Shown in pieces: positions 1 to 64,000 of a stretch of DNA of 64,000 nucleotides. A model generated the notes under the pieces. That model searched no databases and was not told the DNA's origin. It worked only from the letters and a program-made list of their open reading frames with translations. Positions within the stretch are counted from its first letter, which is position 1, and each line of letters starts with the position of its first letter. The stretch is from Ylistrum balloti (taxonomy: Eukaryota). Made by a program: the position numbers and the translations under genes. The stretch is from assembly GCF_031769215.1 (NCBI RefSeq), contig NW_026782116.1, forward strand, positions 1,488,001-1,552,000, written 5' to 3'.

Positions 1-189
1 TTTTTTTTTTTTTAATGTGAAATTGACAGTTAGAAATGGCTACAAAATGTAAAAAACGAGGAATTAATTGAACCGAAAGGGAGAAAATTGTACTTATTGA
101 AGGAGTTAGGTCAATGCTGTAATTATCTTGACTGCACAGCTTGGATCAACTCGCCGCTGTCGCAAACGACCGACTAACCTGTGCAAATT

Positions 190-453
190 AGCCATCTTTG
201 AGAATGTTCTGAAATAGTTAAGCATGCTCATGACCGTTTTCAAATTTTGGGTCAATTCTCAACTTAGAATTAAAAATGGGGCACTTGAGAATCTTTGAGA
301 TACACATACTTTGAGAATATACTTAAAGTTAAGCACATTCTCAAAATTAAGAACTGAGAATGGTTTAAGAATCTTCGAGATACGCTTTCTTGAGAATATG
401 ATCAAAGTTAAGCGCTGAGAACGGATTTAAGAAGTTTCGAGATTCTGGGTCCT
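190..453. mobile_element. Possible end of a MITE-like non-autonomous DNA element with subterminal TTGAGAAT/TTAAG repeats
   Basis: Repeated motifs (ctttgagaat, aaagttaagc, tttaagaa.ttcgaga) end at gagattctgggtcc. This resembles the termini of PIF/Harbinger-type MITEs. The matching end was not found. Confidence 0.3.
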
Positions 454-1528
454 GGTACTTTTTCGGGAGTCTCCTTTTAAAATCTTTTCTTCCATATTGT
501 GCCCTAGTTTGATTTCATGTAAGTTTAAATAATGTTGACATGTTGATATTTTCTTGAATTTTATGGTTCAAATGTCTTAACCTCAGGTTTGACATATGGA
601 CTATAAATGATTGCAATCTATTGACAGTCTGTGCTTTCTTTATTACAAAGAATAGTATTTTTTTCGAAACTGACAAGTCAACGTTATCAAAATTATGTAC
701 AATATTTTCATGACTATTATGAAGTGTGTATACATGGTATATTTTTGGTCTGTTGCGGAAAGTCTGTTGTGAGAATATTTCTTGAATGTTACGAAACGAA
801 ATGTAACTTTGTAAAATCATCAATTTAAAATCACTTGCAAGGTCGAATTATACATGTGTGCTCTGATTTGAGATTTATCGGCGAAATTTTCTCTCCTAGC
901 ATCTGAGTAGCCTAGTCAATAGATTTATGTTAATGTACGTTTCAATATGATAACGAATAGTATTATCAACCTAAGAAGTAAATCGCAAAAGGACGCTCAG
1001 ATTAATATTTACAATTTCGATGACGCATGTTTACCAAGCAACTACCTCAACATTCCTTCAGAAAATATGATCAACAACATTGATTTCTAAACCGATAGGA
1101 GCTGATATGAAATTTAATATTTCCCCTTTGCTCTGTCCACATTTTAAACCCTGGCTTATATCCAAATTACATTTCTCTTGATCCTGAGATGATAGATTTA
1201 CCTCATGTTTTAATGGAGCCTACCTACCAGTTATCATGCTCCTATTATTCTCTGAAAGCTACACAAAACACAGTTTACACCTGAGTATACATGTCTCATC
1301 CGAGCTAGGCAGTCAGACATGCGACATGTCAACGACTTGTTAGAGAGTTTAAGCATTGTAACAGATGGAAATTCGCGACGTGGAGGCATAGTTAATACTA
1401 ATTATACCACTCTCCGGATATCTGAATAAAGTCTATGAATTCCATAAGTTGTACAAATGAAATAAAGTGAATAACACATGTTAATAAAATTAACAGTGAG
1501 ATATAGTAGAGCCAAACAATGAAATGAA

Positions 1529-1580
1529 TTAAACTGCATCATACAGCAGTTTCGTTTTCCAGGACTCGTCAGTGATACAT
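1529..1580 (+). repeat. Short copy of dispersed repeat family A
   Basis: ttaaactgcatcatacagcagtttcg...gactcgtcagtga matches 6971-7020 and the 45-bp array unit at 33481. Confidence 0.7.
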
Positions 1581-2354
1581 GAATACCGTCTCATAACATG
1601 AGGCAGCGATTTGCTGTGCATTCAGATGAATGTTTTGATATAATTGAGTTAACAAAGTTTACGCCTGTAGAGAAACTTCATATGTTTGTCCGATACCTGA
1701 TATCATAGCTTTAACGTGTATTATGTATAAAGTCCATCAACAGGGTATGTATAGTTTAATGGTTTAGAATTAGACAAGATGCAGTTTGTAATGAAACCTT
1801 CCGTCTGTTCCTATTTTTGACCTTGAATAAAGTGTAAACAAGATACCAGGTCAGCAGGATTAATTTTATCTGGTAAGTACAGCAGACAATTTTATCATTG
1901 ATATATATCTATAAAAAGATAGTCAAATACAGGTGTCGTGTTAATACATTGTACTCTATGACAATAAGGTAAAACACATCCAGCTGTAAATAAACAAAGA
2001 ACATTAAGTCTTACCTTTGATTGTGCGATATTGTCTGTTATGGAAGCTGTATAAAATTAAGTATGGATATAAGTGACCCCAGTTAGTAAAAATAATGCAA
2101 ATAATTCTGGTAACCATGAATGACTTTTTTTAATATCAATAAGCTGCTCAGAAATCGTCAGTTGACAGCGGTGTTTTGGTGCACGCAAACTTGCTTATCG
2201 TTAATCATAGAATACATTGATGTATAGGTACTTTTGGAATATGCCTTCAGATGTCAATAAACCAAACAGGAATCCTATGTTGTTCCATGAATATCAATGT
2301 TTGATCAACTTTTGTGCTTGATCAACTTTTACTTGATGAAAATCACGGGGAAAG

Positions 2355-2545
2355 ATACGGCCGTCATTGTGATCATGTTAGTTAAGAAATATTTTATTCG
2401 ATATGAAACTGGATGTTCGATGTTCGTTAGTTTGCCTGTTGGTTCCTTTGTTGTATACCTGGTTCTGAGAACGTGACATTACTTACTTGTATTGACCAAG
2501 ATTTACATGGCAGGTATATACAAGTTCGTTCACCTGATATATAGC
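2355..2545 (+). mobile_element. Solo 3'/terminal fragment of a Penelope-like element
   Basis: Aligns by eye with 14845-15040 (gaaatatttt..., tgaaactgga, tttgcctgttggttc, gagaa.gtgacat, cacctgat), which directly follows an RT fragment. Confidence 0.5.
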
Positions 2546-5500
2546 ACAATTATTCCACAAAAGTATAGTTTTAAAACCATGCATTACAATTTCATATCGA
2601 ATCACTGTTACAAAGCAAATAAGAATTATGTTAAGGCATACAGATGGTTGAGTATAATAATTAATATAAAAACACCAAATATTTAATTCAAATATCTAAT
2701 ATATTCAGCTTGCTATACTGTAAGTGATATCCGACATCACAAGACGCATGTTGTCGGAGTAATGATTATATAGGACAGAGTAGTAAAGACCACTGAAAAA
2801 AATGCAATTTTTTCCCAAATAAATTTATAAATATAACTATATCGTTATGTGTATAAATAAGTTTCGTCGTCTGTTGGCTACCGGCAAGTAAGTGGTCATA
2901 TATAAACATAAAAAACAGCATTGCGATAAGATCAGGAACATTTCCACAAACTTATCAGTAACGATATGAGAATAAATCCAGAGACATTGTGAAATTCTTC
3001 AATATTCATAATTATTACTTTCTATTTATTTTAACGAACTTTTTAAAGTTACAGTTCTTGGATAGCTTTGACTCGAATATCCTCTTATTCGTACTCATAA
3101 ATATCAAAGTGTAAATTATTATCGATAATTCAAGCAAATGCATTATATTGTAAAAGATAATTTCCCAGTAGGTTTGTTAACACCAATCGTTAAGTCAACA
3201 ATGCCAAACAAGATCATTTAGTCTACAGTAATGTAGTATCATTCAATCTTTGTCATCAAAACAGATCATATGCAATTTAAAATGTGCTAGCTGATTCACG
3301 CCTGGCTGGTCTTTAAACTGATCAGTAAACATTGTCAGCTTTATGCTACACCTACAGGGAAACATTCTTGGTATTCAAAGTATGGTATTCTTGTTATACT
3401 CGAAATGAAAGATTTAATAACAAATAAATACTATGATTTTGTGATCTTCAATAACACAGCTTAAACAACATAATGTCGAGAACTCCTTCAGTCTTTGTTG
3501 TACCTTTAGTTATGATCACCGTGCTCTCTGCAGTGTAGTTTGGTGATAATGAAACCGCACGCTACCCATTTGCTTGGCGCTCTGTCTCGGTACGGTAAAC
3601 TTAACCATATGAAAAAACATGGAGGGAACATGTAATAAATCATATAGATGTAACAGTGTTCTGGTTATGTAAGGTATAATCGATTTCACATAAGCACTTA
3701 TGTGAACCTTGAAATAGTGATCGTCCCTTTGGCTGATAATTTTGTTTATAACGTTACCATCACTAGTCTGAAATTTCTCATATGTATGTCTATTGTTTAA
3801 CCACAGTAGAAAACCCTGCTTGACACAGTTTATACATCAACAAACAATGCTGTACAATCATTATAAAATAATCAATACAGTCTGTTAGGCTGAAAGGAAA
3901 ATACAGCTGCCGTATGTTCCTATTCTCGGAACTGATAGGTTTCTGGAAATCCATGTTCTGTTTATAGCTATTGCGTTTCATTTAAAATAGACTGAAACAG
4001 ACGGCGGTTGGAAACAGTCACGTAAGTAGAAACTTGTTTGTATTGTGAATAATTTTGATTGTTAACATTAATGTTTACTGATACATAGATATACAAGTTG
4101 GACACACTTCAATTAATTAGATTTATTTGCTGACGCTACCTCGCATGCGATGCAAACATTGTATTAACTGGTACCATCACAATGGCCTCATTCGTGTTGT
4201 ATCATAAATCTGGATTGGTCTGTTGCAGGTAAATATTGAAGAAATTAAAAGTAACCAGACTGATAAGGTTTTAACATTAGAACACAAGACATGGAATATA
4301 TGTCAGACCATTGTAACCATACCAAAATAATCAGTCTAGCCGAACAAAGAAAACATCAAGCATTATTCAATAGTCATACACCTAGGACATGTTCGCACTT
4401 GTATGAAATAGTATTCAATTGGTTCCTTCAGATATTGTACATACATACCACTAAGCTTTGCTGAAACGTAAGTGTGTAAAGTATACAATGCGATACAATG
4501 TGGACATGTAACACAATCCTAAGTCGCTCAATACTGGCGAAAGTAATTTTATTTCACGCTTGATGAAGTAGGTCGGATTCATGTTGCGTGCTTATACATG
4601 AACATTTCGTTATACAAACATCTGTAACTAGAAATATTATATCTGTGGATATATGTTGTTGTTTTTTTTCAAATTTGTAACAAACTGATTATGTGTGAAT
4701 CAAAAGAAATAAAAAATATGCATAAAAACAAAAACAAAAAAAAAACAAAAAACAAACAAAAAAACAAACAATAAAATTTCGGCTGTAACAGGGTGTTTTT
4801 CGTATTTAAACGAACTTGCTAACATCAGAAATAAACGTTTTTAAATACCTAATTATACACATTTTGTATTTGATAAAAAATGGATACATACCATTGCATA
4901 ATTCATTGGGTTTTGAATCTGCGATTATATTTTTATCTTGGTCATGATGATTATTATCATGTATTTTAGCATTTTTCTTTTCATTGGCTTGAAATTTAAG
5001 TTTACATCATAAATATATTCTATTTCATGTGACTGATGCTAATCTAAGTGCAAAATGGTCAATTTATAAGCATTTTATCATATTTATCTACAAGTTTTGA
5101 ACGTAAAATTGGTATAACAATGTGACAATTAATCATATAACAAATGAATATTCAAAAAATACTGACAAGATAGAGTGAACCTATTGATCTATAGACATAC
5201 GATTGATTTGTATAAAGCTGCTACAGCATGATTTATGAAATTCGATCTATTTGTATCTCTAGTAGTAATAACATTATGTAAACAAGTGGTATAGTGTTTC
5301 TATGGAACGTTGTAATAGTAGTTAAATTTTCTTTCTTTTTTATGCTGGAGAAAAATGTGACAAAAAATGTTTTGACATCATCATGATTTAATCAAAGTTA
5401 CATCAACTATTGCTAAAATCGTCAGGGAAAGTTTTGGGATTTTTTTTTTTGTAGTAGTAGTAGTAGTGCTGATGGTCGTAGGCGTCTTGTTCACCACAAA

Positions 5501-6019
5501 ATACACTTGTAAGTAGTGACATATATGTGTTCTCTGCAAATTGTAGTACTTCTATAACTTTTTGAATGAAGAGCTTAGATGCGACTATGAATTTTCTTGT
5601 GCACTCCTTTTGTGGAATATTAAAAGTGACCCTAACCCAGATTGCACGAAACAATATCGCTAACAACAGAATTTCGACATATGTTGTAATGACGTCCAAG
5701 AAATAACCTGAGAAAAATATTAAAAGGGTATTGTGACATCTCACAATGATATGTAGATTGGCACAAGAAATGCAGCATTTTGAAAGCTCTGGAATCAAAA
5801 GTAGTGTATTAGTTACATTATAAATCACATCCTGTGATATCAAATATCCAATCACCTTTGTTTACTAAATACTTCAATAGGTACTGCCTCTATTTTCGCA
5901 ATCATGATTTGTATTACGTTTTGTCCATGGAGTGAGTGAACGTTATTGTATGTGACCTACACGAAATGAAACGTGTACTTGCAGTAATTTCCATTTTCTT
6001 TCTGAATGAAAGACATAGG

Positions 6020-9000
6020 ATGGCAGCAAAAGAATGTGGCGAAGTTTTCATTTCCTATAGCAGCGTTGATATCACCCTGGTAAAGAACATACAAGACTGC
6101 TTAAAGAAAAATGGTAAGTTAATTAGTTATATTATTGTTGAAATATGCTTTGCTTAGTTAAAACACGAAGAAAAAAATTCCAACTGCCGAAATACAAACG
6201 GTGCTTTTATTTACTGCTCCGTGTAGCTAACTCCTTTATGAATAATTCATAAGTAACGTTAAATATTCCATTGAATAAATATTCTGGTGTCGGTTGGTGA
6301 CGAATATGAGACCTAAAGAGGCTATATGTTTGTTTATCACTCAGACTATGTAGACAAGAATCGCTTTGTGTTGCAAAATTAAATATATATATACATCTAA
6401 AGACGATTTCATAGACATATACACTCATTCACAATGTAACATTATCTTTTGACATATTGTAAATAGCTGATGATGATATAGTTTGGATGTGTGTGTGGGG
6501 GGGGGATAATAAAAAAAAATAAAGATTTTATTTTTAGAGCTTGTGACATTAATTAAACAAATGAATACGATATCACTATTGAGAAAGACCAAAAGATCTA
6601 CTCCTTGAGTAAGTAATATGAACAGTACCACGTTGATATCAATATGAGTTATCTTGTTTCCAGAAATCGATTGCGTTGTTGCCGATGATGTGAAAGCAGG
6701 AACTCACACACTAGATGTAATTGTACACTCCCTTTCAAGGAGTAAGGCATGTGTGTTTCTAGTGACCCCGGCTGCTTTGGAAAGTTCCTGGTTTGCTTTT
6801 GAAACTATCCTTACCTTAGAGAGATCGCACCAACGCGGTCAGCTGAATAGTGTGATCCTACTGCATAACGTAACTGAAGATGAGGTAACTTTTCCATAAA
6901 GTTGTATAAAAGATATACTAACGAATAACACATTTTAATACAAATTTAGAGTTAAGTGCCAAACAGAGTATTAAACTGCATCATACCATTGTTTTGCTCT
7001 TTTGAACTCGTCAGTGACGCTAAGCACATAAATTTTGAAGCCGACTGAACAAAACTCCAAAGAGATCGAAAGTAAAATCAAAATCAGGATTGGAAGATGC
7101 ACTAGCCATATAATTCACTACATTTCGTGTTTCATTTCTTTGATGTTTATAGGACAACGCCAAGTACACATGTATGTTCTGAACCGTGACATTATTCGAA
7201 TGAATTGAAACGTGACATGCAGGTTATATCAAACATCGGGGACTAAAAGTCTATGTTTACATTTATATGATCTTCTCACAGACAAATTTGTATTAAAAAT
7301 GAATTTCGTTTTTTAAATATCATTGAAAAGACAAAGAGAAAATATAAAGGCAAACCAGTAAGAAAACAGAAACAGAAAATTTTAAATCAGAATTTCTTAC
7401 TTTGAGATGTCCGAGCAGTGTATTTTTAAATAAATTTTGCTTTCAGCTTCCAAAGTTTGCCCTGTTTGACATGATTGATAAATATGAACTGGACCTGGAC
7501 GAGTTTGGACACTGGAATAATCAACAGATTAAACAGGTCATAAAGACAATCCAAGGTATCGAAGCTATTTAACTGCACGCTCGTGGCTGTAATTTTAATT
7601 CTGAACGTCGGCGTTATCTTGCATTTAATGTATTCAATTTTCTTGCTAAAACAACAACTTGAGTAGATTTCCATTTCCACGTTGTCAATATAAAATAGAA
7701 GAAATATACAGTGTCCTATTGTATAAAACAGTTTTTAACACTGCAATTGCAAATATAAGAAGTGCTTTTCAATTTCGAAAGATATTGTGAAGCATATTGT
7801 GGTGGCAATATGTATTCTTATAAATTCCAGAAGGGAAAAACATCGAATCTGAGTTACCGGTAGGGAATGTCGCCCATGCACAGGCCTGGTCTCATTATTT
7901 TGGATACCACCATATGATCCATCCACGTAGGTATTTTAATTGAATGACGTATTTATCATTTTATCGTTGCTAAAAACTCCGGAACATATACACTGTTTTA
8001 ATACGGCTGTCTCTAATAGAAAAACAAGTCTAGTTTATCAGGTTCCATTTCTTCTTTCAATAGCTGATTGAAAAGTAACAACCACAGCATACGTTGTTTC
8101 GTGTAGCTGAGGAATTGATAAGGTATAGATTGGAATCTTAATATAAGATCATAAAATTAACAAAATGTAAGAAATTTTAATTTTTAAAATATGCCATGGT
8201 TCTTTCAAGACATTTTGAATGTGTTTCTGTTGCGTTATGCGTTATATTTTATTGGTTTATAAGTCAGGCATGATTTCCCTTTTAAATTGTACGTCAAAAT
8301 GATTTGGTAGACATCTTTATAAATGATCGACGGATTGTAAGATAGAATTGATATGATACCTTTTTAACATTAATCTGATTCCCCTCCATTGGCATTTGAC
8401 ACCTCAGCTCAAATGGCTTTAACCAAATATTGCTTAACTGGTTACAATTTATAATTAACCAACCTTCTTTTACCACAAAAGCCATATGAGAAACTGAAAT
8501 TCAACGTTCGGACTTATACTATAGATCTTGCAGAGAAGATAAGAAGCTGTCCTTGGTATAGTAAAAACATGCCGATCGCAGTGTACGAACTGGTTCCCAA
8601 AGATTCCAATATACCGACATTCATAGAAGGACCGAACATAAAAAATATGGGATCACTTGGCGAAATCAAAGCGGAAGTAGCTGGCAACAAAAGAATATTC
8701 AGACTGAATGTGTACTGTATTGAAGATGGAGAAGAGGTACGAATAATACTTTAGGATTGGTAAATCTTAAAAAACTTTTCTGTGCAATACAAGTTCAGTT
8801 TGAATTGTCATGGTCTTGACTTAACTCTTTTGCTGTCGAGAGAACTACCTGCTAAGTTTTCATATATTCTTATTTTAGAATATGAGTTTGAACCTTTTTA
8901 AGTGAATAGCAGTCGTTGGATATAGCCACTTTTAAAAGCAGCATTTTCTTAAAACATTTTACCTTTTTTTTAAATTTTGTTCTTTTTATGTATTTAATTT

Positions 9001-9398
9001 TGAAAGAAATACTACTGCGTTGCACAGTATCCTAGTGTACTGGGTGCAATTTACAAGATGACCAAGTCTCCCATGATCGACCTGGACGAGCCGCACACAA
9101 TTCTGCAGGTTGCTCGATTTTACTATACTCTACAGTCCATACTCCAACACTCAAACGTTGAGGGATGCCGAAACCAGGCTAAACTCCTGTGGCTTGACGG
9201 TAATATATCAAGGAGATAAAGTAGCTTGTAGTAATGAAAATGAGCAGTGGAGAAAAAAGTTCACATTGTATCTGTTTTATATTATATAAGAATAAGATCA
9301 CATTTTAATTATTTAATTTTTTTGTTATTTCATCCATGCTTTCAGGCTCTGAAGCAGCAACGAGTGTACTGTTAAAGGCAGTTAAGAGAGATGTTAAG
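6020..9398 (+). CDS. STING1: TIR-STING unit 1: N-terminal TIR domain plus STING cyclic-dinucleotide-binding domain, no transmembrane region
   Basis: Phase-consistent exons: 6020-6113, 6664-6884, 7447-7555, 7831-7926, 8525 (or 8534)-8736, 9007-9199, 9346-9398. TIR motifs: EVFISYS, SKACVFLVTPAALESSWFAFET. STING motifs: LPVGNVAHAQAWSHYFGYHHMIHP (human STING [20 protein letters not shown]), YELVP, AGNKRIFRLNVY, YCVAQYPSV, QVARFYYTLQSIL. The last exon ends at a GT donor with no stop codon. Confidence 0.9.
6971..7250 (+). repeat. Dispersed repeat family A copy in STING intron 2
   Basis: Matches 33473-34030 at several anchors: ttaaactgcatcatac, actcgtcagtgacgctaag, aaattttgaa.cc, aacgc.aagtacacatgtat, ggactaaaagtc. 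Confidence 0.65.
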
Positions 9399-10880
9399 GT
9401 TTGCCCTATAATCTTTCTGATATTTTTGCTTAAAATTTATTTAGTTTTATCTTGCACTTCATCGCTTAAACGTAATATATTTCTGTGATAACACTGAGTG
9501 AGTTTTATCATGCACCCATGTAACTTACCCATCTTTTAGCACTGATACGGTTTAATTTCACAAATTACGTTTCGTTTGTTTTAATCTATTGCTCTATTTT
9601 TTATCATCTATACCCAAGTGTCGCCAACCTAAGTTTGTTTCCTCATATACTCTTTTAATGTATCATTTCAACTTTTATTGTACGATTTTACGTAACGAAA
9701 TGTGTACAAGCGAATTTTCAACCAATAAAAGGACTCCGAAAAATACGAACAATTTAACTCAGCTTGTATATCTTTGTTTTATTTATGCTACTGAGTTTGT
9801 AAAATTAGTTCAAAAAGAACAAATAGACAAGAAAACAGCTTTTCCAAGTCATTTGGATGAAGGTTTGTTCTAAAAGGTTTCAATGGACAAGTGTATCAAG
9901 TTAATCATATTCCTAACTCTCTTTTTGGCAGTATGAACAATGGAGAAGGCATTCAATTTTGTATCCCATTCCATTTGAGCAGGTCATTTTCAGTAGCAAA
10001 TATAATGATTCATTTTTCGCATAAGCTTCAACATTAACCAGTGGGACACTAACTTAATAGGTCACGCTTCCTTCATCTTAAATTTTTGTTATTTTAGCTT
10101 ATTAAAATATAAACTGCATTGATTGTTGGAGAAATTAACTAGCATAGAAAAATATAATTGGTTCTAACATAATGATTATTCAATTCAATAATATAAATAT
10201 CTATTTTAAATCGTAATTTCTATGATGTTATTTCAGTTGCTGAATATATAATCTCCAAGAAGACATTATACTTAGATAACTCCTCTCAAACCATGATAGC
10301 TGATATTGTTCGAGATGTTGAATCATCATGAGTAGTAAAAACTGTAACTTAGTTGTATTCGATTGTCTATGCTAAACTGCATATCCGTTTTGCAACCTAC
10401 TGTAGCTCTAGCATTATCATTACAAATGACACCTTACAAAATATATCAAACAACTGAACAACACACAAATATACCAAAACCAGACTATGCACGGGTGTTG
10501 TCACACAACGTGACGTCATCAGAATAATGACATTGCAACAATATATCTTTTTATGAATACACTAATGCGACATGGATTTTGGGAGTAGCATTAACTCCAA
10601 TACGTAGTTACTTTTGCACAATGGAGTATATAAAAAACACTGAAGATTTCCAAAATTACGGAGGTAAATTTTCCCCGGAATGTGTTATAAAACTATATAT
10701 ATGCTCGTTGTATACTATAATTTATTTTTCGTTTCCAAACGAATTCACGGGAACGCTGTAACTTTTGCTGTAAATCATCCATATGTCAGTTATGTTATAG
10801 ATTACATAAAAACATTTTCATCAAATTCAAGATGAATAAAAGAATAAAGTAAACATATAGATTGAAACATATTGATTAGA

Positions 10881-11110
10881 AAGTCCTGTTTGCCTTCGTG
10901 CAGTAAAAAGAATTCCTGTTTGGCTTCATATTTGAACAAGAAGCCATGTTTGGCTTCAGGCATGAACAAGAAGTCCTGCTTGGCTTCAGACATTAACAAG
11001 AAACTCTGTTTGGATCCATGCTTTGATAAGAAGTCATGTTGGCTTCATAAATTAAAAAAAACACTGTTTGGTTTCATACATTAAGAAAAAGATATGTCTG
11101 GCGTTATACA
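10881..11110. repeat. Degenerate 30-bp minisatellite, about 8 copies
   Basis: aagtcctgtttggcttc variants recur at 10881, 10911, 10941, 10971, 11001 and 11031. Confidence 0.85.
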
Positions 11111-11835
11111 TTAAAGAGGTAAAAACTCTATGGATGCAATATGTCATTGAGCACGGAATATAAATTCACCTAAATTAGAATCAATAACTTGCACAAATAA
11201 GAAATATTGAAAAAAATAAAGGAATTCAAAGTCATTTTAATGAAATGTTTACGTTATAGTTTATTTCCCATGGATCATTTGTTCAAAAGTTTTGCTGTTG
11301 CAAATAAGAAATTCTGATTAACAGATTTTCTACAAAATGACTCGCTTTCATTGTTTATTATACTACTTAGAACTATGTTTTGAGTGTTATTCACGGTGTC
11401 TTCAACACTGAAATAATAATGGTGGGTCTGATAAATATCTACAAATATCATTTGCGAGTGATGAACGAATAGATTATTGTTTTTGCCATCATATGTTGAT
11501 TTCTTTGCATCAACTCGTTTAGAGATAAACTATAATTATATATATGAAAACATTAGTTAAGTCATTTGATTCGATTGTTATATTGTTCTTTCAAAATAGA
11601 GGTGATATGATATGGTGTAACCCTTCATCTCCTGTTAAATTTTATATATGCTATGGATGTCAATAATGAAACACCATCAAATGTAGCGGTTGTCTAAATG
11701 AACATGTTGTACGGAGTGAAAGCAAGTCTCCGACTTTAAGATTAAGCTGTTCCTTTATATAATGTGCTTTTAATGAGTAATTAGATTTATTATCCAACTA
11801 TGTATATAACATATTCTACTGTATGCCATTTTCAG

Positions 11836-14800
11836 AGAACAGGGTTTCAAACTTTGGTTACGGATCTGCAAAAAGTCCTTCACACATTAGAAGATGGCCT
11901 ACCAAATAAGGAATACGAAGCGACTATCCTATACAACAGTGATGATGCAAAGTCCAATGAAATATGTGACCAAATTGAGAAACATCTTCTGAAGAAAAAT
12001 GTACGCCTTTTCCCGTCTCCGAATAAGCCAGGGACGAGACCATTTACAGGTAAATATTTAAATCCTGAAACAACAAGGAAGTACTAATATGGGAACATAA
12101 TCATAGTCCAAACTCAAATTCAATAAAACTAGGCTAAAATGTGAAATAAAGAGAAATTTATACAGTGACTCCTGAAAAAGTAAATGAAGAATAAGACTTA
12201 TCTTCAACGACACCTTATATGTAAATATTAGTTAATCCAAGTACACGATGTTCACAGATAAGAACAAGATATATAACAAATTAGTATGCGTTTATAATCT
12301 TTCATACCTTCCATATAGTATAATAAAGGATTTAACCTATTAAGAATATATATGCTTATAGCGATGGAAGAGGCGGCAGAAAAAGCACGATGGCTAATTC
12401 TGATCGTTACTCAAGACAGCCTCATCGACAACGATGTGTTTAAAATGCAGACGATGGCTTTGATAGCGAACAGCGTACACAGTAAGAAAGTGCGCGTCAT
12501 TCCAGTAACAGACAAGATATCTGCAGATGATATTTTACCAGACTTTTTGAAGTGGGTAACTTACATCGACATACAGACAACAGGATTTGAAAATCGTGTT
12601 TTAAAAGCACTGAGAGGTATATTGTGCTGTAGCTATTTTATCACCATTTCATTCGAGCAGTTTTTTTCTTATTAGTATTAATTTAACAGTAGAGAGGGTG
12701 ACCATTTGAAATTTTTTTTGATGACGCGTTTTTCAAGTATATCGGGGGAAAATTCATTTTTGACTAGAATCTGTTGGTCTGTCTCTACCGCGGTAACTGT
12801 TTTAAACTGACAATTTATAATATTGGTATTAATCTGTTAAAATTTTATATCGTCTTCATTTTCATATGAGTAATTGCTTGTAAAAAAAGTATCCGCATTG
12901 TGGCAAATGTCTTCGCTGTTTTATTTTTAAGGTGAAGACATCGAGCTGGCATTAGACGGGGGTCTCATCCCTGCTGGAAATGTTGGCTATGGCTTGGCCT
13001 GGGGTTATGTCACCAATTATCTGAAGGTTGTTCTTCCAAGTGAGTAATGTTTTCTACTGTATAGATGGTTATTTTCGTGGAGACGTTATTTTCGCTATTA
13101 CGTGAAAAAATAAGACATGTGTGTATTCAATGTATTTTTAAATTCAGATTGTGATTTGTTTATTTATTGAAATAGAATAGGCGTCTTAAACGCAAGTTGT
13201 CGCGAAAAGTTCGACTCGTGCAAAAACCAGCTAAACGGTATCTAAACCCGCTGATAAATTTCAGGGTATATATCACAAGGTATCTGACCAACAGATTTAT
13301 ATCAAGTTTTGGGTATAAATCATAAGGTTTCTGACCAACGGATCTATATTACGTTTAGGGTATAAAGCACAAGATTTCTGACCAACAGATGTATATTACG
13401 TTTAGGGTATAAACCACAAGGTTTCTGACCAACGGATATATGTCAAGTTTAGGGTATAAATCACAAGATAAGCGACCAACAGATATATGTCACGTTTAGG
13501 GTATAAATCACAAGGTTTCTGACCAACAGATATATATCAAGTTTAGGGTATAAATCATAAGGTTTCTGACCAACGGATCTATATTACGTTTAGGGTATAA
13601 ATCACAAGGTTTCTGACCAACAGATATATATCAAGTTTAGGGTATATATCACAAGGTATCTGACCAACAGATATATATCAAGTTCTGGGATTCATTTGGA
13701 ACATCTGTAGGTAGGATTTCTGTCTAAACAAAACATTGACATCACGTTCCATAGGGGAGGGGTTCAATTAACATGTCTCTATAAATTGACATTATCACGA
13801 ATTTATGAATAGGGATTTCTGTAATATTCAACGCAAAAGAGCAGCGTGATGATTTATCTCAATGTGTTTCTTTCAGAATTAGAACATTTACGGAATTTGT
13901 TAAAACAAAAAGCAGGCAACATGTGTATGTGCCCGAGCAAGCTATTTTTGTTGGTACCGAAAACATGTTACTGTCCAGGAAGGATCAAGAATGAGCATGT
14001 AACGCACGTGTATTCGAGTGAAGAGATAAGCGACTGTCAAGGTGGGGCAGACATCATAAAAGGTCTGGATATGTATAGCATTTCAAAGGAAGGAAACGTA
14101 AGAGAATAACATTGAATCCAATTCACTGTTTTTCCTTTCTTTCTTTTTCTTTTTTTATTTTGCTTAACTAAATTAAACACTATTAATGTAAAATGTGTTC
14201 TGTTTCTGGTATTTGTCTATTACTGATATTTAAATGTTTGTGCAAGAGACACACAAATCCGTCAGATATTTCAAGTACTGAATTAAGCTGCATTACACAG
14301 CTGGTTTGTTCTTCAAGAACTTATCAATGATTTACTAATACTAAATCAGGTCGCTGTATGAACAGAAATTTTTAACATATACCTGTATGTATAAAGCGGG
14401 TATTTGTATAATGTTCAAATATGTGGTTCTTTTTTATTATTATGTGCAATACAGAAACACATATTGTTAATTATCATGTTATCTGGCTAACAACATCTGC
14501 GTCGAGTTGGTAAGATCTTCCAACAGACTATTGGCATACCTATGAGAACCAACTGCGCCCCTCTGTTGGCTGATTTGTTTTTGTTTTCATACGAGGCTGA
14601 ATTCATTGAAGAGCTTTTCAAAACAGGTTACACAGACCTTGCTAAATCGTTTAATTTCACCTTCAAGAAATTTATTGACTTCGTCCATCGTAAATATCCA
14701 CCAGAACTGGAAATCAAAGACATGGCAGACTCTTCAACACCAGCTGCTTATCTCAATCTTTTCAAATTATCAAATTTTCAAATTATCGTCAACTGACGGG

Positions 14801-15908
14801 GTTCAAATGATGCAGGTTTAGGAAAATTATGGGAAAGTTTTATGGTCGCCATTATGATCTCACTGAGAAATATTTCATTTCTGTTTGACATGAAACTGGA
14901 CGTATTTGATACTCGTGAGTTTTCCTGTTGGTTCGGTTGTTATATACCTTGCTCTCATTAGAGAATATGACATAACTTATTTGCATTGAAGAAGGTTTAC
15001 ATGCTTACTACTCCGGAACACCTGATCTTATTCGTCTCCGTGTAAATAATTCTTTAGTTCATATTTTGCCCTTATTCCGCCCTAGTTTTGTTTAATGTGA
15101 GTTTGAATTATGATTATGTTGCCATGTTGCTATTTTCTTGATGATTATTTTTATAGATATACAATTTCTTTGGACAATATCCTGCACCGTTACGCTGTCT
15201 TCATGCGATGAACGATTGCATGATAGCTGGGATCAATCCAGAATCTATGGCAAGGGAATGTGAACGATTCTGTGATACCCTTCTAGATCTCCTGCATGGC
15301 CCAATAGGTGGTGGTCTTCAAAGCAAATGCGAACTTGTCTTCTTTGATGGTAAACACTTTTACTTTTCTGTCTGTAATTACGTGAAAAAACCCCACCAGA
15401 ATTACTCCCCTTGTCAAGTAAATTTTCAATTCAATTCAAAATTAATATGACGGGGAACCACTAGAATTAAAATACGGCAAATGCACATGAAAAGTCAGAT
15501 TCTTTGCAGTAAAAAGTTTTTCTACTTATTCGACAGAATTTTACATAGCAACCCTTGTCAAGCCAATCATCTAATGACATGTTATAGCCAATTTAACGAG
15601 CATCACAATGACCTTCCGACACATAAGAATCAGTATCTCGCCCTTAGGATTAAATAATTCCCCAATATAGTCCTAATGACGAGCATAAACCATTAAAAGA
15701 TATTTTATTTACCTGGTTATCACAAAACCATGTATCAGTTTGTATTAAAGAACTTCTTAACCTTTTAGACGAAGTCTCCAACGACCTGCAAATGCAGTTG
15801 CTGCCAAGGTTGTCTAATCAGGTCGATCCCAAAGAGACAAAGCTGAAACGGAAATCTGGACATGACGATAGGAAAGATGAACTGAAGCAAGCTAAGATGA
15901 TGAACTGA
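11836..15908 (+). CDS. STING1: TIR-STING unit 2: divergent TIR plus divergent STING domain; probably the C-terminal half of the same gene as unit 1
   Basis: Phase-consistent exons: 11836-12049, 12362-12616, 12932-13039, 13877-14097, 15157-15349, 15769-15908 (TGA). TIR motifs: YEATILYN, ARWLILIVT, VRVIPV, LPDFLKWVTYIDI. STING motifs: PAGNVGYGLAWGYVTNYLKVVLP, KLFLLVP, FFGQYPAPL, ECERFCDTLLDLL. The first exon begins at a phase-0 acceptor with no Met. Confidence 0.88.
13259..13690. repeat. 47-bp minisatellite, about 9 copies, in a STING intron
   Basis: Unit tttagggtataaatcacaaggtttctgaccaacagatatatatcaag. ctgacc recurs at 13284 and 13331. Confidence 0.95.
14497..15055 (+). mobile_element. Degraded Penelope-like retroelement fragment (RT core plus 3' end) in a STING intron
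   Basis: Translation IGIPMRTNCAPLLADLFLFSYEAEFI...YPPELEIKD...AAYL matches the GIPMGTNCAPLLADLFLYSYE motif of PLE-type RTs. It is internally deleted and frameshifted. Confidence 0.7.
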
Positions 15909-16327
15909 TGGGATTTTAGTAGCAAGAAGTGAAAAGAGTTTGCTTTAAGATACAGATTTGAAATCTGCAATTTGTTCCTACATCATAACTGTTCGAATTT
16001 TCATCACTCAAAATTGATTTGCCTATTCAGACTTTTATATTGATTCCAGAGCTGATCCTAGCGTGTACTATTACACGATTTGTTTAACATTCTTTACATA
16101 CGTGCGATAAATAACTGGGAAATACGATGGAATATCCTCAAGTTTGATTTTTCTCTGTCAACTTTCCGGTTTAAAAATTTAGGTCCTTATCATCAACGAC
16201 ACGTCTAAGAAGGACGAAACAATCTTTACGATGCAGTATATCGATATATCGATCAGTAGTCGATATTTGACTCACGTTAAAATTTTCATGTCGTGTATTC
16301 AAATATCTGTAATAAATAATAATATTA

Positions 16328-17859
16328 TATACTAAAAGGATAAAGAAACGCAGGGTGAACTTTAAACCAGAAATTAAGTATGATATCGGGCTTCATTTAA
16401 AACGAAATTTTGAATACTTACAGATAAATTAAAGCTTAAAAATTTCCAAAGTCTGTATTTTGCATCTGAAAATTGGTTTAGAGGTACTAACGATTAAATT
16501 GAATGGACCCATAGGATTTTGAAATTGAAATTGAACTGAGTCATCAATATCTTGCGTGTCCGCCGTTTGCTGTGGTCACGGCCCTTATTCTTCTGGTCAA
16601 AGTGTTCATGAGAGCGTTAATCCGTCTTATGGGGATGTTGTCCCACTCTTCAATCAGAGTTCTGGTCAACTGCTCTCGAGTAGCAGGGGGTGGCTGGCGC
16701 TTTCGAACCTGTCTATCCAACTGGTCCCAAAGACGCTCGATCGGGGACAAATCAGGGCTATATGGCGGCCAATCTAGTGGTTGAATGTTGTTGTTGGCCA
16801 GAAAGACTTGGCAAATCCTTGCTACGTGGGGCCTAGCATTATCCTGCTGGAGGGTTAGATTATGCTGCTGTAAGAAAGGGATAACGTGGGGTCGAAGGAT
16901 CTCATCTCTATACTTAGCTGCTGTTAAATTGCCATCAATAACAACCAATTGTGATTTTAACCCGTGTGAGATTCCTCCCCACACCATTACTGAAACGCCC
17001 CCAAGCCTATCCCTCTCTACAACGAAAGCGTCCGTAAAACGTTCGCCACGACGAAGGTAGACACGTTGACGGCCGTCAGATCGATAAAGACAGAATCGAG
17101 ACTCGTCCGTGAAGAAAACTTGTCTCCACTGCCTCAGTGGAAACCGTCGTGGAGCATGTGCAGCGACCCAGGCCATACGACGCTGACGTCGAGCAGGGGT
17201 AAGGTGTGGACCTACGAAGGGCGACGTGCTCTTACACCAACTTCTCGTAATCGATTCCTTACAGTTTTTGAACTTATAGGACGCCCATGATTTCCACGAA
17301 CATAAATGCACTCTCAACGGCAGTAAGGCGCCGATTACGCACATGAGAGACGACGATATAGCGATCCTGACGTCGTGACGTTACGCGCGGACGTCCTGAC
17401 CTAGGTCGATCGGCCAATCGCCCAGTTTCCCGAAGACGTCTTACATGACGTTCTATGGTGGAAACATTAACACCAAAGTGCCTAGCAACCTGATTTTGCA
17501 GCTGTCCTTGCATCAGCATCTGAATGGCCTGACCCCTCTGAACTTCTGTGAGTCGTGCCATTCTTAAAACGAATCAAATTCTTAATTAATTTTAGGGAAG
17601 CAGTTAGTCTGTATAAAGACTAACGAAGAGTGACTTGACCAACGCTGCATGAGACCAGAACAACACGACGCACGAAATTCTTGTTTTTTCCTTCCTCCAT
17701 TTACCAGAGCTGCGCACTGTACCGTGACTAAATTTTCGATACATGACAAAGTGTAATATGACCTAATTACTCAATCCACAAAGTTTCACTTTATTTAGAG
17801 AACGCGTTTTAAAATATCGGAATAAATATTACCCTGCGTTTCTTTATCCTTTCAGTATA
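16328..17859 (-). mobile_element. Full-length Tc1-family DNA transposon (~1.53 kb), inactive
   Basis: 29-bp TIRs at 16328-16356 (TATACTAAAAGGATAAAGAAACGCAGGGT) and 17831-17859, with one mismatch. TA flanks on both sides. Contains a transposase gene. Confidence 0.93.
16544..17561 (-). pseudogene. Tc1 transposase (DD34E) with two single-base frameshifts
   Basis: N-terminal HTH with GRPR, then FTDESRF, VMVWGGI, QQDNARPH and SPDLSPIE, with 34 residues between the second D and the E. The frame breaks near 17300 and 17215; the middle segment VRGNHGRPISSKTVRNRLREVGVRARRP is in a third frame. Confidence 0.92.
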
Positions 17860-19699
17860 TATAATAATAATCTATAACCAGATCACTTTTGAAAAGCTAA
17901 GCAACGGCCATTAATTCCCAAGCTCTTTCATACTCATGAACTTATGAAATATTGTTCAATATCTGTCACCCATTCACAAACATAAAGCACACATTCAAGT
18001 CAGGATGTCTTGGATTGCAGTGATACGAAAATTGTCATCTTAGCCATATCTATGACAAGTTGTCATCAAGACATTTTTCCTTACTTAGTTATATCTTATC
18101 AAGAAAATAATTGGTATAAAAACACCTGGTCTTATATCAATTTTCATACTCACTAATATCTTATATCCTGTTAGGAAATGCTCCGCCGTTTAATGAGTAT
18201 ATATGTTTATATATGATTTATATCATGTGTTTTTTAATTTGCTTTGTTTTCTTTCAATCCTTGTCAAAAAGTTGTTGATAACCGAAGGTTGTTTATAATC
18301 AGGCTATATTTTGAGTTTTATGCTTATTGTTTCATATTTGTCAAGTTTGTCCTAACCAATAAATTCAACTTCCAAAGAATTCCACTCATTTATAACATAA
18401 TCACACATTGGCGATGAAACTGCTTTGCAATTTGTTCGACTGCCATACATATTAATTGCATTTTTACATTAAAATCAGTTACAAACTAACTAACGACTTT
18501 TCTTTTTTTCAAATCGGCACCAAATAGCACAACCTTTATATTTCGGAGGGTAGGGACCTTGTATTGCTTCAGTAATTCTCAGTATGCTTCTTGAATTGGG
18601 CCTACATGGCCCCTCTGACTCATAGTACGTATCACAATTTGCGGTTCCTTAATATCCGCTTTTCCCGAGTTTATAACACGCTGTCATTTATGGCGTACAG
18701 TAAGAGTGCTTTGCAGTCTTACTCACTAGCATGTTATCTTTAGTTTCTTTGTTAATGGTTTTACTGAAGCAAGTCTACGTTATACTCTTGTCCATCAGAA
18801 AAGTGCCTCAGTCGAATCACAGGTACCTGTAAGGAAGGTCTTATTCTTGTGCTTGATAATAAGTATTGTTTTGACTGTGATTTCAGATTAAAGGTTAAAA
18901 AGCTGAGAGGCAGGTTAAAGAGGTATTCCGCACAAGTGTTCCCTTAACCTGCGTTAGATAACATTCTTTAGCGTTTAATATTATTGGAAAATATCGCAAA
19001 TATCATACTGAGTGAACTTATGCTGCAGCATAACAGTACAGAGATATCTTGAAAAAAATATAAGTTTTGACGCTATTAGTTCAATCCCACACATAAGAAT
19101 CATAATGCTTCGTTGAAGATACTTTGTTTATACACTCATATATCCGATCCTTTCTACAGTATAAGAAGACACCAAATAAACAATTTTGTAATCTACGTTA
19201 AACCATCATATTTCGTCTTTAACACTGTTGATAGTTACACACATTGCTATAACATCTTGAGGGCGTTTATTTAGAAAACATCATTATACACATACGACTT
19301 TTTGCAAGTTCAAGTTTTAAGGTTATCTATATCTTTAGAATAAAAACACAAATGGTATAAACACCACCGATAGGGGTATCATATAAAGGTCAAAAGTTTT
19401 GTTGCCATCTCCATGTATGACAAGGAAAAATCCTTTAAATACAAGATAAGCAGGTAAAAAGGGAAATAAGTCTTATTCGCTTAAAGTGTATTTACTGTTT
19501 ACTGTCATTTTTCCACTGCCAAACGATATATTTTGATGGACATTTTTAAAATAATGAAGCATACCATATAGATTGATAAAACTTCAGGATTGTTCCTTGA
19601 ACTTTGTAGTAATAATTGACTTGCAACTGTTAAAATTATAGAACTTTCGTAACTACAAAAATCAATAATATATCATATCGATTAAAACATGAAACATGA

Positions 19700-20516
19700 G
19701 AGATCTCAGTACGAAGATCCATGGTAAATAATACCATTAAAGATCCCCGTGACACACGAGCGATCTCGGTATACAGATCAATACTAGATAGTACAACTAA
19801 AGAGTCCCTGTGACACACGAGCGATCTCGGTATTAAGATCAATACTAGATAGTACAACTAAAGAGTCCCTGTGACACACAAGTGATCTCGGTATAAAGAT
19901 CAATAATTGATAGCACCACTTAAAGATTCCCTGTGACACACAAGTGATCTCGGTATAAAGATCAATAATTGATAGCACCACTTAAAGAGTCCCTGTGACA
20001 CACGAGCGATCTCGGTATTAAGATCAATACTAGATAGTACAACTAAAGAGTCCCTGATAGTACAACTAAAGAGTCCCTGTGACACACAAGTGATCTCTGT
20101 ATTAAGATCAATACTAGATAGTACAACTAAAGAGTCCCTGTGACACACGAGCGATCTCGGTATTAAGATCAATACTAGATAGTACAACTAAAGAGTCCCT
20201 GTGACACACGAGCGATCTCGGTATTAAGATCAATACTAGATAGTACAACTAAAGAGTCCCTGTGACACACGAGCGATCTCGGTATTAAGATCAATACTAG
20301 ATAGTACAACTAAAGAGTCCCTGTGACACACAAGTGATCTCTGTATTAAGATCAATACTAGATAGTACAACTAAAGAGTCCCTGTGACACACAAGTGATC
20401 TCGGTATTAAGATCAATACTAGATAGTACAACTAAAGAGTCCCTGTGACACACAAGTGATCTCGGTATTAAGATCAATACTAGATAGTACAAATTAATAG
20501 TCCATGTGACACACGA
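19700..20516. repeat. 61-bp minisatellite, about 13 copies, with one partial unit near 20040
   Basis: Unit ctcggtattaagatcaatactagatagtacaactaaagagtccctgtgacacacgagcgat. ctcggt recurs at 19765 and 19826. Confidence 0.95.
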
Positions 20517-20541
20517 GTGATGCTCCAGGTATGTTTTTCAG

Positions 20542-21533
20542 GAATAAATGGTGACAACTACAACTACGACACCAACAACACCAACAACTTCAACACCAGC
20601 AACTACGATAACAACAACAATTTCAGCAACAACAACTACGACAACAACACCAACAACTACGACAACAACACCAACAACAACAACACCAACAACTACGACA
20701 ACAACACCAACAACTACAACACCAACAACTACGACAACAACACCAACAACTACGACAACAACACCAACAACTACAACACCAACAACTACGACAACAACAC
20801 CAACAACTATGACAACAACACCAACAACTACAATACCAACAACTACGACAACAACACCAGCAACAACTACAACAATACAGTCTGCAACTGCGCAACAACC
20901 AAGAAAGAAACGACCTGGTACAAGGAAGGACTTCAATGGAAATAACAAAGGTATCTCCGATTTGTGCTTACATACAGAAAGATGGTCCGTTATATCATAT
21001 GGATTATCTACGGGTATGGCCTTCACACTCACGCGGTTTTCTTCCCTTTAATGAAACCGTTCTGTATCATTATCAGCATCGAATTTTTTTTTTTTTTTTT
21101 TTGTTCGGGGAATATTTCAATGATATAAACACCATAAATTGGGTTGTTGTAGATTTCAGTATAACACAAATATGTGGACTAATCAGTAAAAGGAAGTCCA
21201 ACGATGTTTTAATGGCATTTCCATGTCACATGTCACGACTTCATATTTGACAATTTGAACAATTTAAGCATATATTGGTTATATTGACTCTACAATTCAA
21301 ACAAAAAAATGTTGTATGGTTGAAGTTTATTTTATGTTGTCTATCATGACAATAGATGTGGCAGGTACGCACTCCATAACAACGTCATTCAACCGAACCA
21401 TGCCAATATCACTACATAAATATTTCAGGGGTATCAGTTTCAGCGATAGCCGTTGCAATATCATGGTGTTCGTTGCTGTGGTTGTAGTGGTTGTTTCTGT
21501 AATTGTATACATGAAGATACGAAAAAATAAAAG
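20542..21533 (+). other. Candidate exons of a Thr-rich (mucin-stalk) single-pass membrane protein, possibly a pseudogene
   Basis: ACA-rich block at 20548-20880 reads TTTTTP repeats, with a phase-1 donor at 20917. A hydrophobic segment VFVAVVVVVVSVIVY followed by basic MKIRKNK ends at donor AG|gtatgc (21533). No upstream exons were found. Confidence 0.35.
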
Positions 21534-22354
21534 GTATGCATCAAATGTATGAATATCAGTCAACTGTAAATAAATGTAAATATAAACAATGGATTAGTTT
21601 TAAAAATATTTACGTCTGGCAGTCAGTCATCATATGTTTTGATTATATTTAAAACTTTTTCCTGATAAACCGAACTTTATCTTTTTATTTACCGTTAAAT
21701 GTAATACGGTATATGAAACATAGCTCACGAAAAACTTAACTTGGAATTAAAGATAGCCTATTCGTCCAAATAATTCGTTAATGACATCCCACCAGACAAA
21801 TTTTCGATACTGTCAACGTCTCTAATTTGAAAAGCTGGAAATCAATAAAGTTTAAGCCGAGACCAATATCCACCAGGAAATTATATTTTCAGAATGAAAT
21901 TTAGAAAATACAACACCCAGGGAAGTTCTGCTTCGATCGACATGGTCAACCCGACATTTACTTAGAAGTTCGAATCCCTCCCGCCGTCTGTCCAGTATGA
22001 TATGATACCCAGTAGTTTGCCGTCCTCCACAAGCATCAAAATGAAACAACACGTGTGATCTGTCACTGGTTTTCATCGAGTTTCCTCCGTTTTTCTATAA
22101 AAAAAATTGACCCACCAATTAAAAAATTATTACTTTAACTTTGGTTGTCTATCCTACTGTTATTGATAAAGCTGTGAATGACTGTAGAATGAAATGTCCT
22201 AGTACTGATAGTAATACCCGGCCTACTTCTAACCTGTACGGGGATTTAAAGCGGCCTCATTTCTGGTAATGGAGCTCAATCGGAGTGAATCACTCGAGCA
22301 AGGTGTGAACAACACTTTTCTGCGTGTCAGTATCAATCTGTATCTGTATCTGTA

Positions 22355-22920
22355 TCAACTCTATTTTAAAAGCATGTTATCAAGATATGTATCGGGAGTG
22401 TGAAGCAAACCCACATTGTAAAACCTGGGTTATGTCTATTAAACACGAACTTGGTTCTCTCGGTATGTCTAATTATTGGCTGTCGCAAAATAGTTTAAAC
22501 ACCCAACAGTTTCTTGCTTTAGCAAGGCAGAGGCTCAATGATATGTTTAAACAGGATTGTGAAGCTTTTTTCGACACTACACCGAAGTGTCTGTTTTATA
22601 AACATATTGTTGATCATGTCTGCTTACAACCTTATTTAAGTAAATGCTTTCCCCTTAAATATAAAAAGGAAATTGTAAAATTTCGTCTGTCTTCACACAA
22701 CCTGTTAATAGAAGCTGGAAGACACCGAAAAATCCCCCGTAACTTAAGATTCTGCCCATTGTGTAAGTCCGACGTAGAGGATGAATTTCATTTTATTCTG
22801 AAGTGTCACTTCTTCTCAGAGTTAAGCTGTAAATATATCAAGACATACTATCGTAGGAACCCCTCTGTCTATAAATTAATCCTATTGTTATGTTATCTTC
22901 CGGAAATTCTAAAGAATTAA
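22355..22920 (+). mobile_element. 3' fragment of a non-LTR retrotransposon ORF2 (RTE-X/CR1-like zinc-knuckle end)
   Basis: KFRLSSHNLLIEAGRH...RFCPLCKSDVEDEFHFILKC is the typical post-RT C-terminal motif. It is 5'-truncated next to a (gtatct)n microsatellite. Confidence 0.8.
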
Positions 22921-25782
22921 ATAAACTACGAAAGTTCATTTACTATGCAAATTTACTGCGATCCACTTTGATGGCTAATAAATAGTCTATTGACATGTAA
23001 TATTGTTCAATGTCTTTTTTGTAAAGATGTGGCCATGAATAATTACATTGTGCTATATTGATTATAGATGCACAAATTACAAGTTTGTTTCAAGTTTCAA
23101 GTTTTATAAGATTTATAATATCAACAATGTTTTGTCAAATTATTCCGAGATCAAAACGAATTTCTAGCAAAAGTGGCATTTATTTGACCACAGTTATTTC
23201 GGAGGCAGTGATACCTATCTTTGCTCTCTTCCAGTCTTTCGAGAACAAGTGGGAATTCTCGGGGATAAAAGTAATTCTCAGAGAAACGTTCGTTAATTAG
23301 ACAAAGTTTCACTTGCATATCTAATTTTTGTTGCCACTGGCAGGTTTTCCCTTCTTGTTGATCATCACAACTGTACGACGTTTGAAAGTATTTACAAGTC
23401 GTACCCAGGAATAGGATTTTATATAACATAACACGGGATCTGTCATGGCTGTCGTTCACTGTGTTTGGTCTAATGATAACTAATCATATAATTTATTATA
23501 TTACGGTAAGGATGCGTTACCAATAATTCATCATTTTATAGTGTATTTATATAGTGTATTTACAAGTTTCTTTTTATTTATAATTTTGATTATGCTCAAG
23601 TATCACTTTGTACATGTAATGAAGGCAACACGCTAAATATAGATAAAATCGTAATTCTGTTAGCGCTACAACGCTGTAGCTAGAATGTCCATGAACATAT
23701 ACAATCAGAACATATTTTCATGTTCATTTTTACCTTAAAAATATTTATATAACAACCTTGATCAGTGTGCGTAGAACATAAAGTCAACCAAACTGTAACA
23801 TATATATTAGTATTTTTATGTTCTCTTCTGGAGTTATTTTATGTACGTCTGATCGTACGTTGTATATGAACATCATCAAAATCTTATGATTCGACAAGCG
23901 CATTTGATCATGTATCTGTTCAATCGCTTGTCTTTTTTTTCTTGTGATAGACAATGTGTCTCATGCTTTTTTCTTATTTCATCATCCGTATAATTGTCAT
24001 TATACATACAAAATGTGTCCTATAGACCCTGAATTTGAACGTCAGTATTATGTTATGAAGCACGTGCTGTGATATTGAGTGAGGATAAAACACACTGAAG
24101 GAAATAGGTCACGTATTGGAGACATTAATTGATGATTCTTGTGGAAAAGTATTTTCGCTTATTTACCAATATACTAACCCCGCATTGTTTGAGGTTTTGA
24201 ACGTTTAACTACAGATTTCTTTAATAAAATATTTACAAAGTTCCGTTCTCCTGAATTTTATGCATAGTATTTAAGAATGTTTATTTTGTAGATATTTTAA
24301 CTTTTTGTCTGTTCTGACATGGAAATCTATAACAATTAAAAACCTTTAAAAATACATCCATTTGTAAGGCGTCAAAATGTAGCAAAACAAAACTGAATAT
24401 TTCTGTTGTTTATGAAAGAGCTTTTTTTATTGATGATCAGGTCATAAATCGAGGATAATATAAAAATTAGAAAAATGAATAAAACCCCAAACCAGGTTAA
24501 TTCACAAGTAATTTATGAAACTCGTCATCTTTTAGCTTTACCGAGGATCTCTGAAGTAACTAAATCTCGTTTTTGTTTTAAAAAACTATTAAAGTTGTGC
24601 TGGTGAGCTAAGATACCTCGATATTGTTACTTAGTATCTCAAACCATCATCTCGCTTTCCGAACTGTAAATACACTGTTGAAATATAACGAAAAATTAAA
24701 CACAGCCATATGTTAATTGTTTGCTTTTCACTTACATTATAAAAACTCACTATCGGCACAAAGTTAAACATTCTTTAAAAAGGCCGACATAATTCCATAC
24801 TTATAATGATACAATATCATGTGGTAAACGTATTTTATTGGAGAATATACATTGTATTTTGAGGTTATACGTATTCAAAATAGTAGAACAGTTAGCTAGA
24901 TTGGTCCGAAAGATTCTTTCTTTTATTCCATATGACATATTTTTCCTGGGTCGCTGTCGACTTATATTTAAGTTTTGTAATAAAAATTTAGGATTCGGGT
25001 TTTTTTTTTTTTACTTTCCTGATAAAATTTCACTTTTTCAAATCAGTATTCACAGAATGAGTATTATTACCTTTATTTCCTCCAAAAAAGTTATAGAAAA
25101 TAACACCGATTCAATTAATATTGAAAGAAAGAAACACACATACACATGTTCACATTATAATTTGTTACGCAATATACAATTATACATAAAGCACCTTTCA
25201 ATAACACGTTAATTGCTTTCGACTTTTTAATCATGTAAATCCAATTGACTTTTCAAATTCAATACACATATAATCTTTTCCTTGTTTACATTACAATTAT
25301 AATGTTCATCCTATATTGACATTTTTATCGAAACGTACCGAAGTATTTTTTGATAATTTACAGGACTATCTAGCCCTTTCAATTATCATCTTCATTTAAA
25401 CGGTATCTGATTTCCATCATACGCACGCTACAGTAACATACTTTACAATACAATATAAAGAGGATCTGAAAACCAGCTATAGTAATTCCTTCAAGAACAT
25501 GGTATAATGAAACAAACAGCAATCAATCATGATAAAGATTCTTGATTAAAATAAACACATCCGGATGCTTTGCTAATCTATAAATAGATTTTTTTAAAAT
25601 CCGATACTCGGAATACCTCTAGTGTTTAGATGACATATATTGTATACCACAGAGTGTCCCATAAAGTGAACCTAAACTCAACGAGCCACAGCCACACAAA
25701 TATGTGACAAGTGCCGCTACAAGATTAAGCCTTTCACACTCGTGTAAATCATCAAAACGACCAGGTTTATAATTATTACAGC

Positions 25783-28700
25783 ATGGCAATGTCTAAGGTA
25801 ACGGATGTGATTGCAGACCTTCCTGTGGCTGTGAAGGTTGCAGGCGGGGTTGTACTTACAGGGGCAGTTCTGGCAGGTGTGGTGAGAGGAATCAAGGCGT
25901 GTCGAAGTGGCAGGTAAACGTTTAAAAGTGGCATTATCTTATGAAATACCATACATGATATAGACGCTGTGTTCACCTGAAACTAAATAGAAAACAGAAA
26001 TATATTTATCTGTAAAACGAACATGCTTACTAGTTTTTACATTTTGAAAGCTGACAATCTACAACTGATAAAGCTGAACATGCTTTCTGGTTTTTCCACT
26101 CAAGTACGATCTCCTTCTCTTACTCATTTGCGAGGTCTCCTTACATCGGTCTCGGCAGACTTCCATCATAGGTTGGGAGGCGTGTTATTTTTCTTTAATT
26201 ATTGTTTTTGTCAATTGTGTTTGTTTCCATAGGAAAGAATATCCACGAGATACCATTGTTATCCACCAGATTGGACGTGGTCCTTACGTGCCCAGTCTCA
26301 CGTGCTATGCTATTAAATTAGAGACATATTTCCGGATGGAAGGTATTCCCTACCAGGTATATGTTTGTAGGGGGCATTATTTTGAAATGATATTATTCAA
26401 GATTTAAAGGAGATTCGAACAATTACATTGTTATCTTGAAAAAACCAATCGATTTTTCCCTCTTCGATTGTCTGCATAACCTTTAGTAAAAGATGCTGGT
26501 CCATCCAGGCAAAATGCGAAAATAAAAATACCGAATTGATCGTTTGGCATTTCTGCAGGTAGAACATAGTTTATCTAGGAGAAGCAAGAAAACAGGAAAA
26601 ATTCCATTTTTGGAATACAACGGAGAAGAAATTCCAGATAGCGAGTTTATACTTGAGTTCCTCAGTAAGGAGAAGAATTTTGACTTGAACAAGGGTCTAA
26701 CCCCGGAACAGATTGGAATTGGCAGAGCCTTCCAGAAAATGTTTGAGGAAAATACGTATTGGTAGGTAACCATCTCACTACATAATCCAACAAAACAGCT
26801 TGATTCAGCCAACCTGCCTTGTTAAGTCCCGTTTACTTCCCTCAAATCCTGATGTTCTATGAGTTTGTGTGGTATGTGTTATATAGAAATTGAATTATTG
26901 CGGTTGATAGCTAAAGTAAGCTAAAATAGATCGTACTGCAAACAGAATTAAGCTATGACGGTAACTTATTTATGAATGCTTTCATGCTTTTATTCAAGGG
27001 GTTGGCGTATATAAGTAATATATCGATGTACTGTAAATAAAACAGCACGAAATTCCAGTATTATAGCGGGGCTTCAAAACCAATTGTGTTTTTGTTATTT
27101 CTCGTTGCTATTTTCTTCATTGTTAGCAAGTCGAATGAGCGAGGTTATTGCTGGTGTCCCAAAATTGATTAAGTGATATTGAACCTGGAGCAGCAGAATT
27201 ACATACAATACAACAGCCTTAATTAAGGATGCTGCTGTTACTACAGTAGACCAGCATCTGATCTTGAATATTCCATATCTTCCTAGTAGCATTCCTGCTT
27301 TCCAATACTTACAGTAGCTGTTCCAAATATCAGGATTTCCTTCATTTACAACACGAAATGTCCGGGACGCAAGCTTTTGGAAATCATTAGCAAATTAGCG
27401 ATCTTGTAGAGACACGTCCTATGTGATATTTTTAACTTTTAACCGTTTCTCATTTCCAAAATTTTATATTACAATGAGGTAGTCTATTAAAATGTGTATA
27501 ATGGGAGAAATTTCTGAAGTAACGAAGTATTTTCAGATTTCCATGGTGTCCCTGATTTCGTACCCAGTCATTATTTCACCATTTTCCCTACAACAGAAAA
27601 AGAATTAATCATTTTATCGTCGTTATAATTCATACTTAATCATTGAGTTGAAGTGTATGGTTAACGTATTTCTGATTTTGTAGGTGTCTTGCGGCAGATC
27701 GATATGTTCTTGACGAAACCAATGGAGTTTGGAAGAATTATAAAATCCCTTCACTTTTGGCGTAAGTTGTATAACACGTCGTCGACTTTGTTTACAGTAT
27801 GTATTTGATAATGCTTGTAAATACTATTCATAATAATAATGATAATAACACTGAATACAATTTCAGGACATTGGATGGATATCTATCCGACAGCATTACT
27901 GACAGCATATTGAATGGAACAATTGTTATGATACTCAATATTATTAGAACCAAGATTTATTTCTGATAAAATTAAACTTATGTGTGTATCGAATACTAAC
28001 AGATGCTTCAATTTACGAGAATTTTTTTTCTGTTTCCAGGCTATTTTTGAAGCGTGGTTTACGCAAAAGGTTTTACGAACAAGGTGTATTACGTCATACA
28101 CCAGAGGAAATACGTCACATTTTGTCGACAGACCTCAAAGCACTGTCCTATTTCCTCGGTAAATATAAAAAAAAATACCTTAAACAACTTATGAATTATT
28201 TCATTATGTTTTTAGGCTAAACATACTCAGTACGAATAGCCTATTGCGATGGCCTTTCAGACAAAATTTACCGATCCTGGCCTTCTTATTGGCTGAAATA
28301 TCGAAAAGAGTTAGAGCCCTCTAGCGGCAATTTTCTGCGTAAATGATGTCGCGATCTTTCAAATCGCTATTTTCATTTAATATTGTTTTATTATTATTTT
28401 TTGTCATTTTTAATTATATTAATGAGAGTTCTTTTGAATACTACTTATGTTGCTTGTAGCATATTATACCTCTTGATAACATTAGAGTTTGATTATATCA
28501 TATTGGGGCAGGAGGAAGCTAGACATTAATATAAGTATACTTATTACAGTTTGTCTTAGTTTTAAATAGTATTACCACTATATGCGATAGTTTTTAATAT
28601 ATCTATAGGTTAATGGTATACAGTAAAACCGTAATCGTTTGTGTATGAGAGGAAATGTATCTGTTTTAATCTTGAATTTAGGATCGAAGAAATTTCTGTT

Positions 28701-29532
28701 CGGTGACAAAGCGTGCAAATTTGACTGTTCAATCTTTGGAATCCTGGCAGAGATGAAATGGGCATCATTTGGAGGTTTTTCATTATCCGTCATAAAAGGT
28801 AACAATTGTCACCATTTTATAACGCGGTCGATATCAGAAGAATTCACCTCGGTTTTATTGTGATACCCAATAGTGTCTGTTTCTCTCGAAATTCAGTGGG
28901 AAATGAAAGAAACCTTTATTGATCAAATGAAGAGAAAGGAAGCCGTTAATGTTAACCCAGTCTTCTGAAAGGAAACATCTAGATACAATTGTAGCAAAAA
29001 TTATGTATTCCTGTCCGGTTTGACAGATGATGAAACTTGATTCGGATGTCTTGACCTTATTAACATTTTTTATTCAGTGTCGCTCAAACATTTTCCATGT
29101 TGCTAACCATACTCACTCACACATTTCCTTGAATCAGTTGAATCTTATCTGATTGCGGCTGTCATCAGAAAAATATGGAATGATTGTAAAGATTTGAAAC
29201 CTATGCTAGATGTTAAATTATTTCTGTTGAAAGTGGTCTACTAATTCCAACAATATGTTTATAAAACCACATACATGTTATAAATACCTTTTTTTAGATC
29301 TTGCTTATTTTGAATTCTGTCAATTTATACTATTTCCAAAGTGATATATCATGTCGTCCTTATGTGTATTTAATTAAAAATGATACACGGAAGAAATCTC
29401 GTATACTTCAAAAGATTTGAATGTTTCTGTCTCCCTACAGAGTACCCCAACCTCTGTGACTACTGTGAGCGTATGAAGGAAGCGTTTTGGCCGGACTGGG
29501 AGGAGATTATACAGAAAGACTGTACCAAGTAA
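25783..29532 (+). CDS. FAXC: Failed axon connections homolog (FAXC/metaxin-like GST-fold protein), 287 aa
   Basis: Exons 25783-25913, 26233-26356, 26559-26761, 27684-27761, 28040-28158, 28682-28798 and 29441-29532 total 864 nt with all phases compatible. Motifs: N-terminal hydrophobic anchor, IKLETYFRMEGIPY, SKKTGKIPFLEYNGEEIPDSEFI, DLKALSYFLGSKKFLFGD, YPNLCDYCERMKEAFWPDW. Confidence 0.92.
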
Positions 29533-29712
29533 TGCCGGGCTAATAAAAATGACTTTACTCACCGTATAAAGGTGGCCCAATACTGTTGTACAATTTTGAA
29601 ATCTGATACTCGGCTGTTTCGCTTGTTTAGACAAACATATTCTGTCTGGAGCTTTTTATTATTTAGCTATTGTCTGATGATCGAAGTGTCTACTACAGAA
29701 CTCCCGTGTTTT

Positions 29713-29887
29713 GACTGAAGTGTCCGGTTTAGAACCAAGCTCAGTGTTTAATGAGACTGAAGTGTCCGGTTTAGAACCAAGCTCAGTGTTTATTGAGACT
29801 GACGTGTCCGGTTTAGAACCAAGCTCAGTGTTTATTGAGACTGACGTGTCCGGTTTAGAACCAAGCTCAGTGTTTATTGAGACTGAA
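29713..29887. repeat. 42-bp minisatellite, about 4 copies, just 3' of FAXC
   Basis: Unit gactgaagtgtccggtttagaaccaagctcagtgtttattga. Confidence 0.92.
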
Positions 29888-30599
29888 ATATTCAGTCTTG
29901 TTTGATTCTCCATGACTTGATGACTGATATACCTAGTTGATAAGACAGAAGTTAGTTTTATTTTGTTATAAAAGTATTTATTAAACTGTAGTTTATCACA
30001 CCAAACTGTTAAAATATATTTTGTGTCTACTTCTTCAAACGGAAGTGGATTAAATTATATTTCATCAAATCTGAGTTAAATTGTATTTCATCAATCAAAG
30101 CGGAGTTGAATATATTTTATTTCGTTATAAAGACTTGAATTGGTTAGATGAACGTTTTTAATATAAACCTAAGATTACTGAAAATCGGGACGAAATGTTA
30201 TCACTTTATCAACACATACAGAGATTACTGGTGTAAATAACTCAGTCTTATATATTAAATATTTAAGATAAATCCCTGAACTCAAATTCGAAATTAAAAA
30301 AAATAAAACTGGTTTGTTTCTATGATGGATTAATAAAATGTTCTAGATGATTTTAAATCTCTGGCTAGTGGGCGATACATACCACTTAAATAACGGTATT
30401 TCTAAGTAGTGTCCAGTTCTGTCAGTGTTAAATTTGTTGGAGTATACAACATAAGACAAAAAAATGATGATAAAAAGAATTAACACATAGTAATTTGTTA
30501 TTATTAACTGTGACATACAGAGTGCAGGGAGCAGACGTATTGGGGATTTTAGCGAACAAAAACTCGAAATCCTTGTTCCTATCTAATACATGTATTTTA

Positions 30600-30890
30600 G
30601 TTCATCTCACTGGCCAATATTCCATTTTTGTGTAATGTGAAGACAGATGTCTTTGATCCTCGTGTATTGGGTGGGATGGTTTCGTTTGGACTGACCTAGA
30701 TCTGCCTAACCTTACATGGTGATTAAAGGAGAAACATACTTACTCTGATAATTTTCAGTGATATTGTGTAGATATTTCATTTGTTTAGATGGTTTCCTAG
30801 TTTGATTCATTACGATTTCGGATCTCGATTTTACTGACGTGTTGATATAAGGGTGCCGACCCTGTCACGTTGCATGTGCACAATCAATAT
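30600..30890. mobile_element. Possible 3' remnant of a retroelement-derived dispersed repeat
   Basis: Style of sequence only (gtttagatggtttcctagtttgattc..., gggtgccgaccctgtcacgttgc). No ORF and no second copy in the window. Confidence 0.2.
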
Positions 30891-33472
30891 TCCAAATGAT
30901 AAACAATAGGAGTCAAAATTACTATATATTCACTACCTGTCGTTATCTTTACAGTTCAACACTGCTGCTTCCGCGGTTTGTAACATTTAAATATAAAATG
31001 CTTTGGTATTCGTACATTATATGTACCAATGGTGATATTCTTTCTATTAAATAAACACTTACTTTAATACTAAACAAAAACTTCAAGGACGCAACAATAT
31101 AATGTGTCCTTGTACGACTGTTTTCCGCTGACTTGTAAATGAGACTACTAAATGATAGTGGTACGGACAGGATATCATATTTCGCTCGGTTGACTACAAG
31201 GAATAAAAGCAAAGTATGATATCCTAATGGATTGCCCCCCAATATGTAGCGCACCTGTTTTGGCACGAGGTGCACGTGTAGCTGGTGACAGAGCAACTAA
31301 GTTCCGAGCAATGTACTGGTCTAGGACGGTCGATTTTTTTCTGACATTATATATTTATATATTGTATGATATACCAGTATTATTTATAGGAATGTGAGAA
31401 TAGTTATACATTATTTTAAAGGACCATCAGCCTTATCGACCAGTCTAACAAAGGATTTTCATTATATATAAATACACGTACTGGTATCACTTGAACAGTC
31501 TATGGGGGTTTTGTTGTTTTACCATAGGGTGGGAAATTGGAGAAATACGGTAGGATATCAGGTTTGGATGCGTGATGTGACGCCTACGGCTCTAAATGTG
31601 TGTTTCCAACACAGTACCTGACACGTGCTTTATTGGTTTTGTACAACAACGTTTAATATATCACATGTCGTGCATTCAATTCCGTCAACTAAGTTGAATC
31701 GTATATGCAAATACAGAATGCAATACAATTGATTTATTCTGACAAATACAGTAACATTGTATATTTATTTTGAAAAAGCACGACATGTTAAAATCAATAT
31801 AACTCAAAAAATAAGTCTTTGCTTGCGCAGTTTTTGAAATGTGAAAGCATAAAAGCATGTGGCGATTTACGAACGACAGTTAATACCTGAACCTATTATG
31901 CCCAAGAAGTAGCAAATAGGAAAATGATAAGTAGCAATAAATCCACCTAAAAAACAAATAGAAGCAGAAAAATTACAAATACGATGACGAACACCGATGT
32001 AGGACTCCTTTATCATGCTATTTAAGATTATGTTGTAAATGTACTAGCAATCCATCTTTCAAGAAAACCTTTCGGAAGAAATAAGTAAACACCACAGGAG
32101 GAGAAAGGAGGAAATGTACAATCGGTGATAGAAAGTTTACAATATAAGATAATCGAAATCGTCAAAGATATTATTCTCCTTAGTGGGGTAAGTCGTCCCA
32201 GTTTGTCACGTTGGGACATCATCGTCGAGGTCTGTGGCGTTCTGTTGATTTAATTCTGGTAATCGCAAAACTGCAACTTTATTGTGATATGATTAAGGAA
32301 GTGATTTCAATCGAAAATTGTGAAAACGACATACAGAAGAAAAGAATTATGTAAAGATAGCAATTAATTTTAAAATAATTTACGCTTGCAATTTTTATGT
32401 TACATTCACAAAGGACAACACAATATTCATCTGGCGTGTTTTCATTTCATTGACACGATTTATAGGAATATTTATCTTCAAAGATTAAAATATATTTAAC
32501 TACATGCGAAATCATTTTGTATTGCGGTATTAAAAAGACCGGGGGATGATGATGCGGGGTATGCATCCGCCCCGACATATATGAAACATTTCACGCGGGA
32601 CCACTTCTACTTCACTTCTAGATCAAATAAAAACGCCTGCCATTATTTCACACATATATGAATATGTTAAGATCTTTTAACACATTTTAGAAATGAACGT
32701 TTAATTGAAAATAATCCCTTAATATGACGCCCCCTAAAAAATTTAATTATAAGGTATTGTATGAGGAATTTATAGCTTAATTACAGTCATATGTTTTTGA
32801 ACGTTACATAATCACGTTGAGGAAAAATGACGAGTTAAATCATTTCAACACTGTTTTCACGATTTGTCCGGGTGCCTTCGTCATCAAGACTTTTGACTTC
32901 TGTACATCCATGAACAATCTCGAGAATAAAACGACAAATTTTAACGTTACCCAGTAAATCTACAAGCAGACTATATATATATATAGATGAGCATTTTCTG
33001 TCCTAGTGGTTCATTTGCATACAACATTTGTTGGTGGTCTGCACAAAGACAGACTCCGTCTCCCCATCCCCTCTGTATCTGTCCCTGAGAAACGATAAAC
33101 TGAACAAGCAAACACCAACACTCTGTCTAGACCATTGAAACAGGAGAATATGTGATCACAAAGCGCAAAACCAATTTCTTCTTAATGCCTTGAGTGTTGA
33201 TTTGGAGTTGTTAATAATGTTTTAAGCTGAGGGGTATATTTTCACATTATGAGTTAACTTCGGTCAACAATACAATAACGGAACTACGGACTTTTCTTTC
33301 TATGTAATCTACCACGAAATAGACACCTGTCTCATTATTGTGGTGTCTGTTATTCTCTATGTTAGAAAGCAGTATGATAAAGAGCCTAGCTGATAGATGG
33401 TATATATATATATATATATATATGCACCTTTCTATCAAAATTTAGAATTTGATCGATAGAGTCAAATGATAA

Positions 33473-34030
33473 TTAAACTGCATCATACAGCTGTTTCGTT
33501 CTTCAAAGACTCGTCAGTGATGCTACATCATACAGCTGTTTCGTTCTTCAAAGACTCGTCAGTGACGCTACATCATACAGCTGTTTCGTTCTTCAAAGAC
33601 TCGTCAGTGATGCTACATCATACAGCTGTTTCGTTCTTCAAAGGTTCGTCAGTGACGCTACATCATACAGCTGTTTCGTTCTTCAAAGACTCGTCAGTGA
33701 CGCTACATCATACAGCTGTTTCGTTCTTCAAAGACTCGTCAGTGATGCTACATCATACAGCTGTTTCGTTCTTCAAAGACTCGTCAGTGATGCTACATCA
33801 TACAGCTATTTCGTTCTTCAAAGACTCGTCAGTGATGCTAAGGGCTAAAATTTTGAAACCTTGGAGACAACCGAGGAAAATCAAAATTGATAGATAAAAA
33901 GATCAAATTTTAGATGTAGAAATGTAGTAGTCTGGTGAGCTCATTATCATCAGTTTCGTCATATAATTTCAATAGAACGCTAAGTACACATGTATTATAT
34001 TAAGTAAAACATCATGTATGGACTAAAAAG
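33473..34030 (+). repeat. Family A element containing an internal 45-bp tandem array (8 copies, 33481-33840)
   Basis: Unit catcatacagctgtttcgttcttcaaagactcgtcagtgatgcta. Its flanks match the single-unit copy at 6971-7250. Confidence 0.85.
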
Positions 34031-34631
34031 TCCTCCAGCTGTGTCTACCGAAGATTGTACAAGAAGCACACAAATTAATAATAACTTTCAATTCAAATTA
34101 AACATTTAATACAGAATAAGCACAAAAAATTAATCGAACTGCATCATATGCACATTTTTACCCAAAGGTCAAAAATTGCATATCTCCATAGCAACTTACT
34201 TCTAGTGGCAGTTTGACAGGTATTCATATCGAAACAACACTTTATCTGCAGTGAATATTTTGACGACTTTTATGACAAACCTATTTTGATAAAGTTGTGT
34301 TTATCATTCAGTCAGCGATGATGGTAATTGATTTGGCATCAATTATTCAAAGGTAATCAGGTTACATCAGGTGATTTCCAGTACGGCGGCATAGTATTGA
34401 ATAAGTGCTTCCTGTAGGTTCAGATTCAAGACTACACACTGAAGGAAGCAATCGACAGTTATGGCGTTACTACAATCGAAGTGTGATTACGATGTCGGGA
34501 AAGTTAGGGAAATGAATTGCTGATTGAATAACTATTAAAACATAAAAATCAATATAAAACGTATTGATATCTAGAAAGGATATGTATTTGTGTGGTTATT
34601 GTGTCGTGTGGTGAGGATTAACACATATACC

Positions 34632-35696
34632 ATGAACGTTTCGGGCAATTCCAGTTCCTCAATCTTGACTAACAGAACGGAACATAACAATGGTTTTGAT
34701 TTTGACGTTTTTCTCTTTGCCATGTATGGAGTTCTACTTCCGGTCATCGTGGCTTTCGGGTACATTGGAAACATATTGACAGCTATAGTGCTATGGAAAA
34801 AGGAAATGGCGTCCGCGAATAACATCCTTCTACGTGCCCTGGTTTTGAGCGACATGACTATGATAACAAATCTGTTCATGTTTTTATCTCTACCAGTACT
34901 GTTTTCTAGATTACTGGATTACGACCTTGTTATAAATGTGATATATAACCAAGGGTTCCCAATCATTAATTACCTAGGTATGACTTCACAGCAATGTAAT
35001 GAGTATGTTCTTGTAGCCATCTCTGTGGAGCGCTACATCGCCGTCTGTCAGCCACTCAAGTACGCCCATTATAAAAGTAAACGAAAGACCATCATTCTCG
35101 TGTGTGGGATTATCACTTTTTCTTTCCTTTACAACATTCCTCGTCTGTTTGCATCAACAGTCCGACCCACTACATGCATGAACGTAAATTCCTCTTTAAC
35201 ATGTTATGAAAATCTTAGTACAAAATTCGGGGAAAGCTATTTCTACCAGGAAGTGTATTCAGTATGGATGTATGGTGCCGCATATTTTGTGTTTCCTCTC
35301 GTTGTGCTGTTTATAATGAATATTTTTATTCTAAAAGAACTGACAAAGATGAGGAGAATACGTCAGAACCTTGGTGTTATCAATTCACCAAACGCAAAGA
35401 AAGACAGCATTTCTCTTAGTCTAGTCATCATCATGACAGTGTTCGGCGTCGTCCAAACTCTAGGCTTTTTCAATCAGTTTTTGACCAATGCGTCAGGTCC
35501 ATCTATCTTCAGAGAAACTGTCAATACTTTGTATGGAATCAATTCTAGCGTTAATATTTTGATTTATGTTGTTGTAGGGAAGAAATTTAGAAGGAACGTC
35601 TCCGACCTTTTCAAGACGTGTTTGTTTTGTTCTGCGTTTCGTAAACATTCATCTGAACATTATCAAGTGTCAGAACTTGTCAGGGTTAGAATTTGA
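34632..35696 (+). CDS. Intronless class A (rhodopsin-like) GPCR, peptide-receptor-like (FMRFamide-receptor-like group), 354 aa
   Basis: Seven hydrophobic segments, with GYIGNILT (TM1), LVLSD (TM2), ISVERY (TM3), YNIPRLF (TM4) and NSSVNILIY..VGKKFRR (TM7/helix 8). The N-terminus has N-glycosylation sequons. MNVS is taken as the start. Confidence 0.93.
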   Translation: MNVSGNSSSSILTNRTEHNNGFDFDVFLFAMYGVLLPVIVAFGYIGNILTAIVLWKKEMASANNILLRALVLSDMTMITNLFMFLSLPVLFSRLLDYDLVINVIYNQGFPIINYLGMTSQQCNEYVLVAISVERYIAVCQPLKYAHYKSKRKTIILVCGIITFSFLYNIPRLFASTVRPTTCMNVNSSLTCYENLSTKFGESYFYQEVYSVWMYGAAYFVFPLVVLFIMNIFILKELTKMRRIRQNLGVINSPNAKKDSISLSLVIIMTVFGVVQTLGFFNQFLTNASGPSIFRETVNTLYGINSSVNILIYVVVGKKFRRNVSDLFKTCLFCSAFRKHSSEHYQVSELVRVRI

Positions 35697-38035
35697 AAAC
35701 GATTTTCGTTGAATTCCAAACTCATTTTGTTTGTATTATTCACCAAAATAGCCACGTGTTTATTTGTAACACAACGGAATTCCTTTCATGTAAATGTTCA
35801 CACGATCACATCATCATACGTTTAATTAAAAAATGCGGTTTTACCAACCTGATATTGTGAGTTTCATTTCATTTCAAAACCCAACAAAATGATTTTATAG
35901 GATTGAACAGAATTGTTTTTCAGTGATAAGTAATGACAATTATCTAACACGTGATCAGGTGTCAATCGGAGGTTACCAGCAATAAATGATTTACGGTAAT
36001 TTACTATCATGTCAATAATTCATTATTATGACTATGTTGTGGCTAGGAACGATATTGTAACGAGTTCCATCTATTCTAACTTTCTATGTTAAATTTGTTT
36101 TTTCAAAAATTGATAGAAAAGAAATAAAGCTATTGCAGTTTAGTCTACCTGTATTGACCAAATTAAGTGCATATACTTAATAAATTAATTATACTATTGC
36201 ACATGCATATGGTTCTATGGGGATTTGAACAGCTTAGGGCAGTTGATATACATTTCATGGGAATGGGAAGAGCTTAGAAATTTATACACTAGTGTAGCTA
36301 GATAGTAACTGTTTTCGATCACCTTTGGAATTTCCTCCTATGCTTCAAGATTTATATTCTTATCATAACTGACCATTCCTTAAAGGACGAAACACCTGTT
36401 TCATACGGTTTAATTCATTATTTGACTTAACTCTTAACTTAACATCAAACTCTAAATTGTATTAAAGATAGTATTGACATTTTGTCTTTTATACAACTTT
36501 TAATAGTGTTTTATAGTCGGTGAACAATTTTTAAAAAGTGTATGCTAAGAATATCATTATTTCTTAATGATGAAAAATGAGGGAAAATATATGTTGCAGC
36601 TTTACATAGAACATGTTCAATTCCCTTTCTTTTATCTGCCTGAAATAACGATTATATAAACACTTCAAACGATAATTCTTCAGCTTCAATAGCACAAAAA
36701 AAGTACTCAGATTCATTTTTAAAGCATTTTGGACGGAGGAGAAAATCGCACTATCATATAATGTGAATAACCAATAGTGCAGGGTTTTATCTTAGGCCGA
36801 GGATGTGTTCTATGAAATGATATAACTTATTTCGTGTGATGAGCTGTTGTGAAATAAACATAATCGTTCATCCATTCAAAATATTTGAACTACACGTCAT
36901 TAACAAAACAGTAATATATCTCACGAGATTGTACAGAAGTTTACAGGGATATTGTGGATACCATTAAAACAATTGCTCGGTGTCCCTGTAGAGTTTCAAT
37001 AGCGCTGTGGTTGTTATGTTGGTAGGAATGACTTATGTGGCCATCAACCTTCCTAGTGTCTTCCGATAGTTCATTTACCACTTTGGGAATATTCGCCGGC
37101 AATAGAGATTACAATCCAATATATAACATTCTTTAATGTATTGATGACAATAATCCTCATGCGTTACTGACAGAGGTCTGATATTAATTCTGCTCAGTTG
37201 GTACACAATTTGTAAGGATAGACAAAACACATGATACATATAAATCCCTTCACAAGTGAATATTTAGACATGTAGGAATAAGGTTACAGATTTCGATAAT
37301 GGACAAAAAACAGTTCATTTATGTCTAGAAATTCGACAAAGTCAATACTTCAATATATACCTATAGAGAAATATTTCGACAAATTAAGAATAGAAAACTG
37401 GTGCTATAGTTGTGTCATACATTCACAATAGATCAGAAGGATATATACACATATTAATGTAGTGTCTGAACGAATCAGTATATCAAATTTCCCCTTCCTA
37501 CAGAAAAAGTATTCATTCACAAATGCAAGACCATATATGTGTGCTATGTCTCCTTTATAATAAAGCATTTAAGTTCGCGAGCCAAAATTGTACAATTTAC
37601 ATGTATAGAACTATATATGTAAAAAAAATCATTTGTTAACATTGGAACTAGTGTTAATCACAGGGACCAAACCAACTAAGGCTAGCACAAGCACGGAATT
37701 GAAATATTCAAACGAAATAACATATTCGTAAATCATTGGCATTATTTTTTTTATTGGAAAACGATACATGCCATTTTCATTAAAATAATGATTACATATT
37801 TCAATCATCTTGGCACAAGTCATCAACCTGTCACCACGAAGGCACAGGACGACATATCATCTGCTTTTAAAACTGGATGCGCAGTGAATATGTCGTCAGA
37901 ACACTGAAGTTCGTTGATGAGACAACGCCAAATAATAGGGATAATAAGAGAGTCAATGGGACACAAACCTGTAATTATCTAAAGCGCAATGTGTCATTTC
38001 CCCCGTGGATTGCCGGAGTAGTAGACATCGTTACC

Positions 38036-39118
38036 ATGAACGTTACTCTTCAAATCAACGTTTCTGTTAATAGTAGTAATGAAACGGTAGATTCTGAGGC
38101 TCTTTCAAGTTTTTTGTCAGGGAATAGATTTGTCTTATACGGAATAGTATTCCCAATCATCGTATCTTTCGGGTACCTGGGCAACATACTGACAGCTATT
38201 GTGCTATGGAAAAAGGAAATGGCTTCCACGAATAACATCCTCCTCCGTGCGCTGGTTCTTTCCGATATTGCTATGCTTACAATAGGTCTCATTGCTCTGT
38301 CATGTCCCATGTTGTTGATGAAAGCGTTGGACTATGACCTTGTCATAAACGTGCTTAATAGTTTAGGATTTTCGACAATTAATTATTTTATGATGACCTC
38401 ACAGCAATTTAATATATATATCCTCGTGTCCATCTCTGTGGAGCGCTACATTGCAGTTTGTCAGCCACTCAAGTACGCCCATTATAAAAGTAAACGAAAG
38501 ACCATCATTCTCGTGTGTGGGATTATCACTTGTTCTATCCTTTACAACATTCCTCGTCTGTTTGCATCAACAGTCCGACCCACTACATGCATGAACGTAA
38601 ATTCCTCTTTAACATGTTATGAGTTGCTATACACAAACTTCGGGGAAAGCTATTTCTTCCAGGAAGTGTATTTGGTATGGATATATGGTGGAACGTATTT
38701 TGTTCTTCCACTTGCTGTGTTGCTAGTTATGAATATTTTTATTATAAAAGAACTGGAAAAGATGATGAAGATGCGTAAAAGCCTTGGTGTTATCAATTCA
38801 CCTAACGCAAAGAAAGACAGCATTTCACTTAGTCTTGTCATAATTATGACAGTGTTCGGCGTGGTCCAAACTCTAGGCTTTTTCAACCAGTTCCCAAACT
38901 TAATGGCCGACGATATTGACAAGAAAACCTACGGAATGATAGTCAACACACTGTATGCAGTTAACTCGAGTATCAATATTTTGATCTATGTAGCTGTGGG
39001 AAAGAAATTCAGGAGGCACGTCGCAGAGCTTTTAAAGGAATGTTTTCATTGTTCTTCTTGCGTTGCAGTTTCCTCCCAACATTATCAGGTGACAGAGGTT
39101 ACCAGCAGCAGACTTTGA
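38036..39118 (+). CDS. Intronless class A GPCR, tandem paralog of 34632-35696, 360 aa
   Basis: Same motif set: GYLGNILT, LVLSD, ISVERY, NSSINILIY..VGKKFRR. The MNVT start is equivalent to the paralog's. Confidence 0.93.
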   Translation: MNVTLQINVSVNSSNETVDSEALSSFLSGNRFVLYGIVFPIIVSFGYLGNILTAIVLWKKEMASTNNILLRALVLSDIAMLTIGLIALSCPMLLMKALDYDLVINVLNSLGFSTINYFMMTSQQFNIYILVSISVERYIAVCQPLKYAHYKSKRKTIILVCGIITCSILYNIPRLFASTVRPTTCMNVNSSLTCYELLYTNFGESYFFQEVYLVWIYGGTYFVLPLAVLLVMNIFIIKELEKMMKMRKSLGVINSPNAKKDSISLSLVIIMTVFGVVQTLGFFNQFPNLMADDIDKKTYGMIVNTLYAVNSSINILIYVAVGKKFRRHVAELLKECFHCSSCVAVSSQHYQVTEVTSSRL

Positions 39119-41544
39119 GTACTTTATTAGAGGTAAACCAGCAGCAGACATTGAATACTTTATTAGAGACTTACCAACATCAGACTTTGAGTACTTTATT
39201 AGAGACTTACCAACATCAGACTTTGAGTACTTTATTAGAGACTTACCAACATCAGACTTTGAGTACTTTATTAGAGGTAAACCAGCAGCAGACTTTGAGT
39301 ACTTTATTAGAGGTAAACCAGCAGCAGACTTTGAGTACTTTATTAGAGGTAAACCAGCAGCAGACTTTGAGTACTTTATTAGAGGTAAACCAGCAGCAGA
39401 CTTTGAGTACTTTATTAGAGGTAAACCAGCAGCAGACTTTGAGTACTTTATTAGAGACTTACCAACAGCAGACTTTGAGTACTTTATTAGAGACTTACCA
39501 ACAGCAGACTTTGAGTACTTTATTAGAGGTAAACCAGCAGCAGACTTTGAGTACTTTATTAGAGACTTACCAACATCAGACTTTGAGTACTTTATTAGAG
39601 ACTTACCAACATCAGACTTTGAGTACTTTATCAGAGGTAAACCAGCAGCAGACTTTGAGTACTTTATTAGAGGTAAACCAGCAGCAGACTTTGAGTACTT
39701 TATTAGAGGTAAACCAGCAGCAGACTTTGAGTACTTTATTAGAGGTAAACCAACAGCAGACTTTGAGTACTTTATTAGAGGTAAACCAGCAGCAGACTTT
39801 GAGTACTTTATTAGAGACTTACCAACATCAGACTTTGAGTACTTTATTAGAGGTAAACCAGCAGCAGACTTTGAGTACTTTATTAGAGGTAAACCAGCAG
39901 CAGACTTTGAGTACTTTATTAGAGTTAAACCAACAGCAGACTTTAAGTATTTTATTAGAGACTTACCAACAGCAGACTTTGAGTACTTTATTAGAGACTT
40001 ACCAACAGCAGACTTTAAGTACTTTATTAGAGGTAAACCAGCAGCAGACTTTGAGTACTTTATTAGAGGTAAACCAGCAGCAGACTTTGAGTACTTTATT
40101 AGAGGTAAACCAGCAGCAGACTTTGAGTACTTTATTAGAGGTAAACCAGCAGCAGACTTTGAGTACTTTATTAGAGGTAAACCAGCAGCAGACTTTGAGT
40201 ACTTTATTAGAGACTTATCAACAGCAGACTTTGAGTACTTTATTAGAGGTAAACCAACAGCAGACTTTGAGTACTTTATTAGAGGTAAACCAGCAGCAGA
40301 CTTTAAGTACTTTATTAGAGACTTACCAACAGCAGACTTTAAGTATTTTATTAGAGACTTACCAACAGCAGACTTTGAGTACTTTATTAGAGACTTACCA
40401 ACAGCAGACTTTGAGTACTTTATTAGAGGTAAACCAGCAGCAGACTTTGAGTACTTTATTAGAGGTAAACCAACAGCAGACTTTGAGTACTTTATTAGAG
40501 GTAAACCAGCAGCAGACTTTGAGTACTTTATTAGAGGTAAACCAGCAGCAGACTTTGAGTACTTTATTAGAGGTAAACCAGCAGCAGACTTTGAGTACTT
40601 TATTAGAGGTAAACCAGCAGCAGACTTTGAGTACTTTATTAGAGACTTACCAACATCAGACTTTGAGTACTTTATTAGAGACTTACCAACATCAGACTTT
40701 GAGTACTTTATTAGAGGTAAACCAGCAGCAGACTTTGAGTACTTTATTAAAGTTAAACCAACAGCAGACTTTGAGTACTTTATTAGAGACTTACCAACAG
40801 CAGACTTTGAGTACTTTATTAGAGGTAAACCAGCAGCAGACTTTGAGTACTTTATTAGAGGTAAACCAGCAGCAGACTTTGAGTACTTTATTAGAGGTAA
40901 ACCAGCAGCAGACTTTGAGTACTTTATTAGAGGTAAACCAGCAGCAGACTTTGAGTACTTTATTAGAGGTAAACCAGCAGCAGACTTTGAGTACTTTATT
41001 AGAGGTAAACCAGCAGCAGACTTTGAGTACTTTATTAGAGTTAAACCAACAGCAGACTTTGAGTACTTTATTAGAGACTTACCAACAGCAGACTTTGAGT
41101 ACTTTATTAGAGGTAAACCAGCAGCAGACTTTGAGTACTTTATTAGAGTTAAACCAACAGCAGACTTTGAGTACTTTATTAAAGTTAAACCAACAGCAGA
41201 CTTTGAGTACTTTATTAGAGGTAAACCAACAGCAGACTTTGAGTACTTTATTAGAGGTAAACCAACAGCAGACTTTGAGTACTTTATTAGAGGTAAACCA
41301 GCAGCAGACTTTGAGTACTTTATTAGAGGTAAACCAGCAGCAGACTTTGAGTACTTTATTAGAGACTTACCAACATCAGACTTTGAGTACTTTATTAGAG
41401 GTAAACCAGCAGCAGACTTTGAGTACTTTATTAAAGACTTATCAACAGCAGACTTTAAGTACTTTATTAGAGGTAAACCAGCAGCAGACGTTAGGTACTT
41501 TATTAGAGGTTTACCGACAGCAGACTTTGAGTACTTTATTAGAG
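39094..41544. repeat. 36-bp satellite, about 68 copies, starting inside the GPCR2 coding end
   Basis: Unit agaggtaaaccagcagcagactttgagtactttatt, with interspersed variants (agagacttaccaacag/cat, agagttaaaccaacag). No spacers. Confidence 0.97.
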
Positions 41545-41975
41545 CTTTTGTTGGAGATATATCAAGAACAGAGTTTGAGAGTTTTTGTTGGAGACATACC
41601 AAGAACAGACTTTGTGTGTTTTTGTTGGAGATATACCAAGAACAGACTTTGTGAGTTTTTGTTGGAGATATACCAAGAACAGACTTTGTGTGTTTTTGTT
41701 AGAGATATATCAAGAATAGACTTTGTGTGTTTTTGTCGGAGATATATCAAGAATAGACTTTGTGTGTTTTTGTTGGATATACATACCAAGAATAGACTTT
41801 GTGTGTTTTTGTTGGAGGTATACCAAGAACAGACTTTGTGTGCCCATATCGGTGATTTACCAAGAACAGACTCTGTGTGCCCATATCGGTGATTTACCAA
41901 GAACAGACTTGTGTGCCCATATCGGTGATTTACCAAGAACAGACTTTGTGTGCCCATATCGGTGATTTACCAACA
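41545..41975. repeat. Two related ~37-bp arrays abutting the 36-bp satellite
   Basis: gatataccaagaacagactttgtgtgtttttgttgga to about 41835, then gtgtgcccatatcggtgatttaccaagaacagact(ct). Both share the acca..a.cagacttt core. Confidence 0.9.
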
Positions 41976-44227
41976 CCGTACATTGATTGCTCTTATTGAA
42001 GTTCTGGAAATTTTAAAGTTTATTTTTAATATTGTACATTCCAAACAAACAACCAACTTGCGTAAATTAAATTTAATGTAAATGTGTAGTATTATGTTTT
42101 AATATCGCTAGGATAATCAGCTTTTTATCATTCTGCTGTGATGGAGTTTGCGCAAGCTAAATGATGTACCAAATAATTTGTACTTTACATTTTTAATTCA
42201 ACGGGATCCGTGTTCGATGTTTAACACAATTTTTTTAAAATTCTTATATATATAAATAATTGGAAAACAAACAAATGCTGTACAATAAATGTAGTTTAGT
42301 AATGTTGATATTGACAACCAATCCAGGCACTGGAACTTCACCTTGTCCTTGCCCTTCTACCTGGTTGTAAGGGTGATTGATATCCTTGTGTTCTAGCACT
42401 TTAATTGCTTCATCGGAAAAAGTATTATGAAATGATTGTGTGTTGCTGTTGTGAATGTTACGGTTGCTTGTTTTGTCCTGTATAACACAGGCATCAAATC
42501 ATTTGTCGGATCACTATCCATGACGAACCAATTTCCTCAAGAAGTCATGTCAATCCTTAGTAAAAAAATCAACTTAAATTATGTATTCAAATTTAAAAAC
42601 GAGGGCAAAATAAGAACAAAAGACTGATGAAATCAGATATACTTGAACATGTAAAAGAAGAATAGGAATATTATCTGGTAGAGTATGGTGCTTCATAATG
42701 TCATTCTCCGATGAGAAATACGTGTAAAAATAAATGAATGATATATCTGAATATCCACAGTATCAAAAACATATTACAGCATAGAGGGTGTACTAAGACG
42801 ATCACATATACAATGGTGGGAGTAAGATATTTTCTTATAAATACTTCAAACTACATATAATATATCTTCCGTTTTGCTTCCTTAATAAGTTTCACACGTT
42901 TCCTATTGTTGTGTTGCTACATACATTTTTTTCTTGCATTTTTTGTTGTTTCTTTACGATAAATCCTTTCAAAATTAATTTTCGTCGGCAGAGTTCCTAT
43001 ATTTGGCTTATTTTTTATCCGTCATCTGTTTTGTGTGCCTATTATGATTTTTAATGACAATCAGTAGTTTCGCGCACCCTCAAGATGATTTAATTCTTCT
43101 TCCTCCACTTGACTTCTCTAACCGTAAAATTCTGCGTTTCGATATTAGTTTATCAGGTTTTCATAACCGAGCTTTATATTCATAAATGTGCAAAACTCAG
43201 AATTCCGTGACGCTAATTTCTATAGTCCTCTTAATACACGATATCTCACCATGTTTTATCATTTACAATGATCTGTATTCTTATCACATATATTACGTTT
43301 ACTTATCTCTACTTTTATTATAAAACATATTTTACATCATTTTACCGATGGATTGCTCATTGTCTACATGAAGATCAAATCTGACAGATGAAGGATCTTT
43401 CATTAATTAACAAAAGGAATATCGGATAAAATATATATAAGACAAAGAAAATTTTCGGCATATGCAATATAGTTATTTCTAGTTAGGAAAGATACTTTAC
43501 CAGCAGGCTGAAAAAGACATTTCCCATCGAAGCTTATCATACGGTGTCCTCTAGTCTCATCAAATTTTCAATTTTGTATGCAAAGTTTTTTTTTCACTTG
43601 GTAAGTTCAGTTATTGCAATGAAAGGAGCTGTTTCATTTCAAACAATGTGTTTTCCCTTCACCATACACTTTTTTTAAAACATTCACTTAAATAACTTGA
43701 CCTACATCAGTTTTTTACATCCTAATTAATACAAGGCATTGTCACAAAGCGAGGTAAAATGTGTACTTGTTTGTGGGCTTCACAGTTGTGTAAAACAAAG
43801 CAGTAATGGCTGTAAATAGCAGTGAAAATCTAATCAACAGCATGTTCAGGATTCATTTTTTATTATCAACAAAAAAACAGATCGTATTGAAGTCTCAAAC
43901 TGCTGTTTGACTCAAGTCTTCAATATTAGTAACAAACTTATAAAAACAACACAAAACGATGCAGAAATATCTGTAATTAATCTTTTTGTTTCTCAGAAAC
44001 ATGTTCATGATAAACAATGACTGCTTGCTCAATATAAAGTCTTTGTACCATACTGTCTGCATGCATAAACTGGTATATTAGAAGTGAGGACTTTCATTTT
44101 ATTTTTTTTTTAATCAACGCTACTTAATACTTGTTGATTGGATGACACATTTATCAACACACAAATTTCTGTTTGATTAGATTGTTAGAGTGACAGTATA
44201 CCACTTCAATGAATATATTATCTGATT

Positions 44228-44463
44228 GAAAGTTTCACTTTCTAATTGGATGTCTACCATTAAGCTGTCTGATTGGCTGATCAGCTTTCAATAATATAAC
44301 TGAATTTGTCACTTTCTATCCTTTGATTGCATGACATATTTCATGGAAAGTTTCACTTTCTAATTGGATGTCTACCATTAAGCTGTCTGATTGGCTGATC
44401 ATCTTTCAATAATATAACTGAATTTGTCACTTTCAATCCTTTAATTGGATGACAAGCTTTCAA
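44228..44463. repeat. 118-bp direct duplication immediately 3' of SNAPC4
   Basis: gaaagtttcactttctaattggatgtctaccattaagctgtctgattggctgatc occurs at 44228 and 44346. Confidence 0.9.
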
Positions 44464-44471
44464 CTGTCTGA

Positions 44472-47400
44472 TTAACTTCTGATAGTCTGATTGGATGTGA
44501 CACTTTTTGATGTCTCTGTCGTCTGATTGGATGTGATACCTTCTGTCGTCTGATTGGATGTGATACCTTCTGTCGTCTGCTTGGATGTGACACTCTCTGC
44601 TGTCTGATTGGAGGTGACACTCTCTGTTGTCTGATTGGATGTGACACTCTCTGTTGTCTGCTTGGATGTGACACTCTCTGTTGTCTGATTGGCTGAAACA
44701 TGATCTGTTCGACTGACAGGTATTTGGTCGGTTGGTAATGACTGACTGTTTCTTGCAGGAGAGCAGAAGGAAGTTAAGTGATTGGTATTGATGAGAAGCG
44801 TCACTGGGAAAACACCTGAAATCAGAACAACAAGGATATACATCATTCAGTTTCTGTAGCTCACAGGTGTGACACTGATATTCAACTAGTCTCTAGAGAC
44901 AAATGTCAGGAATTTACTGTGCAAAGCGGTGTGAAATCTGCTTAAAAACCTGTGGGAAAATAAAAGAACATATTTCCTATCCATTTGGTCTATTAGATAA
45001 TGATTCTAAAGTAATGTAAAGCATATCATACCAACAAATCAAACATAGAAAAGCAACTGCAAAAGACCAGTTCTGAAGCAGAAAAATATAGAGATCCTTT
45101 CAGGAGTTTACTTTTATTATTGTGGTCTACAATTATCATAATTCTGATCATTTTATTCAACAAATATGAAAAAGCATATGCTGTCTTTATTCAGAGAGAA
45201 AACTAAGCATTTCATATATTTATCCCAAAAATGTCAGAAAAATAAAAAAAAAAAAAAAACATGTAGATACTTGGAAAACCAGATATGATTTTGATATTTC
45301 CTTGATGGTACACCAGATATTACAACTTTATATCTCATTGATTATTCATTTTATGTTTTCACAGCATGTCAAAGAGGAAGAATGGGAATTTGAAGCATTC
45401 CTTATCAATCCCCAAGAGCTTCAAAAGAATAAAATTTGAACAGTTATTTGTATCTGGTGCACTAATAATAATTCATCAAGTCTCAGAATTCTTTTTTCTT
45501 TTTTCAAAATGAGGCACAGAAAGTGCAGGAATCTTCTACTGTACAATACTGACCTTCTTGGTTGGGAACTGCAGAGGTCATCTGGGCAGTGCTTTGGGCA
45601 AGTTGTTCTACAGGAATTGCAAAAACCAAATGACCTTCCAGTCCAGGATGTGTAAATGGCACTGCCACATTGGAAGGAGAACCTGTTGTTAAAGGTCCAC
45701 CAATCACTCTAAGTCCACCACCAGGTGTAAGACTGCCAGCAGCATCAGGACCAGATTGGACAGAATTTATTCCCTGCTGTGATGGAATACTCATCCCAGG
45801 GAACACAGTGCAAGGCCCTGTTACTGTGGATGGCTGCAGTCCCGTCCCTATATGAATACTTGCAGAGCTAGATTTGATTGGTTCTGATGTCACTGCTGCA
45901 TGTGAGACTTCTCCATGATGAATGGCAGCAGAGTTGAACTGAAGAGGTGTAACAGATTCTAACGTTGTGTGGTCATTTTCATCTGTACATATATCTATAC
46001 TGCCCCCGTCAGTTCTGCTACTTTCAGAATTTTCTGTTGCCTGTATTTTCCTTTTCTTAGTAACACTTGGTCCAAGAGGCTGTTTCTCTGAAGACATCAC
46101 AGATTTTCTTTTGGAATGGTAAACCCCTTGGGTGCTCTCATCCAATTCTATTGGTACTTCTAGTGGCAAGTGACTGTCATCTTCCAAACTTGTATCAGAA
46201 TGAATCAAACCATCATGATTGATGTCTTTCCCTTTTTCTTCTATCACTTTATGAGTACCACTTTCATGGTCAGAAATATGGAGATCAACAATTTCGCTTG
46301 GGTTCTGATCTTGAATCACAGCATTTCCGGTACCAAGATCATTTTGAAAACTGTTTCCCGTTAACTCCTCATCTGAAAGATTTTGGTCATTGTTTGCTTG
46401 GTCAAGTTTCTCCACTTTCACTAGAACATCCATGTCAATGTTTCTTTTACAGACTCTTTTAGGAGCTGATTTTGAGTCCAATGCTTGTGAAGAGTCTGGC
46501 ATTACAACATTTGCCTTTTTAGCAATTCTAGAACTTTGGCGTGTTGGATGCAACCTTTTCTTCAGTGGTTTTGCTTTTGCACTCATATCATTCACAGAAA
46601 TACCTTTAAGCAAAGGAAAATCATAACAATCATGAGGCTACACACAGTTAATTTCAACACATTTCAAAACAGTATCTGCAGTTGCATGAAAACCAAGAGA
46701 CTTCTTATATTTGATCTTAGGCCAAAAAGAATTTTTTCCAATATTACCAAACATAAAACCAAAATAGGTTGATTTGGGATTTTTCAATAGGCATATTAGG
46801 TATAATGGCCAACATCATCATTCACATAGCTGTTTGTTCATGTCCTTGGCCACTTACCTTTTTCACGAAGTTCTTTGTTAAGGCGCTTGGTAACAATCCT
46901 TTTACGAATGATTTTTTGTCTGTATTCCTTGTCTAGAAGCTGATTACGATAGAAGCATTTTCCTTTAGTACAAGGGTACCTAAAATATTAAGATTCAAAG
47001 AAAATTTGGGACTGGTAATTTAAAGCTTATCAATCATTTATAAGTTATATACCTATTGGCTAAGATTTAGGATACTCAAAGACTTGTAACAAAGATTGTT
47101 CTGGAGGGATGTGCTCTCTGGTACCAAATCATACATAAGTCTTGTGGCTGTCCTTTAGGGTAGTCTCTATCTAGTACCTAATGCAAACATATATCCTGTG
47201 TGTTGCCCTGTAGGGTACTCTCTGTCTAGTACTCAAGTCATACATATACACTGTGTGCTGTCCTCAAGAGTACTCATTGTCTAGTATTTAAGTCACATAT
47301 ATATCTTGTGGACTGTCCTTGAGAGTACTATCTGTTTAGTACTTAAGTCATATATATATCCTATAGGCTGTCCTTGAGGGTACTTGCTGCCGTTAAGTGT

Positions 47401-50400
47401 ACTCAGTCTCGAATATATCATACATATATCTTATCAATAAGTGTAGTTTTAATGGTTTATAATCCATGCTTTTATTGTTCAACATGGCTTCAAATATTTG
47501 ATAACCCCACTTGTTTATAAAATTGAAACTTGTGACAAGTTGATGAATGAGCAGCAGACACAAAATTTGCTAAAGGGATAAGGAGAATGCCATATTTATA
47601 TAGAATAATATAAAAGGTTATTTGTAATACAGACACCATATTATTACATTGGCATTACATAGGTGAAAATCTTTCAATAATATCTTGAATATCTGCAACT
47701 CCCCCCAAAAAAATGAGTAGTTTATCTTTTTCATATTCAATCTTTTGTCTGTTGAGCAAAGACTCAAATCTCATACATAATTATGAAAAACACAGACACT
47801 GATAATTGATGATTAAATATCTGTGTACCTACATTTTTCTTTTCTTTTCTTTCTTTACAAGTGCTTTTTTTATCTTTGCAGCAAAGGCCTCCTCTCCACC
47901 TGCTAGCAAGTCCCCCATGTCAACATCTGGTTCTGGCTCTGCTGGCCTTTTTTCCTGCATTTTCTTGCGATGGATCTGTCTTGCTTTTTTACCAGTGATA
48001 TGCATATGAACGTCCTGATTCTGTTTGTTTTCACTGCCTTGGATAGTGGATAACAAAGCAGGCCATGAAAACAGACTTTCAAATCGTTTCTGTAGCAAGT
48101 GATACTCTGGAGTAACTCTAACATCACTCAATAAGTCTCTAGTGGAAGTTGCCTCTGCACTCTTTGAGAAAGAATCCTTGTTTATATGTTTCGCTCCGCG
48201 CATCACAGCAGCACTGGATCTATTCTTAAAAGAATCCAGCACAGTTTTTACAAGCTTTTCGTCTTCTTCCTGTTCCTTGCTTTGTATTGAAGCTAGTGAG
48301 GATCTTATCTGCTTAGTGACATTTGCATAGTACTTTCCATTATACAATGACCCTGCACTAGCTGTGAGGAGTTGAAACTGAACAAGAAGTCCAGCAAATG
48401 CCTCTAGGTGCTTTACACCTGGGGGAAGAAGTGGAATGTTACTTGGGGTGGGTGTTCCCTTTTTCTGTACAACAACAACTCTTGGTGGCTGTACGGCAGA
48501 TATAGGGCTACTGACACTGTTAGGCTTTGTGTTAACAGTTAGACTAGGAGTGTGTGACACTGTCTGTGGAATAGTCCTCGAAACTGACTTACGAATCTGT
48601 CTCTCAGAAGTCCTTAAACCAGAACTTGCTACATTTTGTGGTTTCAGTATGGCTGTGGGTTGTGATGTTGGTTTTGAAACTCTTACTTTATGACTAGAAA
48701 TTGTTGTATTTCCGCTGGTGGCTGGACCTTCCGAGCTGGTCACAGAAACTGATGTCTGTATACTGTTCTGTGCTACTGTTCCTTCCTTCACTGATTTTGA
48801 CCCAGATGCCCTCCTTCCACTAGAGGAATCAGGAGTTTTATTGGTTACTGACAAGGTAAGTCCCTGTAATGCTTCCACTGACATTTCACCAGCTTTTGCT
48901 ATAGACTGTCCCTTAGTTACTGGCCCTGAGTGAACTATTCCAGGAGACCCAACCTTCTGAAGGGTCATTAATTTTGAATTAGATGCAAGCTGGCCTTTCA
49001 TAGATGCTGGCAATGGTGGGAAAAGTTTCTTAAGCATTGTGAATTCTTCCTTTTCCAATTCAGTCATTTCTTTTTCTGGCTTTTTCTGTGCATTTTCCAA
49101 AGCCTTATGGCCATTCACTTCAAGAGCCTGGAAAAAGACCAAACCATAGTTTTGATTATCATTATATGAAAGAACTTAACAACAGGATAGGCTGACTTAT
49201 CTGATATATATGTGGTGGGTTTTTTTTTGAGAATACAAATTTAGTGGTCTCAAATAAATCATCTTACAATCTTTTGCCTCTCAAATTCTTCAAAATGGAT
49301 CAATGGTATTCATCCTTACATATGTTTCTTGAATTGATTACAACATGGTATAAAAATAAACACATAAGTAAGTTAACTACAGATGTACTTATCCAGGAAA
49401 CAGTACAAATTACCATATACATGTGATATTGAACCATGTCACAAACAATTACAATACCCCAAATTCTATTTATAATAAAACATGTCAAATTTCAAGTGGA
49501 TGCAAAGAATGCATTTTATTGTGTTTGTCCACAACTGTTGCTGTTACAGCACTCATAGGCTTATGTCACTGATATGTCTTTTGTATACTTACAGACAACA
49601 TAAGTGTGGTGGATACAGAGGTTAGCTGTGTAACATTCTCTGGAGTGTACGTACTTGAAACTTTGCCATGTGGATGGACTGTTGATATAAAATGTAAACA
49701 AATCTGTGGATTCAGTTCATAACTTTCCTAGTATACAATGAGACATAATGAACAAAGTTGGTCAAACCTTTCCTTTTATAATGATTTATTATAGTAGTCT
49801 ATGTAATTTGGTTGTAAAAGTCATATTTTTGCTCAAAACATTTGCTATACCATAAGAGATAGGTATATGTATAATATTATGTACAGAATGTGTTTTTATT
49901 GTAGTAATGTCTACCTAAAAATACTAAGATGTATATGTGGGGATGCACTCTGCCCAAAATAAAAAAAAAAATATTATTCCTGAAGTTCCATTTCTATTTG
50001 ATAAAGAATTAATTTCAGTTAAAGCTGTAAAGGGGAGTAAACTATCGATTACATCAAAATGTCTTTACAAAGCCATTAAAATAATTACCTGACGATGGCC
50101 CTTTGGCTTGCAAATGTTAGAAAACTACTGTGTTGATTTCATTTTTTTTTTAAATATATAGATATATACTGTATATATTATAGTGTTATATGTGTATATA
50201 TTGTTCATTTATTGGAGCAGCATTAATTTACTTACAGATATTGTACTTTTTGGGGCGCCCTGCACCACTACGCGTTATCATTAAGGGATACTTCTTCATC
50301 TGGATTATGTCAGCCATTTTGCGGTCAATGCGACTGTCCTTGGTGAATCGACGTACACGTTTTCGTGTTGCTGCATTTTCATGTTCTTTGAACTTGTTTG

Positions 50401-53400
50401 TAATGGCAAGTATGTCAGATACTTTAACATTATGTGGATCTTTGCCCTTGAAAAGGTCATCCATTTCTATCCGCTGCTTTTTGTTCTTAAAAAGAAATCC
50501 ATGAAAATACAAGAATTATCTCTTAGAAAGATTTGTATTCTATAACAAATAACAAATTAACATTTACTAATTCAAGTGTACAAACTTTCTTTTGGTCATT
50601 AACTATCAAAGGTCAAATAGTTTGCTCCAGACCTGGAGAGTTGAAAGAAATATCACCAAGTACACATATCTTTTTTAAAATTTAGTAGTCAACAATAAAT
50701 TTGGAGAGTCAAGTTACATGAGGAATTACCTACCAATTTAACAAAAGGTACAAATTCTTTTGCAGTTTTGGAGGGAATGAGCATCTTGTCCTTTGAGGTG
50801 ACACTCTTATTCAATGACTTCTGTAAATGGTGCTCCACAAGTTTCTTAAGCTGAAGTTTACGTTGCCATACTTGTTCCATATTACGTGTGCTAAACTTGT
50901 GACTCAGGGGGGGACGTGGCACTACAATGTCACCTGTTGAAAAAAACGGTTTGGAGTTTAGAAATAAAGCATAGCCGCAGGGCAAATCCTTAATGCCTCT
51001 GAGGTAATAAATTACCTCCCTCTTTCTTTAATATGTATCTGTCAAGAGTTGCCCCATTCACCTTTATCAAGACCAGTAAGTGATGTTGTGTTCTTTGAAA
51101 TGTACAATCTTTATGTAAAAAATTCTTAACTAAATGTCCTTATTTATGTGATTTTTAGCATTTATAAATAATCAGGTCAGGGAAAACCACAATTTGCATA
51201 ATATTATATATAATAAACATAATAATATAATTCCTAACCTCATAATTATACAGGTCAAGGGTCAAGTCTACCTCTAGTATGCTATAAATTACCAGTTTCT
51301 TCATGAGCATTTTGTGACTAATCAAGTCAAAGGTCAAAGGTTAATAGGTTGTAACTACCTGCTTAAGATACAGATATAATATATAACACCAAAATCCTAA
51401 GATGCATCCACACATCATTTTTTCTTACAAATTTGTTATTTCATTCCCCAGCTCAGCAATAGTAAGGATACTGCCAAGGAAAGGCCCAGAAAGGGACCAT
51501 TAATCTCTTTTACAAAGACAAGTGTGCCAATCCCGAAAAGGGGCAGGGTTCATATTCAACAATGCATCTACCTACTACATCTATATACAAAGTACATCTA
51601 TGATCTCAACACAAAGGAATATTAATTAACAACATATCTTTTTACACCCAAAGTAGTATCAGAACAATTTTAATGTTAACAACAGTGCCTGACGTTACTG
51701 TATCAACGTAGTGTCAGAACAATTTTAATGTTAACAACAGTGCCTGACGTTACTGTATCAACGTAGTGTCAGAACAATTTTAATGTCAACAACAGTGCCT
51801 GACGTTACTGTATCAACGTTGTGTCAGAACAATTTTAATGTCAACAACAGTGCCTGACGTTACTGTATCAACATAGTGTCAGAACAATTTTAATGTCAAC
51901 AACAGTGTCTGACGTTACTGTATCAACGTAGTGTCAGAACAATTTTAATGTTAACAACAGTGCCTGACGTTACTGTATCAACGTAGTGTCAGAACAATTT
52001 TAATGTTAACAACAGTGCCTGACGTTACTGTATCAACGTAGTGTCAGAACAATTTTAATGTTAACAACAGTGCCTGACGTTACTGTATCAACGTAGTGTC
52101 AGAACAATTTTAATGTTAACAACAGTGCCTGACGTTACTGTATCAACGTTGTGTCAGAACAATTTTAATGTCAACAACAGTGCCTGACGTTACTGTATCA
52201 ACGTAGTGTCAGAACAATTTTAATGTCAACAACAGTGCCTGACGTTACTGTATCAGAGTAGTGTCAGAACAATTTTAATGTCAACAACAGTGCCTGACGT
52301 TACTGTATCAACGTAGTGTCAGAACAATTTTAATGTTAACAACAGTGCCTGACGTTACTGTATCAACGTAGTGTCAGAACAATTTTAATGTTAACAACAG
52401 TGCCTGACGTTACTGTATCAACGTAGTGTCAGAACAATTTTAATGTTAACAACAGTGCCTGACGTTACTGTATCAACGTAGTGTCAGAACAATTTTAATG
52501 TCAACAACAGTGCCTGACGTTACTGTATCAACGTTGTGTCAGAACAATTTTAATGTCAACAACAGTGCCTGACGTTACTGTATCAACGTAGTGTCAGAAC
52601 AATTTTAATGTCAACAACAGTGCCTGACGTTACTGTATCAACGTAGTGTCAGAACAATTTTAATGTCAACAACAGTGCCTGACGTTACTGTATCAACGTA
52701 GTGTCAGAACAATTTTAATGTCAACAACAGTGCCTGACGTTACTGTATCAACGTAGTGTCAGAACAATTTTAATGTTAACAACAGTGCCTGACGTTACTG
52801 TATCAACGTAGTGTCAGAACAATTTTAATGTTAACAACAGTGCCTGACGTTACTGTATCAACGTAGTGTCAGAACAATTTTAATGTCAACAACAGTGCCT
52901 GACGTTACTGTATCAACGTAGTGTCAGAACAATTTTAATGTCAACAACAGTGCCTGACGTTACTGTATCAACGTAGTGTCAGAACAATTTTAATGTTAAC
53001 AACAGTGCCTGACGTTACTGTATCAACGTAGTGTCAGAACAATTTTAATGTTAACAACAGTGCCTGACGTTACTGTATCAACGTAGTGTCAGAACAATTT
53101 TAATGTTAACAACAGTGCCTGACGTTACTGTATCAGAGTAGTGTCAGAACAATTTTAATGTTAACAACAGTGCCTGACCTTACTATATCACTTCCTCATC
53201 CTGTAGTGTTAAACACCTAATTTCCTTTTTTTCTACAATGATTTAGTCTCTATAAACCATGACAATTTTCTGTTTTATACTCGCTTTCATTTCTTCTTTT
53301 ATTGCTTTTTATTTATCTTCTTCCATTAAATCCTTAATTTATCATCTTGTCAGTTCTTTGGTCATACGTTTTTCTTTTCATTAAATCATTCATATATCAA

Positions 53401-56400
53401 TTAGTTGGGTTATTTATTTATTTTCTTTCTTTTTTTTTTGTATTCATTCACTTGGCTGCTGTCTTTTATTTAATAAAATGATATTTGGTCCATAGTGTTG
53501 TATAGGTCAGTCATGGTAGTATCTTATCTTATCTTGACACTTTTACGTGAAATGATAATTAAATACGGATTGAAAACAACTTTTCACACATTTAAAAACA
53601 AGACAATAAACCACACTATTGTAAAGAAGCTAATACCGTAACCAACTAACAACACAATATCACAAGACGAAATCATCGAAGTACACACAAGAAACAAAAT
53701 CACTGAAAACTGCACATCATCATTGCCATCCCTCCATCAGCTTAGCATAATATTTCACATTACAGTAAGGATTTTGGTAAGAATTCTGGACTCAGTTGTT
53801 CAAAGTTTTTTTTTTTAATTATTTTTAATCATTCATTAGTAAAAATTTTCAAATATGAATTAAAACCATCTGTGAACATTTTTTATTATTTCACAGCTAA
53901 AGAATCATGAAGACATGTAAGATATGATATTTTGAAGAGGAAATTCTACTTTGTTTTTCAGTGGCATCAATTTACTTTCTCCACTTTCCACTGGTTGACT
54001 AAGATTTTATCAATTGAGACTAAATGATTATAATTTAATTCACTTCTGAGTTCTGATAAGATTCATCTTACCAGCCTGTTTATCACGTATCTGTTTGAGA
54101 TAATCATCTCGCTGCACCCCTGATGCAAACGTCCATGAATGTGGTATAGCAATGGCAGCTGGCTCCTGTAAGGAAGAGACGAGTTGATGTTACATTCTAA
54201 AATACAGCAAAATGTGTGTTCATGGTGTTGATATTTTAATCTTGTGGACTAACCACACTTACTGATCAATAATTGGCTGGTATGTAGTAAACAGTAATAC
54301 CTGGACTAACCACACTTACTGATCAATACTTGGCTGGTAAGTAGCAAACAGTAATACCTGGACTAACCACACTTACTGATCAATAACTGGCTGGTAAGTA
54401 GCAAACAGTAATACCTGGACTAACCACACTTACTGATCAATACTTGGCTGGTAAGTAGTAGACAGTAATACCTGTACTAACCACACTTACTGATCAATAA
54501 CTGGCTGGTAAGTAGCAAACAGTAATACCTGGACTAACCACACTTACTGATCAATACTTGGCTGGTAAGTAGTAGACAGTAATACCTGTACTAACCACAC
54601 TTACTGATCAATACTTGGCTGGTAAGTAGTAGACAGTAATACCTGGACTAACCACACTTACTGATCAATACTTGGCTGGTAAGTAGTAGACAGTAATACC
54701 TGGACTAACCACACTTACTGATCAATACTTGGCTGGTAAGTAGGTAAGAGTATTACCTGAGTATTTGCTCCATCTGTACCTTTGTTGAACATGGTGCCCA
54801 GATAGGCCTTTGTTTCATCCTACAGAAAGAAAGAGCATTAAAGGTCATGAAAAAAGCAAATCTTTAAAGCATATCCAGTATTTATTTGTTAAAAGGTTTG
54901 TCAATCCTTTTGATTTTAAAATGCAGTGACAAATTATTTCCTTAACAATGAGGAAACATCAACCACAATAGCTGATTTATCATTAAATATAAATCAATAT
55001 TATGTAACAATAGTTTAAGTCAACATTCACATGTAATTGAAAATAGTCTTATAGTTATCAAGAGATTACATTTTGTGAACTGAGCCAATCAGACTGAATC
55101 TTCCACGATTTGAGCCGCTTGTAACGGTTTAAGACCATATTGTCAGTCCGCCCTTCCATCTCTGAAGCAATTTTTGTCCAACATATACCAGAACTTTCTG
55201 AAAAAAGAAATCCATTAACATTTAAGCACAGATTATTTATTCTGATTATAAATACCTGCAATTTTTAATCCACCAGGATTCCAGCATACACAAGTTCCAG
55301 CATACACAAAAATTCAAATATAAAATGTATATGATACTCTTCACATGTGAATTTTGCAAATTTCCTGCATGTGAACATTCAACTTAATCTTTAAAAGATC
55401 ATTCTAATCTCTATCTAATATAATGTCACATCTTTCATCATTTGACCAACAACTCCAATCTCCTCTTCAATTTTTGCAACATCTTATTCCACTTGACAAC
55501 CAATACCAAACTTTTAATTCAAATAATGTATTTTTACTTAAAATCTTCATCAATGTGTAAGATTCCCACAAAGCATTATGAATTTGACAACTTTTCATTT
55601 CGCAGGGCTAATGTTTTGTATTTGTCCCGGTTTGGGGTAGTTTACCAGGATTAAATTTCGCACACATGTTTACACTGCTATCCATGTAATCTGGTATATA
55701 TCAATATCTGAGATTTTCATACAAGGTGTATATCATACAATACCTGTGATTTTCATACAAGGTATATATCATACCATATCTGAGATTTTCATACAAGGTA
55801 TATATCACACAATATCTGAGATTTTCATACAAGGTATATATCATACAATATCTGAGATTTTCATACAAGGTATATATCATATAATATCTGAGATTTTCAT
55901 ACAAGGTATATATCATACAATATCTGAGATTTTCATACAAGGTATAGATCATATAATATCTGAGATTTTCATACAAGAGGCCTAGCGACCTTGAAGCTCA
56001 CCAGAGACCAGCAATATTGAATATAAAGGTTAAAGGATAGCCAGTGTCAATACATGCATACCATCAAAACTGTCATCCTATTCTGATAATTCTTATATAG
56101 CTATTTCCTGTGGGGAAATAACCAACCTTAAGCTGAAAAATGCAATTTGACCTCTTTTGGACCTGCCCATCAGCCCCTAGGGGTCAGTCAGGATCAAAAT
56201 GAGCCAACCATCAAGCCGTCATCCTTCATATTTCTAACCAAGTTTGAAATATTTCCAATGAAAATTAAACAAATTATGCTCAAAAATCTAGTTTTCCTAT
56301 ATTAACTAAAGTAAACTTTACCCCCTCCCCACAGGGAAATTGTTAATTTTGGTAATTTTGGTAAATCACCTTAAGATGCTTCCATTCATGAATATTATTT

Positions 56401-59400
56401 GATTCTACCATATATGGGTCTTTAAAAGAAGATTTTTGGAATCTGAGTAAATTTGACCCCTTTTGGGCCCACCCCTCAGGCCCCTGGGGACTGGGAACTG
56501 TATACTTCACAATTTTGGTTCATCTAAGACCACAGAAGGTTTCTGAAAATTTCATTGAAATCAGATCAGGGGTTTTTGAGAAGTCAAAAATGTTCAATTA
56601 TTAACAGACACACGATGCCTGATGAAGGTGATTAGAATAGGTCACCATGTGACTTTGTCTCATTTGTTTTATATAACAAGGTACATATCATACATAATCT
56701 TAGGTTTTCAAACAATGTTAAATGTTTGCTGTGTATTTAATTTCGCGGTATTGGTAATGACCGCAAATACAGCAAAATAAAAACCCTCACAAGTATTAAC
56801 ATCCATACAGTATATACATGTAAACAATATCCAATCCTAACTTAATGCGATTATGGTGAAAGACATCTCTATAATTACTGACATGTTAACTTCATCATGA
56901 TCTCCGTAATTTACCTTTGTCAGTATATTTGCTGGCCAATTGTAGCAATACTTTATCCTCCTCATAGGTCCAGGTCGTAGGTGGTTTCAGGTCGGGGTTG
57001 AGACAGTTGGTGTACCGGTCCCGACACTGGTATGCAGATCGCCCAGGAACCATTTCCTGGATCAGCTTCCAGTTGGCTGTCCCTTGGAGGTGAACTGCAC
57101 TGAGTAACAACTAATAAGAGAAGCACATCTATTTAAGTCAACATAAAGAGAATTTAACTTAATAGTGATCCTCACAGTTATAAATTACACTAAGTTATGA
57201 ATTATTTGCATCATCAAATGAATCAGATGCAAGTTCTTTAATTTTGTTCCAATATAATGATGACTGGATTTCACTCACAAAGTCCTCCTCTGCTGACCAA
57301 CGACCTCTCTTGGTTGTTGGATCTATCTGTATCCAACGCCGCTGACACTGTTTCCAATTCCTTCCCTCAATGAAGTAGCACACTACAACAGTCAACCTCT
57401 GATGATAATATCATCATATCTCAAATGTTTTGAAAATTTAAATTCTGGTTCTGGTGGACAAGATGACAAGAGATCCAAGAGGGATCTTGGCTAACACACT
57501 TGTATGATATTAGTTTGTTCTTTAAAAGTTTAATATTTTCCCTTCTTTTCTCTTCTTTCCTAATATTATTCTTGTTTATACAAAATCTTCTATTAAGAAA
57601 TATCAATTAGATTGTTAACTGCCAAATCCAAGATGGTCACCTGTCAGTCATTTTTGTTTTTCTTGTCAGTTTTAGTAAGGTCAATGCATAACGCGGGACT
57701 AAGTGAATCCTCCAAATAGTAGAGATTGATCTATCCAGCCCTAATCAAGAACCAGCAATTACAAAAGGTCACAGTGAAGATCAAATATGGTCTGAATAGT
57801 CATTTTTCTATCAGTTCCAAAATTAACTTCTCAACAAAGAACAATTACAAATTAGCGTTATCAACATACAAGATTTTAGATATTAGATGTAAAATATTCT
57901 ATTTTTCTGGTCAGTCTCAACATAACATGGGCTATAATACCAACCAAGAGTAATGTACATAGAAAATTTGAAAAAAGGAATAGAACCATTACTTATACAA
58001 AGTAGAACCATTACTAATACAAAGTAGAACCATTACTTATACAAAGTAGAACCATTACTTATACCAAATGTCTCCGTTCATTCCCTTTCTTTGAGGGAAA
58101 GGTATATAATATTCAGCCTCAACAGTAAATTGACAGCAGCAAACTAAAACATTGATAAACTGATGACTTAAAACATTGGTATCCCAATGTCAGCTATAGA
58201 GGATAAGTTCTGAGACATCAAAAATCTGACATGTTCTTTTGACAAGGAAGCACACATTATTGAGTTTAGCACCCCAGTATACACAATATACCAGTGTTTC
58301 AACAGAAATTAATTTTTCACAAAATTATTGTGCAGATTACTAGTAATGGTAACCGCCGTTTACAATAAAGCAACATGGCTCAATCAATATATATGCATCA
58401 CATTCTCCACTAACTACTTACACAATCATGTCTTTAAAACTTTTAAAGTTAAATTACATTCTGTGAACTATCTTTCATTACCACCATTCAAACTTACCCT
58501 GATTCCATGATATTCTATTGCCAACTCTACAATTCTCCACAACCTCCCTCAGTAAATTATCTTCTTCCTCAGTCCATTCTCTGTAACAAATCACCAGTAT
58601 TACAGTTATGTCAGAGCAACCTATCACGCACGCTGTATAAATTACAGCTTGTCATTGACCGATCGATTATTGTTTCATGTTAACATTTGCTTAGAATTTT
58701 AAAATTTCAAAATGAGCTTTTTCACTACATTTGCTCATCAGCTAGTCTCAACTTTCAACAAACATTACATTTTGTCACCTTCTTTGATATGTTGTTGGAG
58801 ACTTACCGTGAGCTGAAGTTTATATTCAGGTTCTGTTGGTAATATTGCAAGCATTGGTAAGCAGATCGATTCGTCTGAAAGCAAAATCACAGTCTATTTA
58901 ACACCAACAGAAAGTCTTAATCTAGTATCTTAGGTACTGAATTTCTTCAGTGATATCTTCAAAATTAGAAATAAAGACAAAAACAAAATCTATTTCACAA
59001 TATCAATGAAAAAATACATCCTATTAACTTAAACTCTTGGTAAAACTGTAAAAAAAAAAAAACAAAAACTATTGTAAACAGAAATGTTTACAGTAAACAA
59101 AAGTTCAGTTTCTGCAATAAAACATTATACTGTTCATTTCCATTACATGCGATCTACACTTAAATTCATAACAATTACAGTCAATGTAAGACACCTCACC
59201 CCAAGCTCTTTTGCTATTATATCCCAGTTGCTCATTTCATGTTTAATGGCCAGTTCCTGGAGAAGGTCTCTTTCTTCTGGGACCCACTTATCCTTGTTGA
59301 TTTCTGGCTGTAATACATTCACCCAGAACTTCTTGCAGTCTTCAGGACCATGCTTCCCGAAAAACTGAAAAATATATCAGACGTGCAGGGTGATAGCACT

Positions 59401-62400
59401 GATCTGTTTACACCATGACAATCATTACTGCATTATTAACCATTCACCAAATGACCTTTCAGAAGATCCCTCCAGTTATTTCTAATAAATGGTGATAACA
59501 ATTTGCAAGAGTAATGATGAAAGAAGGCAGACAGTCGGCAATCTTCTTGAGATGAGTTATAAAATAAAAAGTACACAGATGAAAAATTCCAATCAAACTT
59601 CAATCTATCCCAAAACTGAATATGGTAAAAACTAAAAGACTAAGAGGAATCAATGTATGAAATCTGAGCTCATGTCACCCATCTTGTTTTCTTATCAGTC
59701 TCAAAATTAAAAATGGACAATAAAAGGTCATGAGAAAGTTAACAATCTAATTTGAGAAAGGTGCCTTAATGTATCTCTGAAAAAGTGTGATACATGAGAA
59801 AGTTAACAATCTAATTTAAGAAAGGTGCCTTAATGTATCTCTGAAAAAGTGTGATACATGAGAAAGTTAACAATCTAATTTGAGAAAGGTGCCTTAATGT
59901 ATCTCTGAAAAAGTGTGATACATGAGAAAGTTAACAATCTAATTTGAGAAAGGTGCCTTAATGTATCTCTGAAAAAGTGTGATACTAATCTCTTACTATA
60001 AAAAATCTTAGATTGCAGTCCATTTCCTTTTCTGATCAGTCTAAAAAACTGACATGTTAGATGTATCACAGAAGACCATGAGAAAGCTACATATCAGGTT
60101 TAAAAAGGATTAATGCAGTGATACTGGAAAATAATGATGATAATCAATGTAAAAAGCAATGAAATAAAAACTACACAACAATATATCCAGCATGCTAAAA
60201 TTTTACTTACATCAATATTTGAAATTTTCATCCAATCAATATCCTCTATTTTTAGTTTGCTAACCAGTGTTTCCAGGTTGTAGGATCTATAATATAAAAC
60301 AACTATGCTTAATTTTATGACAGAAAATTGTTTTAAGGAGAAACAATTAGCTGTACCTGTGCTGTCTCACTTATAAGCAACGGAAAGCTACAAAATGAAC
60401 CAAATTAAAAAAAAACAACCCATCAAATATTTTCTCAGATATATAGCAATTACAGACTAAAACTATCTTATTGAAAGTAAAGATGGCTACCTTTCGGCCA
60501 TTTTGTTTTCCCGATCAGTCTTCGAAACTAACCATACAGGACTAGGAGGGGTAAACTTATATATCTGATAGAGAAAGAAAGTCCTTTCTGTGCTATTTGT
60601 AAAACAGCACATTTGCACAGTAAAAATCTAAGATGTCCATCCATCAGTCATTCAACTCGCATAGTAAGTGCTAAAAGGAAACTAAGATTTGAAAATTAGG
60701 AAAGATCCCTTCAATATTGTCTGAGAAAAGGAAATAACATACAAACAAGGAGCTGCAAAGCTTTGCTTATCTCTTGCATCCAGCTGTTGATGTAAAACCC
60801 AAATACCTGGTATGATATATATACCGGTATAACAATTTGTAACACCACTCAATTATGTACCTCTACTATCAATTGAAGATCTAATACGGTGAAAGTGCAA
60901 GTTCATAATGTAACATCTTCTTTCGTCAATTATCAACAAAATTTCCTCACATCTCCTCAACTTCAACATTTTATAAAACAACCTTATAGTAAGAGTTTAT
61001 ATCTTGATGTTATCCTGTGTGTTTGACTGTTGATATTTGAATAGAGCATATTATTATCCGTGAAAATAAAAAAAAATTAATGGTAACAGAAAAAAGACCA
61101 ATAATAAAATGTCCTTAATAAAAAAGGCACAACTACAGCACTAACCTAATATACCCAGAAAGTTTTGTGGAGTTGAGTGGAATGACTTTGAAGTTGTAGC
61201 CCAGAAAGGAAAGTTAATGCTAATTTTGTGTTTTTTACTGTTTAAATGATATCAGAAAAAAACATTTTAAAAAAATGAAATTGCGTTAATAGCAAAAACC
61301 AATTTATTCTTGCATCAAGTTGTTGACATGTTTTAGATCCAAGTGACCTCACTCTCGACCTACAGTTTTCAGTTGTGTGTAATAGGTGTGAATTTTGTCA
61401 ATCTTTAGTGTCTTGATTTCTAAGCTGCCCGCATCAAATATTTCCCTGTTGCAGATATATGCTCATTAATTACCAACAAAGTAGCCAGCTAATTTAAAGT
61501 GTTGTAATGAAGCTTTAAAAGTCATATCTATAGACTTCTTGTTGGAAGACTGAACTCCTAAAAACAAAAGTATATCACAGGTTAACAATCACCAAAACCC
61601 TAAAGGATGAACTATGGACAGTCAGGCATAGCACACCATGACAGTGCAATTTAAACAGCCCATCATCTGATACCATTGGGCTAAACAAGCTTAAAAGTGT
61701 CAAATTTTGCCTACTCCAATATACACTGTTTGCTGAACTTAGAAATTTCAAAAAAGCTCAGTAAAGAACAATTATATGAGAGGCCATTTTTTACCTGATG
61801 TCTTCGATCTGCAAATCAATGTCCTTAAGGTTTGCTTCAATCTCCTTCTTAACCTTTGATTTTTTATTTTTATCTGCTAACAAGTGCTTTTCTGCTTCTA
61901 CTTCTTTCCTGAATAAAAAAGATGAAATCACATTAACAACAAACACATCTCTGAATACAATCTGTTATACTGACTACAAAATTAGTGGAGATTTCTGATA
62001 TTTTGTAAATCTGAATTTGAATAATTAGAACAAAAATCAAATCATCATGCAGCAGCTTATCTTATTACACTTTTACATTATACATGTGTACCAGGTCAAA
62101 TTATCATAACACATAAACATGTATAATTATTTATCTGTATGTCTTTTTCTAGTATTGCTAAGTTAAGAACAAGTCTAACCTTATTTCAATTTGAAACTGT
62201 TGGATTGATTTTAGAATATTTTGATCAAATCACAATTTGGATGATATGAAGACAATAGTTTATACTAAATTATCCTAAGTCTTTTTTGACAGGAGTCACT
62301 TGATATCAAGACAGTGCTCTATATAAAGTAAACATCCAGACGTAGCTTGACATCAAATTCAGATAAACCAAATGTTTATGTGTGTAAAGGCTTTCTTTGT

Positions 62401-63682
62401 TTGCTGATTATTTGCAGGGTTAATCACCCTGAACACAGCCAAGTCATATTGATGCTTGGTCTTAATTACATAGCTGGTGTCTACTTCATTGAACAACATA
62501 CTGGAGGCCCATCACATGCCATCCAGAGCAATAAGGGTAAAGTGTCTTACCTAAGGACACAACCATGACAGCATTGACCAGTCTGTTTCTCAGCTTCCTG
62601 AGAAAAACAAACAGCCATGGGCAGGGTGCATCAAATAATGCATTTCTGATCTTCATCTGGGGCTATCTATGCCAACAATCTCCAGACTGAGCTATCCCGG
62701 TCTTGTGAGTAAAGTAATTCAATATATAAAAGTAAATACAAATACAACCTAGTAAATATCTCACTTATTCATTAATGGTCTGATGAGTTTCTCTTGTGCT
62801 TCTCTCTTAACTGCCTCTTTCAGAAGATCTCTCTGTCCCCGGTACCCTGTAATATTACAACAGTACAAGTATTACTGGGTTTGTGTTGAAGCCATTAAAA
62901 GACTGACATTTGCCATTGAATTCCAAATTTCAGTTTTATATATAACAAGTATAACAGAATATCAATATATTTCATACAAATTATCAGTTAACTCTGGCCA
63001 GAATTATATGTAATACTGTTTTCAGTAGGACATTAATAAACTCTTTTTGGATCTTCTTTTATGATTATTTGAAAGTTTCTACAATGGCATAAAGTTATTT
63101 ATCAAGTAAACAAGTTATTTTGCATTGACAATTCAATATAATTCTGCTCTAGTATGATATGTTTGTTGAGCTGTTATTATTGAGATGTTTAAGATACAAT
63201 GAAAGTGAAAAAGTGAAAAAGAGAATTAAGAGGTTCCAAGGAAAACTACTCACATAGTACAGGGTATAAATGGTCCTGTCTAATTTCCCCGAGTGTCTTT
63301 TTCAACTCTACATCCTCATTCTGTGGTGCATGCTGGTAAGATATCAAATATAATGTCATTCATAATATGAATCAAAATCTGTGACTAACTTTTAGGAAAT
63401 GCTGTATTTTTCATTTTGCATAGTATCAACCATACGTTAAAGGTTTGTATTCTCTTTCATAAAAAGAAAATTGATTTAAAGTTATCTATTCCTAATAAAT
63501 GTTTCACCTGTTTGTATCATCTTTGTCAATTTCATAGTAATAATAATTAAAATTACCCTTCCGTTAACATCTCTGAAGAATGGCACTCTAAACCAGGTGA
63601 GAGGTTTGATTACGGAATTCGAATCTGATGAGGATATGTTCTTTCTACCGGATTTCACACTTAGCTCCTCTTCCAGTGTAGT
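44472..63682 (-). CDS. SNAPC4: snRNA-activating protein complex subunit 4 (SNAP190, multi-Myb), 5'-partial, about 1574 aa in the window
   Basis: 20 phase-consistent exons: 63682-63557, 63332-63254, 62846-62765, 61908-61795, 60286-60211, 59364-59200, 58874-58807, 58580-58498, 57382-57279, 57110-56915, 55197-55070, 54819-54757, 54165-54072, 50933-50734, 50485-50236, 49678-49593, 49127-47833, 46979-46858, 46603-45554, 44815-44472. SNAPC4-specific motifs: PFFRD..PQNED, IDWMKISNID, KFWVNVLQPEINKDKW, NRSAYQCLQYYQ, EWTEEEDNLL..CRVGNRISW, YFIEGR, GRWSAEED, VPGRSAYQCRDRY. Confidence 0.92.
47095..47400. repeat. Degenerate 55-bp tandem repeat, about 5-6 copies, intronic
   Basis: ctgtcct recurs at 47148, 47258, 47313 and 47368. 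Confidence 0.75.
51653..53190. repeat. Highly homogeneous 55-bp minisatellite, about 28 copies, intronic
   Basis: Unit gtagtgtcagaacaattttaatgt(t/c)aacaacagtgcctgacgttactgtatcaac. Confidence 0.97.
54246..54756. repeat. 57-bp minisatellite, about 9 copies, abutting the donor of SNAPC4 exon 54819-54757
   Basis: Unit ggactaaccacacttactgatcaatacttggctggtaagtagcaaacagtaatacct, at 54246, 54303 and 54360. Confidence 0.95.
55700..55972. repeat. 36-bp minisatellite, about 8 copies
   Basis: Unit atatctgagattttcatacaaggtatatatcataca. Confidence 0.93.
55973..56655. mobile_element. Non-autonomous Helentron/MITE-like element inserted into the 36-bp array
   Basis: Starts acaagaggcctagcgaccttgaagctcacc and ends gattagaataggtcaccatgtgac (short hairpin). 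A degenerate 36-bp unit resumes at about 56670. The superfamily call rests on remembered bivalve repeat termini. Confidence 0.5.
57981..58065. repeat. 22-bp tandem repeat, 4 copies
   Basis: Unit tagaaccattacttatacaaag. Confidence 0.9.
59729..59984. repeat. 64-bp tandem repeat, 4 copies
   Basis: catgagaaagttaacaatctaatttgagaaaggtgccttaatgtatctctgaaaaagtgtgata occurs at 59729, 59793 and onward. Confidence 0.93.
62385..62702 (-). mobile_element. tRNA-derived SINE with CORE-like central domain, intronic
   Basis: The minus strand begins GACCGGGATAGCTCAGTCTGGAGA (A-box-like). It contains GTGTCCTTAGGTAAGACACTTTACCC (CORE-SINE-like) and ends in an A-rich tail after GACTTGGCTGTG. It does not fold as a complete tRNA. 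Confidence 0.7.
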
Positions 63683-64000
63683 CTGAGAAAAACAGTAATA
63701 AAACATAGATATAGGTCCATTGTGCAAAAGCTTCAAATTTTGTTTCAAATTAGGATAGCATCATGAAGTAGGAGCTCATTTCTATCCATTTTTTTTATAT
63801 TTTATTTTCATATTGTAAATAAGACTTTACAAGGTATCTTATGGAATTATAACCATTTCAAATTTAGCTAAATATGTTAAAAAAAAATAACCAACATCTA
63901 TTACATTTAAAACATTCATGTAGTGTAAACAAAGATTACAAAGTTCACTGGATTCGACACACCAAACTCTAGAAAACGTGCATGTTATCAAGATCAAAGA

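What the first reader, a model, noticed from the sequence alone, without database searches (positions are those of the whole stretch)
6020..15908. Tandem TIR-STING-TIR-STING: a probable single-chain, doubled cyclic-dinucleotide receptor
Seen: two full TIR+STING units 2.4 kb apart on the same strand. Unit 1 ends at a phase-0 donor (9398) with no stop. Unit 2 begins at a phase-0 acceptor (11836) with no Met. Direct splicing gives an uninterrupted 702-aa ORF. The units share exon architecture: the helix-1 exon is phase 1/1, the lid exon is phase 1/0, and the C-lobe exon is exactly 193 nt, phase 0/1, in both (9007-9199 and 15157-15349). Their sequences are otherwise far apart, which points to an old internal duplication. 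Known: STING binds ligand as a symmetric homodimer, and TM-less TIR-STING fusions occur in bacterial CBASS and in oyster. Inferred: one chain could fold as an intramolecular pseudo-heterodimer, or dimerise at both units to build filaments. Tandem architectures may already be annotated in some bivalves, so novelty needs checking.
Basis: partly seen in the sequence, partly recalled or inferred. Interest (0 to 1): 0.9.

Follow-up and report, generated by a model that had tools for sequence, protein, structure and literature searches.

The report
Scallop doubled TIR-STING immune receptor gene
This is one intact scallop gene encoding a single protein with two TIR signalling domains and two STING nucleotide-sensor domains; the layout is old, is already annotated in many bivalves and has been mentioned in print, but its working has not been studied.

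Summary
Thirteen coding exons on the + strand (6020-15908), all with GT-AG introns, give an open 702-aa TIR-STING-TIR-STING protein when donor 9398 joins acceptor 11836.

The window is Ylistrum balloti. RefSeq XP_060069794.1 (LOC132549838, "uncharacterized protein") already uses this junction, but it skips the conserved helix-1 exon 7831-7926.

More than 20 collinear homologues of about 660-750 aa occur in scallops, oysters, ark shell and mussels. Several lie on 2.3-3.5 kb contigs as uninterrupted ORFs, which look like transcripts.

In a tree of half-proteins, all first units form one clade and all second units the other (support 100), with matching subtrees. The duplication therefore predates the scallop/oyster/ark-shell split.

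The halves are asymmetric:
- TIR1 keeps the alpha-C glutamate; TIR2 has lost it.
- STING1 keeps the R238-like lid arginine; STING2 of this scallop clade lacks both lid arginines.

AlphaFold models of two homologues have pTM 0.62-0.64. They superpose across STING1-TIR2-STING2 on an independent database model (TM 0.85 and 0.72). This points to fixed packing within one chain, but I could not inspect the geometry.

The architecture is not new: a 2024 paper notes oyster STINGs with two STING and two TIR domains. The mechanism is uncharacterised.

The parts
6020..6113 (+). Exon 1: start codon and TIR1 strand A / helix A (MAAKECGEVFISYSS...)
   Evidence: Same N-terminus as RefSeq XP_060069794.1.
6664..6884 (+). 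Exon 2: TIR1 core, including the alpha-C motif SSWFAFET with the conserved glutamate
   Evidence: Pfam TIR 21.8 bits and TIR_2 22.2 bits on this exon alone. The Glu is kept in 10 of 11 first units.
7447..7555 (+). Exon 3: end of TIR1 and the TIR1-STING1 linker
7831..7926 (+). Exon 4: STING1 helix alpha-1 (LPVGNVAHAQAWSHYFGYHHMIHP). Phase 1/1. Skipped in the RefSeq model.
   Evidence: Pfam STING_LBD profile positions 1-20. Nearly invariant in homologues. Absent from P0002.
8525..8736 (+). Exon 5: STING1 beta-sheet and lid (…EVAGNKRIFRLNVY…). Phase 1/0.
   Evidence: Pfam STING_LBD positions 42-95. The R238-equivalent Arg is present; the R232 equivalent is Val.
9007..9199 (+). Exon 6: STING1 C-lobe. 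193 nt, phase 0/1.
   Evidence: Pfam STING_LBD positions 99-158, 25.8 bits. 100% match to P0002 residues 213-276.
9346..9398 (+). Exon 7: STING1 last helix (…SVLLKAVKRDVK). Ends in phase 0 at donor AAG|gtttgc, with no stop.
9399..11835 (+). Intron 7, 2437 nt, between the two units. It is the longest intron of the gene. It holds a 30-nt minisatellite (10881-11081), several AATAAA/ATTAAA hexamers and an in-frame ATG at 11800.
11836..12049 (+). Exon 8: inter-unit linker (RTGFQTLVTDLQKVLHTLE…) and the first part of TIR2
   Evidence: The linker aligns with those of P0012 and P0001 from its first residue. The junction is identical in RefSeq P0002.
12362..12616 (+). Exon 9: TIR2 core. The alpha-C position is Gln (DVFKMQT), not Glu.
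   Evidence: Pfam TIR_2 19.9 bits. Glu is present in only 1 of 11 second units.
12932..13039 (+). Exon 10: STING2 helix alpha-1 (IPAGNVGYGLAWGYVTNYLKVVLP). Phase 1/1.
   Evidence: Pfam STING_LBD positions 1-20. Aligned to human STING alpha-1.
13877..14097 (+). Exon 11: STING2 beta-sheet and a shortened lid (…CQGGADIIKGLDMY…) without the lid arginines. Phase 1/0.
15157..15349 (+). Exon 12: STING2 C-lobe. 193 nt, phase 0/1.
15769..15908 (+). Exon 13: C-terminal basic tail and TGA stop. No TM segment and no pLxIS motif.

Best explanation
SHOWN:
- Positions 6020-15908 (+) hold one 13-exon gene of the scallop Ylistrum balloti (RefSeq LOC132549838).
- It encodes a soluble 702-aa TIR1-STING1-TIR2-STING2 protein. 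It has no signal peptide and no TM helix.
- It belongs to a family of doubled TIR-STING proteins found in scallops, oysters, ark shells and mussels.
- The internal duplication was fixed before these lineages split, and the two halves have since evolved as a linked pair.
- The halves have diverged asymmetrically. TIR1 keeps the alpha-C glutamate that is catalytic in NAD-cleaving TIR domains; TIR2 has lost it.
- Both STING domains keep the stacking tyrosine of helix alpha-1.
- Only STING1 keeps the R238-like lid arginine. In this scallop subclade STING2 has a shorter lid (GGA-x-II-K) with no arginine.

INFERRED (about 55% likely):
- The two STING domains of one chain pack against each other as a pseudo-heterodimer.
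- This would create one asymmetric nucleotide pocket instead of the symmetric pocket of a STING homodimer.
- TIR1 and TIR2 would form the matching pseudo-dimer, with a single complete active or signalling face.
- Binding of a cGLR-made cyclic dinucleotide would close the pocket, drive side-by-side oligomerisation as in other STINGs, and switch on TIR1. TIR1 would act either as an NADase or as a scaffold for other TIR proteins.
For: Gene structure and ORF:
- Exons, phases and the 702-aa ORF.

Same junction in RefSeq:
- XP_060069794.1 uses the 9398/11836 junction.

Homologues:
- The 702-aa product is collinear over its full length with P0012 (53% identity), P0001 (54%), P0013, P0032, P0004, P0005, P0006, P0016 and P0030.
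- Further doubled members occur in Saccostrea, Ostrea, C. virginica and Mytilus.

Transcript-like evidence:
- L001: a 742-aa ORF on a 2339-nt contig.
- C. gigas: the 693-aa ORF lies on 11 contigs of 2-5 kb, with precomputed Pfam order TIR, STING_LBD, TIR_2, STING_LBD.

Age of the duplication:
- In the half-protein tree, U1 and U2 are each one side of a branch with SH-aLRT 100, and the subtrees are congruent.
- STING-part intron positions and phases are shared between the units.

Domains and motifs:
- Pfam domain calls above the cut-offs.
- Motif table.
- HMMER alignment of STING2 to human STING (E=2.7e-13) puts Cys, Ile and Lys at the R232, R238 and Y240 positions.
- The first unit of the paralogue P0001 aligns to C. 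gigas TIR-STING 6WT6 with E=2e-31.
- No TM segment.

Packing within the chain:
- AF2 pTM is 0.62 (P0012) and 0.64 (P0016) for four-domain chains.
- Foldseek superposes STING1-TIR2-STING2 of both models on AFDB A0A6J8D1Q6 (TM by hit 0.85, rmsd 3.7 Å; and 0.72). Both STING domains superpose on the 444-aa AFDB model R7T7C2 (TM by hit 0.68 and 0.66). These values are too high for a single superposed domain.
- The G166-equivalent helix alpha-1 position is Gly in all first units and an invariant Asn in all second units. This would fit a complementary hetero-interface. That G166 lies at the human dimer interface is from my own knowledge.
Against: - There are no transcript data for Ylistrum itself. 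The RefSeq model is computational, and it differs from the 702-aa model in two ways. It skips exon 4. It also lacks 3 residues at the exon 11/12 junction, which no canonical splice site in the window explains.
- Donor 9398 (AAG|gtttgc) is the weakest-looking donor in the gene.
- Intron 7 holds poly(A)-signal hexamers and an in-frame ATG at 11800. Separate short isoforms are therefore not excluded.
- The AlphaFold evidence is indirect. Coordinates and PAE were not available, so I could not check that the STING1-STING2 contact has the canonical STING dimer geometry.
- All the compared models are AlphaFold predictions, so they are not independent of the method.
- The models are of homologues (53% and 30% identical), not of the window protein.
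- STING1 of this gene has Val at the R232 position and Phe at Y240, so binding of a canonical dinucleotide is uncertain.
- Whether the TIR1 glutamate is catalytic here is unknown.
Confidence: 0.8

Rival explanations
1. These are two separate tandem genes. Unit 1 ends on its own, either by reading through donor 9398 to the stop at 9486-9488 or by using a small terminal exon in 9399-11835. Unit 2 is transcribed from its own promoter and starts at the in-frame ATG at 11800.
For: - Reading through 9398 stays open for 29 more codons and then stops.
- AATAAA/ATTAAA hexamers lie at 9724, 10101 and further on.
- ATG 11800 is in frame with exon 8.
- Intron 7 is the longest intron, and its donor is the least consensus-like.
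- Single-unit TIR-STING genes exist in bivalves: PDB 6WT6 and the 396-aa CgSTING (PMC8218723).
Against: - RefSeq joins the two units at exactly this junction.
- Every homologue of comparable length is doubled and collinear across the junction.
- Linker homology (…KVLxTLE…) starts at the acceptor. The 12 codons between ATG 11800 and 11836 have no counterpart in any homologue.
- Doubled ORFs occur on transcript-sized contigs in relatives.
- The U1 and U2 trees are congruent, as expected for permanently linked halves.
Confidence: 0.05
2. This is one fused chain, but the STING domains do not pair within it. Each STING domain pairs with the same domain of another chain (STING1:STING1', STING2:STING2'). 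The protein would then be a bivalent building block that forms chains or lattices, with or without ligand.
For: - All solved STINGs are homodimers, and both alpha-1 helices here are strongly conserved.
- Activated STINGs do form filaments (PMC9402430).
- I could not inspect the predicted interface, so the fixed arrangement seen might be a non-canonical contact.
Against: - A STING2 homodimer in this scallop clade would have a pocket with no lid arginine at all, yet STING2 is under clear constraint. The GGA motif, alpha-1 and several Cys are invariant.
- The unit-specific Gly/Asn difference in alpha-1 is fixed across the family.
- Monomer AF2 models give the same STING1-TIR2-STING2 arrangement in three lineages.
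Confidence: 0.3
3. Unit 2 is a decayed, non-functional appendage (dead TIR, dead pocket), and only unit 1 works, as an ordinary TIR-STING that homodimerises.
For: - TIR2 lacks the alpha-C Glu.
- STING2 lacks both lid arginines and has Gln and Ala at the E260 and T263 positions.
Against: - Unit 2 has stayed intact, in frame and recognisable in every lineage since before the scallop/oyster split.
- Its alpha-1 and core motifs are as conserved as those of unit 1.
- In oysters, ark shell and some scallop paralogues, the unit 2 lid keeps the R238-like Arg. Its loss is therefore a recent change in one subclade, not general decay.
Confidence: 0.1

Closest known systems
Doubled TIR-STING proteins of other bivalves. 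Examples: C. gigas LOC105332933 / XP_034329245.1 (693 aa); Ostrea edulis 'stimulator of interferon genes protein-like isoform X2' (704 aa); Mizuhopecten yessoensis LOC110447478 (725 aa); Tegillarca KAJ8310192.1. [quoted passage not shown]
   Same: - Same four-domain order and similar length.
- Collinear alignment at 29-54% identity.
- Same U1/U2 clade structure.
- Same TIR1-live / TIR2-dead pattern.
   Different: - This gene belongs to a scallop subclade in which the STING2 lid is shortened and has lost the R238- and Y240-like residues.
- Its own STING1 has Val at the R232 position.
- I found no study of the mechanism of any member.
Single-unit C. gigas TIR-STING (PDB 6WT6 apo, 6WT7 with 2'3'-cGAMP; the 396-aa CgSTING of PMC8218723)
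   Same: - Soluble TIR-STING fusion of animal origin.
- It is the best solved-structure match to the first unit (E=2e-31 for the paralogue P0001:1-345).
- It is the top Foldseek PDB hit of the model.
   Different: - It has one unit per chain and forms a symmetric homodimer.
- It is only about 25-30% identical.
- The whole-unit superposition is poor (TM by target 0.55, rmsd 8 Å), so the TIR-STING orientation differs from the crystal chain.
Bacterial CBASS TIR-STING (SfSTING filament, PMC9402430)
   Same: - TIR N-terminal to a STING nucleotide-binding domain.
- Glutamate on TIR helix alpha-C.
- Ligand-driven filament formation is the proposed activation route.
   Different: - It is a single-unit homodimer.
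- It has the prokaryotic minimal STING fold.
- The match to 9lmq_A is weak (TM 0.35).
- According to PMC10732462, animal TIR-STINGs arose by independent domain shuffling.
Canonical metazoan TM-STING (human STING1, Nematostella STING)
   Same: - The STING_LBD fold. Single STING domains of the model superpose at TM 0.83-0.90, rmsd about 2 Å.
- The alpha-1 motif and stacking Tyr are conserved.
   Different: - No four-helix TM domain and no C-terminal pLxIS tail.
- TIR domains take the place of the TM domain.
- Two ligand-binding domains lie in one chain.

Membership tests
STING ligand-binding domain (Pfam PF15009) | Significant match to the STING_LBD profile, once per unit | tested here: met
   - The RefSeq product of this gene scores 109.9 bits (cut-off 27) in 2 stretches.
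- Exon pieces hit collinear profile positions in both units.
STING ligand-binding domain (Pfam PF15009) | STING fold (alpha-1 stem, five-stranded sheet, lid) | tested here: met
   - Tested on homologues, not on the window protein.
- AF2 models of P0012 and P0016 match solved STING domains at TM 0.83-0.90, rmsd 1.7-2.5 Å.
STING ligand-binding domain (Pfam PF15009) | Cyclic-dinucleotide contact residues (human Y167, R232, R238, Y240, E260, T263) | tested here: inconclusive
   - STING1: Tyr, Val, Arg, Phe, Gln, Ser.
- STING2: Tyr, Cys, Ile, Lys, Gln, Ala.
- Source. Residue numbering is from the HMMER alignment to human STING.
STING ligand-binding domain (Pfam PF15009) | Binds a cyclic dinucleotide | not testable with these tools
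   Needs purified protein and binding assays.
TIR domain (PF13676 / PF01582) | Significant match to a TIR profile, once per unit | tested here: met
   - TIR_2 scores 75.3 bits (cut-off 28) in 2 stretches on P0002.
- Exon-level hits occur in both units.
NAD-cleaving TIR domains (SARM1, plant TIR, bacterial TIR-STING) | Glutamate on helix alpha-C | tested here: inconclusive
   - TIR1 has SSWFAFET, with Glu kept in 10 of 11 first units. TIR2 has DVFKMQT (Gln), with Glu in only 1 of 11 second units.
- The position is assigned by alignment to 6WT6 and the W-x-x-x-E pattern; the catalytic role is from my own knowledge and PMC9402430.
- Enzyme activity was not tested.
Bivalve doubled TIR-STING family | One chain with the order TIR-STING-TIR-STING, collinear with other members | tested here: met
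Bivalve doubled TIR-STING family | The first unit groups with first units and the second with second units | tested here: met
   SH-aLRT 100 for both sides of the branch.
Bivalve doubled TIR-STING family | Both units on one mRNA | tested here: inconclusive
   - Shown for relatives by uninterrupted ORFs on 2.3-3.5 kb contigs.
- For this locus, only the RefSeq computational model is available.
Canonical TM-STING | N-terminal transmembrane helices and a C-terminal TBK1/IRF3 tail (pLxIS) | tested here: not met
   - The maximum 19-residue Kyte-Doolittle mean is 1.17.
- There is no L-x-I-S motif.

The most novel reading that the evidence does not exclude
The doubled chain is a natural single-chain STING. 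STING1 and STING2 would form an obligate intramolecular pseudo-heterodimer, giving one asymmetric pocket with a lid arginine from one side only. It would be coupled to one live and one dead TIR. The design has been kept for hundreds of millions of years in lophotrochozoans. The asymmetry would mean it is tuned to an asymmetric or non-canonical nucleotide signal from the greatly expanded bivalve cGLR repertoire. It would also mean that activation needs no dimerisation step, only filament growth.
Probability: 0.4. Interest if true: 0.75.

Novelty: new member of a known kind. Interest (0 to 1): 0.45.

Why it matters
Bivalves have hundreds of cGAS-like receptors and up to ten STING genes (PMC9980059). 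How these signals are sorted is unknown. All mechanistic work on animal TIR-STING that I found used the single-unit oyster protein.

If the doubled form is a covalent pseudo-heterodimer, it breaks the two-fold symmetry on which all known STING-ligand recognition rests. It would also offer a ready-made single-chain STING for structural and ligand-specificity studies. The live-TIR / dead-TIR pairing recalls the composite TIR active site of bacterial TIR-STING filaments.

The present result mainly shows that:
- the gene is real;
- the RefSeq model is probably missing a conserved exon;
- the architecture is ancient and widespread, and so is not a new discovery.

Tried and rejected
1. The 702-aa spliced protein has no reference form, so it could not be given to the search, fold or family tools. 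I worked with single exons, the RefSeq model P0002 and homologues. All whole-protein comparisons of the 702-aa model were done in scripts.
2. Exon-wise Pfam hits are each below the curated cut-offs and are convincing only together.
3. A PDB sequence search with one exon gave only a marginal hit (8ydn, E=0.12).
4. The ESM Atlas look-alike search returned only generic short TIR clusters with scores under 0.9, which is uninformative.
5. Word-indexed homologue searches saturated on TIR words and returned few hits. An alignment of divergent members did better.
6. Literature searches for 'TIR-STING-TIR-STING', 'tandem STING', 'two STING domains' and scallop STING found one passing mention (PMC11103948) and no mechanistic study. 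Morehouse 2020 (PMC7572726) is not held. From memory, Gerdol and colleagues (Dev Comp Immunol 2017) described duplicated TIR/STING modules in mussels; I could not check this.
7. I looked for a canonical splice explanation of the 3-residue difference between RefSeq and my model at exons 11/12. There is none in the window.
8. No cGLR or other immune gene showed up among the long ORFs nearby. They hold a DDE transposase and GPCR genes.
9. Pseudogene reading: rejected, because the ORF is intact and conserved.
10. Chance ORF: rejected, given 12 canonical introns, shared phases and 100% identity to a RefSeq product.

Full report
WHAT IS THERE

The window has about 33% G+C and a eukaryotic gene structure.

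- Unit 1 has seven exons: 6020-6113, 6664-6884, 7447-7555, 7831-7926, 8525-8736, 9007-9199, 9346-9398. They give 326 codons and end in phase 0 without a stop.
- Unit 2 has six exons: 11836-12049, 12362-12616, 12932-13039, 13877-14097, 15157-15349, 15769-15908. They start in phase 0 and give 376 codons plus TGA.
- All twelve introns are GT-AG, and the joined product is 702 aa.
- The units are 22% identical (E=5e-15).
- Three intron positions of the STING parts fall in the same alignment columns with the same phases, and a fourth is within three columns. The TIR introns differ.
- Pfam hits on single exons are weak, but they line up as TIR followed by STING_LBD positions 1-20, about 40-95 and about 100-158 in both units.
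- No other unit lies in the 64 kb.

There is one qualification. An in-frame ATG lies at 11800, 36 nt upstream of the acceptor, so 'no Met' is not a proof of fusion.

ONE GENE OR TWO

A search of 1.8 billion representative proteins with the 64-aa C-lobe exon found a 100% match in a 667-aa protein. This is RefSeq XP_060069794.1, 'uncharacterized protein LOC132549838 [Ylistrum balloti]'. Its sequence runs ...LLKAVKRDVK-RTGFQTLV..., so it uses the same 9398/11836 junction.

The RefSeq model differs from the 702-aa model in two places.
- It skips exon 4 (7831-7926, 96 nt, in frame). This exon encodes helix alpha-1 of STING1 and is almost invariant in relatives. The skip is most likely a prediction error or a minor isoform.
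- It lacks three residues at the exon 11/12 junction. I found no canonical splice site that would explain this.

The 702-aa product aligns end to end with doubled proteins of 660-750 aa:
- P0012 (53% identity);
- both halves of a 1422-aa Ylistrum paralogue (54% and 48%);
- Pecten maximus;
- two further unnamed proteins from sequencing-run assemblies;
- Tegillarca granosa;
- Crassostrea gigas XP_034329245.1;
- Mizuhopecten yessoensis.

A profile search added Saccostrea, Ostrea edulis ('stimulator of interferon genes protein-like isoform X2'), C. virginica and a 536-aa Mytilus edulis 'MITA'.

Linker homology (…KVLxTLE…) begins right at the acceptor.

P0012 is encoded as an uninterrupted 2229-nt ORF on a 2339-nt contig. 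The C. gigas protein lies on eleven 2-5 kb contigs, and the four I fetched come from four different sequencing runs. Each of those four has flanking untranslated sequence. The Ylistrum gene carries 12 introns, so these contigs are almost certainly assembled transcripts. No poly(A) tails were seen.

I put the fused reading at about 0.93. Separate short isoforms cannot be excluded. Reading through donor 9398 would add 29 hydrophobic residues before a stop, and poly(A)-signal hexamers follow.

AGE AND ASYMMETRY

I cut eleven doubled proteins at the junction and built a tree of the 22 halves.
- All first units form one side of a branch and all second units the other (SH-aLRT 100).
- The species groupings are the same within each side.

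The duplication therefore predates the split of scallops, oysters and ark shells, and the halves have stayed linked since.

The halves differ in a consistent way.
- The W-x-x-x-E glutamate on TIR helix alpha-C is kept in 10 of 11 first units. This is the catalytic position in NAD-cleaving TIRs, by my own knowledge and PMC9402430. It is kept in only 1 of 11 second units. Here unit 1 reads SSWFAFET and unit 2 reads DVFKMQT.
- Both alpha-1 helices are strongly conserved but carry unit-specific signatures. One is Gly in first units against an invariant Asn in second units, at the position of human G166.
- In the lid, all first units keep the R238-like arginine. This gene has Val at R232 and Phe at Y240.
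- Second units of oysters, ark shell and two other lineages also keep the R238-like arginine. The scallop subclade that contains this gene instead has a shorter GGA-x-II-K lid.
- HMMER's alignment to human STING (E=2.7e-13) puts Cys, Ile and Lys at R232, R238 and Y240 of STING2.

These results agree with three sibling first-stage notes on the same stretch. They add that the loss of the STING2 lid is a recent change confined to one clade.

The protein has no TM segment and no pLxIS tail.

FOLD AND DOMAIN PACKING

The window protein could not be submitted, so I folded two homologues with family alignments.
- P0012: pLDDT 72, pTM 0.62.
- C. gigas P0016: pLDDT 78, pTM 0.64.

Single STING domains match solved STINGs at TM 0.83-0.90. 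The best whole-unit match is the C. gigas TIR-STING 6WT7/6WT6, but with rmsd about 8 Å.

Against AlphaFold DB:
- Residues spanning STING1-TIR2-STING2 superpose on a 532-aa 'TMEM173' model (A0A6J8D1Q6). TM by hit is 0.85 with rmsd 3.7 Å for P0012, and 0.72 for P0016.
- Both STING domains superpose on a 444-aa model, R7T7C2 (TM by hit 0.68 and 0.66).
- An 873-aa 'TIR domain-containing protein' (R7T8P6) matches over the whole chain (TM by query 0.54 and 0.51).

TM values this high cannot come from one superposed domain. AlphaFold therefore places the domains in the same relative arrangement in several lineages. That implies a predicted contact within the chain.

I could not see coordinates or PAE. 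Whether the contact is the canonical STING dimer interface remains untested. All these models also share the same method.

WHAT IT MOST LIKELY DOES

By homology it is a cytosolic nucleotide-second-messenger receptor of the bivalve cGLR-STING system. My preferred mechanism, at about 55%, is an intramolecular STING1-STING2 pseudo-heterodimer. It would have a single asymmetric pocket and a TIR1/TIR2 pseudo-dimer with one complete face, activated by ligand-driven oligomerisation.

The main rival, at about 30%, is intermolecular pairing of like domains to build chains. The readings of two separate genes (about 5%) and of a decayed second unit (about 10%) fit the data poorly.

COMPARISON WITH WHAT IS KNOWN, AND NOVELTY

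- The solved and functionally studied oyster proteins are single-unit: 6WT6/6WT7, and the 396-aa CgSTING of PMC8218723.
- PMC10732462 treats animal TIR-STING as an independent domain shuffle.
- Many RefSeq entries already carry the doubled architecture.

The architecture is thus known and this gene is already modelled. What is missing is any mechanistic study. I rate the finding as a new member of a known kind with moderate interest. The asymmetric pseudo-heterodimer idea is the part worth testing.

Noticed in passing
window 7831-7926 and 15157-15165: The RefSeq model XP_060069794.1 (667 aa) skips the intact, highly conserved exon that encodes STING1 helix alpha-1. It also lacks 3 residues (IYN or NIY) at the exon 11/12 junction. 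No canonical GT or AG in the window explains the second difference. The Tegillarca model KAJ8310192.1 lacks the same alpha-1 region.
   Followed up: partly
P0001 (XP_060080375.1/XP_060080376.1, LOC132559766, another Ylistrum locus): This is a 1422-aa RefSeq model with four TIR-STING units in a row (Pfam STING_LBD in 4 stretches). Its two halves fall in different scallop subclades of the half-protein tree. It may be two neighbouring doubled genes merged by the predictor, or a true quadruple protein.
   Followed up: partly
window 9399-9488: If donor 9398 is not used, the frame stays open for 29 residues (VCPIIFLIFLLKIYLVLSCTSSLKRNIFL) and then stops. The tail is TM-like (Kyte-Doolittle 19-residue mean 2.55). 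One homologue (P0005, 748 aa) has a real-looking C-terminal TM segment. The tail here may simply reflect T-rich intron sequence.
   Followed up: partly
window 13263-13684 and 10881-11081: There are two tandem repeats inside introns. One is a 47-nt unit x 9 copies (87% matches) in intron 10. The other is a 30-nt unit x 6.8 copies (69% matches) in intron 7.
   Followed up: no
window 16544-17344 (-): A 266-aa ORF with a DDE_3 transposase domain (E=1.2e-18) lies about 640 nt downstream of the gene's stop. It is probably a Tc1/mariner-type element.
   Followed up: no
window 14491-14793 (+): A 101-aa open frame inside intron 11 (…GIPMRTNCAPLLADLFLFSYEAEF…) looks like a mobile-element remnant to the eye but has no Pfam hit.
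   Followed up: partly
window 34590-35696 (+) and 37877-39118 (+): Two single-exon rhodopsin-family GPCR ORFs lie here (7tm_1, E=1.8e-22 and 7.4e-24). They are followed at 39032-41892 by very long overlapping ORFs on both strands (950 aa and 856 aa) that have only spurious Pfam hits, which suggests a repetitive stretch.
   Followed up: no
AlphaFold DB hits R7T8P6 (873 aa) and R7T7C2 (444 aa): These are whole-chain structural matches to a 'TIR domain-containing protein' and to a protein that seems to hold two STING domains without the middle TIR. From the accession style I believe they are from the annelid Capitella, which would push the doubled layout beyond molluscs. The tool gave no organism.
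   Followed up: no

What the first reader, a model, noticed from the sequence alone, without database searches (positions are those of the whole stretch)
6781..12470. One apparently catalytic TIR paired with one apparently dead TIR
Seen: TIR1 has SSWFAFET, with Glu at codon 6801-6803. The equivalent helix in TIR2 reads DVFKMQT, with Gln at 12448-12450. Known: enzymatic TIRs (SARM1, plant NLRs, bacterial TIR-STING) need this alphaC Glu for NAD+ cleavage, and the active site forms between adjacent TIRs. Inferred: TIR1 may be an NADase or signal-producing TIR, and TIR2 a scaffold that completes or restrains it. The Glu alone does not prove activity.
Basis: partly seen in the sequence, partly recalled or inferred. 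Interest (0 to 1): 0.75.

Follow-up and report, generated by a model that had tools for sequence, protein, structure and literature searches.

The report
Scallop doubled TIR-STING, unequal TIRs
A scallop immune gene encodes two TIR-STING units in one chain; the first TIR keeps a glutamate that NAD-cleaving TIRs need and the second has lost it, but the same glutamate occurs in non-enzymatic Toll-like receptors, so enzyme activity is unproven.

Summary
The window comes from the scallop Ylistrum balloti. It carries a 13-exon gene on the + strand (6020-15908; NCBI LOC132549838, "uncharacterized") for a soluble TIR1-STING1-TIR2-STING2 protein.

- **The two codons.** GAA at 6801-6803 is Glu78, inside an intact WxxxE motif in TIR1 helix alphaC. 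CAG at 12448-12450 is Gln in the same column of TIR2, which has lost both the Trp and the Glu.
- **Family pattern.** The asymmetry holds across bivalve doubled TIR-STINGs. TIR1 has Glu in 13 of 14 distinct sequences. The TIR2 column holds nine different residues and differs among all four paralogues of this genome (CAG, GAG, AAG, CTT).
- **TIR2.** It is almost certainly non-catalytic. It resembles MyD88, TRAM and MAL, and MyD88 and TRAM carry Gln at this column.
- **TIR1.** "Apparently catalytic" is not established. After the oyster TIR-STING, its nearest relatives are TLR1, TLR2 and TLR6, which keep the same Glu. No SARM1 chain was among the 60 matches listed.

I favour scaffold-type signalling (about 0.55) over an NADase TIR1 (about 0.25). 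The doubled architecture is already recorded in oysters, so this is a new member of a known kind.

The parts
6020..15908 (+). Whole gene: TIR1-STING1-TIR2-STING2, 13 exons, 702 aa in the all-canonical model (667 aa in the database model P0001, NCBI LOC132549838 of Ylistrum balloti)
   Evidence: Pfam on the four parts: TIR_2 52.2 bits, STING_LBD 58 bits, TIR_2 31.1 bits, STING_LBD 57.2 bits.
6020..6113 (+). TIR1 exon 1 (start codon, strand betaA EVFISYS, helix alphaA)
6664..6884 (+). TIR1 exon 2 (BB loop, alphaB, betaC, alphaC with WxxxE, betaD)
   Evidence: Best PDB hit is 6WT6, E 1.4e-7.
6789..6791 (+). Trp74 codon TGG, the W of WxxxE in TIR1
   Evidence: The motif is described for AbTir W204/E208 and SARM1 W638 in 10.1101/2022.05.07.491051.
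6801..6803 (+). Glu78 codon GAA, the alphaC glutamate of TIR1
   Evidence: It is one of four positions conserved in at least 90% of sequences in the TIR1 alignment.
7447..7555 (+). TIR1 exon 3 (C-terminal part of TIR1)
7831..7926 (+). 96-base in-frame exon absent from the database protein. It encodes STING1 helix alpha1 (LPVGNVAHAQAWSHYFGY).
   Evidence: tblastn with homologue P0004, 74% identity; splice sites
8525..9398 (+). STING1 exons 8525-8736 and 9007-9199, plus linker exon 9346-9398
11836..12049 (+). TIR2 exon A (linker helix, betaA YEATILY, alphaA, betaB, BB loop)
12362..12616 (+). TIR2 exon B (alphaB, betaC, alphaC lacking W and E, betaD, WVTYI motif)
12448..12450 (+). Gln codon CAG (Gln395 of P0001, Gln427 of the 702-aa model), the TIR2 residue in the catalytic-Glu column
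12932..15908 (+). STING2 exons 12932-13039, 13877-14097 and 15157-15349, plus the tail exon 15769-15908 ending in the stop codon

Best explanation
The gene encodes a soluble member of the bivalve doubled TIR-STING family, with no transmembrane segment. An old internal duplication of a TIR-STING unit was followed by division of labour between the two TIRs.

TIR1 stayed receptor-like. It keeps the WxxxE motif of helix alphaC (Trp74, Glu78), as do the oyster TIR-STING and vertebrate TLR1, TLR2 and TLR6. TIR2 became adaptor-like. It is closest to MyD88, TRAM and MAL, and has Val and Gln where TIR1 has Trp and Glu.

Inferred mechanism:
- STING1 and STING2 pair within one chain, as two oyster TIR-STING chains pair in 6WT6. 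This brings TIR1 next to TIR2.
- Cyclic-dinucleotide binding and oligomerisation then let the TIRs seed a cooperative scaffold assembly that recruits downstream TIR adaptors and the TBK1-IRF axis.
- In this reading Glu78 is conserved as part of a TLR-type surface or fold, not as a catalytic residue.

Shown here: the architecture, the residue states, their conservation pattern, and the nearest relatives. Inferred: the intramolecular pairing, the scaffold output, and the absence of catalysis in TIR1.
For: - **Architecture and family.** Pfam finds four domains. Twelve representatives of 586-748 aa share the TIR-STING-TIR-STING order. Named members come from Mytilus, Saccostrea, Tegillarca, Mizuhopecten, Potamilus and Mya. 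Pecten maximus contributes a 482-aa partial relative.
- **No membrane anchor.** The best 19-residue hydropathy window scores only 1.17.
- **TIR1 relatives.** The profile finds 6WT6 at 1e-21, then TLR6, TLR15/TLR2, TLR1, TLR2 and TLR10, then MyD88. No SARM1 chain was among the 60 listed. Glu aligns to Glu in TLR6, TLR1 and the TLR15/TLR2 chain.
- **TIR2 relatives.** The profile finds 6WT6 at 1e-10, then TRAM, MyD88 and MAL. The best fold match is the MyD88 assembly 7BEQ at 24% identity.
- **Site census.** TIR1 has Glu in 13 of 14 distinct sequences. TIR2 has Q, E, K, N, H, S, T, W or F. In three of this genome's four paralogues the codons differ only at the first base (CAG, GAG, AAG), and the fourth is CTT. 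The TIR1 Glu codon changes only synonymously, GAA or GAG.
- **Function in a relative.** Knock-down of oyster TIR-STING lowers TBK1 induction, IRF8 nuclear entry and the interferon-like protein (PMC8218723).
- **Glu is not sufficient.** A conserved Glu does not guarantee activity: TirB and TirD are inactive (PMC13142454).
Against: - Glu78 is one of only four positions conserved in at least 90% of TIR1 sequences. The full WxxxE motif of proven NADases is intact in 11 of 14 TIR1s. Such strong constraint would also fit catalysis.
- One preprint lists the oyster TIR-STING among TIR domains with NADase activity, with the Glu in a proper pocket (10.1101/2022.05.07.491051).
- Foldseek scores TIR1 about as well against SARM1, AbTir, RPP1 and bacterial TIR-STING (TM 0.69-0.77) as against TLR6 and MyD88.
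- AbTir is an active NADase that assembles in a MyD88-like scaffold arrangement. A scaffold-like appearance therefore does not exclude catalysis.
- No expression data exist for this gene.
- No interaction or activity was measured.
Confidence: 0.55

Rival explanations
1. TIR1 is a cyclic-dinucleotide-activated NADase or signal-producing TIR. Glu78 and Trp74 form the catalytic pocket. The non-catalytic TIR2, held alongside by the STING1-STING2 pair, supplies the neighbouring BB loop that completes the site, or holds TIR1 in check until ligand binds.
For: - The WxxxE motif is intact, and Glu78 is conserved in at least 90% of TIR1 sequences.
- The motif residues are the ones that contact the NAD+ mimic in AbTir (W204, E208) and SARM1 (W638), and active sites span two TIRs through the BE interface.
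- The oyster TIR-STING is listed as an NADase TIR in one preprint.
- The TIR2 BB-loop Gly is conserved across the family.
- TIR1 gives a sub-threshold hit to the CAP12/Pycsar TIR family: 19.3 bits against a cut-off of 24.7.
Against: - TIR1's nearest relatives with known function are TLR1, TLR2, TLR6 and TLR10, which keep the same Glu. No SARM1 chain was among the 60 matches listed.
- A later study says the role of the oyster TIR domain remains unclear (PMC10327000).
- The primary oyster paper (PMC7572726) could not be read.
- One subclade has lost the Trp (Saccostrea, Tegillarca), and Mizuhopecten has lost both Trp and Glu, while keeping the architecture.
- The TIR1-TIR2 complex prediction gave no answer.
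Confidence: 0.25
2. TIR2 is a decaying remnant of the duplication with no function of its own. The Glu/Gln difference only reflects neutral drift in a dispensable domain.
For: - The catalytic-site column of TIR2 holds nine different residues, mostly one base change apart.
- TIR2 is more divergent overall: mean column identity 33% against 40% for TIR1.
Against: - TIR2 has been retained in every family member across bivalve orders.
- It has its own invariant and near-invariant residues: Trp at the start of betaC, the IPV proline, and the WVTYI motif.
- It folds confidently as a TIR, with pLDDT 81.7.
- It contains no stops or frameshifts.
Confidence: 0.1
3. Annotation artefact. Two neighbouring single-unit TIR-STING genes have been wrongly joined, so the two TIRs never share a chain.
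For: - No RNA run is available for this species.
- The database model of a neighbouring cluster (P0002, 1,422 aa) does seem to fuse two genes.
Against: - The linker exon 9346-9398 joins STING1 to TIR2 in frame, with canonical splice sites and no stop or start codon between them.
- Relatives of 685-742 aa lie as single ORFs on contigs of 2.3-3.7 kb. The one inspected, P0023, is an uninterrupted ORF on a 2,339-base contig.
- Twelve diverse representatives share the same order of domains.
Confidence: 0.03

Closest known systems
Crassostrea gigas TIR-STING (PDB 6WT6 apo, 6WT7 with 2',3'-cGAMP)
   Same: It is the best sequence match of both TIRs (profile E 1e-21 and 1e-10) and the best fold match of TIR1. 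It has a TIR fused N-terminally to a STING ligand-binding domain. Its alphaC Glu aligns with Glu78.
   Different: The oyster protein has one unit and works as a homodimer of identical chains, so its two TIRs are identical. Here two diverged units sit in one chain and the TIRs are unequal.
[quoted passage not shown]
   Same: The domain order is the same and alignment runs the full length. The window protein is a member.
   Different: Those reports describe the architecture only. The conserved Glu in TIR1 against a free-running column in TIR2 is not mentioned in the papers I could read. Some members differ: Mytilus TIR2 has Glu, and Mizuhopecten TIR1 has Gln.
Bacterial TIR-STING (Sphingobacterium faecium SfSTING), a c-di-GMP-activated NADase filament
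   Same: It has the same TIR-then-STING order, a catalytic Glu in alphaC, and activation by oligomerisation (PMC9402430; PMC13142454).
   Different: Eukaryotic TIR-STINGs are reported to be a convergent fusion using an animal-type TIR (PMC10327000). The match to the CAP12/Pycsar TIR family is below threshold. The bacterial protein has one unit per chain.
TLR1, TLR2, TLR6 and TLR10 receptor TIRs, and MyD88, TRAM and MAL adaptor TIRs (scaffold assemblies)
   Same: TIR1 matches the receptor TIRs and shares their SxWxxxE helix. TIR2 matches the adaptors, and MyD88 and TRAM share its Gln.
   Different: In vertebrates the receptor and adaptor TIRs are on separate proteins, driven by an extracellular LRR domain. 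Here both are fused in one chain to cytosolic STING domains.
SARM1 TIR (NADase; Glu642, Trp638)
   Same: It has the WxxxE motif and the TIR fold, with TM about 0.75.
   Different: No SARM1 chain was among the 60 listed sequence matches of the TIR1 profile. SARM1 sits in a mainly bacterial TIR clade, apart from the TLR and MyD88 TIRs (PMC13142454).
Plant RPS4/RRS1 TIR pair (from my own knowledge, not checked here)
   Same: A TIR with the catalytic Glu works together with a partner TIR that lacks it and restrains it. The heterodimer 4C6T appears among TIR2's fold matches at rank 29.
   Different: These are two separate NLR proteins from plants. There is no STING domain and no sequence relationship beyond the TIR fold.

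Membership tests
Metazoan TIR-STING fusion (oyster type), doubled form | TIR domain directly N-terminal to a STING ligand-binding domain, present twice in one chain | tested here: met
   Pfam scores are all above cut-off: TIR_2 52.2 and 31.1 bits, STING_LBD 58 and 57.2 bits. The order is confirmed by the full-length alignment.
Metazoan TIR-STING fusion (oyster type), doubled form | No transmembrane domain, unlike vertebrate STING | tested here: met
   The maximum 19-residue Kyte-Doolittle mean is 1.17. This is a simple hydropathy scan, not a dedicated predictor.
Metazoan TIR-STING fusion (oyster type), doubled form | Closest solved relative is the C. gigas TIR-STING | tested here: met
   6WT6 is the top hit for both TIR profiles and for the TIR1 model.
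Metazoan TIR-STING fusion (oyster type), doubled form | Binds a cyclic dinucleotide | not testable with these tools
   Not examined here. The ligand pockets are the subject of other notes on this window (s1-237000, s1-237013).
Enzymatic (NADase) TIR domains | Catalytic Glu in helix alphaC | tested here: met
   Met for TIR1 (Glu78). Not met for TIR2, which has Gln.
Enzymatic (NADase) TIR domains | Aromatic residue, usually Trp, four residues before the Glu (WxxxE) | tested here: met
   Met for TIR1 (Trp74). TIR2 has Val at this position. The motif is defined.
Enzymatic (NADase) TIR domains | Closest characterised relatives are proven NADases | tested here: not met
   After the oyster protein, the best TIR1 matches are TLR6, TLR15/TLR2, TLR1, TLR2 and TLR10, then MyD88. 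Bacterial and plant NADase TIRs come later, and no SARM1 chain was among the 60 listed.
Enzymatic (NADase) TIR domains | NAD+ cleavage that depends on the Glu and on TIR self-association | not testable with these tools
   This needs a biochemical assay.
Scaffold TIR domains (TLR and adaptor type) | Sequence membership in the animal TLR, IL-1R and adaptor group | tested here: met
   Pfam PF01582 scores 26.1 bits for TIR1, above the 21.3 cut-off. TIR2 reaches only the general TIR_2 model.
Scaffold TIR domains (TLR and adaptor type) | BB-loop Pro-Gly used for TIR-TIR contacts | tested here: inconclusive
   TIR1 has Ala-Gly (VKAGTH), although the oyster protein and P0023 have Pro-Gly. TIR2 has Pro-Gly (NKPGTR). 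Only the Gly is conserved across the family.
Scaffold TIR domains (TLR and adaptor type) | Forms parallel two-stranded assemblies and recruits adaptors, without catalysis | not testable with these tools
   The TIR1 plus TIR2 complex prediction returned no answer.

The most novel reading that the evidence does not exclude
TIR1 is a true NADase whose active site is completed in cis by the BB loop of the permanently non-catalytic TIR2. One chain would then carry a built-in, asymmetric enzyme-plus-helper TIR pair under the control of a single-chain STING pseudo-dimer. This would be an animal STING that signals by NAD+ cleavage, as bacterial TIR-STING does, but arrived at independently.
Probability: 0.18. 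Interest if true: 0.8.

Novelty: new member of a known kind. Interest (0 to 1): 0.4.

Why it matters
The role of the TIR domain in animal TIR-STING proteins is still described as unclear (PMC10327000).

The doubled bivalve proteins offer a natural experiment. After duplication, one TIR kept the WxxxE Glu under strong constraint while the other let it drift. This genome even holds a sister gene whose TIR2 has Glu again.

That gives ready-made wild-type and variant pairs for asking what the Glu is for. It could serve catalysis, as in bacteria, plants and SARM1, or a TLR-like contact.

If it is catalysis, STING-controlled NAD+ cleavage would exist in animals as well as in bacteria. If it is not, the case is a clean warning that the Glu alone does not mark an enzyme.

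Tried and rejected
- **TIR1 plus TIR2 complex prediction.** Verdict "no answer" (score 0.01, mark 0.34). This is not evidence either way.
- **RNA evidence for the gene.** No RNA run holds the stretch. Splicing rests on canonical sites and on homologues.
- **Primary oyster paper.** Morehouse et al. 2020 (PMC7572726) and the published version of Manik et al. 2022 (PMC13025242) are not held. Whether the oyster TIR-STING cleaves NAD+ therefore rests on two conflicting secondary statements. My recollection that no activity was seen is unverified and was not used as evidence.
- **Fold search as a discriminator.** TIR1 matches enzyme and scaffold TIRs about equally, so the fold does not decide.
- **Exact rebuild of the database protein from canonical splice sites.** It failed at one STING2 junction. 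This was resolved by using the canonical acceptor, which adds three residues.
- **Register shift giving TIR2 a Glu.** Rejected, because there is no Glu in or next to helix alphaC of TIR2.
- **Residue-level structural superposition on SARM1 or SfSTING.** This could not be done. The tools return aligned ranges, not residue pairs. The equivalence to the catalytic Glu rests on the WxxxE motif and on sequence-profile alignments.
- **Literature searches for the doubled architecture.** These gave nothing useful. A later search found the oyster report.


Full report
**What the sequence is**

The window is eukaryotic: 31-42% G+C in 2-kb windows, mostly about 33%, with short exons. It lies on contig C259 of a 648-Mb assembly.

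Stop-to-stop fragments on the + strand between 5.9 and 16 kb hit TIR and STING ligand-binding models in the order TIR, STING, TIR, STING. A search of 1.84 billion representative proteins with the second TIR2 exon returned a 667-aa protein that is 100% identical (P0001). The source names it "uncharacterized protein LOC132549838 [Ylistrum balloti]", a scallop protein.

I rebuilt the gene from canonical GT-AG sites. It has 13 exons from 6020 to 15908 and encodes 702 aa. The database model differs from this in two ways:
- It skips a 96-base in-frame exon (7831-7926) that encodes STING1 helix alpha1. Homologue P0004 matches this exon at 74% identity.
- It lacks three residues at one STING2 junction.

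Pfam on the four parts gives TIR_2 52.2 bits, STING_LBD 58, TIR_2 31.1 and STING_LBD 57.2, all above cut-off. There is no hydrophobic stretch long enough for a membrane span.

**The observation**

GAA at 6801-6803 encodes the Glu of SSWFAFET. CAG at 12448-12450 encodes the Gln of DVFKMQT. Three checks show that the two residues occupy the same structural position.
- HMMER aligns the TIR1 Glu to the Glu of SEWSKFEM in the oyster TIR-STING 6WT6 and to the Glu of SEWCHYEL in TLR6 and TLR1. The TIR2 profile column that holds the window's Gln aligns to that same oyster Glu, and to Gln in TRAM (WCNFQF) and MyD88 (CDFQTK).
- Profile HMMs built from either TIR align both TIRs of every family member in this one column.
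- AlphaFold2 models of the two domains (pLDDT 86.4 and 81.7) place both residues five residues after the first residue of helix alphaC.

TIR1 has the full WxxxE motif (Trp74, Glu78). These are the residues that contact the NAD+ mimic in AbTir (W204, E208), and the Trp corresponds to SARM1 W638 (10.1101/2022.05.07.491051). TIR2 has Val and Gln instead. There is no Glu anywhere in its alphaC stretch, so no shift of register can supply one.

**One chain, not two genes**

The linker exon 9346-9398 joins STING1 to TIR2 in frame, with no stop or start between them. Relatives of 685-742 aa lie as single ORFs on contigs of 2.3-3.7 kb. I inspected one of them, P0023, which is 50% identical. Its ORF runs without interruption over bases 23-2251 of a 2,339-base contig, so it is transcript-like.

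No RNA run exists for this species in the index. Expression of this particular gene is therefore not shown.

**The family**

Twelve diverse representatives (clusters at 50% identity) share the TIR1-STING1-TIR2-STING2 order. Named members come from these species:
- Mytilus edulis and M. coruscus (annotated MITA or TMEM173)
- Saccostrea
- Tegillarca
- Mizuhopecten
- Potamilus
- Mya ("STING-like protein")

Pecten maximus contributes a 482-aa partial relative. The named members are all bivalves, from several orders.

[quoted passage not shown] The architecture is therefore known.

This genome has three more copies in tandem on contig C685. It also has STING-domain matches on two other contigs.

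**The asymmetry is a family trait**

In the TIR1 alignment only four positions are conserved in 90% or more of the sequences, and Glu78 is one of them. The census of the column is:
- **TIR1:** Glu in 13 of 14 distinct sequences. The exception is Mizuhopecten, with Gln. The Trp is kept in 11 of 14.
- **TIR2:** nine different residues, namely Q, E, K, N, H, S, T, W and F.

The four paralogues of this genome read as follows in TIR2:

| Copy | TIR2 codon | Residue |
|---|---|---|
| Window gene | CAG | Gln |
| C685 copy a | GAG | Glu |
| C685 copy b | AAG | Lys |
| C685 copy c | CTT | Leu |

In all four, TIR1 keeps Glu through synonymous GAA/GAG changes.

On a maximum-likelihood tree the window protein pairs with P0023 (both Gln). 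That pair is sister to copy a (Glu), with support of 100/100 for the trio.

The TIR2 column therefore drifts freely while the TIR1 column is held. TIR2 as a whole is not decaying. It has its own conserved Trp, the IPV proline and the WVTYI motif, and it folds confidently.

**What the TIRs resemble**

The TIR1 profile finds the oyster TIR-STING first (1e-21). Next come TLR6, TLR15/TLR2, TLR1, TLR2 and TLR10 (1e-18 to 1e-10), then MyD88. Bacterial and plant NADase TIRs come later, and no SARM1 chain was among the 60 matches listed.

The TIR2 profile finds the oyster protein (1e-10), then TRAM, MyD88 and MAL. Its best fold match is the MyD88 higher-order assembly 7BEQ.

Foldseek on the TIR1 model ranks 6WT6 first. 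It then mixes SARM1, RPP1, bacterial TIR-STING and AbTir with TLR6, TRAM and MyD88 at similar TM-scores. Fold alone does not separate enzyme from scaffold.

**Interpretation**

TIR2 lacking catalysis is well supported. Every proven TIR NADase needs this Glu (PMC8295901; PMC8635717). [quoted passage not shown]

TIR1 being catalytic is not established, for these reasons:
- The same Glu sits in TLR1, TLR6 and the chain filed as TLR15/TLR2. To my knowledge these act as scaffolds with no reported NADase activity, but I could not find a citable test in the library.
- Amoeba TirB and TirD keep the Glu and are inactive on NAD+ (PMC13142454).
- For the oyster TIR-STING the secondary literature conflicts. 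One preprint lists it among NADase TIRs with the Glu in a proper pocket. Another says the role of its TIR remains unclear. The primary paper is not held.
- Functional work in oyster points to a STING-TBK1-IRF axis (PMC8218723).

I therefore favour the following reading at about 0.55. This is a receptor-like TIR1 and an adaptor-like TIR2, brought together by a STING1-STING2 pair within one chain, that seed a scaffold assembly.

AbTir also shows that an enzyme can use a MyD88-like assembly.

The proposal that TIR2 completes or restrains TIR1 could not be tested. The complex prediction gave no answer.

**Novelty**

This is a new, previously uncharacterised member of a known kind. The conserved-versus-drifting Glu column is not mentioned in the papers I could read. 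It is a useful handle for experiments, but modest as a discovery. I score interest at 0.4.

Noticed in passing
window 7831-7926 (+): A 96-base in-frame exon with canonical splice sites encodes STING1 helix alpha1 (ELPVGNVAHAQAWSHYFGYHHMIHP). It is missing from the database protein P0001, although all full-length homologues have this helix. It is either a cassette exon or an annotation miss.
   Followed up: partly
window 14097 / 15157 (+): The STING2 junction in the database protein cannot be made with GT-AG sites. The canonical acceptor at 15155-15156 adds Ile-Tyr-Asn, which fits the homologues better (P0023 has VHNFIGQY).
   Followed up: partly
G000 contig C685, about 1,227,400-1,271,800 (loci L014, L015, L016): Three further TIR-STING-TIR-STING genes lie in tandem. 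The database protein P0002 (1,422 aa) appears to fuse the first two into one model.
   Followed up: partly
L014:7053-7055: The closest paralogue in this genome has GAG (Glu) in the TIR2 column where the window gene has CAG (Gln). It still lacks the Trp four residues upstream (VFQMET).
   Followed up: yes
P0019 / P0028 (Mizuhopecten yessoensis LOC110447478): This family member has Gln instead of Glu in TIR1 as well, so neither of its TIRs carries the Glu.
   Followed up: no
P0017 residues about 725-745: One family member, from a transcript-like contig of unnamed origin, ends in a strongly hydrophobic stretch (hydropathy 2.24). This looks like a C-terminal membrane anchor, which the window protein lacks.
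   Followed up: no
window 16544-17344 (-): A 266-aa ORF with a DDE_3 transposase domain (67.8 bits) lies in a G+C-richer patch just downstream of the gene. It is Tc1/mariner-like by eye.
   Followed up: partly
window 14491-14793 (+): An ORF inside a STING2 intron resembles a retroelement reverse-transcriptase fragment by eye (GIPMRTNCAPLLADLFL). It gave no Pfam hit.
   Followed up: partly
window 34590-35696 and 37877-39118 (+): Two intronless paralogous ORFs (368 and 413 aa) belong to the rhodopsin-family GPCRs (7tm_1, 80.5 and 85.1 bits).
   Followed up: partly
window 39032-41892, 33466-33897 and 20484-21050: Long tandem repeats are open in several frames: a LIKYSKSAAGLP-type unit over about 2.8 kb, an HHTAVSFFKDSSV unit, and an Asn/Thr-rich microsatellite-like tract. 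These are probably satellites rather than genes.
   Followed up: no
G000 contig C642 (loci L002, L004): L004 carries a TIR piece of the oyster type (SLQSQWCKYEMLAAIDD, Glu present) followed by a STING helix-alpha1 piece. A STING-domain match lies about 15 kb away on the same contig (L002).
   Followed up: no

Follow-up and report, generated by a model that had tools for sequence, protein, structure and literature searches.

To our knowledge, all STING proteins examined so far for ligand binding are symmetric homodimers in which Arg238 of both lids clamps the phosphates of the ligand, and regulation by a pseudo-receptor is a principle that we know from pseudokinases and not from the STING pathway. 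In human STING, the double substitution R238A/Y240A is the standard cGAMP-binding-dead mutant (PMC9417302). Bivalves have very large cGLR repertoires together with several STING genes (PMC9980059), and a protein class with two STING and two TIR domains has been described in oysters (PMC11103948); the doubled TIR-STING architecture is in itself already known. Here, we analyzed a doubled gene of this kind from a scallop, with emphasis on its second STING domain.

Domain order and exons of the scallop gene

The window (the whole 64,000-nucleotide stretch of DNA that was analyzed) contains LOC132549838 of the saucer scallop Ylistrum balloti, for which the public protein model is XP_060069794.1. 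Pfam profiles identified four domains in order along the encoded chain, TIR, STING, TIR, and STING; the two STING domains are referred to below as unit 1 and unit 2. The features used throughout are as follows (coordinates of the window).

6020..7554 (exons 6020-6112, 6663-6884, 7447-7554), + strand: start codon and TIR1 (exon mapping; Pfam TIR_2, 52.4 bits)
7831..9398 (exons 7831-7926, 8524-8736, 9007-9201, 9348-9398), + strand: STING unit 1
11836..12616 (exons 11836-12048, 12361-12616), + strand: TIR2, adjoining unit 2 upstream in the same chain (exon mapping)
12932..13039, + strand: unit 2 exon a, linker from TIR2 and helix alpha1 (AG 12930-1, GT 13040)
12991-13038, + strand: helix alpha1 motif GLAWGYVTNYLKVVLP, within unit 2 exon a
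13877..14097, + strand: unit 2 exon b, remainder of alpha1, first beta strands, and lid (AG 13875-6, GT 14098)
14029..14076, + strand: lid SDCQGGADIIKGLDMY (profile alignment to human and oyster STING, residue table, and codon table)
15157..15349, + strand: unit 2 exon c, hairpin strand, pocket wall QYPAP, helices alpha2-alpha3, and last beta strand (AG 15155-6, GT 15350)
15769..15908, + strand: unit 2 exon d, last domain helix, basic tail, and stop (AG 15767-8, TGA 15906-8)

Unit 1 was delimited by tblastn of the unit-2 exons against the window, exon mapping, and alignment, and scored 58.1 bits with its Pfam profile. TIR2 (residues 300-455) scored 31.1 bits with TIR_2, for which the cut-off is 28. 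A TIR domain lies directly N-terminal to unit 2 and transmembrane helices are absent, as in metazoan TIR-STING fusions of the 6WT6 type. In the phylogeny, unit 2 fell inside the unit-2 clade of the bivalve doubled TIR-STING-TIR-STING proteins with 100/100 support. The gene product is a cytosolic TIR-STING-TIR-STING protein, with unit 2 as its C-terminal STING ligand-binding domain.

Searched singly, the exons of unit 2 corresponded to successive parts of the domain. Exon a covers positions 1-20 of Pfam STING_LBD, with the oyster TIR-STING 6WT6 as its best PDB match (E value of 1.4e-4), exon b covers positions 33-64 and maps exactly to residues 488-560 of XP_060069794.1, exon c covers positions 103-158 and aligns to human STING 260-312, and exon d maps to residues 622-667 of the public protein. 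The initial annotation had placed the domain at 12932-15349, with the frame and all splice sites intact. Its three exons are correct and the frame is open, with canonical AG/GT at every splice site of unit 2, but the domain runs on into a fourth exon (15769-15908). The public gene model has flaws near two of its exons. In XP_060069794.1, the third unit-2 exon begins at 15166, 9 nt further downstream and without a preceding AG, while the exon starting at 15157 encodes 64 residues, the same exon length as in five relatives. Searches and folds of the joined chain used the public protein and hence a sequence without the three residues IYN.

The complete unit 2 scored 57.8 bits with Pfam STING_LBD (PF15009; cut-off of 27) along profile positions 1-170 of 182 (residues 456-645 of XP_060069794.1), and exons a to c matched the profile colinearly. 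At the level of sequence, this match is far beyond chance. A unit-2 profile compared with the PDB retrieved 6WT6 as the best match (6.6e-35) and human STING at about 1e-28. The AlphaFold2 model of unit 2 had a pLDDT of 86.3 and a pTM of 0.84, and Foldseek matched it to human STING structures with a probability of 1.0 and TM scores of 0.73-0.82. For the closest complete relative, the full-length AlphaFold2 model reached a pTM of 0.68 despite about 15% of disordered residues, which implies a compact four-domain arrangement. A structure search with this full-length model returned matches to unit 1 only. A profile-free large search with exon c recovered relatives; a word search with the lid exon gave no match, which means little given that this search was limited to proteins of similar length.

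A lid rebuilt in scallops

To place the lid residues in human STING numbering, a profile of 11 unit-2 domains was aligned to human STING (DRAGIKDRVYSNSIY) and the oyster TIR-STING (DRAGIIERQYKNTIY). In unit 2, R232 is replaced by Cys (14035-7), R238 by Ile (14053-5), and Y240 by Lys (14059-61). In the pocket, E260 is Gln (15175-15177) and T263 is Ala (15184-15186); in exon a, Gly166 has become Asn (13015-13017). The residues of a canonical CDN-binding STING, Arg238, Tyr240 or another aromatic, Arg232, and Glu260 with Thr263, are thus all missing. Of these, Arg232 is the weakest marker, since Mytilus unit 2 also lacks it. Gln260 and Ala263 are common to unit 2 of other bivalves that retain Arg238. 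The stacking Tyr167 is kept at 13018-13020 (Tyr in 27/29 domains and Phe in the other 2/29), as are Tyr163, Pro264, and the remaining pocket floor. The lid of unit 1, AGNKRIFRLNVY, retains Arg238 and has Phe at 240, and the two units are therefore unequal.

We considered whether the lid might be an alignment artifact and rejected this, because two methods, HMM-to-PDB and MAFFT, place the anchor Tyr245 and positions 238 and 240 identically. Only in the N-terminal half of the lid are the two alignments offset, by one residue; the shifted register puts Gln instead of Cys at R232, and the window gene has an Arg in neither. These alignments and the residue table bear out the initial description of unit 2, which had reported a near-canonical helix 1 (GLAWGYVTNYLKVVLP at 12991-13038), a lid with no Arg and no aromatic at Y240, Gln at 260, and Ala at 263.

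That description had treated the lid as a feature of one gene; the Arg-less lid turned out to be the common state of all scallop unit-2 domains. The motif GGAN-(I/V/M)-x-K-(S/T/G)-L-D-x-Y was found in 9/9 scallop unit-2 sequences, which represent several paralog lineages and no fewer than 3 named species. Position 238 is I, V, or M in all nine and Arg in 20/20 other domains of the doubled bivalve proteins, position 240 is Lys in 9/9, and position 232 varies and in most of them is non-basic. The closest relatives that share this lid are encoded by transcript contigs without introns. No paper describing the scallop lid was found in a literature search.

In the tree, scallop unit 2 formed a clade (support of 100/99) whose sister clade retains Arg/Tyr, and the split between unit 1 and unit 2 (100/100) is older than the Mytilus and Tegillarca lineages. 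As read from tree and alignment, the lid change is a single event on the scallop stem lineage: Arg238 gave way to Ile, Val, or Met, Tyr240 to Lys, and no Arg was left at 232, after which the lid was frozen as GGAN-x-x-K-(S/T/G)-L-D-x-Y. A one-gene oddity or pseudogene was rejected on the basis of this tree, the lid shared by 9 sequences, and flat relative rates.

Selection on unit 2 and its possible roles

Synonymous sites are saturated, and pairwise dN/dS was finite in only 5/36 pairs, two of which include the window gene; for this reason, we relied on the comparison of pN with pS, a maximum likelihood (ML) codon model, and relative-rate tests. Pairwise pN for unit 2 was 0.13-0.41 and pS 0.68-0.93. 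The ML codon model gave an omega of 0.143 for unit 2 and 0.103 for unit 1, values that, owing to the same saturation, are long-term averages compatible with a very recent relaxation in the window gene. Relative-rate tests were flat, with no acceleration of the window lineage. A dN/dS near 1 had been named at the outset as the sign of decay, and an omega of 0.14 is far from it.

The dimer helix alpha1 is highly conserved. In scallops, the lid ranks second in conservation among the stretches of the domain (mean identity of 0.76 versus 0.51), its residues are held across synonymous codon changes, and several of its positions are constrained in scallops only. Together, these three observations suggest that the lid itself does something. 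Shared and conserved by all scallops, the rebuilt lid marks unit 2 as a working variant rather than a decaying copy. Of the initial proposal that unit 2 is maintained for structure rather than for symmetric binding, maintenance and the loss of the canonical clamps held up, while a purely structural role is doubtful with a lid this tightly conserved.

The reading that we favor, tentatively and as something short of an even chance, is that unit 2 is a maintained STING domain with a lid rebuilt once, and that it would contribute the non-canonical half to a receptor made of two domains, in a pair with unit 1. Without the phosphate-clamping Arg238, unit 2 would be unable to grip a cyclic dinucleotide symmetrically, as canonical STING does. 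Given the retention of Tyr167, Tyr163, Pro264, and the pocket floor and the constraint on the new lid, it would most likely still be part of ligand sensing, with the caveat that Tyr167 and Pro264 are no proof of a working pocket, since both are also structural residues. Unit 2 would pair with unit 1, which offers Arg238 and an aromatic at 240, to form one asymmetric pocket. The single conserved Lys of unit 2 would be the sole basic lid contact, and closure on the ligand would be relayed to the TIR domains. A more specific version, possible but on the unlikely side, is a single-chain asymmetric receptor in which the canonical lid of unit 1 and the Ile238/Lys240 lid of unit 2 (GGANIIKSLDIY) would close over one pocket tuned to an asymmetric or non-cyclic signal from one of the many cGAS-like enzymes of bivalves. 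As a counterpoint to ligand sensing, a more hydrophobic, conserved lid (Ile-Ile-Lys-x-Leu) also fits a self-plugged pocket, that is, a ligand-blind domain.

A ligand-blind pseudo-receptor is the alternative that survives best, and we regard it as quite possible, if on balance improbable. Here, unit 2 would serve unit 1 and the TIR domains as a dimerization or scaffold partner or as a built-in brake, and its hydrophobic lid would be conserved through packing into its own empty pocket or against another domain. The joint loss of Arg238 and Tyr240 resembles R238A/Y240A, the usual mutant for abolished binding, most scallops have a non-basic residue at the variable position 232, and in the full-length model of the relative the unit-2 lid is less ordered than that of unit 1 (blocks of 69-75 versus 87-88). 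Read by eye, TIR2 has Gln for the Glu conserved in TIR1, so the whole second module may be the "pseudo" half. However, a lid that ranks second in conservation and gained constraint in scallops is unexpected for a scaffold unless it serves in docking. The floor of the pocket is as well conserved as in unit 2 of mussels and ark clams, which retain Arg238, and the omega of unit 2 is nearly as low as that of unit 1.

It is considerably less probable that unit 2 is an independent receptor, in which the second units of two chains pair and bind a different signal through the Lys-containing lid, for instance one that the expanded cGAS-like enzymes of bivalves make in a less charged, linear, or mononucleotide form. 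Such a role would suit the conserved new motif, with its invariant Lys and Gly-Gly-Ala-Asn, as well as the retained Tyr163 and Tyr167, the conservation of helix alpha1, and the large cGLR repertoires and several STING genes of bivalves (PMC9980059). Yet the present data give no sign of unit-2 self-pairing, a pocket built symmetrically from two such lids, with two Ile238 and no more than two Lys, would poorly neutralize two phosphates, and the compact single-chain model (pTM of 0.68) better fits intramolecular pairing. Finally, it is very improbable that unit 2 is what remains of a duplicated domain that is decaying or not transcribed: a run search found no RNA run for Ylistrum balloti (one DNA-like run only) and the public model has its flaws around two exons, but the frame is open with canonical splice sites throughout, pN is far below pS with an omega of 0.14 and no acceleration in the window lineage, and the same lid occurs in 9 sequences, spliced transcripts of relatives among them.

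The asymmetric pairing of unit 2 with unit 1, which we favor, would make this protein the first natural hetero-paired STING pocket, whereas a ligand-blind unit 2 would be, as far as we know, the first natural STING pseudo-receptor. In a whole animal family, Arg238 has been replaced in one of two fused STING domains and the replacement kept across all scallop species and paralog lineages sampled. If the two domains do pair, scallops offer a natural experiment in how a ligand is recognized asymmetrically, one that would bear on the way in which the large cGLR repertoires of bivalves are read out. Either way, a concrete motif and a set of orthologs are available for testing.

Comparison with known STING proteins

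With canonical metazoan STING proteins (human, Nematostella, and C. gigas 8YDN), unit 2 shares the fold (TM of 0.73-0.82) and keeps Tyr163, Tyr167, and Pro264. It differs from them in lacking the transmembrane domain, the C-terminal tail motif, and the lid clamps and in the replacement of E260 and T263. The human R238A/Y240A mutant is alike in having neither Arg nor Tyr at the same two ligand-contact positions. However, the mutant carries engineered alanines in a symmetric homodimer, while the scallop lid evolved naturally to Ile plus a conserved Lys, experiences purifying selection, and adjoins a more canonical domain in the same chain.

The oyster (Crassostrea gigas) TIR-STING (6WT6/6WT7) has a similar layout, a soluble TIR followed by a STING ligand-binding domain without a transmembrane part, and 6WT6 and unit 2 share the alpha1 motif AWGY..(G/N)YLK, with Gly at 166 in the oyster protein and Asn166 in unit 2. 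In contrast, the oyster protein is a single TIR-STING module, and its lid, DRAGIIERQY, has both arginines and the tyrosine. The doubled TIR-STING-TIR-STING proteins of Mytilus and Tegillarca have the same four-domain order and an orthologous unit 2, with the same Asn at G166, Gln at E260, and Ala at T263. They differ in the lid, with Arg238 in 9/9 and Tyr or Phe at 240 in 8/9; the Ile/Lys lid is found only in scallops.

Gene structure and predicted fold

The window is AT-rich animal DNA with short exons (GC 0.31 to 0.42). Within it, the second STING ligand-binding domain (unit 2) of LOC132549838 is encoded by four exons; the first three were read from 12700-15600, and their junctions were checked by script.

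12932-13039, plus strand: exon a, AG before, GT after, phase fits
13877-14097, plus strand: exon b, AG before, GT after, phase fits
15157-15349, plus strand: exon c, AG before, GT after, phase fits
15769-15908, plus strand: exon d, AG acceptor and TGA stop, completing the domain

The initial annotation had given the domain as 12932-15349, with intact frame and splice sites; the three exons in this range bear this out in both flanks and phases, but the domain ends beyond it, in exon d. Searches were run with the exons one at a time, and the public protein XP_060069794.1 (P0002) was used in place of the joined exon chain. This protein, "uncharacterized protein LOC132549838" of the saucer scallop Ylistrum balloti, was retrieved with exon c from 1.84 billion representatives, and its residues map exactly to the window exons. 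The product is a TIR-STING-TIR-STING protein, with Pfam matches in the order TIR_2 (52.4 bits), STING_LBD (58.1), TIR_2 (31.1), and STING_LBD (57.8). The STING_LBD matches of unit 2 exons a, b, and c were colinear (profile positions 1-20, 33-64, and 103-158), the best match of helix 1 was the oyster structure 6WT6 ("Metazoan TIR-STING fusion"), and exon c aligned with human STING 260-312.

XP_060069794.1 begins exon c at 15166, without an AG, thus losing Ile-Tyr-Asn (15157-15165). The sole canonical acceptor is at 15155-6, and the exon length of 64 residues in five relatives supports the start at 15157. The same protein omits the exon of unit 1 helix alpha1 (7831-7926, LPVGNVAHAQAWSHYFGYHHMIHP), linking 7554 to 8524; this 96-nt exon is intact and in frame, with AG acceptor and GT donor, and its omission could be either an annotation miss or real skipping that would delete the unit 1 dimer helix. 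By eye, the second TIR domain (12361-12616) reads VFKMQTMAL, with Gln, against SWFAFETIL, with the conserved Glu, in the first; this Glu is also absent in most relatives and present in the first TIR2 of the paralogue P0001 (FQMETIS).

Several repeats and other elements lie in and near the gene:

13263-13684: 47-bp tandem repeat, nine copies, 87% matches, in the intron between exons a and b
14542-14796, plus strand: 84-residue ORF in the exon b-c intron, retroelement-like by eye, with no Pfam match
16544-17561, minus strand: Tc1/mariner-like transposase directly downstream of the gene (DDE_3 67.8 bits, HTH 42.5 bits), probably a frameshifted copy since its domains are split across two overlapping ORFs
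19690-20521 and 20554-20875: 61-bp tandem array of about 14 copies in two blocks, then a CAA/ACA-rich minisatellite, whose long Thr/Asn/Val-rich ORFs in several frames were discarded as repeat artefacts

The AlphaFold2 model of unit 2 (P0002:456-645, 29-row alignment) reached a pLDDT of 86.3 and a pTM of 0.84, and Foldseek matched it to human STING ligand-binding domains with probability 1.0 (TM 0.73-0.82). The full-length model of the closest complete relative, P0021 (742 residues, transcript-derived), had a pLDDT of 73.4 and a pTM of 0.68 despite some 110 disordered residues, implying one compact predicted arrangement of the four domains; a structure search with it matched unit 1 only (Z about 21).

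The unit 2 lid and its origin in scallops

To place the lid, the ligand-covering segment, a profile of 11 unit 2 domains was aligned with solved structures (6WT6, 6.6e-35; human STING, about 1e-28), bringing its columns into register with human DRAGIKDRVYSNSIY and oyster DRAGIIERQYKNTIY.

Residues of the window unit 2 at human STING positions
R232: Cys
R238: Ile
Y240: Lys
S162: Gly
G166: Asn
E260: Gln
T263: Ala
T267: Cys

Tyr163, Tyr167, and Pro264 are retained. The absence of any lid Arg and of an aromatic residue at 240, together with Gln at 260 and Ala at 263, had been read from the DNA and agrees with this alignment; in the MAFFT alignment the lid's N-terminal half sits one residue off, with no Arg there in either register. 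Arg238 and an aromatic residue at position 240 are both present in unit 1 of this chain. Arg238 and Tyr240 are ligand contacts, and their alanine mutant serves as a cGAMP-binding-dead control (PMC9417302).

All nine scallop unit 2 lids (the window gene, both halves of P0001, two Pecten maximus genes, one Mizuhopecten yessoensis gene, and three public-run transcript contigs) read GGAN-(I/V/M)-(I/L/V/P)-K-(S/T/G)-L-D-(I/M/V)-Y, with Asp instead of Asn in the window gene. Among 20 other domains, 11 from unit 1 (scallops, mussels, ark clam, and one unplaced contig) and nine from unit 2 (Mytilus, Tegillarca, and the same contig), column 238 is always Arg and column 240 is Tyr or Phe in 17. In the maximum-likelihood tree, units 1 and 2 split with 100/100 support, so that the tandem duplication predates the divergence of mussels, ark clams, and scallops. 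The scallop unit 2 sequences group in a single clade with 100/99 support and a long stem (0.70), and its sister still has Arg and Tyr in the lid, which indicates that the lid was rebuilt once, on the scallop stem.

P0001 (Ylistrum balloti contig JAUZWB010000060.1) is modelled as one 1422-residue protein of four TIR-STING units, with Arg-less lids in both unit 2 domains; it may represent two neighbouring doubled genes merged by annotation, given a 5.4-kb gap between the exons at 10979 and 16414.

Transcription and selection

The relatives P0021, P0004, and P0022 each occupy one unbroken ORF on a 2.3-3.7 kb contig, while about a dozen introns interrupt their genomic relatives. This identifies the contigs as spliced transcripts of genes with the same Arg-less lid. 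A search of sequencing runs for Ylistrum balloti itself yielded none of RNA.

Codon columns were obtained by mapping each protein exon by exon to its own locus. In all 36 unit 2 pairs pN (0.13-0.41) was below pS (0.68-0.93, saturated), and dN/dS in the least saturated pairs was 0.20 (window against Pecten P0003) and 0.12 (window against P0021). The codon model (ML, GY+F3X4+G4) gave an omega of 0.143 for unit 2 (177 codons, nine sequences) and 0.103 for unit 1 (132 codons, eight sequences). By Tajima relative-rate tests the window lineage is not faster than its sisters (e.g., 19 versus 17 and 14 versus 14 unique changes; all chi-square < 3.84). Unit 2 is a real, intact domain under purifying selection, and its Arg-less lid is conserved across the clade.

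Mean pairwise identity is 0.76 in the 12-residue lid core and 0.51 in the whole domain; the core ranks 10th of 143 sliding windows, all nine higher ones overlapping helix alpha1. Across species its codons show synonymous differences (GGT/GGA/GGC, GCA/GCC/GCG/GCT, AAC/AAT, CTG/TTG/CTT, and TAT/TAC), and scallops alone conserve several lid columns (Gly, Asn, Leu, Asp) and the loop PVGxGLxxK. By these comparisons, the scallop lid has gained constraint, not lost it. The loop, PIGGGLQSKCE in exon c (15259-15300), precedes the last beta strand; the form PVGxGLxxKCE is kept only in scallop unit 2 and may have changed in step with the lid.

Possible roles of unit 2

Its residues suggest that unit 2 would be incapable of canonical symmetric ligand binding. 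Because pocket floor and new lid are both conserved, we tentatively favour a reading in which unit 2 supplies the non-canonical half of an asymmetric receptor built from two domains. Ranked second, and a serious possibility, is that it acts as a ligand-blind scaffold or brake; sequence hardly separates this from the asymmetric receptor, since a hydrophobic, self-plugging lid would be conserved as well. That unit 2 works independently as a receptor with a new ligand of its own seems unlikely and ranks third. Decay, for which the initial annotation had proposed a dN/dS near 1 as the sign, comes last and is highly improbable, being excluded by the low omega, pN below pS, flat relative rates, and conserved lid.

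In the literature that we searched, neither the altered scallop lid nor any natural STING domain without Arg238 was described; the TIR-STING-TIR-STING architecture is already known.
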